This document shows positions 1-64,000 of a DNA stretch of 64,000 bases, one piece after another. The notes under the pieces are model-generated. The model did no database searches and was not told where the DNA came from. It saw nothing but the letters and a program-made list of their open reading frames with translations. The stretch is from an uncultured bacterium. GTDB lineage: Bacteria > Zixibacteria > MSB-5A5 > UBA10806. Position numbers and translations under genes: made by a program. Each line of letters opens with the position of its first letter. The stretch's first letter is position 1. Where the stretch lies: NCBI GenBank assembly GCA_965541585.1, contig CBEUCH010000008.1, positions 98,633 to 162,632 on the forward strand, written 5' to 3'.

Positions 1-1
1 T

Positions 2-547
2 TGGAACAGCTCCGGCTCTTATAGTAGCGTTATCGAAAATATAGTATTTGGCGATTTTAACAAGGGCGCGGAGAGAAGCCGTCGTGAAGTATTCTTAGAT
101 CCAGTCAATAGTCTTGTCATGCTCCCGTACCGTCAGTTGGCGGCGGTCGACAGTGTCAGGATGGATGGGGTGATCCTCGAACCCGGAGAATACTGCATAA
201 ACCTCTGGGACGGGTGGGTCTCCCTCGGACTCCCGGTCCTGGACTCAGTGGAAGTTTTCTATCGCCATTCGATTTCAAAGGACATGGCTGTTTCAAACTG
301 GGACAGAGAAACCTATATATTTCACAATACGAATCCGGGCTTTATACCAGGGGACGCTAACGATTCCGGCGACCTGGATGGTCTGGATCTGGTGTTCCTG
401 GTGAACTATCTGAAGGGGGAGCAAGCCCCTGAGCCGCTGCTGGCGGCGGACGTAAATGGTGATTGCACTGTCAATATCGCAGATATGGTCTATTTGCTGG
501 ATTATTTTAAGGGGGGGGCCGCCCCTCTGGCCGGTGATTGCGACTGA
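2..547 (+). CDS. 5'-truncated secreted protein with FG-GAP-like motifs and a C-terminal dockerin-type domain
   Basis: Frame is open from base 2 (WNSSGSYSSVIENIVFGDFN...). FG-GAP-like DMAVSNWD motif. C-terminal duplicated Ca-binding loops GDANDSGDLDGLDLVFLVNYL and ADVNGDCTVNIADMVYLLDYF. Confidence 0.85.
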   Translation, partial: WNSSGSYSSVIENIVFGDFNKGAERSRREVFLDPVNSLVMLPYRQLAAVDSVRMDGVILEPGEYCINLWDGWVSLGLPVLDSVEVFYRHSISKDMAVSNWDRETYIFHNTNPGFIPGDANDSGDLDGLDLVFLVNYLKGEQAPEPLLAADVNGDCTVNIADMVYLLDYFKGGAAPLAGDCD

Positions 548-694
548 GAGAATAAAATAAATATTGGTTTCGTTCTTTTCGCCGGGGGAACATATCCGTA
601 GATGGTTTGCTATAAACTTCAGGGTAGGGGTAATGGCGATTATTCAGTTGAGTTTTTACGACTTCCCTGCGGTTCCGGTTGGGAGCGGGAAGAC

Positions 695-723
695 TTGACG
701 CAGGTTATCAGATATTCTATAAT
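695..723 (+). promoter_or_regulatory. sigma70-type promoter
   Basis: TTGACG-17 nt-TATAAT upstream of the gene at 788. Confidence 0.75.
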
Positions 724-787
724 CTGTCGCCGGGAACGCCGCCGTGGGGTGGAGAAGATAGGAATATTCTGATTTAGAGGCGGAGAA

Positions 788-1336
788 TTGACTAAGGGAC
801 TTGTTTATACGATCGTTTTCTTTCTGGCGGGACCTGCTCTGGCGCAAGACAGGAGTGAAACGGTTAAAGAAAATGTATGCTATACCGAGAGCATCAGCGC
901 CGCGAGGGGTACCTCCTTCGCCGTAAGAGTATATGTTAACAACGTGGATACCCTGGCGGGCTTGCAGGTGCCGATCTATTATCGTTCCGACGATGTGAAT
1001 TTGCTTAGCGATTCGGTAACCTTCGATGAGTCCCGTTGCCATGGCTTTTCAATGAGTTTTTTCAAGATCGATCCCCACGAGAAAGTGGTATTTTTCTCAT
1101 TATTGAACATCGGCGATCCCGAAAAGGGTGCGCCTGTATTGTATCCCGGAGACGGTCTGGTAGCGAAGCTGTGGTTCACTGCTCCCGGGGACAGCGGTTC
1201 GGGCGATGTGATATTGGAAAGCGGCCCCCATGCCTTTCTCCCGGATGATCGAATCAACTACGGATATCTTTTCTGGACACCAGCCGCGATGCAGGTGAAA
1301 TGCAATTATTCACCGGGAAATATTACTTTGAAATAG
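788..1336 (+). CDS. Secreted single-domain cohesin-like protein (paralog 1)
   Basis: Signal peptide ending ALA-Q. Beta-rich pattern FAVRVYVNNVDTLAGLQVPIYY...DSVTF...LYPGDGLVAKLWFT...GNITLK typical of cohesin-like modules. TTG start with GGAG RBS. Confidence 0.65.
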   Translation: MTKGLVYTIVFFLAGPALAQDRSETVKENVCYTESISAARGTSFAVRVYVNNVDTLAGLQVPIYYRSDDVNLLSDSVTFDESRCHGFSMSFFKIDPHEKVVFFSLLNIGDPEKGAPVLYPGDGLVAKLWFTAPGDSGSGDVILESGPHAFLPDDRINYGYLFWTPAAMQVKCNYSPGNITLK

Positions 1337-1747
1337 AGATTGGGTAGGTTATAATCGAATGTTCGCTGTAACGCTCTAATTGCATGTAATGAGCGTCGGC
1401 GGCGTTGTTTCCGGGCGAGATTTGAAAGATAGCGGTCTTGTTAAAGGAGGAAGGTTGAAAAAAACGCTTGTTTTAGCTCTTGTGATATCTCTGCCGGGCT
1501 TTTCCCTGGCGCAAGAGGGGCAAAAAGAGCAAAAGGAGATCAAGGGGAATATCTGCTATACTGAAAGCGTGGAGGTTGAAAAAGGTACATCGTTCCCCGT
1601 TAAGGTATTTCTGACTAATGTGGATGATCTGGCGGCATTCTCGGTGCCTATCTATTACAGATCCGATACGGTGAATCTGCAATGCGACTCGGTTACGTTC
1701 CACGGATCCCGGGCAGAACATTTTTCAATGAGTTTTTTCAAGATCGA
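1046..1747 (+). repeat. 26-bp exact direct repeat shared by the two cohesin-like paralogs (1046-1071 and 1722-1747)
   Basis: TTTTCAATGAGTTTTTTCAAGATCGA occurs in both genes (FSMSFFKI). Confidence 0.9.
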
Positions 1748-2012
1748 ACCGGTCGGTAAAACCGTATTCTTTGCTTTCATATGGGTCACCGATCCCCAAC
1801 AAGAGGTCCCTCCGCTCGGACCGGGCGAGGGAAAGGTGGCCGATCTCTGGTTCACGGCCCCCAAGGATATCGAGGCCGGCAAAGTCGAACTGGATAGCGG
1901 ACCCAACGCTTTTTTCCCGCATGAATTTGCTGACTGGAGCTACACGTTCTCGACTCAGCTTGCGGAAGAGATAGATGTAGAATACATACCGGGATATGTA
2001 ACCGTGAAATAG
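1455..2012 (+). CDS. Secreted single-domain cohesin-like protein (paralog 2)
   Basis: AAGGAGG RBS before in-frame TTG at 1455; signal peptide ending SLA-Q; colinear similarity to 788..1336 (CYTES, VPIYYRSD, DSVTF, FSMSFFKI, LWFTAP, SGP.AF). Confidence 0.65.
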   Translation: MKKTLVLALVISLPGFSLAQEGQKEQKEIKGNICYTESVEVEKGTSFPVKVFLTNVDDLAAFSVPIYYRSDTVNLQCDSVTFHGSRAEHFSMSFFKIEPVGKTVFFAFIWVTDPQQEVPPLGPGEGKVADLWFTAPKDIEAGKVELDSGPNAFFPHEFADWSYTFSTQLAEEIDVEYIPGYVTVK

Positions 2013-2068
2013 CAGGGGCGAAAATCCTCGATCCCGGCGGATTTTCTGTAAGCTCTCTTTCGTTTAAT

Positions 2069-2098
2069 GATCGGCCTTTCCAGGCCGATCTTTTTTTT
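2069..2098 (+). terminator. Rho-independent terminator
   Basis: GATCGGCCT-TTCC-AGGCCGATC followed by T8. Confidence 0.9.
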
Positions 2099-2223
2099 CT
2101 CTACGGTAAAGCAGCATAATTTTCGCCTGCCACCGTTATGATTACCGCAGAACGTCCGAGCATACTTCTTGAGTGTCTTGATATATACAGCGGAAAGGCC
2201 AAAATGCGCGCCGAATTATTCGG

Positions 2224-2943
2224 CTAAGATGTTACCATTATGGCGGTGAGAATCATGGAGTCCTGAAGGAAATGGGCGATTATGCATGGGAAGATGCTTT
2301 TCCTGGCAATGAATAGCCCTGAGAAGAGCATTCCATATATGAAGGTAAGGAGCACTCCTCCAGAACCTTGATAGAGGTGCCCTAATGCGAAGGCAGCCGA
2401 GCCCAGCAAAGCCCCGGTCCAGTATGATCCCGAAAGAACTTTAAGACGGGTTATTAAATATCCTCTGAAAGCCATCTCCTCGGACAGGGCTGCTCCGGCG
2501 GAAAGCAAAATCCAGATCGCCCCCTCGGTTATAGTGGATGGAAGAAGGTGAAGGAATTCCTTTTCCGGTAAATATCCCGATCTGGCCATGGAGATTTTTA
2601 TGATGATTATCAATGACCAGGCGCCTGCAAAGAAGATCAGGCCCGCTATGGTATTCGACCAACTGATGTCCTTGCGACTGAGACCGATACTGTGAAATCG
2701 GTCACCGCTGCGTCTCAGGACCGCCCATACTGCGACGAACACGATTCCCTGCATGAATAATACCGGCAGATATACCTGTTCTATTTTCGATGTTATCGCC
2801 TCGGGAGAAGTCGAACCCGTGATGTTGAGAAAAATACTGAGAGCGGGATACCCCAGGAGCAGAATCAGCAGAAAATAAAGCTGAACGGGTGGTAAGGAGT
2901 GTTTTCCCGTCGCGCCGGGGAATCCCGGTTTATAACTCTCCAT
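2224..2943 (-). CDS. CPBP (Abi/CAAX-type II) family intramembrane metalloprotease
   Basis: Multiple TM segments; motifs SEEMAFRG, FALGHLYQ, AHFLQD. Confidence 0.9.
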   Translation of the reverse strand: MESYKPGFPGATGKHSLPPVQLYFLLILLLGYPALSIFLNITGSTSPEAITSKIEQVYLPVLFMQGIVFVAVWAVLRRSGDRFHSIGLSRKDISWSNTIAGLIFFAGAWSLIIIIKISMARSGYLPEKEFLHLLPSTITEGAIWILLSAGAALSEEMAFRGYLITRLKVLSGSYWTGALLGSAAFALGHLYQGSGGVLLTFIYGMLFSGLFIARKSIFPCIIAHFLQDSMILTAIMVTS

Positions 2944-3009
2944 GTTATCGAATATAAAGCCCGGAAGCCTTTTTCAAAGGGAAATCATTTATTCCCGTAT
3001 GGGGAAGTA

Positions 3010-5028
3010 TCAGTTCTCGACGCCCATGGCACTCAAGACCTTTTGCCATTCCGGATCGTTCTTGAATTCGAGGCGAACCGAGTAACTGGCCAGCTCTTCG
3101 AATCTCTCGTGGGATTTTTTCATGTTCTTGTGGTCATTCAGGGCGAGATAAGTCTCTGCCAGATAAACATGTGCTTTGGGGTCTGCGAAATTGAGTTCCT
3201 CTGCCCCTTTGAAAGCCGCCAGGGCATCTTTGTAAGCTCCGGAGCGATAATATGAATTGCCGAGTTTGTAATAGGCTCCGAGATTTCTGTGATCTAACCG
3301 GATTACCTTTTCATAATCCCGGGCCGCGAGGTCATAATCTTCCCGGGAAAAAAAAAGATCTCCGCGGCTGTAATAGGCTGTAAAGGTATTGGGCCGGACG
3401 TCTATCACGCCGGTTAAGGCTTCTATTTGAGTAGCGACGTTGCCTTTATTGCCGGCGATCCTGGCAACCTGCATGAAATAGCTGGTGGACTGATCCATTT
3501 GCCCTTGTCCCTTGAAGCATCGGGCCTTGCCGATCAAGGCGGCCAGATCCTGAGGTTTCTTCTGCAGAACCTTATCATAGTATCTCAGGGCCTCATGATA
3601 ATTGCCCGCTATCTCGTTTTCATAGGCTAACTCGCCATTCGATTTCTTTTTTTTCGACGACTTCCCTTTGACAAGAGTGAATTTATAAGATAGATTCTTA
3701 CCGGATTTTACAGTTATCTTCCGCGACTTTGTCTTGTATCCCTTCTTCTTGACCGCCAGTATATATCGTCCCGGTTTGACCTTATATAAATTGGATCCTA
3801 CTCCCAGAGGTTTATCATCGAGATAAGCTCCTGCGCTCTTTGGACTGAGCGTCAATTTAAGCGAGCCGCGTTCCGTTTTTGATTCTGATTTGGCAAGCGC
3901 CGGCTCTTCTTTTCTGGAGGTCGTCGGTTTAGCCGGGATTGATGTTATCGGTTGACCTTGAAGCAGCGTTACGGTGGTTATATCGTTCTCGAGAACGGCG
4001 ACCCGCTCCTCGGCGATCGGTGAGCCGTCTCTTTGATATTGAATCGTATACAGTCCTGACGGTAAATCATCGAAAATAAAAAATCCGGCCTGATTGGTCC
4101 GAACCGTCCAGTTGAGCTCGACGATGGTAATGCTTTGCTTCGAAAGAGGGTTTCCGCCGGCGTCAAAGGCCATACCAACGATCTGTCCGTTTTGCCCGCC
4201 GGAAAACCCGGATACAAGAACCAATAGCGCAATAATGAGGGCGGCTCCGCCGGCAATCGCCCCCATAAGCCATCTGTTGTTTTTCGGCTTAATCCGCACC
4301 TCATAGAGCTGATCGCCTATTTGTACCTCATCGCCGGGGAAAACTCTCGCGCCGCCGGTCAATGTCAGGGTTTCGCCCGATAGAAGTACTACGCCTTTGG
4401 AGCGGGCCACGCGTGGGAGATCCGGGGGAGGAGGCTCCTGCTCCGGGGTTTCATCCGGTTTTTTTGCCGCTCCGGGCGCGAATTTGTCTTTTAAGTTTTG
4501 CAGCCTTATTCTCTGGGTGGCCGTCACATCCTGGCCGTCCGGTGAGCCTTCGCTCAGGTTATCCTGCTTCTCCTCTTCACCCTTCTCGACGGCGGGTTCG
4601 TGATCCTCCACGGATTGAATTCCTTCGCCCACTATGCCGCTAAGTGTTTGAAGAGTTACGGTGGGCTCCGATTCCACCTCTGATAAGGCGAGCTTTATCT
4701 CATCGCCTCTAAATGCTGTCGGATCTTCCTCCACAGGCTCCGGTTTGATCGCGTTATCGGGACCGCTTCCCGGAGCAGCATCGTTGCCATAGGTGCCATC
4801 GCCCATGATAAAGTCTATGGGATCGGCCATATCAATCCGATCGTCCTCGTTATCGGTAGGCGGCGTTTCCTCTTCCGGCTGCTCTTTTAAGAAGAAGTCA
4901 GTGGGATCATCGGTGCCGGAATGTTCTTTTGAAGCGGCTCCCGCTTTGGGCTGTAGAGGATGATGACAGTTTTTGCAGAAAGCTGCACCCTCGAATTGGT
5001 TTTCCGTACCACATTTCTCGCAATACAT
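3010..5028 (-). CDS. Membrane protein: N-terminal zinc ribbon, acidic linker, single TM, carboxypeptidase-regulatory-like domain, PEGA-like domain, TPR repeats
   Basis: CEKCG...FCKNC; TM WLMGAIAGGAALIIALLVLVSGF; TNQAGFFIFDDLPSGLYTI; YLDDKPLG...VKPGRYILAVKKKGYK; TPR patterns such as AYYKLGNSYYRSGAYKDALAAF. Confidence 0.8.
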   Translation of the reverse strand: MYCEKCGTENQFEGAAFCKNCHHPLQPKAGAASKEHSGTDDPTDFFLKEQPEEETPPTDNEDDRIDMADPIDFIMGDGTYGNDAAPGSGPDNAIKPEPVEEDPTAFRGDEIKLALSEVESEPTVTLQTLSGIVGEGIQSVEDHEPAVEKGEEEKQDNLSEGSPDGQDVTATQRIRLQNLKDKFAPGAAKKPDETPEQEPPPPDLPRVARSKGVVLLSGETLTLTGGARVFPGDEVQIGDQLYEVRIKPKNNRWLMGAIAGGAALIIALLVLVSGFSGGQNGQIVGMAFDAGGNPLSKQSITIVELNWTVRTNQAGFFIFDDLPSGLYTIQYQRDGSPIAEERVAVLENDITTVTLLQGQPITSIPAKPTTSRKEEPALAKSESKTERGSLKLTLSPKSAGAYLDDKPLGVGSNLYKVKPGRYILAVKKKGYKTKSRKITVKSGKNLSYKFTLVKGKSSKKKKSNGELAYENEIAGNYHEALRYYDKVLQKKPQDLAALIGKARCFKGQGQMDQSTSYFMQVARIAGNKGNVATQIEALTGVIDVRPNTFTAYYSRGDLFFSREDYDLAARDYEKVIRLDHRNLGAYYKLGNSYYRSGAYKDALAAFKGAEELNFADPKAHVYLAETYLALNDHKNMKKSHERFEELASYSVRLEFKNDPEWQKVLSAMGVEN

Positions 5029-5061
5029 CTAATCCCTCCGGTTGAGGTTATCTCTTTGGAA

Positions 5062-5088
5062 TTATCGGTAGATTTGCGGCTATATTGA
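5062..5088 (-). promoter_or_regulatory. sigma28/FliA-WhiG-like promoter
   Basis: Minus strand TCAA-N15-ACCGATAA just upstream of the ATG at 5028. Confidence 0.5.
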
Positions 5089-5336
5089 ACGCCAATAAAT
5101 ATTGTATTTTCACTAATTTACAGGATCTTGAATGGGGAGGTGTGTACTATTAATTGAGCGTTGATAATAGAGCCCTTCCAGGATTAGAGTTGATTTATGC
5201 TGATTTCGATTCTGGGGAAAAGATATCGGCAGGATATGGTGAATAATGGAGAATTGGTGGATTTTATGATCCTTTTTTTAGCGATGATAATTGAGTTGAT
5301 TTTGACTGAAATTATGGTATATTTCGACGGTCAGGC

Positions 5337-6875
5337 ATGAAGCTACTCTTTTTACATTTTGCGGTTTTTTTGCTGGCTTTTTGCACCGATAGGCTGGCGT
5401 TTATTCCTCCGCCGAGTTCGGGGGAGTGCACCATCGGCGTATTTTCCGGCGATGCGACGGTCGATGGCCGGCCGATGCTGTGGAAGAATCGCGATGTGAG
5501 TGATGCCGTGCAAAAATTCTGCTACTTCGAGCCTTCACGGGATACCGATCGACCGGCTTACGGTTTTTTGGGAAATGTATATTCCGCCGACACAAACCGG
5601 GTATATATGGGTGTAAATGAGGTCGGGTTTGCCATAATTAACTCCAACAGCTATAATCTCGGAGATAGCCTTGCGGATGGCGTCGATGACGGTGATTTGA
5701 TGAGGATGGCGCTGGAGAGGTGTCGGACGCTGGAGGATTTCGAGGCTCTACTCGACCTGACCGCGGAGAAGGGACGAAAGGACGGCTGGAATTTCGGCGT
5801 ATTCGATGCCGGGGGCCACGCCGCTCTTTACGAATGCTCGAATTTCGGGTATGTGAAATTCGATACTGACAACGCCGGGCATGCTGCGGATGGCATCATA
5901 CTGCGCGCCACTTTCAGCCTCTCGGGCGGCCCGCGCAGAACAGGCATCGAGCGATATAAGAGGGCCAACCACCTTGTTTATGAAAGAGCCAATGAGAGTC
6001 CGCTAGATGCCCTGTTCATCCTGCAGGTTTTATCCAGAGATCTGGCTAACCCGATAGCGGACCCCTATCCTTTGCCATATAATGGCGTCCAGAATGGCAG
6101 GCCCGAAGGATATATTTTGTCCCAGGCGGTTACAATCAATCGCGTCATCTCCAGGTCCTGTATGGTTATAAGGGGAACGAAGCCAGGCGAGGATCCCTCG
6201 TTAGCGACATCTTTCTGCACCATCGGACCTCCGGTGATTTCTGTTGCCTATCCGCTCTGGGTAAGAGCCAGGCAGGTTCCGGAGCCTCTCAATCTGGGTC
6301 TCGAGGTGCCCATGTATGGTCTGACAAACAGGCACCGAGCTTATCTCTATCCCTCCCCCAAATCAAGCTTTTATATTGATAGCCGGTATCTGGTGAATCT
6401 CAATGGCGGACTCTACTCGTATACGTTGCCTCTCGAAAAACAGGCACTGGAGATGGCTGACGAATATGTTGAGGATTGGAACAATGACTTGCCTTCTCCG
6501 CAGGAGATCGCCGAGGTTCAGGAGATTATAGCGCGAAACTTATATGACTCTTACTTGGAAATCCCGTTCGATTCCAACGATCCCTCCCCGGCCGGGATTG
6601 AAGCGCAACCTGAAATTGCCAGTTTCCCGAATCCATTCAATGCTCAAACTACAATACATCTGAACGGATTCGATGCTGATGAACCAGTTAGTATTGGTAT
6701 TTATGATTTGCTGGGCCGCGAAGTCAGATCCCTGGACGCGCCCGGTGGCGGGAACCGATTCGCTCTCTGGGACGGCAGAGACAATTATGGTCAGCCTGTG
6801 GCCTCCGGTGTTTATCTGATAAGAGCGGAGAATTCAAGATATTCCGCATCAACGAAATCGCTCTTGATGAAATAG
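5337..6875 (+). CDS. Secreted Ntn-hydrolase (peptidase C45/acyltransferase-like) with FlgD/T9SS-like C-terminal domain
   Basis: Signal peptide, then putative N-terminal nucleophile CTIGV..SG.ATVDGRPMLWKNRD and MGVNEVGF; tail FPNPFN...YDLLGREV...WDGRD...ASGVY...KSLLMK. Confidence 0.8.
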   Translation: MKLLFLHFAVFLLAFCTDRLAFIPPPSSGECTIGVFSGDATVDGRPMLWKNRDVSDAVQKFCYFEPSRDTDRPAYGFLGNVYSADTNRVYMGVNEVGFAIINSNSYNLGDSLADGVDDGDLMRMALERCRTLEDFEALLDLTAEKGRKDGWNFGVFDAGGHAALYECSNFGYVKFDTDNAGHAADGIILRATFSLSGGPRRTGIERYKRANHLVYERANESPLDALFILQVLSRDLANPIADPYPLPYNGVQNGRPEGYILSQAVTINRVISRSCMVIRGTKPGEDPSLATSFCTIGPPVISVAYPLWVRARQVPEPLNLGLEVPMYGLTNRHRAYLYPSPKSSFYIDSRYLVNLNGGLYSYTLPLEKQALEMADEYVEDWNNDLPSPQEIAEVQEIIARNLYDSYLEIPFDSNDPSPAGIEAQPEIASFPNPFNAQTTIHLNGFDADEPVSIGIYDLLGREVRSLDAPGGGNRFALWDGRDNYGQPVASGVYLIRAENSRYSASTKSLLMK

Positions 6876-7116
6876 AATTTCTACTGTATGAAGATAGAAT
6901 GGTTGGCCGATTCAGAGGAACAAATTTTGACAGCTATGATGTTGTATGGACAGACAATTCTATTTTAGGTGCCGGTGACGAGTCCATCGAGGTTCGTTCT
7001 TCCCTTCGGGCTAAGCTGGTAAACTGATCGAGAGAATAGGTTTTTGTAAGAATGGGAGAGAGCTACTGAGTTTGAATTATTTGATTTTAACCAATTACTT
7101 TAAGAGGAGAAGCCTA

Positions 7117-10100
7117 ATGAAACGGTCGTTATTATTCTGGTTTGTAGTTTGTAACTTCATGTGTCTTTTTGGATTGGCTGTATTCGGAAATGCATCGAAT
7201 GCTTTATTTGAAGAACTGAAGGCCGATTATCCCGGGGTAAGAGCTTATGAAGAGGGCGGTCGTATTGCCCGCATTTACGGCCGGGCATTTGGTTTCGGCT
7301 CCAGCCCCGTGGATGCCGCCCTGCAGTTTAAAGACAATTACGCCGGTCTTTTCAATGTCGTACCGGATGAGTTGTCTCCCGTCAGCATTCTCTTCGATGG
7401 GCGACATACCCAACCGGTAATGTTCGATAGAGACACTGGCGAGTATAAATTTACTCTCGTCTATTATTCACAGCATAAGGACGGGATTCCGGTATTCAGA
7501 TCGGATCTGCGGCTTCTTGTCCGCAACGAACCTGGCTATCCGTTAGTTATGGCGGCTTCCGCCCTCCGTGACCTGACGGATTTCGATGAACCGATCGGCA
7601 TGATGGTGAATCCCGCTCTGGCCGAGAGCGCCGCCAAATCTTTTTCACCGGGTCTGATCAATTTCAGCGAACCCCGGTTGACAATCTGGGCGGGGATCAA
7701 CGATATGGAAGTCGAGCCAACTGTCACCATGGAGATCACCGCGGACAATGGCATGGAGGCTACTTTAGATTATGAGAGATGGCTGTTTTTGGTCGATGCC
7801 CGGACCGGTGAGATTTTATATTCTGAAGATCTTATCCTCGATGTGGATGTTACCGGCAACGTCAGCGGTATGGCTACCCAGGGAGACGCAGCTGATTTCT
7901 GCGGGCCGGAGGAGCCGACCCCTCTACCGTATGCGCGGGTCTATATCGAGGGGGGAAACACGGTTATGGCCGATGAAAACGGCGATTTCGTTATTCCCAA
8001 CGACGGCGATACGGAGGTCACCGTAATATCCAATATCAGAGGACAATGGTTCCGGGTTTTCAACTCGAGCGGCGGCAATGCCCAGCTTTCGGAGGCGGTG
8101 ATTCCACCGGGGCCGGCCAATTTTCTCCATAATGCCGAGAACACCAGCGAATATAACCGGGCCGAGGTGAACGGTTACGTCGAGTCTAATATAGTTCGTG
8201 ACTTTACATTGACATATAACCCGCAATTTCCCGTGATCTGGAACCAGAACGAATTCCGTGTCAATGTTAATATCAGCGATAATTGCAACGCCTACTACGA
8301 TGGATATTCGATAAATTTCTTCACCGCCGGTGGTGGATGTTCCAACACCGCTTTTTCGACCGTTGTGCATCATGAGTACGGCCACCACCTGGTTAATGTC
8401 GGTGGAAGCGGACAGGGGCAGTATGGCGAGGGTATGGGAGACGTGATGGGAGTTTTGATCACCGATGATTCTCACCTGGCCTGGGGATTCTTTGGTAATT
8501 GCAACGGATTTATGAGGAATGCCGACAACAATTTCCAGTATCCCTGCTCGGGCGAGATCCATTACTGCGGGCGATTGATCTCCGGATGCGTCTGGAGCAC
8601 ACGTAATGAACTGGCGATCACTAATCCCGACGATTACATTGATATTCTCTCCAACCTGGCCGTAAACTCTATTCTGATGCACCAGGGGAATATGATCACT
8701 CCCTCTATCACACTCGATTACCTGACGCTTGACGATGACGATGGCAATATCTGGAACGGTACGCCACATGGGATGGAGATAATCACCGGGTTCGCCTATG
8801 AGCACAATATGGATCCGGGACTTAGCGTTCAGATCGAGCATACGCCTCTTATTGATACCGAAGATTCTAACGCCATTCTCGGCGTTTATGCTGACGTTAC
8901 CAGCTTCTTTTCAATGGAGGAAGGCTCTGTCACAACGTATTACACCTTTGACGGTGATTTTGAAGAGATAGAGATGGTCAATACATCCGGCGATACCTGG
9001 TATGGAGAGATACCTACTCCACCGTACGAAACGACTGTAAGCTACTACATCGAGGGCATCGACGAGACTGGACAATCCGCCACCGTCCCGGAGAATGCCC
9101 CGGATGACCTTTATAGCTTTTATGTGGGCACTGATGTCATTCCCCCAACCATGACGCTTGTCGAGGGGCCGCCGAATACGGTCGATCTGTTTGGCCCTTA
9201 TGGGCCGTTCGTCATCACGGCCTGGGATGTCCACGGCGTCAATCAATCCGAAGTCATCATGCATTACCGCGTGAATGACGAGACCGATAGTGAAATTGCC
9301 CTCAATCCCACCGGTAGCGAGGACGAGTTTGGCCTCGATTTGCTTGACCTGGAGCGCCAGCTGAATAGCGGCGATATCGTACATTACTATTTCACTGCCC
9401 TCGACGAGGCTAATGATCCCAATACAGGCAGGCTCCCCGAATCGGGAACCTTCGAGCTCTTGATGGCTAACGCCGAGACATTTGAGGATTTTGAGGAATT
9501 CGGAATTGGCCGCTGGATCACGGAAGGTGCCTGGGCATTGTTCAATCAGGGACATAACAGCAGCAGTTCTATGATCTTCGGGCCGAACTACCCGGATAAT
9601 GCCGACGATATGGCCTACATGGATTTCGGATATGATCTCTCGGCCTACGGCGAGGCCCGGATCGCCCTCTACGCCAAGTATGCCATCCTGGATGGAGATA
9701 TATGCTTCGTGTTGATTTCTGCAGATGGCGGACAAACCTGGACGACGGTCGGTTCGATTACCGGCGTTTCCGGAAGTTCTTTTGAGTATGCTGAATTCGA
9801 TATCTCGTCGGCTCTGAGCCCTGACGATCACGACTATAGAGTAGGTTTCCGGTTCGTTTCGGACGAGAGCGGACATACCATTGGTGTGTTGCTTGATGAT
9901 ATCGGCTGGGCTATCGGCCCCATGACCGGTGTTGATGATTATGCGGTTGAGTTGCCAATTGAGATTTCACTGAACCAGAACTATCCGAATCCTTTCAATC
10001 CGCAGACCAATATCTCCTTCGCTCTGCCGCATGAATCGCATGTCAGTCTGGACGTATTCGATCTTCTGGGACGGAGAGTGATTCGCCTGATCGATGAGAA

Positions 10101-10236
10101 AGTGAACGCCGGCAGCTACACCATCACCTGGAATGGCAGGGACGCTGGCGGCCATGAGGCATCTTCCGGAATCTATTTCTATCGCTTATCCACGGATGAG
10201 GGTGTCAGGCAGGAGAAAATGACTCTGCTGCGGTAG
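7117..10236 (+). CDS. Secreted zinc metallopeptidase (M4/M36-like, FTP/PepSY-like propeptide) with accessory beta domains and FlgD/T9SS-like C-terminal domain
   Basis: GAGGAG RBS and ATG at 7117; propeptide YSQHKDGIPVF and FLVDARTGEIL; NAYY, HHEYGHH, downstream GEGMGD, EIH; tail QNYPNPFNP...SSGIYFY...KMTLLR. Confidence 0.85.
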   Translation: MKRSLLFWFVVCNFMCLFGLAVFGNASNALFEELKADYPGVRAYEEGGRIARIYGRAFGFGSSPVDAALQFKDNYAGLFNVVPDELSPVSILFDGRHTQPVMFDRDTGEYKFTLVYYSQHKDGIPVFRSDLRLLVRNEPGYPLVMAASALRDLTDFDEPIGMMVNPALAESAAKSFSPGLINFSEPRLTIWAGINDMEVEPTVTMEITADNGMEATLDYERWLFLVDARTGEILYSEDLILDVDVTGNVSGMATQGDAADFCGPEEPTPLPYARVYIEGGNTVMADENGDFVIPNDGDTEVTVISNIRGQWFRVFNSSGGNAQLSEAVIPPGPANFLHNAENTSEYNRAEVNGYVESNIVRDFTLTYNPQFPVIWNQNEFRVNVNISDNCNAYYDGYSINFFTAGGGCSNTAFSTVVHHEYGHHLVNVGGSGQGQYGEGMGDVMGVLITDDSHLAWGFFGNCNGFMRNADNNFQYPCSGEIHYCGRLISGCVWSTRNELAITNPDDYIDILSNLAVNSILMHQGNMITPSITLDYLTLDDDDGNIWNGTPHGMEIITGFAYEHNMDPGLSVQIEHTPLIDTEDSNAILGVYADVTSFFSMEEGSVTTYYTFDGDFEEIEMVNTSGDTWYGEIPTPPYETTVSYYIEGIDETGQSATVPENAPDDLYSFYVGTDVIPPTMTLVEGPPNTVDLFGPYGPFVITAWDVHGVNQSEVIMHYRVNDETDSEIALNPTGSEDEFGLDLLDLERQLNSGDIVHYYFTALDEANDPNTGRLPESGTFELLMANAETFEDFEEFGIGRWITEGAWALFNQGHNSSSSMIFGPNYPDNADDMAYMDFGYDLSAYGEARIALYAKYAILDGDICFVLISADGGQTWTTVGSITGVSGSSFEYAEFDISSALSPDDHDYRVGFRFVSDESGHTIGVLLDDIGWAIGPMTGVDDYAVELPIEISLNQNYPNPFNPQTNISFALPHESHVSLDVFDLLGRRVIRLIDEKVNAGSYTITWNGRDAGGHEASSGIYFYRLSTDEGVRQEKMTLLR

Positions 10237-10250
10237 GGGAGTTAGATATG

Positions 10251-10277
10251 AAGGGGCGAACCTCGATTCGCCCCTTT
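10251..10277 (+). terminator. Hairpin, probable terminator or mRNA stabiliser
   Basis: AAGGGGCGAA-CCTCGA-TTCGCCCCTT(T); U tail is short. Confidence 0.6.
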
Positions 10278-10294
10278 GATGAGGTGTTGGCTTA

Positions 10295-12313
10295 GTGATC
10301 CCGAGATTTAAGTCATCCATTTTTCTCGCTCTCGTCCTGGCGATATTCTCGAGAGTATTAACTCCGTCCGTTCAGGGCTGTGATATTAATAATGTCATCA
10401 ATGGCGGCTTCCTCTGGCCCGGTCAGGAGGAGACGAAATTTCTGCACGAGGGCGGCTATGCCCGTCCGGGGGTGGCGCTATTCGATTCGGTCCACGCCTT
10501 CGATGCTTTACATTACAATCTCGATTTGAATTTTCCCATGGATGGCCCCTATTTCGAGGGGAGTATGAGCCTGCGTCTCCGGGTGGTCGATGACAGCATA
10601 TCCTCGGTTACTTTGCATATGGTTCACCTGGTGGCGGATTCAGCCTTTGTGGGGAACGATCCGGCCACCCATATCAGGGACGATTCCACAATAACGGTCA
10701 ATCTAAATGGATACCGGTATGCACCGGAGACGCTCTCGGTCATAATTCATTATCACGATTACACCACCAACCGTGGTTATTATTATTATCCAAGGAATGC
10801 TTATACCATGGCGGAGCCTCAGGATGCCCGCTGGTGGTTCCCCTGCTTCGATGAGCCCTGGGATAAGGCGACATCGGAAATTTTTGCTACTGTCCCCGAG
10901 GATTACGATGTCGGTTCCAACGGCTGGCTGGAATCTGTAAATCACGATCAGCAGAATCATACCAGAACCTATCATTGGGTCAACGATGATCAGATTGCAA
11001 CATATCTCATAAACCTGCTAATGGCCGATTACGCAGTCTGGAATGATTATTATATCCCCGGCCCGCAGGACTCCATCCCGATATTGAACATGGTCTATGC
11101 CGAGGATTCCACCGATGCCATTTATGATTTCGGCAACGTACCGGCCATGATGGATGTCTTCTCCGATCTCTTTTATCCATATCCTTTCAATAAATACGGG
11201 CAGGGTACAGTTTCCCCCTACGTCTTCGGAGGTATGGAGCATCAGACCATGTCTACACTGCATCGCAACTGGATCACAGGCGACAGGGCGAGGGAGGCCG
11301 GGATTTCCCATGAACTGGCCCATATGTGGTGGGGTGATTTCGTAACAATGTCCGACTGGCGGCATATCTGGCTCAATGAAGGCTTTGCCACCTATTCCTC
11401 GGCACTTTTCAATGAGTCCTTCTATGGATCCGAGAGGTTCGACGAAAGTATAGCGGCTAATCGCGAGGCATACCTGGCGTATGTCGATCTCTTCGGGCAT
11501 GAGCCACTCTACGACCCGGAATATCTGTTTGCCACTCCCTCGTATAGTAAAGGGGCCTGGGTGCTCCACATGCTGAGAGGTATAATCGGCGACTATGCCT
11601 TCTTCGGCGGCCTGCATTATTATGCCTCTCTTTATGGATACGGCAACGCCAGCACCTGGGAATTCGCCGACGCCATGGAGACAATCTCCGGAATAGAATT
11701 GGATTGGTTTTTTGAGGAGTGGATTTTCGACCAGGCTCATCCGATCTACCAATATGCTTGGTCATATTCCGGTGAGGGGCCGTTTACGGTTCATCTGGAG
11801 ATACTCCAGGTGCAGACTGCAGCGCCGCCATTCAGGATGCCGATAGAGATAGCAATCCTCTCCGATCAAATCACCTATGAGTTTACAATCGAAAACCAGT
11901 ATGAATACCAGACCTATGATTTTACGATATCGAGCCTTCCCCTCGATCTCCTGCTCGATCCGGACAATTGGATTTTGAAAGAAGCCGAACAGCTCACGGG
12001 AATCGACAACGGTTACCCGCCGCAACTGCCTGCACAAGCTGGTCTTATGAGCGTCTACCCCAACCCGTTCAACAGCTCAGCCAATATTCCGTTTTTTGTT
12101 GAGGGGAAAAGGCAGTTTCTGGACATCGCAATTTATGATATCTCGGGGAGGTTGGTGAAACAGGTTGTGTCGAAGGAATATTCCCCGGGTTACTACAATA
12201 TCGTCTGGGCCGGCACCGGTGATCGGAGAGGCATTCTATCGTCCGGTGTTTACATCGTAAAGCTTACGTCCCCGATCGGGATATCGTCGAAGAAGATAAC
12301 GTTAATCAAATAA
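10295..12313 (+). CDS. Secreted M1 family aminopeptidase with FlgD/T9SS-like C-terminal domain
   Basis: ARWWFPCFDEP.DKA, GGMEH, HELAHMWWG...WLNEGFA, YSKGAWVLHMLR; tail YPNPFN...SSGVY...KKITLIK. Confidence 0.92.
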   Translation: MIPRFKSSIFLALVLAIFSRVLTPSVQGCDINNVINGGFLWPGQEETKFLHEGGYARPGVALFDSVHAFDALHYNLDLNFPMDGPYFEGSMSLRLRVVDDSISSVTLHMVHLVADSAFVGNDPATHIRDDSTITVNLNGYRYAPETLSVIIHYHDYTTNRGYYYYPRNAYTMAEPQDARWWFPCFDEPWDKATSEIFATVPEDYDVGSNGWLESVNHDQQNHTRTYHWVNDDQIATYLINLLMADYAVWNDYYIPGPQDSIPILNMVYAEDSTDAIYDFGNVPAMMDVFSDLFYPYPFNKYGQGTVSPYVFGGMEHQTMSTLHRNWITGDRAREAGISHELAHMWWGDFVTMSDWRHIWLNEGFATYSSALFNESFYGSERFDESIAANREAYLAYVDLFGHEPLYDPEYLFATPSYSKGAWVLHMLRGIIGDYAFFGGLHYYASLYGYGNASTWEFADAMETISGIELDWFFEEWIFDQAHPIYQYAWSYSGEGPFTVHLEILQVQTAAPPFRMPIEIAILSDQITYEFTIENQYEYQTYDFTISSLPLDLLLDPDNWILKEAEQLTGIDNGYPPQLPAQAGLMSVYPNPFNSSANIPFFVEGKRQFLDIAIYDISGRLVKQVVSKEYSPGYYNIVWAGTGDRRGILSSGVYIVKLTSPIGISSKKITLIK

Positions 12314-12462
12314 TCCAGACCGCTCAGGTATTGGATAAATCCCATAGGTTTCGGTCTTCGCCCATCTTTGGGGACCTGCGCGGCAACTGACTAATATTAT
12401 GGTTTACATGTTAAGGTTATATCTCGTTTTGTATTACGTTGAGATTGTCGGATCGCTCGATC

Positions 12463-12478
12463 GGGCACACGGTTTGCA
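12463..12478 (+). promoter_or_regulatory. sigma54 (-24/-12) promoter
   Basis: GGGCACACGGTTTGCA = GG-N10-GC with GGCAC and TTGCA elements, upstream of the pilin-like gene. Confidence 0.75.
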
Positions 12479-12523
12479 AATATCGGGATCTGGCATACTT
12501 GGAGGCTTAACGGTATTGGAGGG

Positions 12524-13036
12524 TTGATGATCCGATTTTCCAACAACAGAGGATTTGCGCTGGATAAAGTGATGATCCTGGTCATTGCGGTCTCGGTTGC
12601 TGCCACCGGCGTCTGGAACGCTCAGCTAACGAAGATCGACACCCTGCGTGAGCCATCGGCCGCGGGCGACATTGGCGAGAAGATCAAAAATGCGCTGGAC
12701 GAGATCAGATATCACATCCGACTTGCGGGTTATAAGCTGGAGGGCGACGCCGAGCCGCTGACGATCAAAAAGGGGGAAAAGTCGGATATCGTAGAGATAA
12801 AGCACAATGGAGTCTGCTACGAGTATTTCATCGATGGCGACGACAATCTGATAAGACGGGTCGAATCGATTGAAAAAGTAATTGCAGAAAATCTGAGTTC
12901 TATCAGGACGGTGCGCGTGGGACAGAATACGGTGGTGGTCACAATTTCCTCAGCCCGGCATCGCCGGGAGAACAGAGATGAAATAGAGACCATGTCGAAG
13001 AGTCATTCGGTGATAGTCGAAATGAGAAACCTTTGA
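12524..13036 (+). CDS. PilW/GspJ-like minor pilin with degenerate prepilin motif
   Basis: RG|FALDKVMILVIAVSVAA hydrophobic N-terminus; ALDEIRYHIRLAGY resembles the PilW helix motif; adjacent to pil genes. Confidence 0.6.
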   Translation: MMIRFSNNRGFALDKVMILVIAVSVAATGVWNAQLTKIDTLREPSAAGDIGEKIKNALDEIRYHIRLAGYKLEGDAEPLTIKKGEKSDIVEIKHNGVCYEYFIDGDDNLIRRVESIEKVIAENLSSIRTVRVGQNTVVVTISSARHRRENRDEIETMSKSHSVIVEMRNL

Positions 13037-13067
13037 TGAGCGGGAATATCAACGCGTTTAATAATGC

Positions 13068-13094
13068 TAATCTGGAGCAGCGGATTGCCGATAT
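13068..13094 (+). promoter_or_regulatory. sigma28-like promoter
   Basis: TAAT-N15-GCCGATAT upstream of the FimT-like gene. Confidence 0.45.
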
Positions 13095-13187
13095 TTGGGC
13101 AGGGATATTAAAAGAAATCATCAGGCGGGAATGGATACCAAAGGACTTCAGAATAGAGTGGATTTTGATAGACATCGGGGAGAGATA

Positions 13188-13703
13188 ATGAATAAGATAG
13201 AAGATGAGATGAGGATAAACGGAATCGGCGAAAAGCGTACCGCGGGCTTCACAATGCTCGAAATGGCGATTGTAGTCGTAATTATAGGAATAGTCGCAGC
13301 CATGGCAGTACCGTCGTTTCTTAGCGCCATACCCAGGCTAAAAGCTCGCACCGAAGCAAGAAACATTTTAAACTTCGTCAGGCTTGCCCGCAGTAAGGCT
13401 GTTGCGAATGGGGTTCAGTACGGTGTTTATATAGATACCAACAACAGGCAGTATATCCTGTTCAAGGATACGATCAATCCGTCCCAGGTGATGTACAATA
13501 TCGGAGATTCGGTGGTCGTTGGTCCCGAAACCATTGATTCGGACGTGGTTCTTACGAACTCCACTTTCACCGGCAACAGCGTAATCTTCCTGCCGACCGG
13601 CGGGGCGTCCCAATCGGGATCTTTTACCCTGGATAATGCCGAAGGGGGCTCCAGCTATACCGTATCGGTGCTGAGCTCCACCGGGAAGTCGAAGCTGCAA
13701 TAG
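13188..13703 (+). CDS. GspH/FimT family pseudopilin/minor pilin
   Basis: AG|FTMLEMAIVVVIIGIVAAMAVPSF, ARSKAV motif, FLPTGG near the C-terminus; start placed at ATG 13188 after GGGGAG. Confidence 0.88.
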   Translation: MNKIEDEMRINGIGEKRTAGFTMLEMAIVVVIIGIVAAMAVPSFLSAIPRLKARTEARNILNFVRLARSKAVANGVQYGVYIDTNNRQYILFKDTINPSQVMYNIGDSVVVGPETIDSDVVLTNSTFTGNSVIFLPTGGASQSGSFTLDNAEGGSSYTVSVLSSTGKSKLQ

Positions 13704-13805
13704 TCTGCATTTTCTCAAGGATTTTTCACATCCATCATTTTTTTTTCAGTAGTCGTTAACTTTTGGTGCACGAAGACGATAATAGGTTGTGTGAAACAAA
13801 AAATC

Positions 13806-13834
13806 TTGACATCCGAGATAGAAGCCGATACAAT
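13806..13834 (+). promoter_or_regulatory. sigma70-type promoter of pilMNOPQ
   Basis: TTGACA-17 nt-TACAAT. Confidence 0.75.
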
Positions 13835-13886
13835 TACAGCGCATGAATTTGCAGACTTTTTAAGCCAGTAATGGGGGAGACCTGAT

Positions 13887-14936
13887 ATGGGCGTGCTAAA
13901 AAGATCTAAATTGGCCGTAGGTCTGGATATTGGTGCCAGTTCCATAAAGCTGGTCAAGCTCCAGGAGAAGGCTGGCGGGTATGCCCTGCGGGCCATGGGA
14001 ATAAAAGACCTGCCTTACGATGCCATATCCTCCGAGGAGATAAAAGATCGCGATGCGGTCATTTTCGATATACAAAACCTCATAGACCAGACGGATCCGA
14101 AAATCAAGGAAGTGGTCATCTCGATCTCTGGACATGGCGTCATCACCGACAAGTTCACCATGGACAAGAAAACCGGTTCGGAAGCCGAGCAGGCTATTCT
14201 CTTCGAAGCGGAGCAGAGAAGCCCCTTCGATGTCGAGGATGTGACCATGGACTATCACATAATCAAGGTCGATGAGGAGGCCGGCAAGATGGAGGTTCTG
14301 CTGGTCGCCGCTCGCAACGAGTTTTTGAAAAATTATTTAGACTTGATCCTCGACGCGGGATTGAGGCCGGTTATTGTGGATACGGATGCCTTCGCAATGT
14401 TGAACGCTTATAATATTAATTACGAAGTAGATCCATCCAGGGTCACGGCCCTGGTCAACATCGGCTTTGATAGCACTCATCTGATCTTTATCAAAGACGG
14501 AGTATTTCATTCCACCAGGGATGTCTCCAACGGTATCAGGTTGATGTTCGAAGCCGTCGGCAGAGAATTTCGCCTCAACCAGGAAATGACATCCAAAGCC
14601 CTCAGGGGAGACATGGACGGGTCGATAGACCAGGATATGTTCAAGGCCACCGTGGCCACCTCTTTTGAGGAGTTGACGGCGGGAATTGAAGTGGCCATAT
14701 CGTATTTTAAAAGCTCGTCGAATGCCGAAGATATCGATTGGATGGTGTTTTCGGGAGGCGGCGCCCTGGTGCCTTATCTTCCGGAACTCCTGCAGAATAA
14801 GCTGGGGATTCCGGTCGAGATTTTCAATCCTTTAAGAAACATAGAATATGATCCCGATCTTTTCACCGAGCACCAACCTGAAAAAGTGGCGCCGCTTCTT
14901 GCGGTTCCCATAGGGCTGGCAGCGCGGAGGCTGTAA
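13887..14936 (+). CDS. pilM: Type IV pilus assembly protein PilM
   Basis: VGLDIGASSIKLV actin-like motif, VLLVAA, ALVNIG, SGGGA, NP; first gene of an MNOPQ-type operon. Confidence 0.95.
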   Translation: MGVLKRSKLAVGLDIGASSIKLVKLQEKAGGYALRAMGIKDLPYDAISSEEIKDRDAVIFDIQNLIDQTDPKIKEVVISISGHGVITDKFTMDKKTGSEAEQAILFEAEQRSPFDVEDVTMDYHIIKVDEEAGKMEVLLVAARNEFLKNYLDLILDAGLRPVIVDTDAFAMLNAYNINYEVDPSRVTALVNIGFDSTHLIFIKDGVFHSTRDVSNGIRLMFEAVGREFRLNQEMTSKALRGDMDGSIDQDMFKATVATSFEELTAGIEVAISYFKSSSNAEDIDWMVFSGGGALVPYLPELLQNKLGIPVEIFNPLRNIEYDPDLFTEHQPEKVAPLLAVPIGLAARRL

Positions 14937-15583
14937 TGATAGAAATTAATCTTCTGCCAAAAGAATTACAATGGAAAAGATTTCGCTTCACCCTGGACAA
15001 GAACATCATTTATATTCTGGCGGCCGGAATCGTAATCACCCTGGGCATGGCAGGTTATAGTTATGTTTACCAGGCGGGCAGCATAGCCGAGTTGCAGAAA
15101 GGTATCAGCGATGCCCGACAAGAGGAATCTAAATATTCCGCTGAAATACAAAAAATAGACGAGATCACTGCCAGGCAAACACAGATTCTGGCCAGGATGT
15201 CTGCGATCCAGGTTCTGGATCAAAACCGCGACTACTGGATTGACCTGATGGAGGATCTGGTTCGGCGCGTTCCCGAATATGTCTGGCTAACTTCTATCCA
15301 GCAGGCACCCACGGCTGGACAAGCGGCACAGTCAACAGGTGCTCCTGCTCGATCGACGATAAAAGGCTATTCGTTTTCGTTAAATGCCATGGCGACTTTC
15401 CTTGTGAGACTGAAGAAATCGGATATGTTCAAGAACGTGGAATTATCGGCAATCGTGTTACAGGAGAACGAACAGGCGAAAGCTTATTCTTTTGAGTTGG
15501 CTTACAGTCTTGAGGTGCCCGGGACGGTAGCGCCGACGACAGAGACCGCCCAGGCCCCGGAAGCCACGAGCGGTCGGTTTTAA
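14936..15583 (+). CDS. pilN: Type IV pilus assembly protein PilN
   Basis: MIEINLLP N-terminal PilM-binding motif, TM, coiled coil, VPEYVWLTSI. Confidence 0.93.
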   Translation: MIEINLLPKELQWKRFRFTLDKNIIYILAAGIVITLGMAGYSYVYQAGSIAELQKGISDARQEESKYSAEIQKIDEITARQTQILARMSAIQVLDQNRDYWIDLMEDLVRRVPEYVWLTSIQQAPTAGQAAQSTGAPARSTIKGYSFSLNAMATFLVRLKKSDMFKNVELSAIVLQENEQAKAYSFELAYSLEVPGTVAPTTETAQAPEATSGRF

Positions 15584-15639
15584 ACACCGGAGCGGCGGTT
15601 CATTAGGGCCGGCGCTGTAATTCCTGTGGGAGGGGATAC

Positions 15640-16233
15640 ATGAATTTGAGAGATCCCAAAAATCAAATAGCAATTTTCGTCGTTATCTTATTCGTTGTTA
15701 TATATTATCTCTGGTTCTCCAAAATTTACACCTCCTACCGGGACGAAATTGACGGTTTGAAAATTACTAACAGCACGCTGCTAACGAAACTGCATGGAGT
15801 GAAGGCAAAGGCGGAAACATTAGAAGAACTCGAAAAAGAATATAACAAGCTGCAGTTACAATATAAGAAGGTAGAAATCCTCCTGCCGGAGAAAAAAGAG
15901 GATGAGGCCTTCTTGAGTCAGATCCATGCTGCGGCGCAATTGACGAATTCGGTTGTCAGGAAGATTACGCCTCTCGGCACCCAGGAATCGGATTTCTACG
16001 ATACCAACAGCTATTCCGTTGAAGTTGAATCATCGTATCATGGTCTCGGCGGGTTTTTCGCCAAAGTAGCCAATTTTCCATTTATCATCAATCTCTCCGA
16101 TCTTGAATTGAAAACGCCGGCGGTTGGCGGAGGAACCATGCTGGGGGCGCCCGTCAAAATAGAGCCGGATAAGGCCGTAGTCGCGACCTTCAGACTTTCA
16201 ACTTATAACGTTAAACAGGATACGTCAGGATGA
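15640..16233 (+). CDS. pilO: Type IV pilus assembly protein PilO
   Basis: N-terminal TM, coiled coil, LLPEKKE, SSYHGLGGFF; operon position. Confidence 0.9.
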   Translation: MNLRDPKNQIAIFVVILFVVIYYLWFSKIYTSYRDEIDGLKITNSTLLTKLHGVKAKAETLEELEKEYNKLQLQYKKVEILLPEKKEDEAFLSQIHAAAQLTNSVVRKITPLGTQESDFYDTNSYSVEVESSYHGLGGFFAKVANFPFIINLSDLELKTPAVGGGTMLGAPVKIEPDKAVVATFRLSTYNVKQDTSG

Positions 16234-17087
16234 GAACTGCAGGTTTTTCCAGATCATTCATCGCGGTCGGCCTGGTTGCGGTCGCACTTCCTGCCAGCGG
16301 TGCTAATTACCTGAAAGATATCAGCGTTCAGAACGCGGGAGACACCGCCGTGGTGATAATCTCCACCACGAAAGCTGATCAATATAAGGTGTTCCTGACC
16401 GACGGTAAGCCGGAGCGCATTGTAATCGATCTGCAAGGGGTAACCAATTCCTGGACCAGAAAAAGATTCATGGAACTCCCTTTTAAATCGATCCAGTCAA
16501 TTCGAACCAGCCAGTATCGAACCACCCCGGTTCTGGAATCGAGAGTTGTGCTCGATATGGGGCGGCCGATAGATTTCAGAGAATCTCGGAAGGGCAATGA
16601 CATTATCATTAAGTTTCTCGTCATAGAGGGCGAAGCCGATTTCCCAAGCTGGCATGCCAGGGGGGATCAAGCTCCTCCTGCCGTGCGAAAAACAGCCGGG
16701 ACGCCTCCCAAGCAAAAGGTCAAGGCTCCCAAGAAGGCAACTACGGGGGTGAAGCTGGAATCTTATCCCAAGAGGAAACTGGTAAGATACAGGACCACCG
16801 GCTTTAAAGATCCGTTTTTACCCCTGATCGGCGGTGCGAGCGGAATATTATCATCAAGCTTGCCGGTGCTCGAAAACCTGAAACTTGTAGGGATACTCGA
16901 GGACATCGATGGCAACAGAGCGCTGCTGGAAGATTCCGAGGGTAACGGCTATATCCTTATTCCGAATGATAAGGTTAAAAACGGATACCTCGTAAGCGTT
17001 ACGAAGAGAAAAGCAATATTCCAGGTAACGGAGTACGGGTGGACTCGCACAGTAGCTCTGGAACTTAAGATTCCGGAGTTGGAATAA
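16230..17087 (+). CDS. AMIN-domain/PilP-like fusion protein
   Basis: Signal peptide; AMIN pattern (PERIVIDL...IQSIRTSQY...RVVLDM); C-terminal PilP-like KDPFLPL...LENLKLVGIL...ALLEDSEGNGYIL; lies between pilO and pilQ. Confidence 0.75.
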   Translation: MRTAGFSRSFIAVGLVAVALPASGANYLKDISVQNAGDTAVVIISTTKADQYKVFLTDGKPERIVIDLQGVTNSWTRKRFMELPFKSIQSIRTSQYRTTPVLESRVVLDMGRPIDFRESRKGNDIIIKFLVIEGEADFPSWHARGDQAPPAVRKTAGTPPKQKVKAPKKATTGVKLESYPKRKLVRYRTTGFKDPFLPLIGGASGILSSSLPVLENLKLVGILEDIDGNRALLEDSEGNGYILIPNDKVKNGYLVSVTKRKAIFQVTEYGWTRTVALELKIPELE

Positions 17088-17094
17088 AGGGGAG

Positions 17095-18483
17095 TTGAAT
17101 ATGCGCAGAATATCATACTTTGCAGCGGCGGCCTTAGCGGTAGGTTGCCTGACGTTCATGAATATCGGAGCGCTCAAGAGCCAGGAGGGGATTGAGATTA
17201 CAGAGACTGAAATGATTTCCCCGCGGGTGATCATGACTCTGTCCCTGACCAACGCCGATATCAAGTCCGTTTTGATGTATCTATCTTCCTACGGTGGCGT
17301 CAACATCGTAGCCTCGCCCAGCGTGGAGGGCACGGTTACCCTTCGCCTTTCTAATGTCACCTGGAAAGAGGCTCTCGATATAATTCTCAGTACTTATAAT
17401 CTCGTAGGGGTTGAGTCGAAGAATTATATCCGGGTTATCAATGCGGAAGACTATTATGCGGAGAAATCGGCTGAGGAGCAACATCTCCAGGAACAGGAGA
17501 AAATGAAGCCCCTCAGAACCCACATCGTATCGATCAAATACAACGTTGCCGATGAAATTCAACAGGCCGTGAGAGGGTTGCTATCCAGCAGGGGCACGGT
17601 CGATATCGATAAGAGAACCAATTCCCTGGTTATCCGCGATCTGCCGGAGGTCCTCGGGAGAATTGACGAGCTCATAGGGGTTCTGGACAAGGAAACGAGG
17701 CAGGTGAAAATCTCAGCTCAGCTTCTTGAAGTCGAGTCGGGATTCTTAAGGGAAATAGGCGTCGACTGGAGAATCGTAAACCAGACCTTTGTAGAAGAAA
17801 CTCCTATGGATGCGGATCAGCTTGAATATCTCGTTGATCCTCTACTTACTGGTAATCCCGATCGACAGAATTTTGCTGAGGAGGAAAGCCGAATTTTCGG
17901 TTCGAGACAGATGGCGGGGGATAAACTGGCGCAGTTCTCATTCGCAAGACTGATAGCCGATGGAGACTACAGTGTCGGTGCCATCTTATCCACAATCGAA
18001 TCGTCCAACAAAGGCAAGATCATTGCTCATCCCGAGATTACCACTCTTGATAACGTTGAGGCTTATATCCAGATGGGTCAGAAAATTCCAATCAAGCAGT
18101 TTGACCCTTCGGGGAATACCATCATAACGTTCTACGATGTCGGTACGAAATTGAGGGTGACGCCCCATATCACCTCTGAGAATAGAATCCTGTTGCACCT
18201 CGTACCCGAAAGAAGTTCTTATCAGTTCGATCCCAATGGCGTGGTCATCAACACCCAGAACGCCGAGACCAATGTTGTGGTCGAAAACGGCGAAACGGCG
18301 GTGATCGGCGGCCTGACAAACCAGGAGGTCAAGCATTTGAAGGTCGGTCTGCCTATCCTGAAGGATATCCCGATCATTGGATTCCTCTTCGGGTACGATA
18401 AGAAAGAGGTCATATCCAGAGATCTGGTCATTTTTGTCACCCCGACTATCGTAGCCCAACCGGTGCAAGCGTTCAATGACTGA
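17095..18483 (+). CDS. pilQ: Type IV pilus secretin PilQ (short, no AMIN domains)
   Basis: N0 domain (ADIKSVL...VTLRLSNVTWKEAL), N3 (DKRTNSLVIRD), secretin core (PEITTLDN, GETAVIGGL, LPILKDIPIIGFLF, FVTPTIV). Confidence 0.93.
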   Translation: MNMRRISYFAAAALAVGCLTFMNIGALKSQEGIEITETEMISPRVIMTLSLTNADIKSVLMYLSSYGGVNIVASPSVEGTVTLRLSNVTWKEALDIILSTYNLVGVESKNYIRVINAEDYYAEKSAEEQHLQEQEKMKPLRTHIVSIKYNVADEIQQAVRGLLSSRGTVDIDKRTNSLVIRDLPEVLGRIDELIGVLDKETRQVKISAQLLEVESGFLREIGVDWRIVNQTFVEETPMDADQLEYLVDPLLTGNPDRQNFAEEESRIFGSRQMAGDKLAQFSFARLIADGDYSVGAILSTIESSNKGKIIAHPEITTLDNVEAYIQMGQKIPIKQFDPSGNTIITFYDVGTKLRVTPHITSENRILLHLVPERSSYQFDPNGVVINTQNAETNVVVENGETAVIGGLTNQEVKHLKVGLPILKDIPIIGFLFGYDKKEVISRDLVIFVTPTIVAQPVQAFND

Positions 18484-18508
18484 AAAAATATAAAGAATCA
18501 GAGATCTC

Positions 18509-18537
18509 AAACCCCGGCATAAGTCGGGGTTTTTTTT
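18509..18537 (+). terminator. Rho-independent terminator
   Basis: AAACCCCGGC-ATAA-GTCGGGGTTT with poly-T after pilQ. Confidence 0.9.
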
Positions 18538-18753
18538 AATGATTGCCTTTACCTCCCGCGATATATCGATCTCAGAGCTCTACAAGGCCGGCTTTTCCGG
18601 CGAAAAGTCGAATTTTATCCTATTCGCAGAGGGTCTGTTCTTCACTTGCAGCGGTGAGAAACCCGACGGATATTCTGCCTTGCCAGAATTGGTCTCAACT
18701 CTTATATTTTCGGGTCAATCTATGTGGGTGCCAACGCATTCCGGGAGAAGATC

Positions 18754-20493
18754 ATGGCTGCAGTACGAATTGAAAACAAAAGCCTTATCGAGATACTAAG
18801 ACAGAGCCGCGACCTTTTTGGGGATAAGACCTGCATGAAGCGATTCGACGGCGAGAGGTTCGTGGATATCAGCTTCGAGGAGTTCGCCGATAAGGCCTTC
18901 CGTATCGGGAAAGGTCTTCTATCCCTGGGGCTCTCTGGTGAGGATAAGGTCGCGATTTTGTCCGAGAACAGGCCCGAATGGGGTGCATCGTATTTCGGCG
19001 TGCTCTCTGCCGGATGCATAAATGTTCCCCTGGATGCTCTTTTGAAGATAGCGGGATGGAGCCACATCCTCCGCGATTCGCAGGCCAAAGCACTGATCGT
19101 CTCACAGGGCTTGTTACCCGAGTTCGAGCAGATATTCGATGACCTTCCGGATTTGGAGTTCCTGATATGCATGGATAATCCAGGGCCCGATTCCTCGGCC
19201 ATCTCACTTGAAGAGCTGGAGGAGAAAAGCGCTCGATATCAGGGCCCGATGCCGGAACCGGGGTTATCGGATCTGGCAGCTATTATTTATACGTCGGGAA
19301 CCACAGGGCAGGCCAAAGGTGTCATGTTGACCCACGGCAATATCGTCTCGGATATCAATGGCGTCTTTGAGGTCATCGAGCTTAAGGGAAATGATAATTT
19401 CCTGTCGGTGTTGCCGATCCATCACACTTTCGAGTGCACCGGCGGTTTTTTAACGCCTTTCGCCGGAGGCGGGTGCGTGACCTATGCGCGCGGGCTGGCG
19501 TCAAAGCTGATAATCGAGGATATAAAAAACAACAAGGCCACTATTCTGCTGGGCGTGCCGCTTTTGTTCGAGAAGATGCACGCCGGTCTCCTCAGGGCTA
19601 TCTCCAAGAAACCTCGCGCTACACGCGCAATATTTAAAGCCTCCTACGGCCTCAGCAGGATTATGCAGAGTCTTTTCAAGGCCGATGCCGGCAAGAAAAT
19701 ATTCCACGGTCTGCGAGAGAAGGCCGGGCTTTCCAGTATCAGACTTATGGTGGCCGGAGGCGCCCCCATGCCGCCGGATGTCGCTGGGGCCTTCAATATC
19801 CTCGGGTTTACCTTCATCCAGGGTTATGGATTAACCGAATCATCACCGGTTTTGACGATCAACCCCATAGGCAAAAGCAAGGATGCCTCCATCGGAGTTC
19901 CCATTCCCGGCGCCGAAATGAAGATTGCCGAAAAGGACAGTCGTGGGATAGGGCATATTCTGGCCAGAGGCCCCATGATAATGAAAGGTTATTATAAAAA
20001 CCAGAAGGCCACCGACGAAGTCATAAAAGATGGCTGGCTTTATACCGGTGATTCCGGCTGGGTCGACGATGAGGGATATTACTATATCACAGGGCGCTTA
20101 AAGAACGTCATGGTTACCCCTGCCGGTAAGAACGTGTATCCGGAGGAGATTGAGGCCGAGCTCAACAGATCGCCGTATATCCTGGAATCGCTCGTGAGGG
20201 GAAGACCCATGCAGGGTACGCGGGGCGATGAGATAGAGGCGGTTATCGTTCCGGATTTTGAATATTTCGACTCCATTGCGGCTGAAAAAGGAATCAAGTT
20301 CGGCCAGGAGGAGATAGAGAGGACCATAAAAAGAGAGGTCGTCGAGCTGTCAAGATCTCTGGCCGATTTCAAGCGGGTGAAATACGTTGAAGTCCGCCCG
20401 GAGGAGTTTGAAAAAACGTCAACGAAAAAAATCAAAAGATATCTTTTCACGCATAAGGCGGAACCTCTGTCTCAATCGAAAGAAGCCAAATGA
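18754..20493 (+). CDS. Long-chain fatty acyl-CoA synthetase (AMP-binding family)
   Basis: YTSGTTGQAKG, QGYGLTE, TGD, GKNVYPEEIE; start placed at ATG 18754 after GGGAG. Confidence 0.92.
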   Translation: MAAVRIENKSLIEILRQSRDLFGDKTCMKRFDGERFVDISFEEFADKAFRIGKGLLSLGLSGEDKVAILSENRPEWGASYFGVLSAGCINVPLDALLKIAGWSHILRDSQAKALIVSQGLLPEFEQIFDDLPDLEFLICMDNPGPDSSAISLEELEEKSARYQGPMPEPGLSDLAAIIYTSGTTGQAKGVMLTHGNIVSDINGVFEVIELKGNDNFLSVLPIHHTFECTGGFLTPFAGGGCVTYARGLASKLIIEDIKNNKATILLGVPLLFEKMHAGLLRAISKKPRATRAIFKASYGLSRIMQSLFKADAGKKIFHGLREKAGLSSIRLMVAGGAPMPPDVAGAFNILGFTFIQGYGLTESSPVLTINPIGKSKDASIGVPIPGAEMKIAEKDSRGIGHILARGPMIMKGYYKNQKATDEVIKDGWLYTGDSGWVDDEGYYYITGRLKNVMVTPAGKNVYPEEIEAELNRSPYILESLVRGRPMQGTRGDEIEAVIVPDFEYFDSIAAEKGIKFGQEEIERTIKREVVELSRSLADFKRVKYVEVRPEEFEKTSTKKIKRYLFTHKAEPLSQSKEAK

Positions 20494-21572
20494 TATATGG
20501 AGTTATCTTAGCCGGGGGGCGGGGCGAGAGATTCTGGCCCCTCTCAAGGAGCGACCATCCGAAGCAACTGCTGACCCTGACCTCCGATAAAAAGACCATG
20601 ATTGAGGAAACCGTAGACCGTCTTAAAGGTTTCGTGGCGGAAGATAAGATAATTGTCGTTACGGGGCAGCATCTCAAGGAAAAGATACTGAAAGCCGTCC
20701 CGTATCTTTCAGAGCATAATCTGCTTCTGGAGCCGCAAGGCCGAAACACCTGTCTGGCCATCGGCCTGGCGGCTGTCCATATTATGAAGGAGGATCCTGA
20801 AGGGGTAATGGTGATTCTATCCTCCGATCATATGATAACGCCCACCGAAAGACTGGTCTCCGTCCTCAAAAGCGGGAGCCAGGTTGCGGAAGAGGGAGAT
20901 TATCTCATCACGATCGGCGTGGTGCCGACCCGTGCCGAGACCGCATACGGCTATATCGAACTCGGGGAGGAGTTGAAGACGGTTTCGGGAATAAACTTCT
21001 CCAGGGTGAAGCAATTCAAAGAAAAGCCGGATCCCGTCAAGGCGCAGGAGTATTATCTGGGTCGGCAGCATCACTGGAATTCCGGAATTTTCATCTGGCG
21101 AGCCGATTCAATATTGAAGGCGATTGAGAAACATATCCCCGAAATACATAAATGCCTGGCGGAATATGACCGGAATATAGGCACCTCAAGCGAGTATGAT
21201 GCCCGATGCGAGCTGTATTCCAACAGCGCCAACATATCTATTGACTTCGCGGTTCTGGAAAAGGCATCGAACGTCCTGACGGTCAGGGGAGATATAAAGT
21301 GGGATGATATTGGATCCTGGCTCGCCATGGGACGTATCAAGGATCGCGACGGAGACAGCAATGTTAAAGTGGGAGACGTCCTTCTCGAGGGGAGCTACGA
21401 GAATATAGTGGTCAACGATGCCGAAGGGATTATAGTAGGATTGGGAGTCTCGGATCTGGTGATAGTCAGAACCGGCGATATTGTGATGGTAGCGCATAAG
21501 ACCCGGCTGAACGATATCAGAGATCTTCTAACACGCATGGCCGGAGATGAGAAATGTGAAAAATATCTGTAA
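20490..21572 (+). CDS. manC: Mannose-1-phosphate guanylyltransferase
   Basis: ILAGGRGERFWPLSR..PKQ, EPQGRNT, FKEKP, WNSGIF, SIDFAVLEK, WDDIGSW; no PMI domain. Confidence 0.92.
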   Translation: MIYGVILAGGRGERFWPLSRSDHPKQLLTLTSDKKTMIEETVDRLKGFVAEDKIIVVTGQHLKEKILKAVPYLSEHNLLLEPQGRNTCLAIGLAAVHIMKEDPEGVMVILSSDHMITPTERLVSVLKSGSQVAEEGDYLITIGVVPTRAETAYGYIELGEELKTVSGINFSRVKQFKEKPDPVKAQEYYLGRQHHWNSGIFIWRADSILKAIEKHIPEIHKCLAEYDRNIGTSSEYDARCELYSNSANISIDFAVLEKASNVLTVRGDIKWDDIGSWLAMGRIKDRDGDSNVKVGDVLLEGSYENIVVNDAEGIIVGLGVSDLVIVRTGDIVMVAHKTRLNDIRDLLTRMAGDEKCEKYL

Positions 21573-22050
21573 GATAGCAATCCCGCTGTCGGTCATTGCA
21601 ATTTTTTGGATTACCTCCTGTGCGCGCTATGCCGGCCCCGGTTCCGGGCAAACCATAGAAGACCGTAGAACCGCCAAGGAGTCGCGCTATAATCTTCTGG
21701 GCTTTCCCGGCGACGATGAAGTTATTACGGCAGACGTTCCCGCCGTCGATGATACCTTAAGAGAGGGAAGCGATCTTATTTCATTTCCCGAATATACCTC
21801 TGGAGAAGAAGATGTCCAGGTGGTCTTCTCGGTGCAGGTGTTCGCCTCCAAATCGAGTGAAGAGGCGGAAGAATTCGAGCATTCGATTGCCCCGCTGTTC
21901 GACGAGGAAGTGCGGACCGATTATAAACCGCCTTATTACAAGGTAAGGATCGGCAGGTGCGCGGATCTCGAGGAAGCGGAGGCTCTTCTGGAAAAAGTTA
22001 AAGAGATGAATTTACCCAATGCCTGGCTGGTCAGGATTTGGCTACGGTGA
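21547..22050 (+). CDS. SPOR-domain lipoprotein
   Basis: Lipobox-like ITSC; C-terminal FSVQVFA...PYYKVRIG...NAWLV. Confidence 0.8.
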   Translation: MRNVKNICKIAIPLSVIAIFWITSCARYAGPGSGQTIEDRRTAKESRYNLLGFPGDDEVITADVPAVDDTLREGSDLISFPEYTSGEEDVQVVFSVQVFASKSSEEAEEFEHSIAPLFDEEVRTDYKPPYYKVRIGRCADLEEAEALLEKVKEMNLPNAWLVRIWLR

Positions 22051-22069
22051 AATTGGAGTTTGAAAGGGA

Positions 22070-22675
22070 TTGGCTGGCAATATCGATTTTAGCAAATATG
22101 CGGAGTTCATAAGGAAGGGAAAGATAGCGCTTTTCCCAACCGACACGGTTGTGGGCATCGGCTGCCGATTCGATTCGGAAGAGGATATTGCCAGGCTCCG
22201 TGCCATAAAGGGTATCAAAGATTCGGATCCCATCGCCGTCCTGATCTCATCGATGCAGCAACTCGATAGCCTGAGAATCCGCCGGAGCCGTCTTTCCAAT
22301 CTGCTTACGATGAAATTCTGGCCCGGGGGGCTCACCCTGGTTTTATCGTCGGATGATCGGTTCCCGTGCAGCGGAGCAGGCAATTCTATTGGGTTGAGGA
22401 TGCCGGATGTGGATTCTCTGCGTAAGATAATAGAGATGGCCGGCGTGCCTCTGGCGGCCACCAGCGCTAATCTTCATGGCTGGCCTGCTCCGGGAAGGAT
22501 GGAAGAAGTTGACGTTTCTATAGTGAAAAGCGTCGATTGCACTTTCGATATTCCTGCCAGGCTTGTCAGGCTGCCATCAACCGTCGTCAGGCTCGAGGGA
22601 GGCAAGCTCAAGATCATACGCGAGGGAGCTATACCGTCCAGTGATATCTACGATGCCGTTGCGGAGGAAGTTTGA
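22070..22675 (+). CDS. L-threonylcarbamoyladenylate synthase (TsaC/YrdC/Sua5 family)
   Basis: FPTDTVVGIGC, FWPGGLT, GLRMP, ATSANLHG, PSTVV, IREGAI. Confidence 0.88.
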   Translation: MAGNIDFSKYAEFIRKGKIALFPTDTVVGIGCRFDSEEDIARLRAIKGIKDSDPIAVLISSMQQLDSLRIRRSRLSNLLTMKFWPGGLTLVLSSDDRFPCSGAGNSIGLRMPDVDSLRKIIEMAGVPLAATSANLHGWPAPGRMEEVDVSIVKSVDCTFDIPARLVRLPSTVVRLEGGKLKIIREGAIPSSDIYDAVAEEV

Positions 22676-23172
22676 ACCGGCGAGATTTCCAGGTACTTCT
22701 GGTTTGCACAGGCAATACCTGTCGCTCTCCGATGGCGGAGGGGATTTTGAAATCACTTTTGAAACAGAAAGGAAAGGATGATATAATCGTATCATCCGCA
22801 GGAGTAGGCGCCCTGGAGGGTTATCCGGCCTCTGGATTTGCCATTGAGGTGGCAAAGAATTGGGATGTTGATATCTCCGACCATCGAGCAAGGCAGTTGA
22901 GTCATGAGATGATAAAGAAAACGGATTTGATTCTGGCCATGTCTCCGGAACACGCAGATAATATATTACGCACGGATCCCCGGGCGAAGAGTAAGACCTA
23001 CCTGCTGAAATCGTTTCCGAAACTATACGCGCCGTCGCAGGAAGGGGTCGATGATCCCATTGGAGGAAGTCTCGATCAGTACAACCATACCTATCTCGAA
23101 CTGGACGACGTCCTCAGGCGGATCGCCGGAGATATTATTCAGCTCGCAAGTTCCTCCGGGAAAGGCACTTAA
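22672..23172 (+). CDS. Low-molecular-weight phosphatase, YwlE-like (probable protein-arginine phosphatase)
   Basis: P-loop VCTGNTCRSPMAE and DPIG catalytic Asp; follows a TsaC/Sua5-family gene, as ywlE follows ywlC in Bacillus. Confidence 0.85.
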   Translation: MNRRDFQVLLVCTGNTCRSPMAEGILKSLLKQKGKDDIIVSSAGVGALEGYPASGFAIEVAKNWDVDISDHRARQLSHEMIKKTDLILAMSPEHADNILRTDPRAKSKTYLLKSFPKLYAPSQEGVDDPIGGSLDQYNHTYLELDDVLRRIAGDIIQLASSSGKGT

Positions 23173-24074
23173 TGGCTCGAGCGGCGAAAGTCGTTACCAT
23201 AATAATGTTGCTGACTGCCCGTATCGTCTATGGCGATAATGGTGAACCCGATTATGATTCCTCGGCTGTGAACGGCAATCCCCTCCCGAGCAAAATAACC
23301 GTTAACTCCGCCGCAATCGACACCATACCTTTGACGGAAGAATTCATAGCCGCCTCGGCCGATTCGTCCTGGTGGTATCGCAAACTGGAAAATAAGGCCT
23401 TCGGGGTGGGCGAGAGGCTGGAATTCTCGGTTAAATATGGAATGCTGCCTGCGGGAACAGCTGTCATGAAGATCCCCGAGATAATCGATTATGAAGGACA
23501 TCCCAGCTTCAGAATAGTCTCCACCGCCAGATCCAACAGAGTGATCTCAGTCTTTTATAGAGTCCGCGATAGCGTAGAGACCATCGTAGATTACGACGGT
23601 ATATTTCCTCGCAGATTTCATAAGCAACTGCGGGAGGGCGGCTACAAGGCCGATAAAACAACGCTCTTCGATCAGAGGAAGCATCTTGCTATTGCCGGCA
23701 ATGATACCATTCCGACTTATGCCTTCGTGCAGGACGCACTATCCAGCATGTATTTCATTCGAACGAGGGAACTGACGCCGGGAAGCGAAATTCTAGTCGA
23801 CAGCCATACGGATAAGAAAAACTTCCCGCTAAAGATATTGGTTTACAGAAAGGAGACGGTGAAGGTTCCTGCCGGTAACTTCGACTGCATCGTGATTGAA
23901 CCGGTTATGAGGGCGGAGGGGATATTCAAAGCCAAAGGACGGATCTGGATCTGGCTGACGGACGATCAATATAAAATACCCGTCAAGATGAAGACGGAGG
24001 TGTTCTTCCTGGGTTCTGTCACGGCTCAGTTAAAAAAATTCACTCTCGGAACGGTTGAGGCCGAAGATGGGTAA
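23172..24074 (+). CDS. Exported DUF3108-like protein
   Basis: Signal-like N-terminus; FGVGERLEF, QDALS, ETVKVPAGNFDC, IWLTDDQYKIPVK. Confidence 0.75.
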   Translation: MARAAKVVTIIMLLTARIVYGDNGEPDYDSSAVNGNPLPSKITVNSAAIDTIPLTEEFIAASADSSWWYRKLENKAFGVGERLEFSVKYGMLPAGTAVMKIPEIIDYEGHPSFRIVSTARSNRVISVFYRVRDSVETIVDYDGIFPRRFHKQLREGGYKADKTTLFDQRKHLAIAGNDTIPTYAFVQDALSSMYFIRTRELTPGSEILVDSHTDKKNFPLKILVYRKETVKVPAGNFDCIVIEPVMRAEGIFKAKGRIWIWLTDDQYKIPVKMKTEVFFLGSVTAQLKKFTLGTVEAEDG

Positions 24075-25026
24075 GTTTAAGAGAGTAGATCTGTCGAAAG
24101 TCAAGACGGTTAAAATGGACGATCGCCAGAACAAAACCGATCTTAGTCGTTTCGGCAAGCCGTTCGATCCGGACCTGCCATTTTCCGATTTCCTGAAGTC
24201 GTTGCCCGCCTTTCTCAAAGCAGGGGACCTGTTATCTCTTTCGGGAAAGATAGCCGCGGCCCGGGTAAACGGGAAGTCTGTAGTCTGGATGATGGGAGCG
24301 CATCCCTTGAAAGTGGGACTTGCGCCCGTTATAAATGATCTGGTCAAGGAGAAATTTATCAGTCACTTGGCGTTTAACGGAGCCTGCGCCATCCACGACC
24401 TGGAGATAGCCTTTTTCGGGAAAACGTCGGAAGAGGTCTCGGATGGCCTGGCGGACGGACGTTTCGGAATGGTCGAGGAAACTCCCGGATTAATCTTTGA
24501 GGCAGCAAAAGATGCCATCGAAAATGGCCTGGGATTGGGAGAAGGCCTGGGGAGGTTCATCTCGAAAAAATCTCCCCGATTTGCAGAGCAATCGATCTTT
24601 TCTACATGCTATGATAATGACGTTCCGGTATCGGTGCATATGGCTATTGGCACCGATACAATCTCCCAGCATCCCGGATTCGATGGCGCTGTTTTTGGCA
24701 AGCTCTCCAATGACGATTTCCTGATGTTTTGCGAATCGATTTCTAATCTCGGGGATGGGGTTATAGTCAATATCGGTTCGGCGGTGATTCTGCCGGAGGT
24801 TTTTTTGAAGGCTTTAACCGTCGCCCGAAATATATACGGGACCATAGAGAATTTTACGGCCGCTAATTTCGATATGATCCAGCATTATCGTCCCAATACC
24901 AACGTGGTTATAAGGCCTGTGACCGGAAAAGGTGCCGGATTCAGTCTTACCGGTCATCATGAGTTGATGTTGCCGCTTCTGGCCGCCGCCATAAAATCCA
25001 GCTATAAAGAGATATCGGAAGGGTGA
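24067..25026 (+). CDS. Conserved protein with deoxyhypusine-synthase-like fold (GSU2086-like)
   Basis: MMGAHPLKVGL, NGACAIHDLEIA...TSEEV...GRFGM, GSAVILPEVFLKAL, GHHELMLP. Confidence 0.6.
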   Translation: MGKFKRVDLSKVKTVKMDDRQNKTDLSRFGKPFDPDLPFSDFLKSLPAFLKAGDLLSLSGKIAAARVNGKSVVWMMGAHPLKVGLAPVINDLVKEKFISHLAFNGACAIHDLEIAFFGKTSEEVSDGLADGRFGMVEETPGLIFEAAKDAIENGLGLGEGLGRFISKKSPRFAEQSIFSTCYDNDVPVSVHMAIGTDTISQHPGFDGAVFGKLSNDDFLMFCESISNLGDGVIVNIGSAVILPEVFLKALTVARNIYGTIENFTAANFDMIQHYRPNTNVVIRPVTGKGAGFSLTGHHELMLPLLAAAIKSSYKEISEG

Positions 25027-25030
25027 TAGA

Positions 25031-26560
25031 ATGTCTAAATTGGTAGAATGCGTTCCGAATTTTTCGGAGGGAAGAAATCCTCAGAATATTGCCAGGATCA
25101 TAGCCGAGATCGAATCCGTCGATGGCGTTCAGCTTCTCGATCAGGAAATGGATAAAGATCACAATCGGGCGGTCATAACCTTCGTGGGCGAGCCGGAACC
25201 GTCTCTCGAGGCGGCTTACAAGGCTGTTTCCAAGGCTGCTGAATTAATCGATATGGAGAAGCATACCGGCGAGCATCCGAGGATGGGGGCTACCGATGTT
25301 ATCCCGTTCGTGCCCATCTCGGGTGTCACCATAGAGGAATGTGTCGAGCTGGCAAAGCGGCTGGGAGAGAGGGTTGGCAAAGAGCTTGAGATTCCCGTCT
25401 ACCTCTATGAGGCCGCCGCCACCAGGCCGGAAAGGGAAAACTTAGCCGATGTCAGGAAGGGGGAATACGAGGGCATTAAGGCAACCATCGGATCCGATCC
25501 GGATAGAAAACCGGACTTCGGTCCCTCCAGGACGCACCCCTCGGCCGGGGCCATAGCCATAGGAGCCAGAAATTATCTCATAGCCTTCAACGTCTACCTC
25601 GGCACGCAGAATCTACAGATAGCCAGAAACATCGCCAATGCCATCAGGCATGCACGGGGTGGATTCCGATTTGTCAAGGCCATGGGTTTCGAGATAAAGG
25701 AACGTCAGCAGGTTCAGATATCCATGAATCTTGTTGACTACGAAAAATCGCCGATTTTCAGGGTCTACGAGATGATCAAGGTCGAAGCCCGCAGGTACGG
25801 CGTACCGGTCGTCGGCTCCGAGATAGTAGGATTGGCGCCGCTGAAAGCGATCACAAAGACCGCGGACTTCTATCTCGGCCTGGAGAATTTTAAGATGAAT
25901 CAGGTATTGGAATATAAACTGAAATCGCGGAAAGTTGCCGCCAAAGAGGGCACGAAAGGTTTTCTGGATCTGGTGGCGGCCAAGACAGCGACTCCGGGCG
26001 GCGGTTCGGTTGCGGCGCTGGCGGGATCACTGGCCGGAGCGCTGGGTGCCATGGTTTGTCGCTTGACCGTTGGCAAAAAGAAATATGCCGGTGTTTCCCC
26101 GGAATTGACATCGGTGCTGGACAATATCGAGAATCTGCGTTCGGAGTTGACGTTTCTCATCGAAAAGGACGCACAGGCCTTCGACCAGGTTATGCTGGCC
26201 ATGAAGATGCCCAAATATACTGATTTTGAGGTTCAACAGCGCGACGCCAGGCTCCAGGAGGCCACCATTCTGGCAGCCTCGGTGCCCCTTGAAGTAATGG
26301 AGAAAACCGTGGCCGTTCTGGAACTCTTGCCGATCATAGCCGAAAAAGGAAACGAGAATTCCATCTCCGATGTCGGCGTGGCCAATCTCCTGGCTGATTC
26401 CTCTCTTAAGGGAGCTCATCTGAACGTGAGAATAAATATTCCCGGACTTGCTGACGAAAAGAGGAAAACAGAACTCTCTCAAAAAGCGTCAAAGCTCCTT
26501 GAAAAAGGGGAGAAGTCATTCGCCCTGACGGCGAGAACTGTGGAAAGTAAACTGGAATGA
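25031..26560 (+). CDS. ftcD: Glutamate formimidoyltransferase fused to cyclodeaminase
   Basis: LVECVPNFSEGR, DHNRAV, HTGEHPRMGATDVIPFVP; C-terminal TPGGGSVAA, GNENSISD, LNVRIN. Confidence 0.95.
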   Translation: MSKLVECVPNFSEGRNPQNIARIIAEIESVDGVQLLDQEMDKDHNRAVITFVGEPEPSLEAAYKAVSKAAELIDMEKHTGEHPRMGATDVIPFVPISGVTIEECVELAKRLGERVGKELEIPVYLYEAAATRPERENLADVRKGEYEGIKATIGSDPDRKPDFGPSRTHPSAGAIAIGARNYLIAFNVYLGTQNLQIARNIANAIRHARGGFRFVKAMGFEIKERQQVQISMNLVDYEKSPIFRVYEMIKVEARRYGVPVVGSEIVGLAPLKAITKTADFYLGLENFKMNQVLEYKLKSRKVAAKEGTKGFLDLVAAKTATPGGGSVAALAGSLAGALGAMVCRLTVGKKKYAGVSPELTSVLDNIENLRSELTFLIEKDAQAFDQVMLAMKMPKYTDFEVQQRDARLQEATILAASVPLEVMEKTVAVLELLPIIAEKGNENSISDVGVANLLADSSLKGAHLNVRINIPGLADEKRKTELSQKASKLLEKGEKSFALTARTVESKLE

Positions 26561-27384
26561 AGAAAGAGTACGTTGATCTCCACGTGCACACCAATGCCTC
26601 CGACGGTCTGTTTACGCCGTCGGACGTAGTGGAGAATTCACTCAAACTGGAGCTGGGAGCAATCGCCATCACCGATCACGATACCGTCGACGGATACGTG
26701 GAAGCATCCCGAATGGTCGATGAGAAAGTGATGGAGGTTGTTCCGGGTGTGGAACTCTCCAGCAACTATAAGGGAGCCGACGTTCATATTCTGGGTTATT
26801 ATATAGATTATCAAAACCCCGAGTTTGTCAAAAAAATCCTCAAATTCAGGCAGTATCGCTATGAGCGCGGCGAAGATATGGTAGCCCGGCTAAACGAACT
26901 CGGGTTAAACCTCTCGATGGACACCGTGAAGACTATAGCCGGCAAGAGCTCTCTGGGGCGACCTCACGTGGCTGATGCCCTGCTGAGGGAGGAGTTCGTT
27001 CAAACCTATGATGAGGCATTTGCCAGATATATCGGCTATCATGCGCCTGCCTACGTGCCGAAAAAAATTCTGACCTCGGCCCAGGCGATTGATCTAATAC
27101 ATCTGATAAGGGGCGTTGCGATTATGGCTCATCCCGGAACACTCAGACACGATGAGTTTATACCAGATCTGGTGGAGATGGGTATCGACGGTATCGAAGC
27201 TTATCATTCGCAGCATAAAAGAAACGATACCACCCGCTATAAGAACCTGGCCGGGAAACTGGGCATTATATATACCGGCGGCTCGGATTGTCATGGGCCC
27301 CGCAAGGGGAAATCTCTGATCGGAACTCAGCGCGTTCCCTATAGCGTGTTGGTGAAATTAAAAAAGGTCAAGGAGAGCAAGTAG
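26557..27384 (+). CDS. PHP-domain phosphoesterase (YciV/TrpH-like)
   Basis: DLHVHTNASDG, ITDHD, GVELS, GRPHVA, AHP, GGSDCHG. Confidence 0.9.
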   Translation: MKKEYVDLHVHTNASDGLFTPSDVVENSLKLELGAIAITDHDTVDGYVEASRMVDEKVMEVVPGVELSSNYKGADVHILGYYIDYQNPEFVKKILKFRQYRYERGEDMVARLNELGLNLSMDTVKTIAGKSSLGRPHVADALLREEFVQTYDEAFARYIGYHAPAYVPKKILTSAQAIDLIHLIRGVAIMAHPGTLRHDEFIPDLVEMGIDGIEAYHSQHKRNDTTRYKNLAGKLGIIYTGGSDCHGPRKGKSLIGTQRVPYSVLVKLKKVKESK

Positions 27385-29222
27385 TGCGAAAATTATTTAT
27401 CGGGATATTTCTCTTTTCCCTTATAGCCGTTTCGGTATCGGGCGGCCCGCCAGACGATGCGACAGAACTGTTGAAAACCAGAATGGCTGAAATCAAAGGA
27501 GAGATTCCTTACGAAAGGGTGAGTGCCGATTTGCCTGATCCCAAGTGCGGCACACCGGTCACGGTGGCAATATACCCTATCATGAATCAAAGGCATGATG
27601 AAGACCTCATAACCCTCCTGCAACGCCCCGATTACCTGCAGGATACGCTGGGAGGGGAAAATATCCTGGTTCATTATACTACGGTGGGTATTCATGCTCC
27701 CTATCAGGTCGGCAACGACACTCAGCCGGCGGACGGGATACCCGATTATATCAACCGGGTTTTCGAGGTCTTCGAATATGTCTGGGAATTCCAGATTGGT
27801 TCCCTGGGATATAATACTCCTCCCGCCGATGTCGGCGGTGGCGGAGATAACAGGTATGATATTTATGTAGAGAATCTCGGTGCCGGTTTTTACGGATTCA
27901 CCACCCCCGAAAATATGGTGGACCAATTTCGGGCATACAGCTACATAAACATCGAAAACGACTTCGCCGGAACGTATTATGGCAATAATCCGGTGGATGG
28001 TATGAAGGTGACTGCCGCCCACGAATTTTTCCATGCTATCCAGTTCGGCTACGATGCCCTGGAGTTTGATTTTGATGATCCGCTTGATGCATTCACCTAT
28101 AAACCCTGGTGGCTGGAGGCATCGGCCACCTGGATGGAAGATGTAGTTTACGATGACATTAACGATTACGTTGCGTATCTTCCATTCTACTATGGATACT
28201 CATGGATGGGGCTGGGGACTTTCTCATATAATTATGGAGACCCTCGCGCCTTTCATCCTTATGGCTCCTGCGTCTGGCCGATCTACCTGACAGAAAAATA
28301 TGGCGTCGAAATTGTGAAAGAGATCTGGGAACGATGCGCAACGATAGCCGGATATAATACTCTTCATGCTACCAATGACGCCCTGCTTTCCCGATCGTCA
28401 TCGTTATCGACCGGCTTTCTTGAATTCTCGGTCTGGAATTTTCATACCGGGGATTTTGCCGATCCGGTAAACTTCTTCAGCGAGGGGGCTCTGTTTCCGG
28501 AAGTCGATACTGTGACTTATGTTAGCCAGCTCATGGAGAGCCCGCGAACATTGGGCACTGTATTTAATCCACCCGAGCATCTGGGCGCAAACTTTATCGT
28601 CATACGATCAGGTACCGAGCCCGGCGGGGTGCAGGTTAATTTCGACGGGCAGGATTTATCCAATGCCTCGTGGCATGTCGCCATACTCGGCCATATCCAG
28701 GGGGATAGCGAATGGATCGATATGCTGGTCGAAGAGAACACCGGCGACGGTTCCGAGGAATGGCGAGACTGGAATTTTTTCGACAACGTGGTGGTGATTC
28801 CGACCGTTTCCGGACTTACTCCCCTGTATAATCAGTTTACCTATAGCGGCAGGGTTTCGTATGATCCCACGCTCATCGGCGACGAGGACCCTAATCCTGA
28901 TTTTAAATTATCTCCGGCATATCCTTCACCGTTCGTTATATCCGGCGAAGCCTCCCTCTTGAGGATCCCGTATTCCCTCGATAAACGTTATACCAAAAGC
29001 CAGCTGGGAATATGGATTTATGATGCATCGGGCGTACCGGTGGCCGAGATACCCAAAACGGCCATACCATCATCCAGCCCCGGCCAGCATCAGAGCGGCG
29101 CAACCTGGTATGGAAAGAATGATGACGGCGATTACGTGGCATCCGGCATATACATAATCCATATGGAGGCCGAGGGCAATTCGTCGACGACCAAGATTGC
29201 GGTCGTAAACGGCTTCAGGTAG
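27384..29222 (+). CDS. Secreted zinc metalloprotease (MXAN_6640-like) with FlgD-like C-terminal domain
   Basis: Signal peptide; KCGT, YDIY, VTAAHEFFHAIQFGY, WWLEASATWMED; tail YPSPF...WYGKNDDGDYVASGIY...KIAVVN. Confidence 0.8.
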   Translation: MRKLFIGIFLFSLIAVSVSGGPPDDATELLKTRMAEIKGEIPYERVSADLPDPKCGTPVTVAIYPIMNQRHDEDLITLLQRPDYLQDTLGGENILVHYTTVGIHAPYQVGNDTQPADGIPDYINRVFEVFEYVWEFQIGSLGYNTPPADVGGGGDNRYDIYVENLGAGFYGFTTPENMVDQFRAYSYINIENDFAGTYYGNNPVDGMKVTAAHEFFHAIQFGYDALEFDFDDPLDAFTYKPWWLEASATWMEDVVYDDINDYVAYLPFYYGYSWMGLGTFSYNYGDPRAFHPYGSCVWPIYLTEKYGVEIVKEIWERCATIAGYNTLHATNDALLSRSSSLSTGFLEFSVWNFHTGDFADPVNFFSEGALFPEVDTVTYVSQLMESPRTLGTVFNPPEHLGANFIVIRSGTEPGGVQVNFDGQDLSNASWHVAILGHIQGDSEWIDMLVEENTGDGSEEWRDWNFFDNVVVIPTVSGLTPLYNQFTYSGRVSYDPTLIGDEDPNPDFKLSPAYPSPFVISGEASLLRIPYSLDKRYTKSQLGIWIYDASGVPVAEIPKTAIPSSSPGQHQSGATWYGKNDDGDYVASGIYIIHMEAEGNSSTTKIAVVNGFR

Positions 29223-29224
29223 CC

Positions 29225-29788
29225 ATGGCCCGGGAAACCGATAAACGGTCGAATATGAACAATATAGCAAGAGTGGCCGTATTCGCAGCCCTGGCCTTCG
29301 GGGTCAACGCCCCGTTTCTGGCGATACCGAACGTGGAAACGTTCAGCCTGGTCCTTTTTCTCTCAGGCCTTTTTCTGGGAAAAGCTAACGGTGCTGCCAC
29401 GGCGGCAGTGGCAGGAATCATATTCATATTTTTTAATCCCAATGGCCCCCAGCCGGTGCTGTTGATCGGTATCACGCAGCTTTTCGGATTTTTCCTTTTC
29501 GGATTCGCAGGAGGAGTTTTGAGGCCGTTGATATTACTGAAAGGGAGTACCGGCAGATCGACATTAATTCTAATATCTGCGGGAGCCTTGTTGACATTGT
29601 GGTATGATCTTTCAACAAATCTCGCTTTCGCCTTTCTATTCGGCCCGTTCTGGCCGGTATTGATCGGCGGTCTCGGTTTCAGTTTGATTCATCTGGCAGG
29701 CAATACAGTAATGTTCGCGTTAGCAGGAGCAATCGTTTATAAGATTTGGAGAAGAATAGAATATATTATGCCGCCATTGGCTGGCTGA
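29225..29788 (+). CDS. ECF transporter S component
   Basis: About 5-6 TM helices, AVFAALA in helix 1, IPNVE loop, FNPNG; no ECF T or A genes in the window. Confidence 0.7.
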   Translation: MARETDKRSNMNNIARVAVFAALAFGVNAPFLAIPNVETFSLVLFLSGLFLGKANGAATAAVAGIIFIFFNPNGPQPVLLIGITQLFGFFLFGFAGGVLRPLILLKGSTGRSTLILISAGALLTLWYDLSTNLAFAFLFGPFWPVLIGGLGFSLIHLAGNTVMFALAGAIVYKIWRRIEYIMPPLAG

Positions 29789-31716
29789 TAATATTATTTC
29801 CCCCCCCGGCTCAGGCTCAGGAATCAGAACCGGATACCTTGAATCGGCCTGATGTTACAGTTTCGGATTCAACCCGACACCCCGAGACGCAGGCGGAGCC
29901 CGATTCTGCAAAAGCGCGCCAGGAGGGCAAATCAAAAAAAGGGTTGAAGTCGAGGCGTACTCCCGATTCTGATGAGCCGGACGTAGTTCCCGATTCCATT
30001 TCAACCGAACCGGCCGAGGAAAAGATAGTCGGAACAGTTTATGATGAACGAGCATATCTCTCCCGGGGAGTCGGCGATGAGATAGGATCTCAGCCAGACC
30101 TTTTTGTTGTCACGCCGGGTATGGCGGGCTCGCCGCAGATTCCGGTCGAATATCTGAACGTCGCGGGGACGGAAATAACCATCAATGGGCTGCCGTTCGT
30201 ATACAATGGCATATATCGTCCTTACCTGATCGGGACCGATCTTAATGTTGTCCCCTGGGAGATTGTCAATAGTATTCGGGCCGGCAATGGCAATCTGGAT
30301 CTTTCACTGGGTGCTCCCCCGCACAACCTCAATAGATCGGATGTCGAGCTGGCACGCGGTTCTTACGGTTACGACAGCTCCCGCTGGAGGTTTTTCCGGC
30401 CTTTTAACCAAAACACGTATGCTTACTTCACCCTCGGATTTAAGAAATCGGGCGGATATTTCTTTAATACCGATTACGATGGATATCATGTTACCGGTGG
30501 TCTGAAGAGGAAGATCCTCGGGGGGAAAGCCGAGATCGATCTCTGGAAACATCGCGCCAAGGCCGGTTTGCTGTCGTTCGATAATCTGGTGCAATCGATT
30601 TCTCGTCAGAGCCGCGGCGTGAACAGAACCGAGTTTCGGTACGGCAGAACAGTGATTCTACCTCTGGAGATGTCCATCGCAGGGCTGTTCCAGAGAAGCG
30701 CGCAGACGATCACCGGTTATGCCGGCGAGATAAAGACCAAAAACGATATTGGTGGAGGAAAAGGATCTCTCCTTTATAAACGCTCTAATATTTCTCTCGA
30801 TCTTGGCGCGGCTTACTACAATATCCGGCTTTATGGGTTGGCGAATCGACGGCCTTCGGTAAACCTTTTCGAATATTCCGCTAAAATCGATGGCCAGAGA
30901 GATGAATTGGAATATGCGGCGAAGATGGCGTACGAATGGAACGGTACGGATCATGGTGTCTTCCTGCCGGAACTCAGAGTATCGTATCGAATGCGCCGGC
31001 AGACAATTCCATTCGTCTCAGTTCTCAGAAACCGCAGAATCCCGGATTTGAACCTTCTTTATTTCAATGATCAGGTTACGGGATTGGGTGCCGGGGAAAC
31101 GTTGGATTCGTATCGATTCATATCGAATTCCAGCACTACCATGCCGATAAATACGTCCGCTTCGGCGGGAGTGGAATTCCGATTCGAGACGTTCGATGCG
31201 CTCTTGATGATTTCACAAAAAATGGTCGATGACCAGATCCGGCTGGCGTATCAAGCCGATTCCACCGGCGAGGTCGATGTTTCGCCCGCCAATTTCGATG
31301 ATGATTATATGGAGATATATGGCAAGATCGACGGCGCCTATGGCCCGTTTTCAGGTGAGCTGGCGGGATCATATAGAAAATGGAAAGATGAATATTTTTC
31401 AAACGGACTGGAGAAAGGGCCTGCTGCAATCGGATTCGGAAGGATATCACTTTTACAGCAGATTTTTATTCCCGACCTGTATCTCGGAGGATCGCTGGAG
31501 CTGCGAGCCTCATCGAGACGGGATTACCGCTCGATCCTGATCGGATACGCCGACGGTTTTGCGGCGTTTTCGGGACGGCTGGAATTTCGCTATAAGGATT
31601 TCACCTTCTGGCTCAATGAAACAAACCTGGAAAATCTAAGATATTACTCGTTATGGCCTTATCCGGAGGAGCCTCGAGTTGTCGGGTGGGGTTTCCGGTG
31701 GAGATTCTTCGATTGA
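29746..31716 (+). CDS. TonB-dependent-receptor-like outer-membrane beta-barrel (plug plus barrel)
   Basis: Signal peptide ending AQA-Q; plug-like EITINGLPF...DLNVVPWEIVNSI; amphipathic beta strands; C-terminal WGFRWRFFD. Confidence 0.7.
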   Translation: MEKNRIYYAAIGWLIILFPPPAQAQESEPDTLNRPDVTVSDSTRHPETQAEPDSAKARQEGKSKKGLKSRRTPDSDEPDVVPDSISTEPAEEKIVGTVYDERAYLSRGVGDEIGSQPDLFVVTPGMAGSPQIPVEYLNVAGTEITINGLPFVYNGIYRPYLIGTDLNVVPWEIVNSIRAGNGNLDLSLGAPPHNLNRSDVELARGSYGYDSSRWRFFRPFNQNTYAYFTLGFKKSGGYFFNTDYDGYHVTGGLKRKILGGKAEIDLWKHRAKAGLLSFDNLVQSISRQSRGVNRTEFRYGRTVILPLEMSIAGLFQRSAQTITGYAGEIKTKNDIGGGKGSLLYKRSNISLDLGAAYYNIRLYGLANRRPSVNLFEYSAKIDGQRDELEYAAKMAYEWNGTDHGVFLPELRVSYRMRRQTIPFVSVLRNRRIPDLNLLYFNDQVTGLGAGETLDSYRFISNSSTTMPINTSASAGVEFRFETFDALLMISQKMVDDQIRLAYQADSTGEVDVSPANFDDDYMEIYGKIDGAYGPFSGELAGSYRKWKDEYFSNGLEKGPAAIGFGRISLLQQIFIPDLYLGGSLELRASSRRDYRSILIGYADGFAAFSGRLEFRYKDFTFWLNETNLENLRYYSLWPYPEEPRVVGWGFRWRFFD

Positions 31717-31720
31717 TGGA

Positions 31721-32173
31721 TTACCAGGAGATCACCATCCGCCGCCCCTTTTGATACTCGATATTCATCTTATCCAGGGCGTCCATCCGTCCCAGTGTGG
31801 GGGGTATATCATCGGTGACAGCTATTGCAAAGGCAGCCTTGATCTTCTTGCGGCCGATTCTGGTCATCAGGTGGTGAAGATAAATATACTTGCTGTAACC
31901 TGCCAGACCGGTGACCCGATATTTCTTACCCTCGCGGATGTTGCCTACAAGAAGCACACCCAGGCTTTTGGGAAGAACCGAGAGATCGGCGCCCGTGTCC
32001 GCCAGAACGTCATCTATCGTGATCCAGTCGGATAAGAATTCCGAATAAATCTCGATGCTCAATCTCGGGCGGAGCACCTTATCGAATATATTCGACTCCT
32101 CCTTAGCATATGGGATCGTAATACCAAGCCCGCCTGATTTCCTTCCGGGCCGGCGAGAGACTTTTTTAGACAA
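31721..32173 (-). CDS. Retropepsin-like (clan AA) aspartyl protease
   Basis: LADTGADLSVLP catalytic motif and downstream TLGRMDAL. Confidence 0.8.
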   Translation of the reverse strand: MSKKVSRRPGRKSGGLGITIPYAKEESNIFDKVLRPRLSIEIYSEFLSDWITIDDVLADTGADLSVLPKSLGVLLVGNIREGKKYRVTGLAGYSKYIYLHHLMTRIGRKKIKAAFAIAVTDDIPPTLGRMDALDKMNIEYQKGRRMVISW

Positions 32174-32363
32174 TCAAAAACTCCTCGCCGGGTTTCCAGG
32201 AGATACTTACATTTTTCCCGGGGTGCGAATTGAGTACTCGTGGAAGCTTTTTCCGGGGATTTTTCCCCTCCCAGGTAACCTTGCCCTCGATCCGGATAAC
32301 ATATTTCCCTCCGGGGCAAGGACTTTTCCTGATTGTGATCTTTTCTGGTTTTTTGGGCTGCAA
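32166..32363 (-). CDS. Small basic protein, DUF5678-like
   Basis: GKYVIRIEGKVTWEGKN...HPGKNV pattern; GAGAGGA RBS; stop overlaps the protease start by 8 bp. Confidence 0.55.
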   Translation of the reverse strand: MQPKKPEKITIRKSPCPGGKYVIRIEGKVTWEGKNPRKKLPRVLNSHPGKNVSISWKPGEEFLIV

Positions 32364-32382
32364 ATCTTCCTCTCGATAGATT

Positions 32383-32411
32383 ATATTAGGCCAGACCTGA
32401 AATTATGTCAA
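32383..32411 (-). promoter_or_regulatory. sigma70-type promoter of the small protein/protease pair
   Basis: Minus strand TTGACA-17 nt-TAATAT. Confidence 0.65.
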
Positions 32412-32423
32412 GGAGGATTCGCT

Positions 32424-32969
32424 ATGACTCGCCAGGAGGCATTAGCATGGGTAAAATCGGAGTTGGAAAACCCGAATCTTGTTAAGCACGTTCTGGCCGT
32501 GGAGGCATCGTGCAGGCGGCTCGCAGGACACTTCGGCGAAGACCCCGAACACTGGGGTATGGTCGGACTTTTGCACGATATCGATTATCAAAGGACGCTG
32601 GATGATCCGGAAAAACATTCCATGCTGGCCGCCGAATGGTTAAAAGAGAAAGAGTTCGGTGAGGAGTTCATTCATGCCGTCATGGCACACGCCGAGAAGG
32701 TAGAGCCGAAATCGAAACTCGACTGGACGCTGTTAAGCGTCGATCCGGCTACAGGCTTGGTGGTAGCAGCGGCCCTGATGCATCCCACCCGCTCGCTGGT
32801 CGGCCTCGATGTTAAATTTCTCATGAAACGATTCAAGGAGAAACGGTTCGCAGCTGGAGCGAGAAGAGAATCGATCGCAGCCTGTTCCAATCTGGACATG
32901 TCTTCGGAGGAGTTTCTCGGTCTCGTTCTGGAAGGTATGCAGGGGATATCGGATGAACTCGGGCTTTAA
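32424..32969 (+). CDS. HD/HDIG-domain protein
   Basis: AGGAGG RBS and ATG at 32424; KHVLAVE, GLLHDIDY, H, KRFKEKRFAAG. Confidence 0.88.
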   Translation: MTRQEALAWVKSELENPNLVKHVLAVEASCRRLAGHFGEDPEHWGMVGLLHDIDYQRTLDDPEKHSMLAAEWLKEKEFGEEFIHAVMAHAEKVEPKSKLDWTLLSVDPATGLVVAAALMHPTRSLVGLDVKFLMKRFKEKRFAAGARRESIAACSNLDMSSEEFLGLVLEGMQGISDELGL

Positions 32970-33300
32970 GTCGCTGGCTTTTATCTTGATAATATTGACC
33001 TTCGCCTCTCCCTGCGTCGCCGGCAATCCCGGTGGCGACAGATGGTTCGCCGAGGATAAGCTCAAGCATTTTGGCTTATCCGCGTTTTTTGCAGGAGGCT
33101 CCTGTATCGTTGCCAATCGTCATTTCGATTTTGATAAAAACAAATCGTTCACCATCGGTGTCAGCATTACCATCTCGCTGGGAGCTGCCAAGGAGATCAT
33201 CGATTACAGGACTCCGGGCCAGACATCGAGCCATAAAGACCTCATCTGGGATATTGCCGGCGCCCTGACGGGAGCTCTGCTGGCCGGGCTGGCGTTATGA
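32953..33300 (+). CDS. YfiM/VanZ-like small membrane protein
   Basis: DRWFAEDKLKHF, GAAKEIID, SHKDLIWDIAG. Confidence 0.65.
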   Translation: MNSGFKSLAFILIILTFASPCVAGNPGGDRWFAEDKLKHFGLSAFFAGGSCIVANRHFDFDKNKSFTIGVSITISLGAAKEIIDYRTPGQTSSHKDLIWDIAGALTGALLAGLAL

Positions 33301-34532
33301 AATTTTCTAAAACCAGAATATTCACCTGGTCGCTGTATGATTTTGCCAACACCATTTTCTCGATGAACGTGGTCAGCCTGAATTTTCCTCTCATGATAAA
33401 AAACAACTATGGCGGTTCCGACTTGGACCTGTCCCTGGCGCGATCATCGGCCATGGTGCTGTTGGCATTGACAATGCCGCTGGCGGGGACAATCGCCGAT
33501 AGATTCGAAAGACGCATGCTCCCGGCCATGGGATTTACGCTGCTCTGCTGCCTGGCCACCGTTTCTCTCGGACATAGCAGTTCCATGCTGATCAATCTTA
33601 TGTTATTCGCGCTGGCAGTATATTGCTATCAGGGCGCGCTGGTCTTTTATAATGCCGTGCTGCCGCAGGTGGCCGGACCGGGGAAATTGGGGCGAGTATC
33701 CGGTTATGGCGTAGCTCTCGGTTATACGGGCACTATTTTCGGATTGATAGTCGTCGGTTCGCTCGCCGGTCCCCGGTGTTACTCAGATGCATTCGCATTA
33801 ACTGCCGTCCTCTTTTTCATCTTTGCAGTGCCCTTTTTCATCACCATCGGGGACCAATCACCTAAGCCGCTCAAGGGACTGCTTACCGTCACCGGGGATT
33901 CCATCAAGGGTATCGTCGGCGTTCTAAGAGATGCCAGAGACCGGCCGGGCATATTGAGGTTTCTGCTGGGCCGGTTTCTTGTAGTCGAGGCGCTCGAGAC
34001 AATAATATTTTTCATGGCAATCTTCTTAAAAGAGGCAGTGGGCTTTTCCGACGAAAAATTGACCTTTGGGAATCTCAACGAGATAACGGTATTCCTCATA
34101 ATCGTCACCGCATTTACGGCCGTCGGATCGCTTATCTGGGGTTTTGTCACGGAGAAGTTCGGGCCGAGAAATTCGCTCCTTGGAACAATCGTTCTCTGGA
34201 TTGTGACGCTGCTCGGTATAATAATATTCTCGCACAAGGGTCTGTTCTTCCTTCTGGGTTCGCTGGCCGGGATATCTCTTGGCGGCGTATGGACCACCGA
34301 AAGGCCGCTTCTGATAAACCTCGTGGGAGATAACAGCAAGCTGGGAGGTTATTTCGGTTTATTTGCGCTGTCGGGACGGATGGCCGCTGTTATCGGCCCG
34401 ATTATATGGGGTTTGATCGTGTTGGCTTTTGATTCCCTGGGCCCCGTAAAATATAGATTCGCTGTGGGATCGGTTCTGGCTATGATGATCGCCGGATTTT
34501 TCGTTATGCGTAAGGTACCTGATGCCAGATAA
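33297..34532 (+). CDS. MFS transporter (UMF1/Atg22-like)
   Basis: About 12 TM; WSLYDFANT, GTIADRF, FYNAVLP, GRVSGYGVALGY, FGLFALSGR. Confidence 0.88.
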   Translation: MKFSKTRIFTWSLYDFANTIFSMNVVSLNFPLMIKNNYGGSDLDLSLARSSAMVLLALTMPLAGTIADRFERRMLPAMGFTLLCCLATVSLGHSSSMLINLMLFALAVYCYQGALVFYNAVLPQVAGPGKLGRVSGYGVALGYTGTIFGLIVVGSLAGPRCYSDAFALTAVLFFIFAVPFFITIGDQSPKPLKGLLTVTGDSIKGIVGVLRDARDRPGILRFLLGRFLVVEALETIIFFMAIFLKEAVGFSDEKLTFGNLNEITVFLIIVTAFTAVGSLIWGFVTEKFGPRNSLLGTIVLWIVTLLGIIIFSHKGLFFLLGSLAGISLGGVWTTERPLLINLVGDNSKLGGYFGLFALSGRMAAVIGPIIWGLIVLAFDSLGPVKYRFAVGSVLAMMIAGFFVMRKVPDAR

Positions 34533-35574
34533 GAGCTATCACGAAATCGTCGGCGTAATTCATATACATTCGGACTACTCCGATGGCAGCAAGACCATCG
34601 AGGAAATAGCGCAAATCGGGGAGCGCGCCGGGCTGGATTTTCTGATGTTTACAGACCATAATACCTTGAAACCATTGCATGACGGATATCAGCGATATCA
34701 TGGGAAAATCGCCGTGCTGATAGGATACGAAATAGAAGATCCGAATGACGAAAACCATTATCTGGCCTTCGGCCTGCAGGATACTGTAAAACGGGGGGCC
34801 AGGGCCGCGGAGTATGTCGAGGAAGTGAGAAAAGCAGAAGGTCTGGGGATTATCGCACACCCGGATGAGATAAGGAACGCCTTTCCCCAGTACCCGAGCT
34901 TTCCCTGGAACGCCTGGGAACTCGATGGATACGATGGTCTGGAGATCTGGAATCATATGTCGGCCTGGATGGAATCGCTAAGGCCGATCAATATGCTCAA
35001 GATGGCCATTATGCCCCGCCGAAGCCTCCGCGGGCCGACCGCCCGGGTGTTGAAAAAATGGGATGAAATAGTAAAATCGAGGCCAGTGGCTGGCATAGGA
35101 TCGTCGGACGTCCATGCGCATCTTTATCGCAAAGGGCCGATCCGGCTCACCATATTCCCATATAAAGTGCAGTTCCGCTCAATAAGGACTCACCTGCTTT
35201 TATATGAACCGCTTTCGCACGACATCATCATTGCGCGAAACCAGATTTTCGATGCCATCAGGAAATGCCGGGTGTTCATCTCCAATTACCGCTGGGGCGA
35301 TGCCGGCGGTTTCGAGTTCTACGCAGAGAGCAATGGCCGGATTTACCGGATAGGAGATAATCCGGTTTTTTCCCAGGGGATGACCTTGCATTTGTCATCA
35401 CCAAAAACAGCCCGGGTTACGTTGATAATGGATGGCAACCCCCATTTCGTTGACAGCTGCAGCAGCCTGGAGTTTCCGATCCCATCCGATGGGCTGTACA
35501 GGGTGGAACTCTCAATAAATAGAAGAGGATGGATATACTCCAATCATATAAGGATTTTGCCCGAAAAAGGATAA
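34522..35574 (+). CDS. PHP-superfamily metallohydrolase (CehA/McbA-like)
   Basis: HIHSDYSDG, TDHN, GYE, AHP, GLEIWN, SSDVHAH; C-terminal YRVE...WIYSNHI. Confidence 0.82.
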   Translation: MPDKSYHEIVGVIHIHSDYSDGSKTIEEIAQIGERAGLDFLMFTDHNTLKPLHDGYQRYHGKIAVLIGYEIEDPNDENHYLAFGLQDTVKRGARAAEYVEEVRKAEGLGIIAHPDEIRNAFPQYPSFPWNAWELDGYDGLEIWNHMSAWMESLRPINMLKMAIMPRRSLRGPTARVLKKWDEIVKSRPVAGIGSSDVHAHLYRKGPIRLTIFPYKVQFRSIRTHLLLYEPLSHDIIIARNQIFDAIRKCRVFISNYRWGDAGGFEFYAESNGRIYRIGDNPVFSQGMTLHLSSPKTARVTLIMDGNPHFVDSCSSLEFPIPSDGLYRVELSINRRGWIYSNHIRILPEKG

Positions 35575-35640
35575 GGGCGAAACGCAACTTGGGTAGAGGG
35601 GGGCTGGAACTACCCAGGCAATGGCTTCACCCTTAAACCA
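35565..35640 (-). ncRNA. Candidate small RNA: long imperfect hairpin with a C-rich loop
   Basis: Minus strand TAAGGGTGAAG...TGGGTAG-TTCCAGCCCCCCT-CTACCCA...TTTCGCCCTTA followed by TCCTTTTT; own promoter directly upstream; no known RNA family recognised. Confidence 0.4.
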
Positions 35641-35645
35641 ATCAA

Positions 35646-35674
35646 TAAATATTGCCTGATGGGGTACTTGTCAA
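35646..35674 (-). promoter_or_regulatory. sigma70-type promoter pointing into the hairpin
   Basis: Minus strand TTGACA-17 nt-TATTTA. Confidence 0.5.
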
Positions 35675-35841
35675 GCCCTAATTTTCGGCTCCCGGACAGG
35701 CTCATTCGTCCGGCCGATTCAAATATGTGTGTCTCGGGCTCGTGAGCGAACTCCCGGCTTGCCTGCGTGAAGTTGCGGCCGGCTTACTTTTGTAATGATA
35801 TTCTATATAAATATTTGGATTTGGGTATTCTGCCCCGAAAT

Positions 35842-36048
35842 TCAGGCTATGAAACTTGTCGGAGGCAATATATCCTCGCCCCGGCGCTTATGATTTGATA
35901 GCTTGGGGATCAGGGTGCTCTGGGCCTTTATGAGAGCTTCGGCTGACGCTACCATCTCCGCTGTAATGCCGCGCGTCTTCTCCTTGGCGGCCTTGTCCAT
36001 CTTTTGAAAACTGTCCTGTAGCCCTCTGCTACTGGGAATTTCCTTCAT
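35842..36048 (-). CDS. Small hypothetical protein (68 aa)
   Basis: GGAGG RBS 7 nt before ATG at 36048; occupies otherwise empty intergenic space; no recognisable domain. Confidence 0.6.
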   Translation of the reverse strand: MKEIPSSRGLQDSFQKMDKAAKEKTRGITAEMVASAEALIKAQSTLIPKLSNHKRRGEDILPPTSFIA

Positions 36049-36108
36049 TAATTTGCCTCCAAAGCTATTATCGGAATTAATCATGCCTCTTCTTAGATTT
36101 TTCTGGAG

Positions 36109-36137
36109 TTGACATAATAATCCTGCCGGTTTAATAT
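36109..36137 (+). promoter_or_regulatory. sigma70-type promoter of the two-component operon
   Basis: TTGACA-17 nt-TAATAT. Confidence 0.65.
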
Positions 36138-36145
36138 TGAAATGC

Positions 36146-38176
36146 ATGACTCATGAATTGGTTGATAAATCGAAGCCGCTTATGAGGCCGACTCTTTTTT
36201 ACGGCCTCAAGCTCAGGCATGCAGTAGCCCTCCTGGCCTGTCTGGCGGTGATTTTGATTCTGGCGGGCTATTTTTCGGTCTCGGCCGGGAAAAAAGCGGC
36301 CTTCAACGCCGTAACCGCCCAGGGCAGAGCATTGACTGAAACGCTTATCTCCTCGGCTGAAATGATCATCGAGGCGGACGATGAATTTGTGAATCTTGGC
36401 CTCGATCGGCTCTCTGAAAAAGTCGCTGAATTTTCGCTCGCGAATCTGGTTTCGGATGAATCTTCACTTGACCGCCTAAGAGAGAAGGTCATTGCGGATA
36501 AAGCTGCAATTGTGAGAAAGGGCAAAGTCGAGAGATCGTCCACCTCAAGAGTTTTCCCGTTAAACAACGATGCTATCGAACTCTGGCTCGACTCACTACA
36601 GGTTGATCCCGATATTGAGATAATCTATGACTTCAGAGCAATTGACGGTGAAAGGTATTTCTGGGGATACTTTCCTTATGACGAGGACACCGGACTATTT
36701 CTTGCGGCCAGATGGATATATGGCCAGTACGGCAATGAAAAGTTGAGCTTGTATCATCTTCTGAATATCGTCGGGCGCGAATCCGGCGTAGAGTATATAA
36801 TGCTTCAGAATCTCGACGGTATCGTCTTTGCATCAAAGAAGATCGCCAGCATGCCTCGCATCTCCGATGATCCCTTCCTGCAGGAGTCTCTGACCAGTGA
36901 TACCACTGTCAGCCGGCTTCTGGCTTTCGAGGACCGCGAGGTTCTGGAGACCGTGAGAAAATTCAAATCCAGCGAATTCGAAGGCCTGTTTAGAGTTGGA
37001 CTTTCTCTATACGGATATAGAAGGATCGCAGACGGCATGAAACGCCAGGTCTGGCTGGTGGTGGCGGCGCTGATCATCCTGGGTATGCTCGGTTTCGGCG
37101 CGGTTGTCGGCTTCCAGAATTTTGATCTGTTGAAGGCGAGTTTTCACAAGGCCAGGATCATCTCGCAGAGCCTTCTCGATTCGTTGCCCGGGCCGGTGGT
37201 GGCCGTCGATTCCAGATTTAGAATCACCGACATCAACACTGCAGCGAAATCGAGTTTCGGTCTCCAATCTTTGCCGGCATCCGGCTCCGATTATCATGAG
37301 GTTTTTCCCGATGATCCTTTTCATTTCAGACAGGCGATCGACAGTAAGAGAAGCTCCAGTTTTGAAAGCTCTATGGGCAAAAACGACAGTCGTTATTTCG
37401 TGACAGCCACTCCGCTGACGGGCTACGGTGGAGAGGCCATGGGCGCCATCGCTATTGCCCAGGATATTACCGATTCCAGAAGATTAGAGGAGATGGCAGA
37501 ATCCCGTCGCCGCCTATCGGAGATGGGGGCTTTAGCCGCCTCCATGGCTCATGAAATAAGAAATCCGCTAAACGCCATCGGCATCACCATCCAGCGCATG
37601 AAAGCGGAGATAAAGCCGGCGGAGGGAGAAGAGGATTTCGGACGTTTCCTGGATGGACTGAAAACGGAGATAGCGAGGCTGAACTCTATTATCGAAAAAT
37701 TCCTCTCGGTGGCGCAATCGATAAGGCCTCGAATTGAAGAAATTGATATCAACGAGCTTGTCTCGAAAGTCGTGGATCTGTTCAAAAATCAAGCCGATTC
37801 CCGGAAGATAAAACTTCACTGGAATCCTTCGTCCGATATCAGCATCCACGGGGATAAAGCCGGACTGACCCAGGCGCTGGTCAATGTTGTAAAGAACAGC
37901 ATCGAGGCAGTGAACCCTGACGGTAAGATCGAAATTTCGGTTTCATTATCGGATAACAAAACTAAGATCTCCGTCATAGATAACGGCCCCGGTATTGAGG
38001 ATGTAGCCGCTGCTTTGAAACCTTTCCATACGACCAAGGCCGGCGGCACCGGGCTGGGGCTGGCTACGGCATCGAAAATACTTGCCGACCACGGCGGAGA
38101 ACTGATAATAGAATCATCCCCGGGCAAGGGCTGCCGGGTGGATATGATTTTTCCTTCGAGGGAGACTGATAAATGA
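36146..38176 (+). CDS. Sensor histidine kinase (periplasmic sensor, PAS, HisKA, HATPase_c)
   Basis: Two TM segments; PAS (LLDSLPGPVVAVD...QDITD); AHEIRNPL, NVVKNSIEA, DNGPG, PFHTTK, GTGLGL. Start uncertain (36146 or 36182). Confidence 0.93.
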   Translation: MTHELVDKSKPLMRPTLFYGLKLRHAVALLACLAVILILAGYFSVSAGKKAAFNAVTAQGRALTETLISSAEMIIEADDEFVNLGLDRLSEKVAEFSLANLVSDESSLDRLREKVIADKAAIVRKGKVERSSTSRVFPLNNDAIELWLDSLQVDPDIEIIYDFRAIDGERYFWGYFPYDEDTGLFLAARWIYGQYGNEKLSLYHLLNIVGRESGVEYIMLQNLDGIVFASKKIASMPRISDDPFLQESLTSDTTVSRLLAFEDREVLETVRKFKSSEFEGLFRVGLSLYGYRRIADGMKRQVWLVVAALIILGMLGFGAVVGFQNFDLLKASFHKARIISQSLLDSLPGPVVAVDSRFRITDINTAAKSSFGLQSLPASGSDYHEVFPDDPFHFRQAIDSKRSSSFESSMGKNDSRYFVTATPLTGYGGEAMGAIAIAQDITDSRRLEEMAESRRRLSEMGALAASMAHEIRNPLNAIGITIQRMKAEIKPAEGEEDFGRFLDGLKTEIARLNSIIEKFLSVAQSIRPRIEEIDINELVSKVVDLFKNQADSRKIKLHWNPSSDISIHGDKAGLTQALVNVVKNSIEAVNPDGKIEISVSLSDNKTKISVIDNGPGIEDVAAALKPFHTTKAGGTGLGLATASKILADHGGELIIESSPGKGCRVDMIFPSRETDK

Positions 38177-39513
38177 GGCTGCTTGTTATCGATGACGAAT
38201 CTCATCAACGGGAGCTGTTGGCCGAACATCTACGCAAGAATGGCCATCAGGTGGCGACTGCGGGCGACGGTCAGGAAGGGCTGGAGAATCTGACGGGTGA
38301 GGGCGCCGAGGCAGCACTTGTGGATATGAGGATGCCTCGCATGGACGGCCTGACATTCATAAAGAAAAGCCTCGAGATATACCCGGATCTGGCCATAGTG
38401 GTAATGACCGCTTACGGGACGGTGGAATCGGCGGTGGAGGCGATGAAAGCCGGAGCTTTCGACTACCTTCTCAAACCGATAGATCTTGAGCACCTGAGTA
38501 TCATTATCTCAAAGATTCAGGAAAACCATAGGTTGATTGCAGAGAATCGGTATTTGCGGCGTAAATTGGAAGAGGTGGATCAACCGGCGGGTATTATAGG
38601 TGAATCACAGGTAATCAAAAAGCTGCTGGCAGAGGTATCGAGGATTGCCCAATCCGATGCCACCGCCTTAATCCGGGGTGAGTCGGGAACCGGCAAGGAA
38701 CTGATCGCCCGGGCGGTTCACTACGCCTCGGCAAGATCAAACGGTCCTTTCCTGGCGATCAACTGTACCTCGTTACCGGAAACCCTCCTCGAATCGGAGC
38801 TCTTCGGACATGAGAGGGGCGCTTTCACCGGCGCCACGTCCCGTCACCTCGGACGGTTCGAGTTGGCCGATAAGGGGACGATCTTCTTAGACGAAATCGG
38901 GGATATATCGCTGGTGATTCAGGCAAAACTCTTGCGCGTGTTGGAGTCGAGAACATTTCAACGGCTCGGCAGCAGCAAGGATATCTCGGCCGATATCAGG
39001 ATTCTCTCGGCCACCAACAGGGATCTGGAGAAGGCGATTGACGAGGGCAAATTCCGCGAGGATCTCTATTACAGGCTCAATGTCATACCGATTTTTATTC
39101 CCCCTCTCCGCGAGAGAAGGGAGGATATACTTCCGCTGACGGAGTACTTCATCAAAAAATATAATGAGAAGAACAATAAACATATTAGCGGCATAACGCC
39201 CCTGGCCAAAGATCTGCTTTTAAGTCATGCCTGGCCGGGTAACGTCCGGGAGCTTGAAAACCTTATCGAACGCGCCATCGTGCTTTCGGTCGGCGACGTC
39301 ATCGATCTGTCCGATGTCGATCCTTTTATCGGACGTCGCGAAGCCGGCGGTGGGCCGGTTGGCGACGATCTTAATCTGGAGAATCTGGAGAAGGCGGCAA
39401 TCAAAGAAGCCTTGAAGAAAACGGGCGGCAGCCTCAAGGATGCGGCCGAGCTTCTGGGGATTCATCGCAATACAATTAGACTGAAGATAGGCAAATATAA
39501 TATCAAGATCTGA
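38173..39513 (+). CDS. NtrC-family sigma54-dependent response regulator
   Basis: REC (IDDE, DMRMP, KP); GESGTGKE, ESELFGHERGAFTGA, WPGNVREL; Fis-type HTH. Confidence 0.96.
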   Translation: MRLLVIDDESHQRELLAEHLRKNGHQVATAGDGQEGLENLTGEGAEAALVDMRMPRMDGLTFIKKSLEIYPDLAIVVMTAYGTVESAVEAMKAGAFDYLLKPIDLEHLSIIISKIQENHRLIAENRYLRRKLEEVDQPAGIIGESQVIKKLLAEVSRIAQSDATALIRGESGTGKELIARAVHYASARSNGPFLAINCTSLPETLLESELFGHERGAFTGATSRHLGRFELADKGTIFLDEIGDISLVIQAKLLRVLESRTFQRLGSSKDISADIRILSATNRDLEKAIDEGKFREDLYYRLNVIPIFIPPLRERREDILPLTEYFIKKYNEKNNKHISGITPLAKDLLLSHAWPGNVRELENLIERAIVLSVGDVIDLSDVDPFIGRREAGGGPVGDDLNLENLEKAAIKEALKKTGGSLKDAAELLGIHRNTIRLKIGKYNIKI

Positions 39514-39638
39514 CGCACAATCCGGTTTCGCCGACGAACAATTATTGTGCATACCCACCAGAAAGTATTAATCTGCGATTTCTATCGCCTTGTAAGACAA
39601 CAGGTTAGGATGCGGCCACCGTTGGCATGATAGTTGTT
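39514..39638 (+). promoter_or_regulatory. sigma54 promoter region: tandem activator-like boxes, IHF-like site, -24/-12 element
   Basis: CGCACAATCCGGTTTCG (39514) and CGAACAATTATTGTGCA (39535), 21 bp apart; AGACAACAGGTTA (39595) IHF-like; TGGCATGATAGTTGT (39623) = GG-N10-GT. Confidence 0.6.
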
Positions 39639-39674
39639 TATTTATGGGGTGCAACTATGAGATCGGAGGAAAAA

Positions 39675-40559
39675 ATGAAGGTAAAGATACGATTGAATGG
39701 ACTTAAGAAAACGCTCGGTTTTTCATTGATAATAATCGCCGTTTTACTGTCGACCGCCTGTGATCAAAGGAGCACGACATATGTGGCCGACAATGATATA
39801 ACAGCGCCGCCGGTTCCCAGCGGTGTGACTACAACTACCGGCGACGGCATAATCTGGGTAGAATGGAATCCGATCAATGGTGTACCCGACTTGGCAGGTT
39901 TCTACGTCTGGAGAAGCACCGATAACCTCGATTTCTTCTGGATCGCCACGGTTGGCGAAGATGTAATAGAATATGAAGATGATGACGTAAGCAACGGAGT
40001 CACTTATTATTACGGCATCAGCTCTTTCGACGAGGACGGCAACGAATCCCGCGTTTCATTTGATTATGAAACTGCCTTCGACACTCCTCGGCCGGAGGGA
40101 TTCGATGAAATAATCTACGATTTCAACGACCCGGATTACGAAGATCTTTCCGGTTTCGATTTCTCCAGGGAAGAACGGGTTCGCTATGACGCGTCCCGGT
40201 GCGATATCAGCCTGGAATACGATGCCAGGCCGGAGATCAGAACCTTTTTTATCTGGTTGGAGTGGAACGGATTGGCCATTCAGGATATGGGATACACCGA
40301 TGGTTTCGATGATATCACTTACGCTCCCGTGAACGGCTGGTCGGAGTTTCTTTATGTCGAAGCCATCGAGGGGCATACCTATGTTATCCTGACAGAAGAT
40401 AATCACTATGCCAAGATTCGTGTAACCGGTTTCGATAGCTTCCCCGCTTACAGAATGATATTCGACTGGGGATATCAAATCGATCCCGGCAACCGTGAGC
40501 TGAAGATCGATCCCAGGCGGAAGATAGCAATTATGGAATCAAGCGAGACATCGCAATGA
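39675..40559 (+). CDS. Lipoprotein with FN3-like domain and C-terminal beta domain
   Basis: GGAGG RBS; lipobox LSTAC; APPVPSGV...VEWN...FYVWRS...NGVTYYY...DGNES; GHTYVILTEDNHYAKIRV. Confidence 0.75.
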   Translation: MKVKIRLNGLKKTLGFSLIIIAVLLSTACDQRSTTYVADNDITAPPVPSGVTTTTGDGIIWVEWNPINGVPDLAGFYVWRSTDNLDFFWIATVGEDVIEYEDDDVSNGVTYYYGISSFDEDGNESRVSFDYETAFDTPRPEGFDEIIYDFNDPDYEDLSGFDFSREERVRYDASRCDISLEYDARPEIRTFFIWLEWNGLAIQDMGYTDGFDDITYAPVNGWSEFLYVEAIEGHTYVILTEDNHYAKIRVTGFDSFPAYRMIFDWGYQIDPGNRELKIDPRRKIAIMESSETSQ

Positions 40560-40897
40560 AACGCGCTCTTATCATAATAATGTTGGCGATCGGTGCTCTC
40601 ATAGCCGCCGGCTGCAGTTTTATCTTCGTCTCACGCAGCCACTCCCACACGCCGGGTTACTGCTACGATTGCCACCCTCGCCCCCGCTGGCATAAGGTTT
40701 ATACGCGGTGCGATCATTACGAGATCAAGGTTGTTCACGATGGCTATCGTTATCGGCCACATAGACGTGCGAAGCACCAGGAATTTACGTTTGCAAAATA
40801 CGATCACTCCCGCGACAAAGAGATAAGGGGAAAAAAGCAAAAGGAATTAAAAGAGGAACGAGAGAAAGTTAAAAAGGGTAAAAAGTCGAGGCGATGA
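40556..40897 (+). CDS. Small basic lipoprotein with CYDCH motif
   Basis: Lipobox IAAGC; His-rich segment with CYDCH; Lys/Arg-rich tail; ATGA overlap with the upstream gene. Confidence 0.7.
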   Translation: MKRALIIIMLAIGALIAAGCSFIFVSRSHSHTPGYCYDCHPRPRWHKVYTRCDHYEIKVVHDGYRYRPHRRAKHQEFTFAKYDHSRDKEIRGKKQKELKEEREKVKKGKKSRR

Positions 40898-40944
40898 TTG
40901 ACTATTTGTCTTTTTTTGATATTTTATGAAAGGCGGTGATTTTG

Positions 40945-42429
40945 ATGAGGTTCTTGAAAATAACGGTAATGTTGGCGCTCGTCGCAGCCTATGCCTCGCC
41001 TGCCGGAGCCGATCGGTACTGGTTGAGCAGCGATGACGGTCCGGATATCGAGGTCTGGACGAATAAGGGTTATGACGCCACCTATTATTATGGCGAGGAT
41101 GTAGCCGTTTACTTCCGCGCCGAACGGGATTGCTACGTGGTCGTCTACGATATCGATCCCTCCGGCTGGGTTAACGTGCTCTTCCCGTCGAATTACTACA
41201 ACAGCTGCTATGTGACCGGTGACCGTGTTTATCGTATTCCGGATTATTACAGCGATTACACGCTCGAGGTTTCCAGCAGATCCGGCACAGAGCATATATT
41301 CGCGGTGGCCAGTTACGACTATTTCGAACCGCCTGATTTCATGATGTATTCGGGATATGACTACGGCGAATCCGAATATTATGTCGATGATTACTTCGTC
41401 AAAGATGTATGGGGAGATCTCGATGGATTCGTCAACTCTGTGAATCAGAGGATCGTAAATGGCCCCTATTCGGCGGCTTATACACGTTTTGACGTTGACT
41501 CCGGGTACCGTCACCATAAGAACTATCGTTACTGGGATTATGATCCCTACAGCGTTGGTTCCGTATGGATCGGGAGCAATTACCCGGGCGCCGAGATCTG
41601 GATCGACGGTATTTACTACGGTATCTCGCCGGTGCTTGTCCCCTGGATCTATTACGGTAATCACTGGCTATGGGCTTATTACGGCGGTTATCCCTGCTAC
41701 CAGCAGTATTTCTACGTGTCATCTTACGAGAGATATTACATCGATGTTCGAATCGATGACCGCTATAAGGATTACCGCTACCGCCGGAGATCCTTCAGCG
41801 GCTGGATTCCCCTGGAGAAGAAATACCGCAACGAGAAAGGATTCAAAGAGCGCGCCGGTAAGGCCCGGGCCAAAAAGGTTCGCTCACGAACTCTGCCGTC
41901 GTACGTTGTCCGGGATTTCGAAAAGAGGGGCATAATCTCAAAAGAGGCTCCCATCGTCAAGAGGATCAGGGATGATTCTCGCGCCAGAGACGCCATCCGC
42001 TTTGCAGACAACAGGGAGCGGAGATCCGAGATCGAGCGGAAAGCCGTCAATAAAAAGCGAAAAAAGGCTGATAGAACGTCGTCTGTGAAACGTCCCGAAA
42101 GTCGCGATTCCAGAATCGATAAATCCAGGATGCTCGTTCCTAAAGATGGCAGGCTGCCGGAAAAGTCCGATAGACGAAAAGGGGATTACAAATCAGTTGA
42201 AAAGAGGAGTAAGGACAAGAAGGCGTCCTATTCCAAGCAGAAACGAGATGAAAATCGCAAGCGCAAAAGTTCTGTAACCAATAAGAAGCCGAAATCCGAA
42301 GGTTCCAAGAGTTCGGGAATCAAAAAGGCAGCCGGATCATCGAAAAAGTCTGCGAAAAAGGCGACCGTTAAAGCTAGAAAACCGCAGAGATCATCCGGCA
42401 AGTCTTCCCCTCGAAAGGAGAGAAGGTAA
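40945..42429 (+). CDS. Exported DUF4384-like plus PEGA-like protein with Tyr-rich core and long basic low-complexity tail
   Basis: Signal peptide; IEVWTNKG...YYYGE...DCYV...DPSG.VNVLFP...GTEHIFAVAS; SNYPGAEIWIDG; about 200-aa K/R/S-rich tail. Confidence 0.75.
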   Translation: MRFLKITVMLALVAAYASPAGADRYWLSSDDGPDIEVWTNKGYDATYYYGEDVAVYFRAERDCYVVVYDIDPSGWVNVLFPSNYYNSCYVTGDRVYRIPDYYSDYTLEVSSRSGTEHIFAVASYDYFEPPDFMMYSGYDYGESEYYVDDYFVKDVWGDLDGFVNSVNQRIVNGPYSAAYTRFDVDSGYRHHKNYRYWDYDPYSVGSVWIGSNYPGAEIWIDGIYYGISPVLVPWIYYGNHWLWAYYGGYPCYQQYFYVSSYERYYIDVRIDDRYKDYRYRRRSFSGWIPLEKKYRNEKGFKERAGKARAKKVRSRTLPSYVVRDFEKRGIISKEAPIVKRIRDDSRARDAIRFADNRERRSEIERKAVNKKRKKADRTSSVKRPESRDSRIDKSRMLVPKDGRLPEKSDRRKGDYKSVEKRSKDKKASYSKQKRDENRKRKSSVTNKKPKSEGSKSSGIKKAAGSSKKSAKKATVKARKPQRSSGKSSPRKERR

Positions 42430-42821
42430 TGCTAAAGAGGTTAATAGCGCTTCTGGTTGCCGTTTCCTTCATAATGTCCTCTCCTGCTCTGGCGGTTGAG
42501 AAAGTTCCCAAGAAGCCAAAAAAGCAAACGGCTTCAAGCGGTCAGGCAAGCGACCAGGAGAAAGCGCCGAAGAAGGAAACGAGTCTTAAACAGGAGCCGA
42601 AACCCACCCCGGATAGGAGCAGTCGGCCTGTGCCCGCCCCGGAGAGGCGGAGGTTCAAAGAAAAAGATCGGTTTATCGATGAGGACAGCGACGGCATCAA
42701 CGACCGCTTGAGGAAGCCGCCGACTGTGAAGAAGAAAAAGAAGGAATCCCGACCCAAGAAGGCGGAAATAAAAAGACGTCCCACACCCAAGAAGGCGGAA
42801 ATAAAAAGACGTCCCCGATAA
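42429..42821 (+). CDS. Exported basic low-complexity protein with a DxDxDG motif
   Basis: Signal peptide ending ALA-V; FIDEDSDGINDR; start coupled to the upstream stop (TAATG). Confidence 0.7.
   Translation: MLKRLIALLVAVSFIMSSPALAVEKVPKKPKKQTASSGQASDQEKAPKKETSLKQEPKPTPDRSSRPVPAPERRRFKEKDRFIDEDSDGINDRLRKPPTVKKKKKESRPKKAEIKRRPTPKKAEIKRRPR
42752..42815 (+). repeat. 31-bp exact direct repeat with 33-bp period (in-frame duplication)
   Basis: ACCCAAGAAGGCGGAAATAAAAAGACGTCCC at 42752 and 42785, encoding PKKAEIKRRP twice. Confidence 0.92.
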
Positions 42822-43031
42822 AACAATCGTTTATCGGCCGATGTTCCTCCTGCCTGGTATAAGGCGGGGCCTTCTTCTCTCATAAAGGGATCTATTCGGC
42901 TCCATCCAGCGGAAAAACACCGGCAGTAATTATATGGCCATTGCTATAATTGCCATCACGGCAGGCGATAATTCCGCGTCTGTCATCTAAAAGGTTGACA
43001 GGGGCAGGGATTGACCGAATATTTGCTCGGT

Positions 43032-43931
43032 ATGGCTGATGAAACCTCACTCGTCGTCAAGGTAAGCTCGCCTTTGGTAAACACCGGCGCCGGTAAATTC
43101 GACGTAGATATTCTATATCAGATGTTCGAAACCGGTTTGAATGCCTTATCGGGCGGCAATGATTATCATGAGTATTTTCGTCTACTCTTTGGAAACGATG
43201 ATGTTATAGGAATTAAGGTCAATACGCTCGGCGGCCCGGGGATGTCGACGAGGGTAGAGGCCGTGGAAATTCTCTCCGGTCTCATGAGCGATTCGGGCAT
43301 CCCGAAAAAAAAACACCTGATCTGGGATAGACACGATAGGGAATTGACAGCGGTGGGATTCACGCTGAAAACCCGGAACGGCCCTATGTGTTTCGGAACC
43401 GATCATACCGGCGTTGGGTTTTCAAAGCGACTGGTCTCAAAAGGCAAAGTAGGAGGATTGCTGAGCAGGATTCTGACCGATTATTGCAGCGGTTTCGTCA
43501 ATTTTCCGGTGTTGAAGGATCACAGTTTAGCAGGTATAACCTGCTCTTTAAAGAACCATTATGGTAGTATCCATAATCCGAATAAATACCATGACAACGG
43601 CTGCGATCCCTATATTGCCGATTTGAATAGCCTGGAACAGATTAGGAACCAACAGCGTTTGATAATTGTGGACTGTTTGAGAGTACAATTTCACGGCGGC
43701 CCGGCGTATCATAGCAGTTGGGCGGCCGATTACGGAGCTCTTTTAATGGGGACCGATCCGGTGGCAATCGATGCCGTAGGGAATGGCATCGTCGAGGACC
43801 TCCGCAGGAACGCTGGAATGCAACCGTTGAAAGGCTCCCGAAGAGAGCCGATATATATACAGAGATCAGCACAGTACGGCCTGGGAAATAGCGATCCGGA
43901 AAAAATTGAATTGAGGGAGCTTATTGTCTGA
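43032..43931 (+). CDS. DUF362-domain protein
   Basis: IGIKVN, NFPVLKDH..AGITCSLKNHYG, DPVAID. Start placed at ATG 43032 (the ORF track uses TTG 43011). Confidence 0.82.
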   Translation: MADETSLVVKVSSPLVNTGAGKFDVDILYQMFETGLNALSGGNDYHEYFRLLFGNDDVIGIKVNTLGGPGMSTRVEAVEILSGLMSDSGIPKKKHLIWDRHDRELTAVGFTLKTRNGPMCFGTDHTGVGFSKRLVSKGKVGGLLSRILTDYCSGFVNFPVLKDHSLAGITCSLKNHYGSIHNPNKYHDNGCDPYIADLNSLEQIRNQQRLIIVDCLRVQFHGGPAYHSSWAADYGALLMGTDPVAIDAVGNGIVEDLRRNAGMQPLKGSRREPIYIQRSAQYGLGNSDPEKIELRELIV

Positions 43932-43960
43932 CGATGGGAATCTCGCTGGAGAAAACCGAC

Positions 43961-45643
43961 ATGAAGACCATTAGAATACTGATTCTTCTCTTACTGAGCA
44001 TGATTATGGCATGTGGAGGCGCGGGCAGGAAGCAGCCTTTGGCCACAGATCAAAAACAAACAGATCCGTTTTCTGCTTACAGGGCCTACGATCACTTCGT
44101 CCGTGGAGATCTTTACGAGCAGGCAGGTAAATTTGAGGCGGCGATCGATGAATACCGTAAGGCGCTGATATACGATCCGGGTTCGGTTGAGATCAGGAGG
44201 TCGCTCTCGGAAATATATATGAGGCAGAGAAAATTCACGGAAGCGGCTGTTCTGCGCTCGGAGATTGAAGAAAAGAATGCCAAGGATTACAATTTCATCG
44301 GCGATTGCTTAAGATACAGTAACGACCTGGAGGGAGCTGCGGACTTTTATCGACGCTCGCTCGAGATAGACTCCACCCAGTATACGACCCGAATATACTT
44401 AGCCGGAATGCTTTATCATCTTGAAGATTATCGTAGGGCGGAGAGGAATTTCAAAATCGCGGTCGAATTTGCATCCAGCAAGGTTGAGGGATATCTGGAA
44501 CTGGCCTCCTTCTATTTGAGGATTTCAGAAAACGACAAGGCGCTGGAAGCATATTATGCGGCACTGGAGGAGGACCCCGCCGATTTCCGTCCGGCGTTGG
44601 GAGCATCAGGAATACATCTGTCCAGAGGAGATACGACCACTGCCGATAGCATCTGTTTATCTCTATTGGAGGGACACCGCGACGATGTCCAGTCGTTGAA
44701 TTCACTGATATCTACTTTTTATGCCCTTGACAGGCTGGAACTGGTGGAGAAGGCTGCAAAAAGAACGGCGGAGCTGTTGCCGAACGACCCCGATATGCAA
44801 AGAAGGTATGCCTTTACGCTTTTCGGAAACGGTAATTTCGCCGCTGCAGAGTCGCTGATGATAACTCTCGATGAAAAGGACATGGCCAACGGCCTGATTT
44901 ACTATTATCTCGGACGTCTCCTGCAACGCCGTGAGGATTTTTCTTCCGCCGAGGATTATTTCAAAAAATCGCTGGCCCTCGAAGATACTATCACCTATTC
45001 GTGGATTAATCTTGCGGTTGTTACTGACGCCCAGGACAGGTATGAAGAAGCGCTTGAAATAATGCATGGTGCCTATGAAAAGATCCCCTATGATTCCTTT
45101 GAGGTGTTGTATTATACTGCGATAATTCATTCCAGAAACGAGCATTATGATCTTGCCAGGGATGGTTATCTGAGGCTCTTAGAATCCCGGCCGGATGATA
45201 TCGATATCCGATTTAATCTCGCCGCCTCATATGAGCGCCTCGGCAATTTCGATGGTGCCGAAAAAGAATTTCAGTGGATCATCGAAAGAGCTCCCGAACA
45301 TGCCCTGGCGCTGAATTATCTCGGCTATATGTACGCCGACAATGGCATCAAGCTGAAAAAGGCTCTCCAGATGATAAAGGATGCTGTTTCGATCGATCCC
45401 GAAAACGGAGCTTTCCTCGACAGCTACGCCTGGGTGCTGTTTAAACTGGGACGTTACGACGAGGCTCTGGTGCAGATGAAAGAGGCAATCAAGCATGATG
45501 AGAGCGACGCCATTCTCTACGACCATCAGGGAGATATCTATGCTGCACTGACCAGCCATGAGCTGGCCAGGGAAAGCTGGGAAAAGGCTCTTAAGATCGA
45601 GCCGGATAATGAGGAAATCAAAGCCAAATTGAATCCCAGGTGA
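43961..45643 (+). CDS. TPR-repeat lipoprotein
   Basis: GGAG RBS; lipobox IMAC; many TPRs ending ALNYLGYMYAD...FLDSYAWVLFKLG...DHQGDIY. Confidence 0.88.
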   Translation: MKTIRILILLLLSMIMACGGAGRKQPLATDQKQTDPFSAYRAYDHFVRGDLYEQAGKFEAAIDEYRKALIYDPGSVEIRRSLSEIYMRQRKFTEAAVLRSEIEEKNAKDYNFIGDCLRYSNDLEGAADFYRRSLEIDSTQYTTRIYLAGMLYHLEDYRRAERNFKIAVEFASSKVEGYLELASFYLRISENDKALEAYYAALEEDPADFRPALGASGIHLSRGDTTTADSICLSLLEGHRDDVQSLNSLISTFYALDRLELVEKAAKRTAELLPNDPDMQRRYAFTLFGNGNFAAAESLMITLDEKDMANGLIYYYLGRLLQRREDFSSAEDYFKKSLALEDTITYSWINLAVVTDAQDRYEEALEIMHGAYEKIPYDSFEVLYYTAIIHSRNEHYDLARDGYLRLLESRPDDIDIRFNLAASYERLGNFDGAEKEFQWIIERAPEHALALNYLGYMYADNGIKLKKALQMIKDAVSIDPENGAFLDSYAWVLFKLGRYDEALVQMKEAIKHDESDAILYDHQGDIYAALTSHELARESWEKALKIEPDNEEIKAKLNPR

Positions 45644-47334
45644 TACGATCAATTCCATATCTGTTCCTGTCCTGTCTATTTATGTCTGCTATATCATGTG
45701 CCGTTAAGGAGAGTCCAGCGGGAGGCCCCGAAGATAAGACGCCACCTGCCATAATCCAGGTGGAACCCGAGCCGGGCAGCACCATGATCCCGGCTGACAC
45801 CAGATTTACCATTACCTTTTCAAAGCCGATGGATCGCAGGAGAACCGAAAGCGCTGTCTTTCTCTCGCCGGTTTTCTGGGATTATCCTGAAATGAAATGG
45901 TCCGGCAAGAAACTCACGGTGATTCCACCTGAAGAATTAGAACCGAATAAAACCTACGTCCTGACAGTCGGTGCGGGAGGAATCGGATACCATCAGAATA
46001 AAATCGGCATATCTTACAGCTTTGCCTTTTCCACAGGGGCGGAAATCGACAGCGGGACAATTGAGGGAGCAGTATTCTCATCCGAGGGGAAGCGCAAGAA
46101 TTATGATATCTGGGTGTATGGTATCGACGAGGCCGCAAATGTGGAATTCATGACCGGAATACCGGAATATGCCACGCAGGTCGATTCGCTGGGAGGTTTC
46201 TCTCTGAGCAACATCGGTCCGGGACAATATATTGTCGTTGCCACGGACGATAGAAACGACGATCTGTTCTGGGAGCCGGGTTCGGAATCAATCGGCCTGC
46301 CGCCATTCATAGTATCCCTGGAGGGAAGCGAGACGGTACGCGGAATAATACTCAGACCGGAGAGACGGGATACGTTGCAGGCGTATTTCTCCCGGATCAA
46401 GGCCGTAGATAATCGACGGTTGACAGTTGAGTTCTCCCAGCCCGTACTGGATAGCCTCATGCTCGATCTCGAATCATACGTTATAAGATCATCCGATGAT
46501 ACGGGTGATACAACTTACCTCAGGATTCTCGGCGGCTATACAGGCGAGGAAAAACGATTTGTTCTGGAAACCGAACCTCAAATACCGGGGCATAGCTACA
46601 GATTGATTCCTGTTGATCTATTTACCGTCTGGTGTGTCCCCTTCGATACCGCCGGGGCGATATTCGAGGGGGGGCAACCAGGCGATACTATCGGCCCCAA
46701 ACTCATATCGACTTTACCACGTGGCGGATCAAGAAATACATATCAGGATAGCGTGGTGGAGCTAACCTTCTCCGAGAGGATAAGGGTCGTGGATTTCCCG
46801 GCAGCGGTTGCCGTGGTAGCAGATTCCATCGACACCTTGCAATTCACTCCCGATTGGGTCTTTCCCAACATGGTTCGCTTGAGGTTTAAGGATCGTATTC
46901 CAAGGCAACGGGAGATTGAAATAACTCTGGATCCGGCTGGTGTTTTCGATATGGCCGATAATCCGATGCCAGATTCGGCCAAAGCCTTTTCGTTCAGGCT
47001 TCCGCCGACCGATACCATCGGATATGTCACCACTTCCGTCGACCCGCCCGGAACTTTGCCGGTAATTGGAATATTAAGGCCGCAGAACAGAGGCGGTAAT
47101 ACCTATGAATCCTCTTCGGATAAGCAGGGAAATATCTCTTTTGATAATGTGCTTCCCGGTTCCTACTGGTTTGAATATTTCGAGGATTCCGATGGTGACG
47201 GTAGATGGTCGCCGGGCATTATCGAACCATTCAAGCCGGCGGAGCCGTTTTCGTTTTTGGCAGATTCGATTAGCGTTCGCTCCCGGTGGACCACAGATAT
47301 AGGCCTGATCGAATTGCCGGGCGAAAGCCGGTGA
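45640..47334 (+). CDS. Ig-like (Big_5-type) domain lipoprotein
   Basis: Lipobox AISC followed by A..SPAGGPEDKTPP; ITFSKPMD, FAFSTG, LTFSE; C-terminal EDSDGDGRWSPG...PAEP. Confidence 0.8.
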   Translation: MIRSIPYLFLSCLFMSAISCAVKESPAGGPEDKTPPAIIQVEPEPGSTMIPADTRFTITFSKPMDRRRTESAVFLSPVFWDYPEMKWSGKKLTVIPPEELEPNKTYVLTVGAGGIGYHQNKIGISYSFAFSTGAEIDSGTIEGAVFSSEGKRKNYDIWVYGIDEAANVEFMTGIPEYATQVDSLGGFSLSNIGPGQYIVVATDDRNDDLFWEPGSESIGLPPFIVSLEGSETVRGIILRPERRDTLQAYFSRIKAVDNRRLTVEFSQPVLDSLMLDLESYVIRSSDDTGDTTYLRILGGYTGEEKRFVLETEPQIPGHSYRLIPVDLFTVWCVPFDTAGAIFEGGQPGDTIGPKLISTLPRGGSRNTYQDSVVELTFSERIRVVDFPAAVAVVADSIDTLQFTPDWVFPNMVRLRFKDRIPRQREIEITLDPAGVFDMADNPMPDSAKAFSFRLPPTDTIGYVTTSVDPPGTLPVIGILRPQNRGGNTYESSSDKQGNISFDNVLPGSYWFEYFEDSDGDGRWSPGIIEPFKPAEPFSFLADSISVRSRWTTDIGLIELPGESR

Positions 47335-47340
47335 AAAAGA

Positions 47341-47368
47341 TTGACATGCAATCATCATATGCTATCAT
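47341..47368 (+). promoter_or_regulatory. sigma70-type promoter (extended -10)
   Basis: TTGACA-16 nt-TATCAT with TG at the extended -10 position; ATG 7 nt downstream. Confidence 0.65.
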
Positions 47369-47375
47369 ATAAGAT

Positions 47376-50300
47376 ATGCTTCAAAGAGCGGCTCTGGGGC
47401 CAGTTTCGCTGCTGGTATTAGCTTACGTTTCCCTCATAATTTCGATTCCGACGGCTCATGCAGGAGAAGAATCGACGGTCTATAAAGGTATCTTCGTCTC
47501 AGATGAGCCGATTAGCGGTTCGATCAGGATTACCTTCCCCGATGGTGACATTGATCCTGTCTCAGCCTATCTGGAAACTGACACCGACCGGAAAATAGCT
47601 GCTACTTTCGGCCAAACTGGAAATCGAATTTCACTGAAACCCTTCAATCAATCGATCTCGATTTCGCGTGTAGTCCTCCTGCTGCAAAAGATTGCAACTG
47701 ATCCGGATTTATCCGCAGCCATAGTTGAAGCCGGGGGGAAGATAATATCCGGAAGCTGGCGTGATCTCTCGCCATTGTTGCTCGGAAATCTTGCAAATGT
47801 CACGGACAGCCTTTTGCTGGCAACGGTGGCGGCGGCCGATACTCACAAGATCGCCTTCAATACTACGACTGATGCCCTGAGTGATTCGGGGATAATCTGG
47901 GTGACGTTTCCATCCGGATTCGATATCGCGGCAGTAGACAGTGCAGTCTATTCGGATAACGATGCCGGTAACGACGGTAACGAACCTGTCATAAGCTCGA
48001 TTGCCATCGTCGATCAAACCGTCCAATTCCAGCTTAACCTGGGGGCTTTACCGGCTGTTCCGGCATCACGCATATCAGTGGAGTTCAGCCCTGTTACCAA
48101 CGATACGGTGGCCCAGAATTATACGGTCGTGGTGATGACAACGGATTCAACGGGCAATATCGACAACGGTCCGGCAGTCTCCGGGGAATTCTCTCTCCAG
48201 CCGGGACCGCTGGATCACATAATTATAATGCCCGATACCGCACTTACTATTCCTGCAGATTCGGTCATAAATTTCGATGTCAGCGGAAACGATCAATACG
48301 AGAACGAAATAGACACCCTCGTCTTCACATATAATGTCACTGTCGACTCCTGTGGCGATGTTGTCGATGGGGTTTTCATAGCCGATAAGGTGGGGGACTG
48401 TTATTTCACCGCCAGCGCCGATGGCATTACAGACTCCTCCGGTCTGATAACCGTCGTTCCGGGGCCTTTAAGCAGTTTTTCCATCTCCGGAACTCCTTCC
48501 ACCCGGATGGCAGGACAGGTATTTCCATCCATTGTTAATGTCACGGCCTACGATACCAGAGATAATATCAAGACCGACTATCTCGGGGACCTCTGGTTTG
48601 AATCGAGCGATCCCGCCGCAGTCCTATTATATGATTCGGGAAATCCTTATACATTTGTTGTGGAGGATACAGGCAGCGCCGATTTCGCAGGTACCGGTTT
48701 CGAATTGCGCACCGCCGGTAGCCAGACGATTACGGCAACCAACGGCACTATTATGGTAGCCTCCGATCCCATCGACGTAAGCGCCGCGCTGATAGACACC
48801 TTTACGTTCAGTGTCGGCCTGGTTCAGAACGCCGGCGTGGTTTTCGACTTGCAGGTTTTATTCGCCGAAGATCAATTCGGGAATCCCGCTTCTGCTGAAG
48901 TAATTATATCTACTCCTTTTGGCGGCGGCTCCTCTCCCGACGGTATCCCGCCCACCTTGAATAATATCGAAGTCGTCGATGGTTCCGGATCAGCATCGCA
49001 GACTTTGACCAATGCCGTTCCTACCGTGTTGAGAGGATCTGCCGCCGGAGTCGTGGTCGAAACAACAATAGTAGTCCAGCCCGGCTTTCTGGGCAGATTT
49101 GAAATGTCCGGCTATCCGGATACGACGATCGCGGGTGATCTGTTCCCCGATCCGGTAACCGTAGTTGTTTTTGATGTTTTCGGCAATCAGAAAACCAACT
49201 ATGGAGATTGGGTCTATTTCACCAGCTCTGATCCCCTGGCTGTTTTGCCATATACAGTATCGTCAAAGTACCAATTCGTACCGATCGATTCAGGCTCTCA
49301 TTCTTTTGACGGTTCGGGCTTTTCACTCAGAACGGCCGGTGAGCCGATCATCACCATAACAGACGGAGCCGTTTCTGATACATCGGAGACCATTACCGTC
49401 AATCCAGGCCAGATAAACGAGTTCATAATTTTTGCGCCGCTGTCGCCGGTTACGGCCGGCATCCCTTTTCCGGTCGGGGTGTCGGAATGCCGTGATACAT
49501 ACGGAAACCTCACGGATGGCACGGTCAATGTCGCTGATTCGGTAGGCGGTGGCGCATCGCCGGATGGTACGCAGCCGGCCTACAACTCCATACGCGTCGT
49601 ATCGGGTTCCGGCAGCGCCAACCAGACGCTGGTTAACGCTGTCACGACAGTACTCAAGGGGACTGCTGGCAGCGTGGTGGAGGTTACCGACAGTATCACA
49701 GTCGTTTCCGGAACTACAGGTGAATTTGACCTGGATATCTCTTCGCCTCAAATATCGGGTTATTCGTTTACGGGTACGGCGGAAATCACTGCTTTCGATC
49801 AATATGGCAACTTAAAATCGAATTACGATGCTTCCCTTGATACCGTCGTCGTAGAATCCTCGGCGGCCGGTACCATGCAAAACAACATTTTAGATCTCGC
49901 CGGCGATTTTGTCAACGGTGTGGCTGACCTGGCAGCCAGAGGCACGAGATACGACGGGCGCGGGGGAGTTATGACGTTTTCGGCGACATCTGAATCCGGC
50001 GTAGTTGGAATATCCGATCCCGTCGTCATGCGCGCCGTCTTCTGTGATACGCTCATAATCAATGAGGGAATTGTATCCTGGGGGGATACGGCCACCGGAG
50101 TTATTATTGTCAGCAATGATGGCGACGTGGCTGTCGAGATCACCGATCTTGACGTTTTTACCGAGAGCGGATGGTCGCTGGAACCATCGATTATTTCACC
50201 CGGTCTACCGGATTCCATACAGGCAGGTCTGGACGGTACCTATGATATCTCGATCCCCATCCATAGCGGCTTTGCACTGGGGATTCATCCGCTGTCGGCG

Positions 50301-53300
50301 ACTGCACAGGGATTATATGGACTATTCACTGTCACCGATACGCTCAGCGGATTTCCCGATACGCTTGAGATCCAGTCTGCTTCTCAAATCGATTATGTTA
50401 CCGGTTCTATAAGCAGGGATACGTTATCATCCGGCGAATATTATGCATTATCCTTGAAGTTAAGCAACAGTGGAACTGCAGGATTGGGATTAATAGACAG
50501 CTCCTATCTCTATTTTACCGATGGCTCCCTCGATTTCAGGGCCGGGATTTTCAGCGGAGTTTACCTGCCGCCGGATACTCCCGGGGGGACCGACATAATT
50601 CTCGATTCATCGCTTGTCGATCCGAATTTTATTTCAGATATCTATGAAGCAACTTTCCATTATTTCGGTCAGGAAAATGGACATTTCTTAAGCGGCATTA
50701 TCGTTTTGAGTGATTCTATCACCGTCCAGAGCGGCGCGGATATCAGCTATATAACGGGATCGCAGAATATCGATTCGCTCGTCCTGGGGCAAAATGCGTC
50801 GTTCTCCATTCGGGTCAGGAATAACGGTATCGCATCCCTGATACTCGATCATGAAATGACGAAAATAAGATTTACCGATTCTGTTCGGGATTTTGTGGCC
50901 TATTCTGATACATCTTTCCCCGTGGGTATTGATGTTATAATACCGGGCGACACTACTCTTTATTTTGATCCCACGATCTTATCGCCGGAGTTTGCGCTGG
51001 GGCAATACCTGCCGGACGTAACAATCAGGGGTGTACAGAACGGCAATATTGTGACTATGAACTTCGAGACTGAGCCTGACACGATTGACGTATTATCCAG
51101 GGGAACGTTGAGAATTGATACGACATACGTTATGAGTTTAAACGCTCCATTTGTCAACACCGCCCAGGATTGCTCCGTCAGGGTTGCCTTATCCAATCAG
51201 GGCCAAGAGCCGGTGGATTCCTTATATGTTCACCTTTCCAGCGACGGCGCCTCGGTTTTTCCCGAATCGCTTCTTGTGGAGCATATAGGTGGCCTGGAGG
51301 CAAGCGCTATTATGTTTTCTCTAAGCGCAGCAGTAGACCCGGACTCCGGAGAAGTGTTTGCGAGTGCATTATCGGGGGGAAGGGGTAACGTATCGGGCCT
51401 GCCGCCGCTTTTTCTGCCACCGCTGGACAATGCAGCCTTGCTTGTCATCGAGACACCCGCGGAATTAGCGCTGTCCGCAATCGGGGTGGCTGCTCCACCG
51501 GAGGCTATGGATGATACGGTAACTGTCAACCAGCCGGTCAGGATTTCGGCACTGGTGAATAATCTCGGCCAGGCGGACATAACCGGTTCTCAAAGGCTCG
51601 TCCTCGATACGGGCTCCTCCGGTTTCATTGTCACGGATTCGGTCAACAGGGATTATGTTCTCGATCAGGATGTCTTCTGGGATATTACGGCGCCGGGCAA
51701 TCCTTCCGGTTCTGCGATCCTGACGGTGAGGTTCTTGCAAAGAGCGAATGATTCCAATGATGGTTCCGACGCCACAGGTCCGGACTCGGTTTCCACCAGG
51801 GAGTTTGTTATAGATACCAGTCCTTACCTGTTACATCGACCGGTGATAAGCGATCCAGCCGGTGCGCTGGACGGGATAATCTCCACAGACCAGACGTTTA
51901 CTTTAACTGATACAATAGACGTGTTCGGAACTTATGTCAATCTATCGGCAGCCATCATACTACCTCCGGGATTCACGACCGAGGATCCTCTCGTCAAGCA
52001 TCCGATTGGCAATACGGCATCCTGGGATATCAGGGCTCCGGCCGGATCAAGACAGGATTCCGTCGGCGTTTTAAGCTGGCTATACGATGTCAATACGGGC
52101 GATTCGATATCCAGCGGGCCTGATTTTGTCAATACTACGGTTGTCGAGGCTGCCACATTGAACCTCGGATCGCAAATTATCGGGCCCCGGGCGGCTCTCG
52201 ACGGCATAATCGAGCCCGGTGGTCATTTCGAATATGAGGCTCTGGTGGTTAATGGCGGGCAGGCCGACGTTGGAACAGGACGATTATCGTTGCATCTCGG
52301 CAACCCTGATTTGATCCCTGCCGAGGAAACGGAACGCGATTTTGCGCCGGGCATTCCGGTCGTCTGGACCATCACTGTGCCCAACCTTGAGATTTCGAAT
52401 GCGATTCCGGTATGGGTAACGCTGGATTCAATCCCGGATGAGGAAAACACAGGGATTCGGGCTCCGGTTGTAAATGATTCAACATCCGTTCTTGTCACTA
52501 TCAGGGAACTGTTGCCGAGGCTGGAATTAATCCCCGGCGAGCTTCATTCGGGCTCGGTGGTAAAAGGCCAGAAGCTTAATTTTATGTCATTTGCCCTGAG
52601 CAATAACGACCGCGGCGGATCATTTCTTATCGGCGTGACTCAGATGACATTCAGGTTGGACTCGAATCTGCCTTCCAATTCTACTGGCTCGCCCGTGGTA
52701 TTAACCGGGGCAACTATTTTCGTCGATTCGACGGAGTATGAAAGCAGTGAAATTACGGCCGACGAAATCAGGTTCGAGTTCTCGGATACGCTTGATATAG
52801 CCCCCGGCGAGAACGCCGAGCTTGATCTGTGGTTGAATATATCATTAAACTCGGAAGTCAGGGATTTCGTAATTGGGCTCGATAGCCGGGATATAGAAGG
52901 TGTCGTCCTGGATGGAGGAGTCCCCACGGCCGAATTGACCGCTGTCTCCCGACAGGGTGTCCCATTACTCTGGAACAGCGATCCTACGGCTGTTCTGGCG
53001 CGATCATTTGCCGGTTCGGTCTCCAGCTATCCGAATCCCTTCAATCCGAAAAACAACGCGGCAAAAATAGGATACTATCTTGCCGCCGATTCGGATCTGG
53101 AAGTGAAGATTTTCACCCTCCTGGGCGAGTTAGTCTGGTCGAAGGAAATTCAAGCCACGGCTTCCCTTGGACGCGCCGGACTGCATACCGGCCAGACGGC
53201 CCTGCAATGGAGCGGCAAAAACGATTCTGGTTCCGATATCAGATCTGGCGTATATATCTGCGTCATCAAAAACAGGTCCACAGGCGAGGAGGAGCGATTC

Positions 53301-53321
53301 AAAATTGCTGTCGTAAAGTAG
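47376..53321 (+). CDS. Very large (1981 aa) secreted Ig-like repeat protein, putative adhesin or surface protein, with FlgD/T9SS-like C-terminal domain
   Basis: Signal peptide ending AHA-G; acidic, D/S/T/V-rich beta repeats with D.[YF]GN motifs; tail YPNPFNP...IFTLLGELV...WSGKND.G...SGVY...KIAVVK. Confidence 0.85.
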   Translation: MLQRAALGPVSLLVLAYVSLIISIPTAHAGEESTVYKGIFVSDEPISGSIRITFPDGDIDPVSAYLETDTDRKIAATFGQTGNRISLKPFNQSISISRVVLLLQKIATDPDLSAAIVEAGGKIISGSWRDLSPLLLGNLANVTDSLLLATVAAADTHKIAFNTTTDALSDSGIIWVTFPSGFDIAAVDSAVYSDNDAGNDGNEPVISSIAIVDQTVQFQLNLGALPAVPASRISVEFSPVTNDTVAQNYTVVVMTTDSTGNIDNGPAVSGEFSLQPGPLDHIIIMPDTALTIPADSVINFDVSGNDQYENEIDTLVFTYNVTVDSCGDVVDGVFIADKVGDCYFTASADGITDSSGLITVVPGPLSSFSISGTPSTRMAGQVFPSIVNVTAYDTRDNIKTDYLGDLWFESSDPAAVLLYDSGNPYTFVVEDTGSADFAGTGFELRTAGSQTITATNGTIMVASDPIDVSAALIDTFTFSVGLVQNAGVVFDLQVLFAEDQFGNPASAEVIISTPFGGGSSPDGIPPTLNNIEVVDGSGSASQTLTNAVPTVLRGSAAGVVVETTIVVQPGFLGRFEMSGYPDTTIAGDLFPDPVTVVVFDVFGNQKTNYGDWVYFTSSDPLAVLPYTVSSKYQFVPIDSGSHSFDGSGFSLRTAGEPIITITDGAVSDTSETITVNPGQINEFIIFAPLSPVTAGIPFPVGVSECRDTYGNLTDGTVNVADSVGGGASPDGTQPAYNSIRVVSGSGSANQTLVNAVTTVLKGTAGSVVEVTDSITVVSGTTGEFDLDISSPQISGYSFTGTAEITAFDQYGNLKSNYDASLDTVVVESSAAGTMQNNILDLAGDFVNGVADLAARGTRYDGRGGVMTFSATSESGVVGISDPVVMRAVFCDTLIINEGIVSWGDTATGVIIVSNDGDVAVEITDLDVFTESGWSLEPSIISPGLPDSIQAGLDGTYDISIPIHSGFALGIHPLSATAQGLYGLFTVTDTLSGFPDTLEIQSASQIDYVTGSISRDTLSSGEYYALSLKLSNSGTAGLGLIDSSYLYFTDGSLDFRAGIFSGVYLPPDTPGGTDIILDSSLVDPNFISDIYEATFHYFGQENGHFLSGIIVLSDSITVQSGADISYITGSQNIDSLVLGQNASFSIRVRNNGIASLILDHEMTKIRFTDSVRDFVAYSDTSFPVGIDVIIPGDTTLYFDPTILSPEFALGQYLPDVTIRGVQNGNIVTMNFETEPDTIDVLSRGTLRIDTTYVMSLNAPFVNTAQDCSVRVALSNQGQEPVDSLYVHLSSDGASVFPESLLVEHIGGLEASAIMFSLSAAVDPDSGEVFASALSGGRGNVSGLPPLFLPPLDNAALLVIETPAELALSAIGVAAPPEAMDDTVTVNQPVRISALVNNLGQADITGSQRLVLDTGSSGFIVTDSVNRDYVLDQDVFWDITAPGNPSGSAILTVRFLQRANDSNDGSDATGPDSVSTREFVIDTSPYLLHRPVISDPAGALDGIISTDQTFTLTDTIDVFGTYVNLSAAIILPPGFTTEDPLVKHPIGNTASWDIRAPAGSRQDSVGVLSWLYDVNTGDSISSGPDFVNTTVVEAATLNLGSQIIGPRAALDGIIEPGGHFEYEALVVNGGQADVGTGRLSLHLGNPDLIPAEETERDFAPGIPVVWTITVPNLEISNAIPVWVTLDSIPDEENTGIRAPVVNDSTSVLVTIRELLPRLELIPGELHSGSVVKGQKLNFMSFALSNNDRGGSFLIGVTQMTFRLDSNLPSNSTGSPVVLTGATIFVDSTEYESSEITADEIRFEFSDTLDIAPGENAELDLWLNISLNSEVRDFVIGLDSRDIEGVVLDGGVPTAELTAVSRQGVPLLWNSDPTAVLARSFAGSVSSYPNPFNPKNNAAKIGYYLAADSDLEVKIFTLLGELVWSKEIQATASLGRAGLHTGQTALQWSGKNDSGSDIRSGVYICVIKNRSTGEEERFKIAVVK

Positions 53322-55153
53322 TACTGAGCGCAGCCGTTCTCCTGTTATCCTGGAGTTCGATAGCATTCTCTGAAGGCGACGCCGGCCGGGAATCGCTTTT
53401 TTCGCTGGGTGCGGGAGCGCGGGGGATGGGTATGGGACGAGCTTTCGTTTCGCTCTCGGGTGATGCCTCGGCTCCCTTCTGGAACCCCGGCGCTACGGCC
53501 TCCATAGATAAAACTGAGGTCATGGCATTTCACACTTCCCTTTTTCTGGGAACCAACTACGAATGTCTCGGGCTATCTCATCCTCTGGGGGAAATCGGAG
53601 TTTTTTCGCTATCGGTCGGCAGGGTTGCCACAGACGGTATTGAACGCAGGGACGAATTCAATCGACTTATCGATGAGTTTTCATCGTCCGAATCACAATA
53701 TGGATTGAGTTTCGCACGTGATATCCGTTTCGGCCTATCCGGGGGACTGACGCTGAAAGCTGTCATGGTTGATATCGGTAATGTCAGCGGATCCGGATTC
53801 GGCGCCGATCTGGGATTTCAATACCGACCTTCCTTCGTCAAAGGGGTGACAGTAGGTGCGGCATTCAACGACTTGATAAAGCCTGCCGTAAAACTGGTAT
53901 CGGTCAAAGATGAGTATCAGACAGTCAGCAGATTTGGAATATCCTCGCAGAACAGGCCATTCAAGGATGCCAGTTCCACGGTTTCCCTTGACCTCGAGAA
54001 AACAAAGGGCAGGAGCGTCAGGATACGTGCCGGGCTGGAGGCGGCCTTCTACCGGCAATTCTCGCTTCGCCTGGGATATGATGACGGACGGCCCACTTTC
54101 GGGGCGGGATTATTGTATAACCTTGTCAGGCTGGACTATGCCTATGAGGATGTTGAACATCTCGGCGGCAGCCATAGAGTATCGGTTGCTTTTGCCTTCG
54201 GGAAGTCCGTGGCGCAGGCCAGTGAGGAGAACAAGGCACGGATAATCCATGAAGAAAAGGAGAGATGGGAAGAATCGCTCGAATCGGAACGAAAGAACAA
54301 ATCCAATACCTATATGGACATGGCAGACAGCTTAAAGGACCACGGCCAATACCATGAAGCCCTGGATTATTATCAGAGGGCGTCGGCTCTTGATTCCGGT
54401 TTTGTCGAGGCTCGGGCCGGGGCGGATAGTATGATGGCCCGCATCGTCGGTCGGGCGGTGGCGGACGCCGGTGACAGGAAAAGAAAAGATCTGATCGCCG
54501 GTAGGATTGAATCCGCCCTCACCGCTTTCCGTCAAGGGCGTTTGAATGAAGCCATATCGAATTATGATCTGCTTCTGGAGATAGATCCGGAAAACGAGAC
54601 CCTCATCGATCTGCTCAAAACCGCCAGGGAGACCCGTCGGGAAGAAATCGAGGACAGCAGGAATACTGCCAGAACTTACCAGGAAGCGGGCGATTATGTC
54701 AATGCCATAGCGGCCTGGGATCGGTTGCTGGCGCTCGACCGGACGGATACGGAGGCAGCCGATTCGATCGATGTCCTCAGGAAAGAACTGGAGGTAGGCA
54801 ATCTGGTAACCGCAGCCCTGGCTGCCATTGAGGAAGGCAGGTACGCCCGCGCGGTAAGCCATCTGAGAAAGGCAGCGGAATTGAAACCGCAGGATAAGAC
54901 TATTGCATCGCTGCTGAAAAATGCTCGAGCTAAATCTGCTCCACTCACCACGCTTGAAGATATAAAGTCATCTCCCGATCACTGGAGGATTTATCTCTCC
55001 GGTCTCGAAAGCTATCAGGCCAACGAATACGAAAAGGCGCTGAATTCCTGGCGTAGCCTGCGAGAATCTTATCCGAACAATCCGGAGTTGGAAAAGAATA
55101 TAAGCCAGGCCGAACAGAGGCTGGCTGCTGAAGGCGATTCCTCCCCAGAATAG
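53207..55153 (+). CDS. PorV/PorQ-like outer-membrane barrel fused to a C-terminal TPR region
   Basis: LGAGARGMGMGRAF...DASAPFWNPG N-terminal signature; GFGADLG; RLDYAY...LGGSHRVS; then coiled coil and TPRs. Start uncertain. Confidence 0.82.
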   Translation: MERQKRFWFRYQIWRIYLRHQKQVHRRGGAIQNCCRKVVLSAAVLLLSWSSIAFSEGDAGRESLFSLGAGARGMGMGRAFVSLSGDASAPFWNPGATASIDKTEVMAFHTSLFLGTNYECLGLSHPLGEIGVFSLSVGRVATDGIERRDEFNRLIDEFSSSESQYGLSFARDIRFGLSGGLTLKAVMVDIGNVSGSGFGADLGFQYRPSFVKGVTVGAAFNDLIKPAVKLVSVKDEYQTVSRFGISSQNRPFKDASSTVSLDLEKTKGRSVRIRAGLEAAFYRQFSLRLGYDDGRPTFGAGLLYNLVRLDYAYEDVEHLGGSHRVSVAFAFGKSVAQASEENKARIIHEEKERWEESLESERKNKSNTYMDMADSLKDHGQYHEALDYYQRASALDSGFVEARAGADSMMARIVGRAVADAGDRKRKDLIAGRIESALTAFRQGRLNEAISNYDLLLEIDPENETLIDLLKTARETRREEIEDSRNTARTYQEAGDYVNAIAAWDRLLALDRTDTEAADSIDVLRKELEVGNLVTAALAAIEEGRYARAVSHLRKAAELKPQDKTIASLLKNARAKSAPLTTLEDIKSSPDHWRIYLSGLESYQANEYEKALNSWRSLRESYPNNPELEKNISQAEQRLAAEGDSSPE

Positions 55154-55155
55154 AC

Positions 55156-55184
55156 TTTACTTAGTTCGGAATCCGCCTTAAAAT
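55156..55184 (+). promoter_or_regulatory. Possible sigma70-type promoter of the signalling/EPS operon
   Basis: TTTACT-17 nt-TAAAAT. Confidence 0.45.
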
Positions 55185-55211
55185 TAACGTAAGATGGGGT
55201 CGGTGTAGGCT

Positions 55212-58109
55212 ATGGCGAAAAAGCCACAAAAAGAGATCTTTATGAGCTTTCCCGCTGAGGAGGGACAGCTCGAGGATATCCGCAAAAGCATCCAGAATGT
55301 ATTATCCGAGTCGGATCTCTCTACCAAGGATATAAACAGCGTACTTCTGGGTATCGAGGAAGCCTGCACTAACGTAATCCGGCATGCTTATCTTTATGGC
55401 CCTGGCACGCTCAGGATCAAGGTAGCGTTCCATCCGGGGCGCGTGGTTTTCTCTATTTTCGATAAGGGTCGCCGGTTCGATTATGACCATTCGGAGACCC
55501 CGGATCTCGATCGCTACATAAAAACCGGCCGAAAAGGCGGGCTGGGACTCTATCTGATTCGCAAAATGATGGACACGGTGGAGTATTATTCCCGCGAAGG
55601 CGAAAACGAGCTCCGGATGGAGAAACTAGCTGATAAGGCTACGGCCAGAACCGTCCGGCCCCGCGGGGTTTCTATCAGGGTCAAATTCGCTCTCTGGGCT
55701 TCTCTGGTGGTATTCGCCATCGTGGCCAGCGTATTTCTATATCTCGACAATAGGGTAGCTGATGGCGCTTATGCGGCCTTTTTCCGAGGCGCTTCGGACG
55801 TTATGAATTCGTTTGTATCGGATACCGGCGATAAAATAGTCTCAAGAGACCTCGACCTTTCTAAGTCAGCCTCCAGATGGCTCTCGGCCAATACTGATCA
55901 GTTTTCATATATTCTTGTGACCGATACCTCGGATATTATTATTGCAGATCCCGGGAACCCCAAGAATTTTCTAACGGAATATACTGCACTGACAGGTTCA
56001 TATTATAACAACGATCTTGCAGTTGAGGACTCCATCGGACAACGGAATTTTCATTACAAAATGGCCGTCAGGCTCAACAATAGTATAGTCGGATACGTCT
56101 ATTTCGGCCTGAAGGAAGCCCCGTTGAGAGCGGAGGTTTCGCATGCCAGAAGAGGGCTTTTTCTCATAGCCATCGCGGGACTTGTTGCCGGATTTATCGC
56201 TGTGTTTATGCTCTCTAACTACTTTGTGAAACCGATACAGAAACTCACGGAGGGTGTCCTGCGCATAGGGGACGGCAATCTGGATCGCTCCCTGCCCGTT
56301 GAAGGCACCGACGAATTCTCGGAGATCGCAAGGGCTTTTAACGAAATCACTTTGAAATTCAAAAAAGCCCAGGAGAACGTGGTTGAGCAGGAACGGCTCC
56401 AGAAAGAGATGCAGGTTGCCCAGGAAATTCAACATGCGCTTCTGCCCCGGAGGTTTCCCGAGATCGAGGGATATGATATTGCCACGATCTACCGGGCAGC
56501 GAAAGATGTCGGCGGCGATTATTTCGATTTTGTTCAGATCGACGAGGATACGCTGGGGATTATAGTGGCCGACGTTTCCGGAAAAGGGGTGCCCGGTTCG
56601 CTGGTTATGACCATGATCCGGACCGCCCTCCGCCTCGAGGCCAGGGGAAACCTTTCTCCCGCAGACATCCTCGGCAACGTCAATCACTTCGTTACAGATG
56701 ATGTCAAAAAGGGAATGTTTATCACCATATTTCTCATTACTCTTAACTCCAAGAATAGAACTATCTCATATGTTTCCGCCGGGCACAACCCGATGATCCT
56801 GTATAGAAAAGATTCCGATGCTTGCTATTTCCTGAATACAAGAGGCATGCCCCTGGGAATCAGCTTGCCGGAGGGGGTTACTTTCGAGAAATCGCTTCAG
56901 GCCGATAGGGTGAAACTTAAAAAGGATGATATGCTGATTATCTATACCGATGGCATCACCGAGGCTATGAATAAGCCGGGCGCTCAATATGGAAACGACC
57001 GACTGATCGAATTTATTAAGAAGAACACCGAACTTTCCCCCGAGGAGTTCGCTAAGAAACTCGATGATGATATAAACAGATTTACCGCCGGCGCCCCTCA
57101 AAATGATGATATCACCCTGGTAGTCGTTAAAGAAAAGATTATGCTTGATGAGCTGGTATTTGAAAAGAGGAAGCGACTTATCGAGATGGTCGAGCATGAA
57201 GGAGTTCCTTTGGATGAAGCCTGCAAGCAGATGGACGTATCGACGTCCACTTTTTATAAATATCGCCGCCGCTGGCAGAAACTGGGCGACGCCGGATTGC
57301 TCAACAAGAAGCTTCGAGCCGAATCGGTGATGAGGCAGATCCCTTATGAGGTCCGCAAAGAAATCTTAAATATCGTTCGCGAGAATCCCGGGTACGGTGC
57401 CAAGCGCATTATGAGCGAACTCGCCGGAAGGGATTTCCGGGAGATCGAATATCGAGGGATCTACGAAGAGTTGGTTCGAATGCGACTCAATACTAAGAAA
57501 CTAAGACTTGAGTATGTAAGCAGAGTGGGGAGCCTCACCCCGGAACTGCGTGCGGAACTGGATAAGGAAATTCTCCGTGAGAGGAAGAAAAAGAGTGAAT
57601 TCGATCGCGAGGGCTATGTTGAAGATATAAAGAAAAGCATCGTGGAGAAGGATGTTGAGGCCAAACAACCCGCTGCTGATATCCTGCGAAAATTACAGGA
57701 TCTGGAACCTGCACTGGGAGACACCGGCCTCTACGGAGAGATAGCCGCCGAACTCGGCAAACTAAGCGGCGGGAAAGACATCGCCATGCTTTTTGAGAAG
57801 ATGATACTCAGGATGGCCCAGATAAGAAAAGCCGAGGCTGACAGAAAATCGCAAGATCCTCTCATTTCTAAGCCCGGGCGCGTTGAGGTTCCTGGGGACG
57901 ATCCGAATATTGATATGACCGTAGATTCAATAGAAAAGAAGCTGGAGGCCCCTGCGGACGATCTTGACTTTCCCACTATCGATGATAATACGGCTCCAAT
58001 TGATGTGGTGGATGCCGCTTCCCATATCGAAAACGACGATGCAAAAAAGGAAAATATCGATTGGGAAAAATATGGCAAAAAACTTTATGAGAAATTCAAC
58101 AAGAAATGA
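55212..58109 (+). CDS. Fusion protein: RsbW-like Ser/Thr kinase, TM-periplasmic sensor-TM, HAMP, SpoIIE/PP2C phosphatase, tandem HTH, acidic tail
   Basis: EEACTNVIRHAY, FDKGRRFD, GGLGLYLIRKMMD; HAMP KPIQKL...DEFSEIARAFN; VGGDYFD, ADVSGKG, SAGHNP, YTDGITEA, DDITL; EACKQMDVSTSTFYKYRRRW. Confidence 0.9.
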   Translation: MAKKPQKEIFMSFPAEEGQLEDIRKSIQNVLSESDLSTKDINSVLLGIEEACTNVIRHAYLYGPGTLRIKVAFHPGRVVFSIFDKGRRFDYDHSETPDLDRYIKTGRKGGLGLYLIRKMMDTVEYYSREGENELRMEKLADKATARTVRPRGVSIRVKFALWASLVVFAIVASVFLYLDNRVADGAYAAFFRGASDVMNSFVSDTGDKIVSRDLDLSKSASRWLSANTDQFSYILVTDTSDIIIADPGNPKNFLTEYTALTGSYYNNDLAVEDSIGQRNFHYKMAVRLNNSIVGYVYFGLKEAPLRAEVSHARRGLFLIAIAGLVAGFIAVFMLSNYFVKPIQKLTEGVLRIGDGNLDRSLPVEGTDEFSEIARAFNEITLKFKKAQENVVEQERLQKEMQVAQEIQHALLPRRFPEIEGYDIATIYRAAKDVGGDYFDFVQIDEDTLGIIVADVSGKGVPGSLVMTMIRTALRLEARGNLSPADILGNVNHFVTDDVKKGMFITIFLITLNSKNRTISYVSAGHNPMILYRKDSDACYFLNTRGMPLGISLPEGVTFEKSLQADRVKLKKDDMLIIYTDGITEAMNKPGAQYGNDRLIEFIKKNTELSPEEFAKKLDDDINRFTAGAPQNDDITLVVVKEKIMLDELVFEKRKRLIEMVEHEGVPLDEACKQMDVSTSTFYKYRRRWQKLGDAGLLNKKLRAESVMRQIPYEVRKEILNIVRENPGYGAKRIMSELAGRDFREIEYRGIYEELVRMRLNTKKLRLEYVSRVGSLTPELRAELDKEILRERKKKSEFDREGYVEDIKKSIVEKDVEAKQPAADILRKLQDLEPALGDTGLYGEIAAELGKLSGGKDIAMLFEKMILRMAQIRKAEADRKSQDPLISKPGRVEVPGDDPNIDMTVDSIEKKLEAPADDLDFPTIDDNTAPIDVVDAASHIENDDAKKENIDWEKYGKKLYEKFNKK

Positions 58110-58864
58110 TTAAGCTGGCAGTGCTGACATCAAAGGGCGGGACGGGAAAGACGACAACCGCCATAAACCTCGGACATGGCCTGGCGCTCTCGGGACATAG
58201 GGTTCTCATTGTCGATTGTGATCCGCAGGGATCGGCCACATCGGCGTTCGGAGTCAAATCCGAGAAAGGTCTCGTCGACCTCCTGATCGAGGGTCGGGCG
58301 GATATATACAAAATAAGGCCCGAGCTGTATCTTCTGCCATCCGGGAAGAAGCGGCTTGCAGACCTCGAGATAATGATGGCCTCCCGGGCCGACCGCTATC
58401 AGATATTAAAAAATGCCCTTCATCGTCTCTCAGGATGCGATTGGGTAATTCTGGACTGCTCTCCCTCGATAAATATTATTAATCTCAACGCACTAGGATT
58501 TGCCGACTACCTGCTGGTTCCTTCTTCTCTGGATTATTTCTCGCTGGAGGGGGTCAGGACAACCCTTGAGATAACGGGCGAGGTGAACAACGGGGGAAAT
58601 GGCAATATTGAGATTCTCGGCATTCTGCCGACATTTTATGATAGAAGGACGGTTATATCGCGGCTGGCTCTGGAGAGTCTCCGCAGCGAATATGGAAGTC
58701 TGATTTTAAAAACGGAAATCAGGACCAACGCCCAGATTCGGAGGTCGCAATGGTATCAGAAGACTATATTCGAATATGCCCCCTATTCTTATGGGGCTTT
58801 CGACTATTTCAATCTGGCCAAGGAGGTCCTGGAGAGAGTGCGAGGTCAAAAGCGACATGAATGA
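58106..58864 (+). CDS. ParA/Soj family ATPase (orphan)
   Basis: Deviant Walker A KGGTGKTT, DCDPQG, ILDCSPS, PTFYDRRT; no parB nearby. Confidence 0.9.
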   Translation: MIKLAVLTSKGGTGKTTTAINLGHGLALSGHRVLIVDCDPQGSATSAFGVKSEKGLVDLLIEGRADIYKIRPELYLLPSGKKRLADLEIMMASRADRYQILKNALHRLSGCDWVILDCSPSINIINLNALGFADYLLVPSSLDYFSLEGVRTTLEITGEVNNGGNGNIEILGILPTFYDRRTVISRLALESLRSEYGSLILKTEIRTNAQIRRSQWYQKTIFEYAPYSYGAFDYFNLAKEVLERVRGQKRHE

Positions 58865-59588
58865 TATCAAAATATCCCTGGATAGTTCGGGAATTGCATC
58901 GGCAGTTTCGGTGGTTCGAGTTGACGGTGTTGTGGATACCATGACGGCCACTGAATTGGAAAAAGTTATGAATTCGTTGCTGGATCGTGGAAAATACAAA
59001 ATTATAATCGATCTCGGTGGCGTCGATTACATATCATCGGCCGGCTGGGGTATATTCATTTCCAACATTCGCGAGATAAGACAGCATTCCGGCGATATCA
59101 AGTTGGCCAGAATGATTCCCAACGTGTATGAAATATTCGAGCTTCTGGAATTCGATTCCATCCTTCGTGCTTTCGATAGCATCGAAAAGGCCAGGGGCGA
59201 TTTCGAGGAAGACAGATACGATACAGCTGCTGTCGGCTCCCCGACGCCGGTTGAGGTCGGAGTCGCCGCAAAGCAGAGCATTACGGGTGAACCACCTCCC
59301 GGACCAGCTGTCGATTCGGCCTCAGAGAAAATAGTGGTTGGTGAACCCGGAGATCAAGAGAAGGTGGAAGGGATCGAGAGCGCGCCACGGAACGTGGAAA
59401 CCATGGTCCTGGAGATGATAGCAAAAGACCCCTTTTATACGGTTTCGGAGATTAAAAGAGAGGTGGAAAGGAAGTATCAGCGGTCTGGGGTGGGATGGTG
59501 GAAGATCTGGAATATATTGAGACGAAACGGCCTCCTCAGCAAGAAAAGCCGCTATCGCAGAGCTCGGAATAGGGCCAGGGATCTGTAA
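58857..59588 (+). CDS. STAS anti-anti-sigma (RsbV-like) domain with C-terminal HTH
   Basis: GAGGT RBS and ATG at 58857; DLGGVDYISSAGWG phospho-Ser motif; Pro/Ala-rich linker; DPFYTVSEIK...VGWWKIWNILRRNGL. Confidence 0.88.
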   Translation: MNDIKISLDSSGIASAVSVVRVDGVVDTMTATELEKVMNSLLDRGKYKIIIDLGGVDYISSAGWGIFISNIREIRQHSGDIKLARMIPNVYEIFELLEFDSILRAFDSIEKARGDFEEDRYDTAAVGSPTPVEVGVAAKQSITGEPPPGPAVDSASEKIVVGEPGDQEKVEGIESAPRNVETMVLEMIAKDPFYTVSEIKREVERKYQRSGVGWWKIWNILRRNGLLSKKSRYRRARNRARDL

Positions 59589-59590
59589 TA

Positions 59591-61399
59591 ATGATTAAGC
59601 CTCCTCCGGCGCGGCCATACGTTTTAGCGCTGATGATACTGGGAGCTTTATTTATCGCAGTATTTTTTATCTCGGATTCAGAATGGACGACTATAGGTAT
59701 CGGAGGCATCATCCTGATAGCCTCGACTATCGTTGGCCTTGCTTATTTGAGATCCATCCGCAATGCCCGTCTCATTTCCAGCCTGTATGAATCCGAGAGC
59801 TCCCGCGAAAAATCAATCGCCATCGGAATTCTTGCTGAAATCCTGGCAGAAAGTCCGGCCACAGGGTCCCGGTTGGCCAGGGTGGCCGAGTTGATCTGCG
59901 GCAGGTTCGGGCTCGGGAAATTGGCCATATTCTTCCAGGATGGCGATAAATTCAAGCCGAAGATTTATTTCAATATACCCGCGGCCATATTAAACCGTCC
60001 CAGGACTTACCGACTGCATTACCTGTTCAAAGAAATCAATGCTGCCGGTGAGCTATCCGCCGAGGATAGCATCCGGAGATTGTTGCTTAAGAAAAACAAC
60101 CAGGAGATTCTGGAACCATTGGTTACGTTCCGCTATAGGTGGGGACGCTCACGCTCAATGATTCTTATCGCCGAGGATGAAAAGGGCTTTTTTGCCGACG
60201 CTTTGAATGACCAGGAATTCAATAGATTGTTCTGGCCGGTGCTGGACAATCACGTCAGGCAAGGTGCAAGACTGACGGATAACATTTCGGATACGAAGCG
60301 GATGAGAAACGATCTTTCACAGGCCAAACGGGAGATACTGGATCTCAATAAGGAACTCAACAAAAAGCTTTTCGACCTGCAATCTTACGTGAAGATTTCC
60401 AGCGATCTATATTCTCATTTCAACGAGGAACAACTGTTCGAGTCCTTAATAAAGGCCGTCTGTGTCCAGGTCGGAGCGAGGGGAGCGGATGTCATGCATC
60501 CCACGGACAATGGCAAATTTGTTACCCGGTCTGCCGAGGGATTGCCGGATCTGGTTCTGGATTCCAGTTCCAAGCTTCTCGCATTGCTTGAGAAGAGCGG
60601 CAAGCCGCTTCTGTTGCCAGTTGTAGGTTCCGGAATGAGAAGAAACGAGCCTTTCCTGAGGGCCGCCATCGGACGGGGCTACGAGGTAGCCATGGCTATC
60701 AGAGCTGAAAATAGAACCGGTTGCGTATTGATTGTCCGCGAAAAAATCGATAAGGGCCAGTATTCAGATTCGAATCTGGATTTCTTATCCATCGTATCAA
60801 ACATAGCTTCTCTGGCGCTCGAAAACATACGTCAATACTCTACTATCGAAAAGCTATCTTATACCGACAGCATGACCGGGGTTTTCAACTACAGGTATTT
60901 TTATAAGCGCCTGAATGAGGAGATACTCAGGGCTAAAAGGTACGGCCGCGATCTTGCCCTGGTAATCCTGGATATAGATAATTTTAAGCTTTTTAACGAT
61001 AACTATGGACATCAGACCGGCGATTTTGTATTAAAGCGTCTGGCGGAGATAATCTCCAGGACGGTACGGTCTATCGATATCGTCAGCAGATACGGGGGGG
61101 AGGAGTTTTGCATTATAATGCCTGACACTAACGCCGCCAGTTGCGAGGTTTTCATAGAGAGGCTGAGATCTGAAATTGCGCAATTTAAATTGGAATCGGA
61201 TATTCTGAAAAGGGATAATGTCATCACTGTTTCGGTGGGAGGTGCTGTTTACCCGCAGCACGCCTCCACGCCGGATAGAATCATCTACTGTGCGGATATG
61301 GCCCTTTTGAAGGCCAAGGCGCTGGGACGAAACCGGGCGATTATGTGCCAGCCCGAATTTATAGATAAAAAAGAATCCTCCATCGGGGGTCATGAATGA
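59591..61399 (+). CDS. Membrane-anchored GAF-GGDEF diguanylate cyclase
   Basis: Two N-terminal TM, coiled coil, GAF-like region; DSMTG, DIDNFK..ND.YGH, I-site RSID, GGEEF. Confidence 0.93.
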   Translation: MIKPPPARPYVLALMILGALFIAVFFISDSEWTTIGIGGIILIASTIVGLAYLRSIRNARLISSLYESESSREKSIAIGILAEILAESPATGSRLARVAELICGRFGLGKLAIFFQDGDKFKPKIYFNIPAAILNRPRTYRLHYLFKEINAAGELSAEDSIRRLLLKKNNQEILEPLVTFRYRWGRSRSMILIAEDEKGFFADALNDQEFNRLFWPVLDNHVRQGARLTDNISDTKRMRNDLSQAKREILDLNKELNKKLFDLQSYVKISSDLYSHFNEEQLFESLIKAVCVQVGARGADVMHPTDNGKFVTRSAEGLPDLVLDSSSKLLALLEKSGKPLLLPVVGSGMRRNEPFLRAAIGRGYEVAMAIRAENRTGCVLIVREKIDKGQYSDSNLDFLSIVSNIASLALENIRQYSTIEKLSYTDSMTGVFNYRYFYKRLNEEILRAKRYGRDLALVILDIDNFKLFNDNYGHQTGDFVLKRLAEIISRTVRSIDIVSRYGGEEFCIIMPDTNAASCEVFIERLRSEIAQFKLESDILKRDNVITVSVGGAVYPQHASTPDRIIYCADMALLKAKALGRNRAIMCQPEFIDKKESSIGGHE

Positions 61400-62403
61400 G
61401 AGATGGCAAATACAGGTATTTAGGGCCAGCTACCCTGATAAATGTGATGCGTACGCTGACTATGCTGATTCTCTGGTCGGCGCTTTCGACCGGTCTGATA
61501 TCGGCGCAGGATGATTCTGAAGCATATAATATCGGCTATACAGATGTTCTTTCCATAAGCTTCTGGCAGGAGCCCGCCCTCGACCGCGAAGTCAGGGTTG
61601 GTGAGGACGGCATGATCACATTGCCGGTTATAGGTACGATCAGGGCGGCTGGGCTGACGAGTACGGAATTAGCTAAGGACATCGTGGAGCAGATGACTTT
61701 TTATCAGAGTCCCATTTCACAGGCGACGGTCGTGGTAAGGGAATTCAATTCCCGGGCGGTGTTGGTTTCCGGTCAGGTTATGGAACCATCAAGGTTGAGC
61801 TATGAGAAAATCCCCGATCTATGGCGGATCATAATCGATGCCGGCGGCCCCACGGACCGGGCGGACCTCTCCCGCGTCAGGATAATAAGATCAGCCGATG
61901 GAGAATCGGATATCATCGATGTCGATCTTTACAGCATTATCAGAGACGGCGATATTTCCAGGGCGCCTCAGTTGCAGCCCGGCGACCTGGTCAATGTTCC
62001 GCTGGCCCCATTTGGTGTTTCGATGGAGCTGGGAGAGCGTCCGGATGCCAGAGGCAAGAACGTCTACTTCGTGCTGGGTAGCGTGGCCTCACCGGGCGTG
62101 AGGAACCTGGAAGCGGGTATGGACGTATTAGGTGCGATAGCCCTCGCTGGCGGAACGACACCCGAAGCCGATTTAAAAAATGTGCGAGTGGTAATGAAGG
62201 GATCCGCATACTCCAATATTGTGAGGATCGACTTGGAGGAGTATGTGGAAAACGGTTCTTCGCCGCGCTTTATTTTGCATGCTGAAGATACAATCGTCGT
62301 CCCGGCCAGGGAGGGGGGTATGTTTACGAAGGTGCTCAGCACATTGGGCGCCATCATGCCCTTTGTCACGGCCATAGGGACCATTATCTTACTGTCAAGA
62401 TAA
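61396..62403 (+). CDS. Polysaccharide export protein (Wza/OPX family, SLBB domains)
   Basis: YNIGYTDVLSI...DGMITLPVIGTI.AAGLT; two SLBB repeats (AGG.T..ADL..V); hydrophobic C-terminal helix. Confidence 0.9.
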   Translation: MRDGKYRYLGPATLINVMRTLTMLILWSALSTGLISAQDDSEAYNIGYTDVLSISFWQEPALDREVRVGEDGMITLPVIGTIRAAGLTSTELAKDIVEQMTFYQSPISQATVVVREFNSRAVLVSGQVMEPSRLSYEKIPDLWRIIIDAGGPTDRADLSRVRIIRSADGESDIIDVDLYSIIRDGDISRAPQLQPGDLVNVPLAPFGVSMELGERPDARGKNVYFVLGSVASPGVRNLEAGMDVLGAIALAGGTTPEADLKNVRVVMKGSAYSNIVRIDLEEYVENGSSPRFILHAEDTIVVPAREGGMFTKVLSTLGAIMPFVTAIGTIILLSR

Positions 62404-62408
62404 TCTGT

Positions 62409-63992
62409 ATGAACGAAGAGAAGACTCATATTGACCTGAAAGATTACTGGGGGATATTACTCAGGCGCAAGGCGCTATTGATATTGCCTTTGATAATCGT
62501 CCCCCTGGCTGCATTCGCCGCCAGCTTCTTTTTGCCGCGAACCTATATATCATCGGTTAACATATTGCTGGGTGAAGCGAAAATACTCCCCCCCACGGTT
62601 GAACAGCAGCTTGAGGGGAGGGCATCCTTCAATCGAACCTCGTTGCGTGACAGGCAAAGGTCACTATACGACCAGATAACATCAACCAAGTATCTGAAAC
62701 GCCTTATAGCCGTGCTGGATATTCCCGTGCCCGGCGGGATAAGGCAGGTGGCGGCTCAGATGAAGCAGCAATATCCGGAGATTTCTGAAAATGAACTCGC
62801 CGAGACCATCCTGGCCGACGGCCTGCGCGAGAACGCCTCGGTCAATTTGAAATCGAATAACTTAATAGAGATCGGCTTTTCCGCATCCGATCCCGTTGTC
62901 GCACAGAGAACGGCGAAGGCGTTAGCCGATATTTTTATCGAAGAGAGCCTGGCTAATGAACTTGCGGGAGTCAGATCCAATATCAGCTTTTCAGAGGAAC
63001 AGCTTGCCCTGTATCAGGAGAAACTGAAAACAGCCGAAGACAAACTCAGAGAATTTCGAAAGGAACTTCTCGTCACAGAGGCCGTTGAGGATACGACCGG
63101 TTACGATCTCAAGCAAATCGTCTCCGCCATTGATGCGCTCGACCTGGAGATCAAGTTGCAGGAGAGCAAGCTGCGGGATTTCAGGGGCCGGCTGATCGTC
63201 GAGGGTATCGACATAAATTCCATCGCCCTGCCCGATGATCTGCTGCCACAGAAGGATCGACTTCTAATTGCTATATCCTCTCTCACGGATCTGCTTACGC
63301 GGCATATCTGGAAGGACCCCAAGGTCTTGAATCTAAACGAAGAGACCAGAGGCCTTCTCTCCCTCATTAACAGCAATATCACCAGGTATGTGGCGGAGGA
63401 ATACGCCGATAGTCCGCCTCAGTTGCGTGAGAATATCTCGAGCTACCTTATCGAACATCTGGCTATTGAGTTCAATCGAGCTAAGAGAGCAACCCTTGAC
63501 CAGAGCATTGTCAATATCAAAAATAGGATTTTCAGAAACCCGGATACCGAAGTCACCATGCAGAGGCTCCAGAGCGAAATAGACAACTACAGAAACCTTT
63601 ACGACCTTTTCGTAACTCATGCTCAATACGCTGCCATAAACCAATCGGCAAAAAAGGTGGAGGCTGAAGGGAAATACCTGATCACCAAGCCGGCGTCCCT
63701 TCCTCTTGAACCGGAATCGCCCAACAAGAAAAGGCTGCTTTTTATGGGAATTATTCTGGGCCTGGCTCTGGGCGGCGGGGCTTTGTTGACCGTGGAGGTT
63801 CTGGATAATTCATTCAAGAAGGTGGAGGATGTCGAAAAGTATCTCGGCATCAAGGTCATAGGCACTATTCCCAGAATGGAACTTCCGTTTGGCTCGAACC
63901 TGAAAAGAAAGGTCCCGATTTTTGTGGGGGCCGGGATCAGTTTTCTGCTCGTGATCTGGATATTATTCCTGCAATTCAAAACGAGTGGATAG
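62409..63992 (+). CDS. Polysaccharide co-polymerase (Wzc/GumC/Wzz-like) without kinase domain
   Basis: IDLKDYWGILLRRK, TM1, long coiled coil, PASLPLEPESP before TM2, DVEKYLG..VIGTIP. Confidence 0.9.
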   Translation: MNEEKTHIDLKDYWGILLRRKALLILPLIIVPLAAFAASFFLPRTYISSVNILLGEAKILPPTVEQQLEGRASFNRTSLRDRQRSLYDQITSTKYLKRLIAVLDIPVPGGIRQVAAQMKQQYPEISENELAETILADGLRENASVNLKSNNLIEIGFSASDPVVAQRTAKALADIFIEESLANELAGVRSNISFSEEQLALYQEKLKTAEDKLREFRKELLVTEAVEDTTGYDLKQIVSAIDALDLEIKLQESKLRDFRGRLIVEGIDINSIALPDDLLPQKDRLLIAISSLTDLLTRHIWKDPKVLNLNEETRGLLSLINSNITRYVAEEYADSPPQLRENISSYLIEHLAIEFNRAKRATLDQSIVNIKNRIFRNPDTEVTMQRLQSEIDNYRNLYDLFVTHAQYAAINQSAKKVEAEGKYLITKPASLPLEPESPNKKRLLFMGIILGLALGGGALLTVEVLDNSFKKVEDVEKYLGIKVIGTIPRMELPFGSNLKRKVPIFVGAGISFLLVIWILFLQFKTSG

Positions 63993-64000
63993 CCAAATGC

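Follow-up and report, generated by a model that had tools for sequence, protein, structure and literature searches.

An IS481-like helix-turn-helix pair fused to a membrane phosphatase sensor in Zixibacteria and other phyla

The 965-residue sensor encoded in the window (the whole stretch of 64,000 nucleotides of DNA that was analyzed) carries, directly behind its SpoIIE/PP2C phosphatase domain, a module of two helix-turn-helix (HTH) domains that matches the N-terminus of IS481 transposases and is under strong purifying selection. The reading that we favor, which we regard as possible rather than probable, is that the pair packs on the phosphatase, likely contacts chromosomal DNA largely irrespective of sequence, and would in this way keep the enzyme near the nucleoid and modulate its activity, the real output being a neighboring STAS protein with its own HTH.

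Gene map and identity of the module

The features of the locus are as follows (residue numbers refer to the sensor).

47341..47368, + strand: sigma70-type promoter-like site TTGACA-16-TATCAT ahead of the giant gene, position kept in relatives
47376..53321, + strand: secreted giant protein of 1981 aa; C-terminus weakly FlgD-Ig-like (E 0.014)
53207..55153, + strand: protein with UPF0164-like N-terminal domain and TPR, presumably PorV-like
55156..55184, + strand: internal promoter-like site TTTACT-17-TAAAAT ahead of the sensor gene, position kept in family f1
55212..58109, + strand: sensor gene, 965 aa (ORF, Pfam, hydropathy; catalytic motifs intact)
Residues 13-138: RsbW-type kinase domain (HATPase_c_2, Pfam)
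Residues ~159-178: first transmembrane (TM) segment (hydropathy), followed by a periplasmic Cache-like region
Residues ~315-338: second TM segment (hydropathy)
Residues 334-378: HAMP domain (Pfam)
Residues 445-640: SpoIIE/PP2C domain (Pfam)
56397..57137, + strand: PP2C domain with its leading helix
57144..57536, + strand, residues 645-775: HTH1+HTH2 module (structure prediction)
57144..57299, + strand, residues 645-696: HTH1, IS481-type three-helix domain
57300..57344, + strand, residues 697-711: HTH1-HTH2 linker
57345..57536, + strand, residues 712-775: HTH2, with a fourth helix
58062..58106, + strand, residues 951-965: C-terminal helix, tracking an adjacent parA (by eye)
58106..58864, + strand: Soj/ParA-like ATPase, 252 aa (top solved match 1wcv, E 5e-44)
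58857..59588, + strand: STAS protein of 243 aa; YISSAG as candidate phospho-serine motif, HTH2 homolog at the C-terminus
59376..59573, + strand: C-terminal HTH of the STAS protein (dN/dS 0.063; matched by profile with HTH2 of the sensor)
59591..61399, + strand: GAF-GGDEF protein, wza- and wzz-like genes next downstream

The catalytic motifs of kinase and PP2C are intact and lie in one chain, and the two TM segments and HAMP domain would place the module in the cytoplasm. Behind HTH2, the sensor continues through a helical region and a variable tail to the C-terminal helix, the module ending ~190 residues ahead of the stop codon. The giant secreted protein and the UPF0164-like/TPR protein are part of a cross-phylum core cluster; linkage to the GAF-GGDEF, wza and wzz genes was seen only in Zixibacteria-type loci.

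The peptide on which the original prediction was based is in frame in the ORF 55212-58109, directly behind the PP2C domain. The predicted span of 57162-57510 (residues 651-766) was nearly right, the folded module being slightly longer. The likeness to IS481/IS630-type transposases stood for IS481: the NCBIfam IS481 profile (NF033577) matched over positions 1-111 of its 284 with E 3.9e-18, whereas the IS630 match was far weaker (E 2.9e-6) and an IS630 origin was rejected. The module also matched the IS3 profile (E 6e-8, NCBIfam). Among the Pfam families proposed for comparison, HTH_28 (E 4.7e-6) and HTH_29 (1.3e-6) exceeded their curated cut-offs, as did HTH_23 (7e-8), but HTH_32 (5e-6) remained below its own; HTH and transposase similarity, without which the prediction would have fallen, is present.

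The absence of a DDE/integrase core and of terminal inverted repeats was borne out. The remainder of the IS481 profile was unmatched, the whole-protein score was 60.5-66 bits against a cut-off of 224, no rve family match was found, and DDE-core profiles had no match among the collected proteins. None of the 14 short inverted pairs in 56900-59700 flanks the module, and GC is level across it. The module is single-copy, with neither a second copy nor an intact IS481 in the genome.

AlphaFold predicted a fold of two HTH domains. The best structural neighbor, TnsB 8aa5, was weak (E 0.033, Z 6.7, rmsd 10.2 over 117 residues), and further neighbors, the DNA-binding regions of the Pax5/6 paired domains and of the MuA and Tc3 transposases, were all weak and below significance. 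A sequence search of solved structures with the module gave only weak matches (best E 0.015; TnsB 0.053), and the ESM Atlas returned only generic HTH_23/28/29/32 clusters. The module and the IS481 N-terminus have in common the tandem HTH pair and the conserved Cys, Ser-x-x-Thr-x-Tyr, Gly-x-x-Gly-Leu and Pro-x-x-Gly; unlike IS481, the module is part of a membrane phosphatase and is passed on together with that enzyme. In a quick, unrooted tree of limited sampling (134 columns), the sensor modules had their own side (98*), apart from 27 of the 28 transposases. From the unrooted trees we infer that the module may descend from a transposase rather than from a shared HTH ancestor.

Packing, residue conservation and DNA contact

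The best Foldseek matches of the PP2C domain were 3ke6 (E 4.5e-16), 3f79, 6k4e and 5mqh, and the sensor matched the NCBIfam SiaA profile below its cut-off (E 1e-22). The sensor shares the PP2C fold with SiaA of P. aeruginosa, Rv1364c of M. tuberculosis and the SpoIIE/RsbU phosphatases; none of the listed solved matches covers its HTH pair (~230-310 PP2C columns aligned). The AlphaFold pTM was 0.52 for the module by itself and 0.81 for PP2C plus module over 381 residues, suggesting that the module packs on the phosphatase, which could also bury its recognition surface. The PP2C-module junction is near-fixed, at 27-29 residues in the sensors that the pattern matched (64 of 78). In module-less orthologs, 18 of 43 family-specific PP2C residues were lost against 5 of 62 general ones; nine of the 18 lie on the leading helix and alpha1/alpha2, and family-specific residues there and at the junction K640-E641-K642 are relaxed. 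These changes are not independent evidence, because nearly all trace back to a single loss along a long branch. In SpoIIE-type phosphatases, the leading helix and alpha1/alpha2 form the regulatory switch, according to the available text of PMC5468089.

The HTH1 recognition helix keeps S677, T680, Y682 and the basic stretch 683-687, with T678 at the position of a near-invariant IS481 arginine. That arginine occurs in 0/61 sensors, compared with 23/24 IS481 proteins and 74/79 members of the GT2 family described below, and its replacement varies (P 37%, T 29%); its loss fits changed or reduced specificity. The linker arginine (1/61 sensors vs 19/24 IS481) and linker proline (0/55 vs 12/23) are gone as well. 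On the HTH helices, conservation across lineages was seen for S677 (57/61), Y682 (54/61), K/R683 (57/61), K/R732 (56/61) and R765 (59/60), and in HTH2 the residues P726, G729, R732, E753, R756, R758, N760, T761, K762, R765 and R771 are conserved. Basic residues are commoner than in IS481 at 685 (55/61 vs 10/24), 686 (53/61 vs 9/24), 758 (47/61 vs 1/19) and 762 (51/61 vs 3/15). The mean net charge of the module is +6.1; HTH1 and linker are neutral or acidic in KSB1/Calditrichota-type modules, and a fixed glutamate, E753 (56/61), lies inside the HTH2 recognition helix.

In the favored reading, a periplasmic signal would act through HAMP on the balance of kinase and phosphatase at the STAS serine, as in partner-switching families, and the phosphorylation state of the STAS-HTH protein would set its own DNA binding, by analogy with CapS. 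The target of this output would be the giant surface protein; c-di-GMP and polysaccharide export would be added in Zixibacteria. The sensor HTH pair would have a supporting role, either recruiting the enzyme to its DNA-bound substrate or linking phosphatase activity to DNA contact, which would explain why one large clade lost the module and kept the rest. The IS481 match, the two-domain HTH fold, the purifying selection, the conserved basic residues, the net charge, the signs of packing, the wide occurrence of the STAS-HTH protein and the existence of CapS count for this reading; the acidic or neutral HTH1 and linkers of KSB1/Calditrichota, E753, fold matches below significance and the fact that no target site was found count against it.

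A somewhat unlikely alternative is that the module no longer binds DNA and is a protein-contact cap, which regulates the phosphatase switch or recruits the STAS-HTH protein by an HTH2-HTH2 contact. The pTM rise together with the relaxed PP2C residues, the lost IS481 and linker residues with E753 fixed, the acidic linkers of KSB1-type members, and the homology of sensor HTH2 and STAS HTH would all agree with a cap. The conserved and newly fixed basic residues and the net positive charge speak against it. Furthermore, the STAS-HTH protein persists where the sensor lost its module, and a plain STAS protein of 120 aa without HTH adjoins some module-bearing sensors (L050, L052); thus, HTH2-HTH2 docking is not obligatory.

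The original prediction had also considered that the module makes the sensor a transcription regulator, a claim that is weakened by the missing recognition-helix arginine and by a search for a common operator. This search covered promoters of module-bearing Zixibacteria: of 35 regions extracted, six were no giant-gene promoters and were left out, and the 29 with a clear box gave 22 non-redundant ones. The results showed no shared operator in these 22 giant-gene promoters, as the palindrome score of 6.55 lay inside the range of shuffled sequences (6.23-6.73, mean 6.50), and no top common 6-, 7- or 8-mer exceeded the shuffled maxima. A sequence-specific, membrane-anchored regulator that binds an operator alone or with the STAS-HTH protein, with a logic that we take to be similar to that of ToxR/CadC, is unlikely, even though the bipartite fold is typical of sequence-specific binders, the S/T/Y/K residues of the recognition helix are conserved, promoter-like sites precede the giant and sensor genes, and the change of Arg to Thr or Pro could mean a new specificity instead of a loss. 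The variable replacement of the arginine and the large clade whose operon works without the module also argue against it.

The STAS neighbor and the output of the locus

The STAS protein scored above the TIGR00377 cut-off, and its YISSAG-type phospho-serine motif is conserved. Sensor HTH2 matched the C-terminal HTH of STAS proteins by profile with a probability of 98.4%; direct BLASTP of the module of this locus against its STAS protein was non-significant (E 0.46), the homology being visible by profiles only. This homolog of the second HTH had been missed earlier. Since it carries the HTH2 homolog and is kept more widely (229 of the 285 genomes), the STAS protein is, as with CapK/CapS, likelier to be the DNA-binding output than the sensor HTH. 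Sigma70-r2 matches numbered 13 in the genome, none above the SigBFG cut-off and none on this contig. For STAS switches without a linked sigma factor, the locus offers a testable answer: their DNA-binding output could be the STAS protein.

AU tests on the origin of the STAS HTH (66 columns) rejected neither a grouping with the sensor (p 0.61) nor one with transposases (p 0.84), so that duplication and separate capture would both fit. In a quick HTH tree from which four long-branch transposases were excluded, a split with support 89 set off the transposases, and 22 of the 23 STAS HTHs fell together.

Close parallels come from two papers. CapS is a kinase-controlled STAS-wHTH repressor whose DNA binding is ended by phosphorylation, and CapK is an anti-sigma-type HTH kinase encoded beside this substrate STAS with C-terminal HTH (PMC13373217). 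CapK differs in being an HTH-STAS-GHKL protein that is activated by ssDNA, has no phosphatase in the domain list given there and adjoins immune operons, and the HTH of CapS is winged (PMC13373217), whereas those of the sensor locus are of IS481 type. Compared by layout and neighbors, the sensor combines kinase and PP2C in a Cache-like/HAMP protein with two TM segments, and its setting is a surface protein and polysaccharide export instead of immunity. CapS (PMC13373217) would be a precedent for a STAS output, to which the sensor locus would add reversible membrane control. SypE of Vibrio fischeri likewise joins an N-terminal serine kinase and a C-terminal phosphatase in one chain, with the STAS protein SypA as target and in a polysaccharide locus (PMC3610818).

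The giant GT2 synthases of Patescibacteria type are likewise membrane enzymes that carry HTH1+HTH2 without DDE at their cytoplasmic end. They differ in having two tandem copies at the N-terminus, in keeping the IS481 arginine, in being more basic (+11.9) and in grouping with transposases, not sensors, in the full-module tree. A literature search found no description of GT2 synthases with the tandem module, and the leading literature matches described neither the sensor family nor its HTH nor STAS slippage; the CapK/CapS supplementary datasets might include relatives.

Eukaryotes are well known to have domesticated DNA-binding domains of transposases. A bacterial case on a membrane signalling enzyme, in many phyla and with a second copy on the substrate, would extend it. 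A bolder version, to which we give little credence, is that the IS481 module was tamed early in several uncultured phyla into an allosteric DNA clamp, a membrane-chromosome contact that switches the phosphatase, and that half of it, placed on the substrate, made a STAS-HTH transcription factor for the giant surface protein and slime. A slippery A9-10 run would give the clamp-less clade substrate with and without HTH, and the same module would have been tamed separately on the Patescibacteria polysaccharide synthases. If true, this would hint at a recurrent solution for linking the nucleoid with cell-surface synthesis.

ParA, distribution and loss

The reported ATGA overlap of the sensor ORF with parA is real (58106-58109). 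The C-terminal helix was found by eye in 44 of 46 parA loci and is missing where parA is missing, whereas 32 of the 78 module-bearing loci, a few of which end at a contig edge, have no adjacent parA; among them are three Zixibacteria f4 loci and every Calditrichota/KSB1/Eisenbacteria locus. The presence of parA goes with the C-terminal helix of the sensor, not with the HTH. It is thus very improbable that the module is a ParB-like partner placing the complex on the nucleoid, although the ATGA coupling and the joint absence of module and parA in short-sensor loci would be compatible with it, and the HTH was rejected as ParA partner on this co-occurrence.

The domestication proposed at the outset is upheld, as dN/dS was 0.068 and 0.052 for the module halves, compared with 0.050 for the kinase domain and 0.20 for the tail, and many lineages have the module in frame. 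It occurs so in 60 of the 285 Zixibacteria genomes, and also in loci that are labelled Calditrichota, KSB1, Latescibacterota, Eisenbacteria and Spirochaetes. A short ortholog without the module occurs in 121 of the 285 genomes, so the module is dispensable. Orthologs lacking the region had been named as a sign of a recent IS scar; such orthologs do exist, but the short forms that were sampled branch from within the clade that has the module, which indicates loss. Unless the cross-phylum loci are misassembled, selection and distribution rule out a recent scar. A reading of the module as a recent or functionless leftover of IS481 through which translation continues in frame has next to no probability despite the IS481 similarity and the absence of the module from many orthologs, given kinase-like dN/dS far under that of the tail, an identical in-frame position in many phyla, the separate side of the tree, and a single copy with neither repeats nor an intact IS481 in the genome.

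The long branch on which the module was lost also lost the tail and parA. The natural variants comprise sensors with or without the module and with or without ParA, fused STAS, and a slippery STAS-HTH junction at an A9-10G run in f9/f18 STAS genes; they allow comparison, and the parts of the system are small soluble domains that are open to assay.

An IS481-type helix-turn-helix pair behind the phosphatase

The helix-turn-helix (HTH) stretch belongs to a 965-aa membrane kinase-phosphatase, here called the sensor.

Features of the sensor
55212–58109 (+), sensor ORF, 965 aa, in-frame home of the HTH stretch (ORF reading)
Residues 13–138, RsbW-type kinase (Pfam)
Residues 334–378, HAMP (Pfam)
Residues 445–640, SpoIIE/PP2C (Pfam)
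Residues 652–751, HTH_23/28/29/32 (Pfam)

As the original prediction had it, the HTH pair (HTH1 and HTH2, residues 645–775; the module) follows PP2C within one ORF, and the Pfam families named there for checking, HTH_28, HTH_29 and HTH_32, all matched, HTH_32 below its cut-off, together with HTH_23. The top NCBIfam match was the N-terminus of IS481 transposases (E 3.9e-18, profile positions 1–111 of 284), with weaker matches to IS3 (E 6e-8) and, far behind, IS630 (E 2.9e-6), in agreement with the IS481-type similarity that had been proposed. The absence of a DDE core and terminal repeats noted there also held: no DDE core follows the module in the sensor, and a search around it found no flanking repeat pair. 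GC is level across the module, which is single-copy in the genome; the only other IS481 match there is a fragment under the cut-off. AlphaFold gave two confident HTH domains (residues 645–696 and 712–775, pLDDT 89), loosely placed relative to each other when the module was folded alone (pTM 0.52), and the fold neighbours, all weak, were transposase/paired DNA-binding regions (TnsB, Pax5/6, MuA, Tc3 and IstA). The module would work like the DNA-binding arm of an IS481 transposase, yet it is not a transposase. Hydropathy placed two membrane segments near residues 159 and 315, a topology that would put the kinase, the phosphatase and the HTH pair in the cytoplasm.

Selection, distribution and loss of the module

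The module is a real, old and selected feature. The purifying selection that the original prediction had proposed to look for in orthologs was found: pooled over 13 genome pairs, which partly overlap and have dS near 1, so that the values are approximate, dN/dS was 0.068 for HTH1 and 0.052 for HTH2, while the kinase stood at 0.050, PP2C at 0.024 and the tail at 0.198. Module matches occurred in 99 of 285 genomes of the phylum, which the names of close homologs give as Zixibacteria, and orthologs of the module-bearing sensor in 60 of the 285 by our own count of the match table (57 with E < 1e-23, three with E ~1e-11 in 897–898-aa frames). The remaining matches were weak and mostly in 130–420-aa frames; IS481 was the best match in all ten of these that were scanned, and over the cut-off in eight. 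The module stood behind the phosphatase in 37 of 80 genome-collection loci, two of which have HTH2 alone; among their labels are Calditrichota, KSB1, Latescibacterota, Krumholzibacteria, Eisenbacteria, FCPU426, Omnitrophota and Spirochaetes. The other 43 were ordinary PP2C proteins without an HTH. A core cluster of a giant secreted protein, a UPF0164-like/TPR protein, the sensor and a STAS protein is shared across phyla; GGDEF, wza and wzz genes follow it in Zixibacteria-type loci only.

In families f9 and f18 the cluster is otherwise the same, with a sensor of 630–695 aa that ends soon after the phosphatase, and all 16 sampled sensors lacked the module, the tail and an adjacent parA. The short form was present in 121 of 285 Zixibacteria genomes (none of the 122 matches in a frame longer than 735 aa), and catalytic motifs are retained in both forms. 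With 11 outgroup proteins as root, the PP2C tree put 15 of the 16 short forms in one clade with a long stem (0.79) within the module-bearing Zixibacteria (support 97); the sixteenth, from family f15, had no placement. Because of this nesting, the module is ancestral and was then lost, with no recent insertion. Orthologs lacking the region, which had been named as the sign of a recent IS scar, thus do exist, but the scar itself is contradicted by the tree. The module is not indispensable: the cluster persists with a short sensor in f9 and f18.

A profile search covered 1.84 billion representatives, and among the best 150 matches 78 proteins had PP2C, 58 had two module copies and 14, mostly sensor-like fragments, had one copy without PP2C; a DDE core was found in none of the 150.

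Two-copy proteins of the profile search
P0145–P0255, membrane GT2 glycosyltransferases of Patescibacteria type, the longest 2949 aa, two tandem N-terminal module copies, no DDE

One two-copy protein is labelled Patescibacteria, and 37 of the 44 scanned carried a GT2 domain (the other seven were short). Their rank is inflated because two domain scores are summed; the per-domain median was 59 bits, compared with 50 bits in transposases and 141 bits in sensors. Since sensor modules stand apart from GT2 proteins and transposases in the unrooted module tree (support 98), two separate domestications are suggested. In some sensors (fetched locus L052:5978–8650 +; proteins P0142, P0168 and P0169) the first module match is followed by another, weak one, either HTH2-like or partial, which suggests a tendency of the module to duplicate.

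Residue changes and readings of function

Compared with 24 IS481 modules, the sensor modules keep S677, T680, Y682, K/R683, G692, P726, G729, K/R732 and K/R756. The recognition-helix Arg is present in 0 of 61 sensors versus 23 of 24 IS481 modules, and the IS481 linker Arg and Pro are gone; extra basic residues are fixed at 685, 686, 758, 762 and 771, and E753 occurs in 56 of 61 sensors versus 0 of 22 IS481 modules. Net charge is +6.1 versus +7.6. On these residues, the module surface appears to be still kept for a polyanion and no longer for a transposon end; the less basic KSB1-type members count against a polyanion surface. No shared operator stood out in 22 promoters.

The PP2C-module junction is near-fixed in length. 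The two folded together gave pTM 0.81 over 381 residues (AlphaFold), versus ~0.65 by our rough estimate for a floating module, so that, judged by pTM, the module probably sits against the enzyme. Of the PP2C residues that at least 85% of module-bearing sensors share, short forms lost 18 of 43 family-specific versus 5 of 62 general ones, a contrast drawn mostly from a single loss event. The leading helix and alpha1/alpha2 hold nine of these 18 residues, and the junction holds three. Two papers describe these helices in SpoIIE-type phosphatases as an activity switch where regulatory domains dock (PMC5468089, PMC11418112).

In our best, though tentative, reading, the module is an accessory that caps the phosphatase and would bind DNA with low specificity, in a partner switch with the STAS-HTH protein as output. 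That it is purely a protein cap is less likely, and that the sensor is a specific membrane regulator is less likely still.

The STAS-HTH partner, ParA and neighbouring features

By hhalign, the HTH that closes the downstream STAS protein matches HTH2 of the sensor (probability 98.4%, E 4e-15, 64 columns); it is under selection (dN/dS 0.063). STAS-HTH was found in 17 non-Zixibacteria loci and 229 of 285 Zixibacteria genomes, and therefore persists where the sensor module was lost. Duplication from the sensor and separate capture are both compatible with the trees and tests. CapS (PMC13373217) is a STAS-wHTH repressor that an HTH-bearing anti-sigma-type kinase releases from DNA, a precedent for a STAS-HTH protein as DNA-binding output under kinase control; SypE/SypA (PMC3610818) is one for an enzyme with two activities in a polysaccharide locus. 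In four fetched loci (L263, L270, L272, L273), STAS-HTH occurs with no sensor gene inside the fetched stretch, three directly before GGDEF-wza-wzz.

Twenty STAS genes (L256–L275) were fetched from lineages where no module-bearing sensor was found, and in 15 of them an A9-10G run lies between the STAS and HTH parts.

Example STAS genes of the A9-10G set
L267:12027–12446 (+)
L257:11457–11849 (+)
L260:11938–12612 (+)

Past the run, the HTH is in frame in six genes and in the -1 frame in nine, and the linker motif is identical when read in the shifted frame. The run likely represents programmed slippage or frameshifting, which would yield STAS with and without the HTH. Beside module-bearing sensors, a run of at least 8 A was seen in one of 65 STAS genes, near the 3' end, and the window's own STAS gene has no A run of such length.

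C-terminal helix of the sensor
58062–58106, aromatic-acidic-basic helix, co-occurring with adjacent parA in Zixibacteria and Latescibacterota-type loci

By eye, this last helix was seen in 44 of 46 parA loci (three duplicates among them) and in none of 32 loci without parA. ParA goes with this helix, not with the HTH, and the helix is a candidate docking peptide for ParA. KSB1/Calditrichota-type sensors (L023, L026–L028, L034, L044, L054; P0096–P0111) have a long acidic region and TPRs at the C-terminal end, replacing the ParA-linked helix. STAS domains are fused behind the HTH pair in ~1400-aa forms (L033, L035, L036, L076; P0081–P0094), beside which the separate STAS genes are short and without an HTH.

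Several secreted proteins in the window (47376–53321 and 7072–12313) have C-terminal matches to FlgD-Ig or Por_Secre_tail domains, the match of 47376–53321 being weak (E 0.014), which suggests a type IX-like sorting signal in this Zixibacteria genome. A small Lys/Arg-rich ORF (42429–42820) begins, by eye, like a signal peptide and has, at ~42757–42820, a 33-base repeat that is almost perfect.
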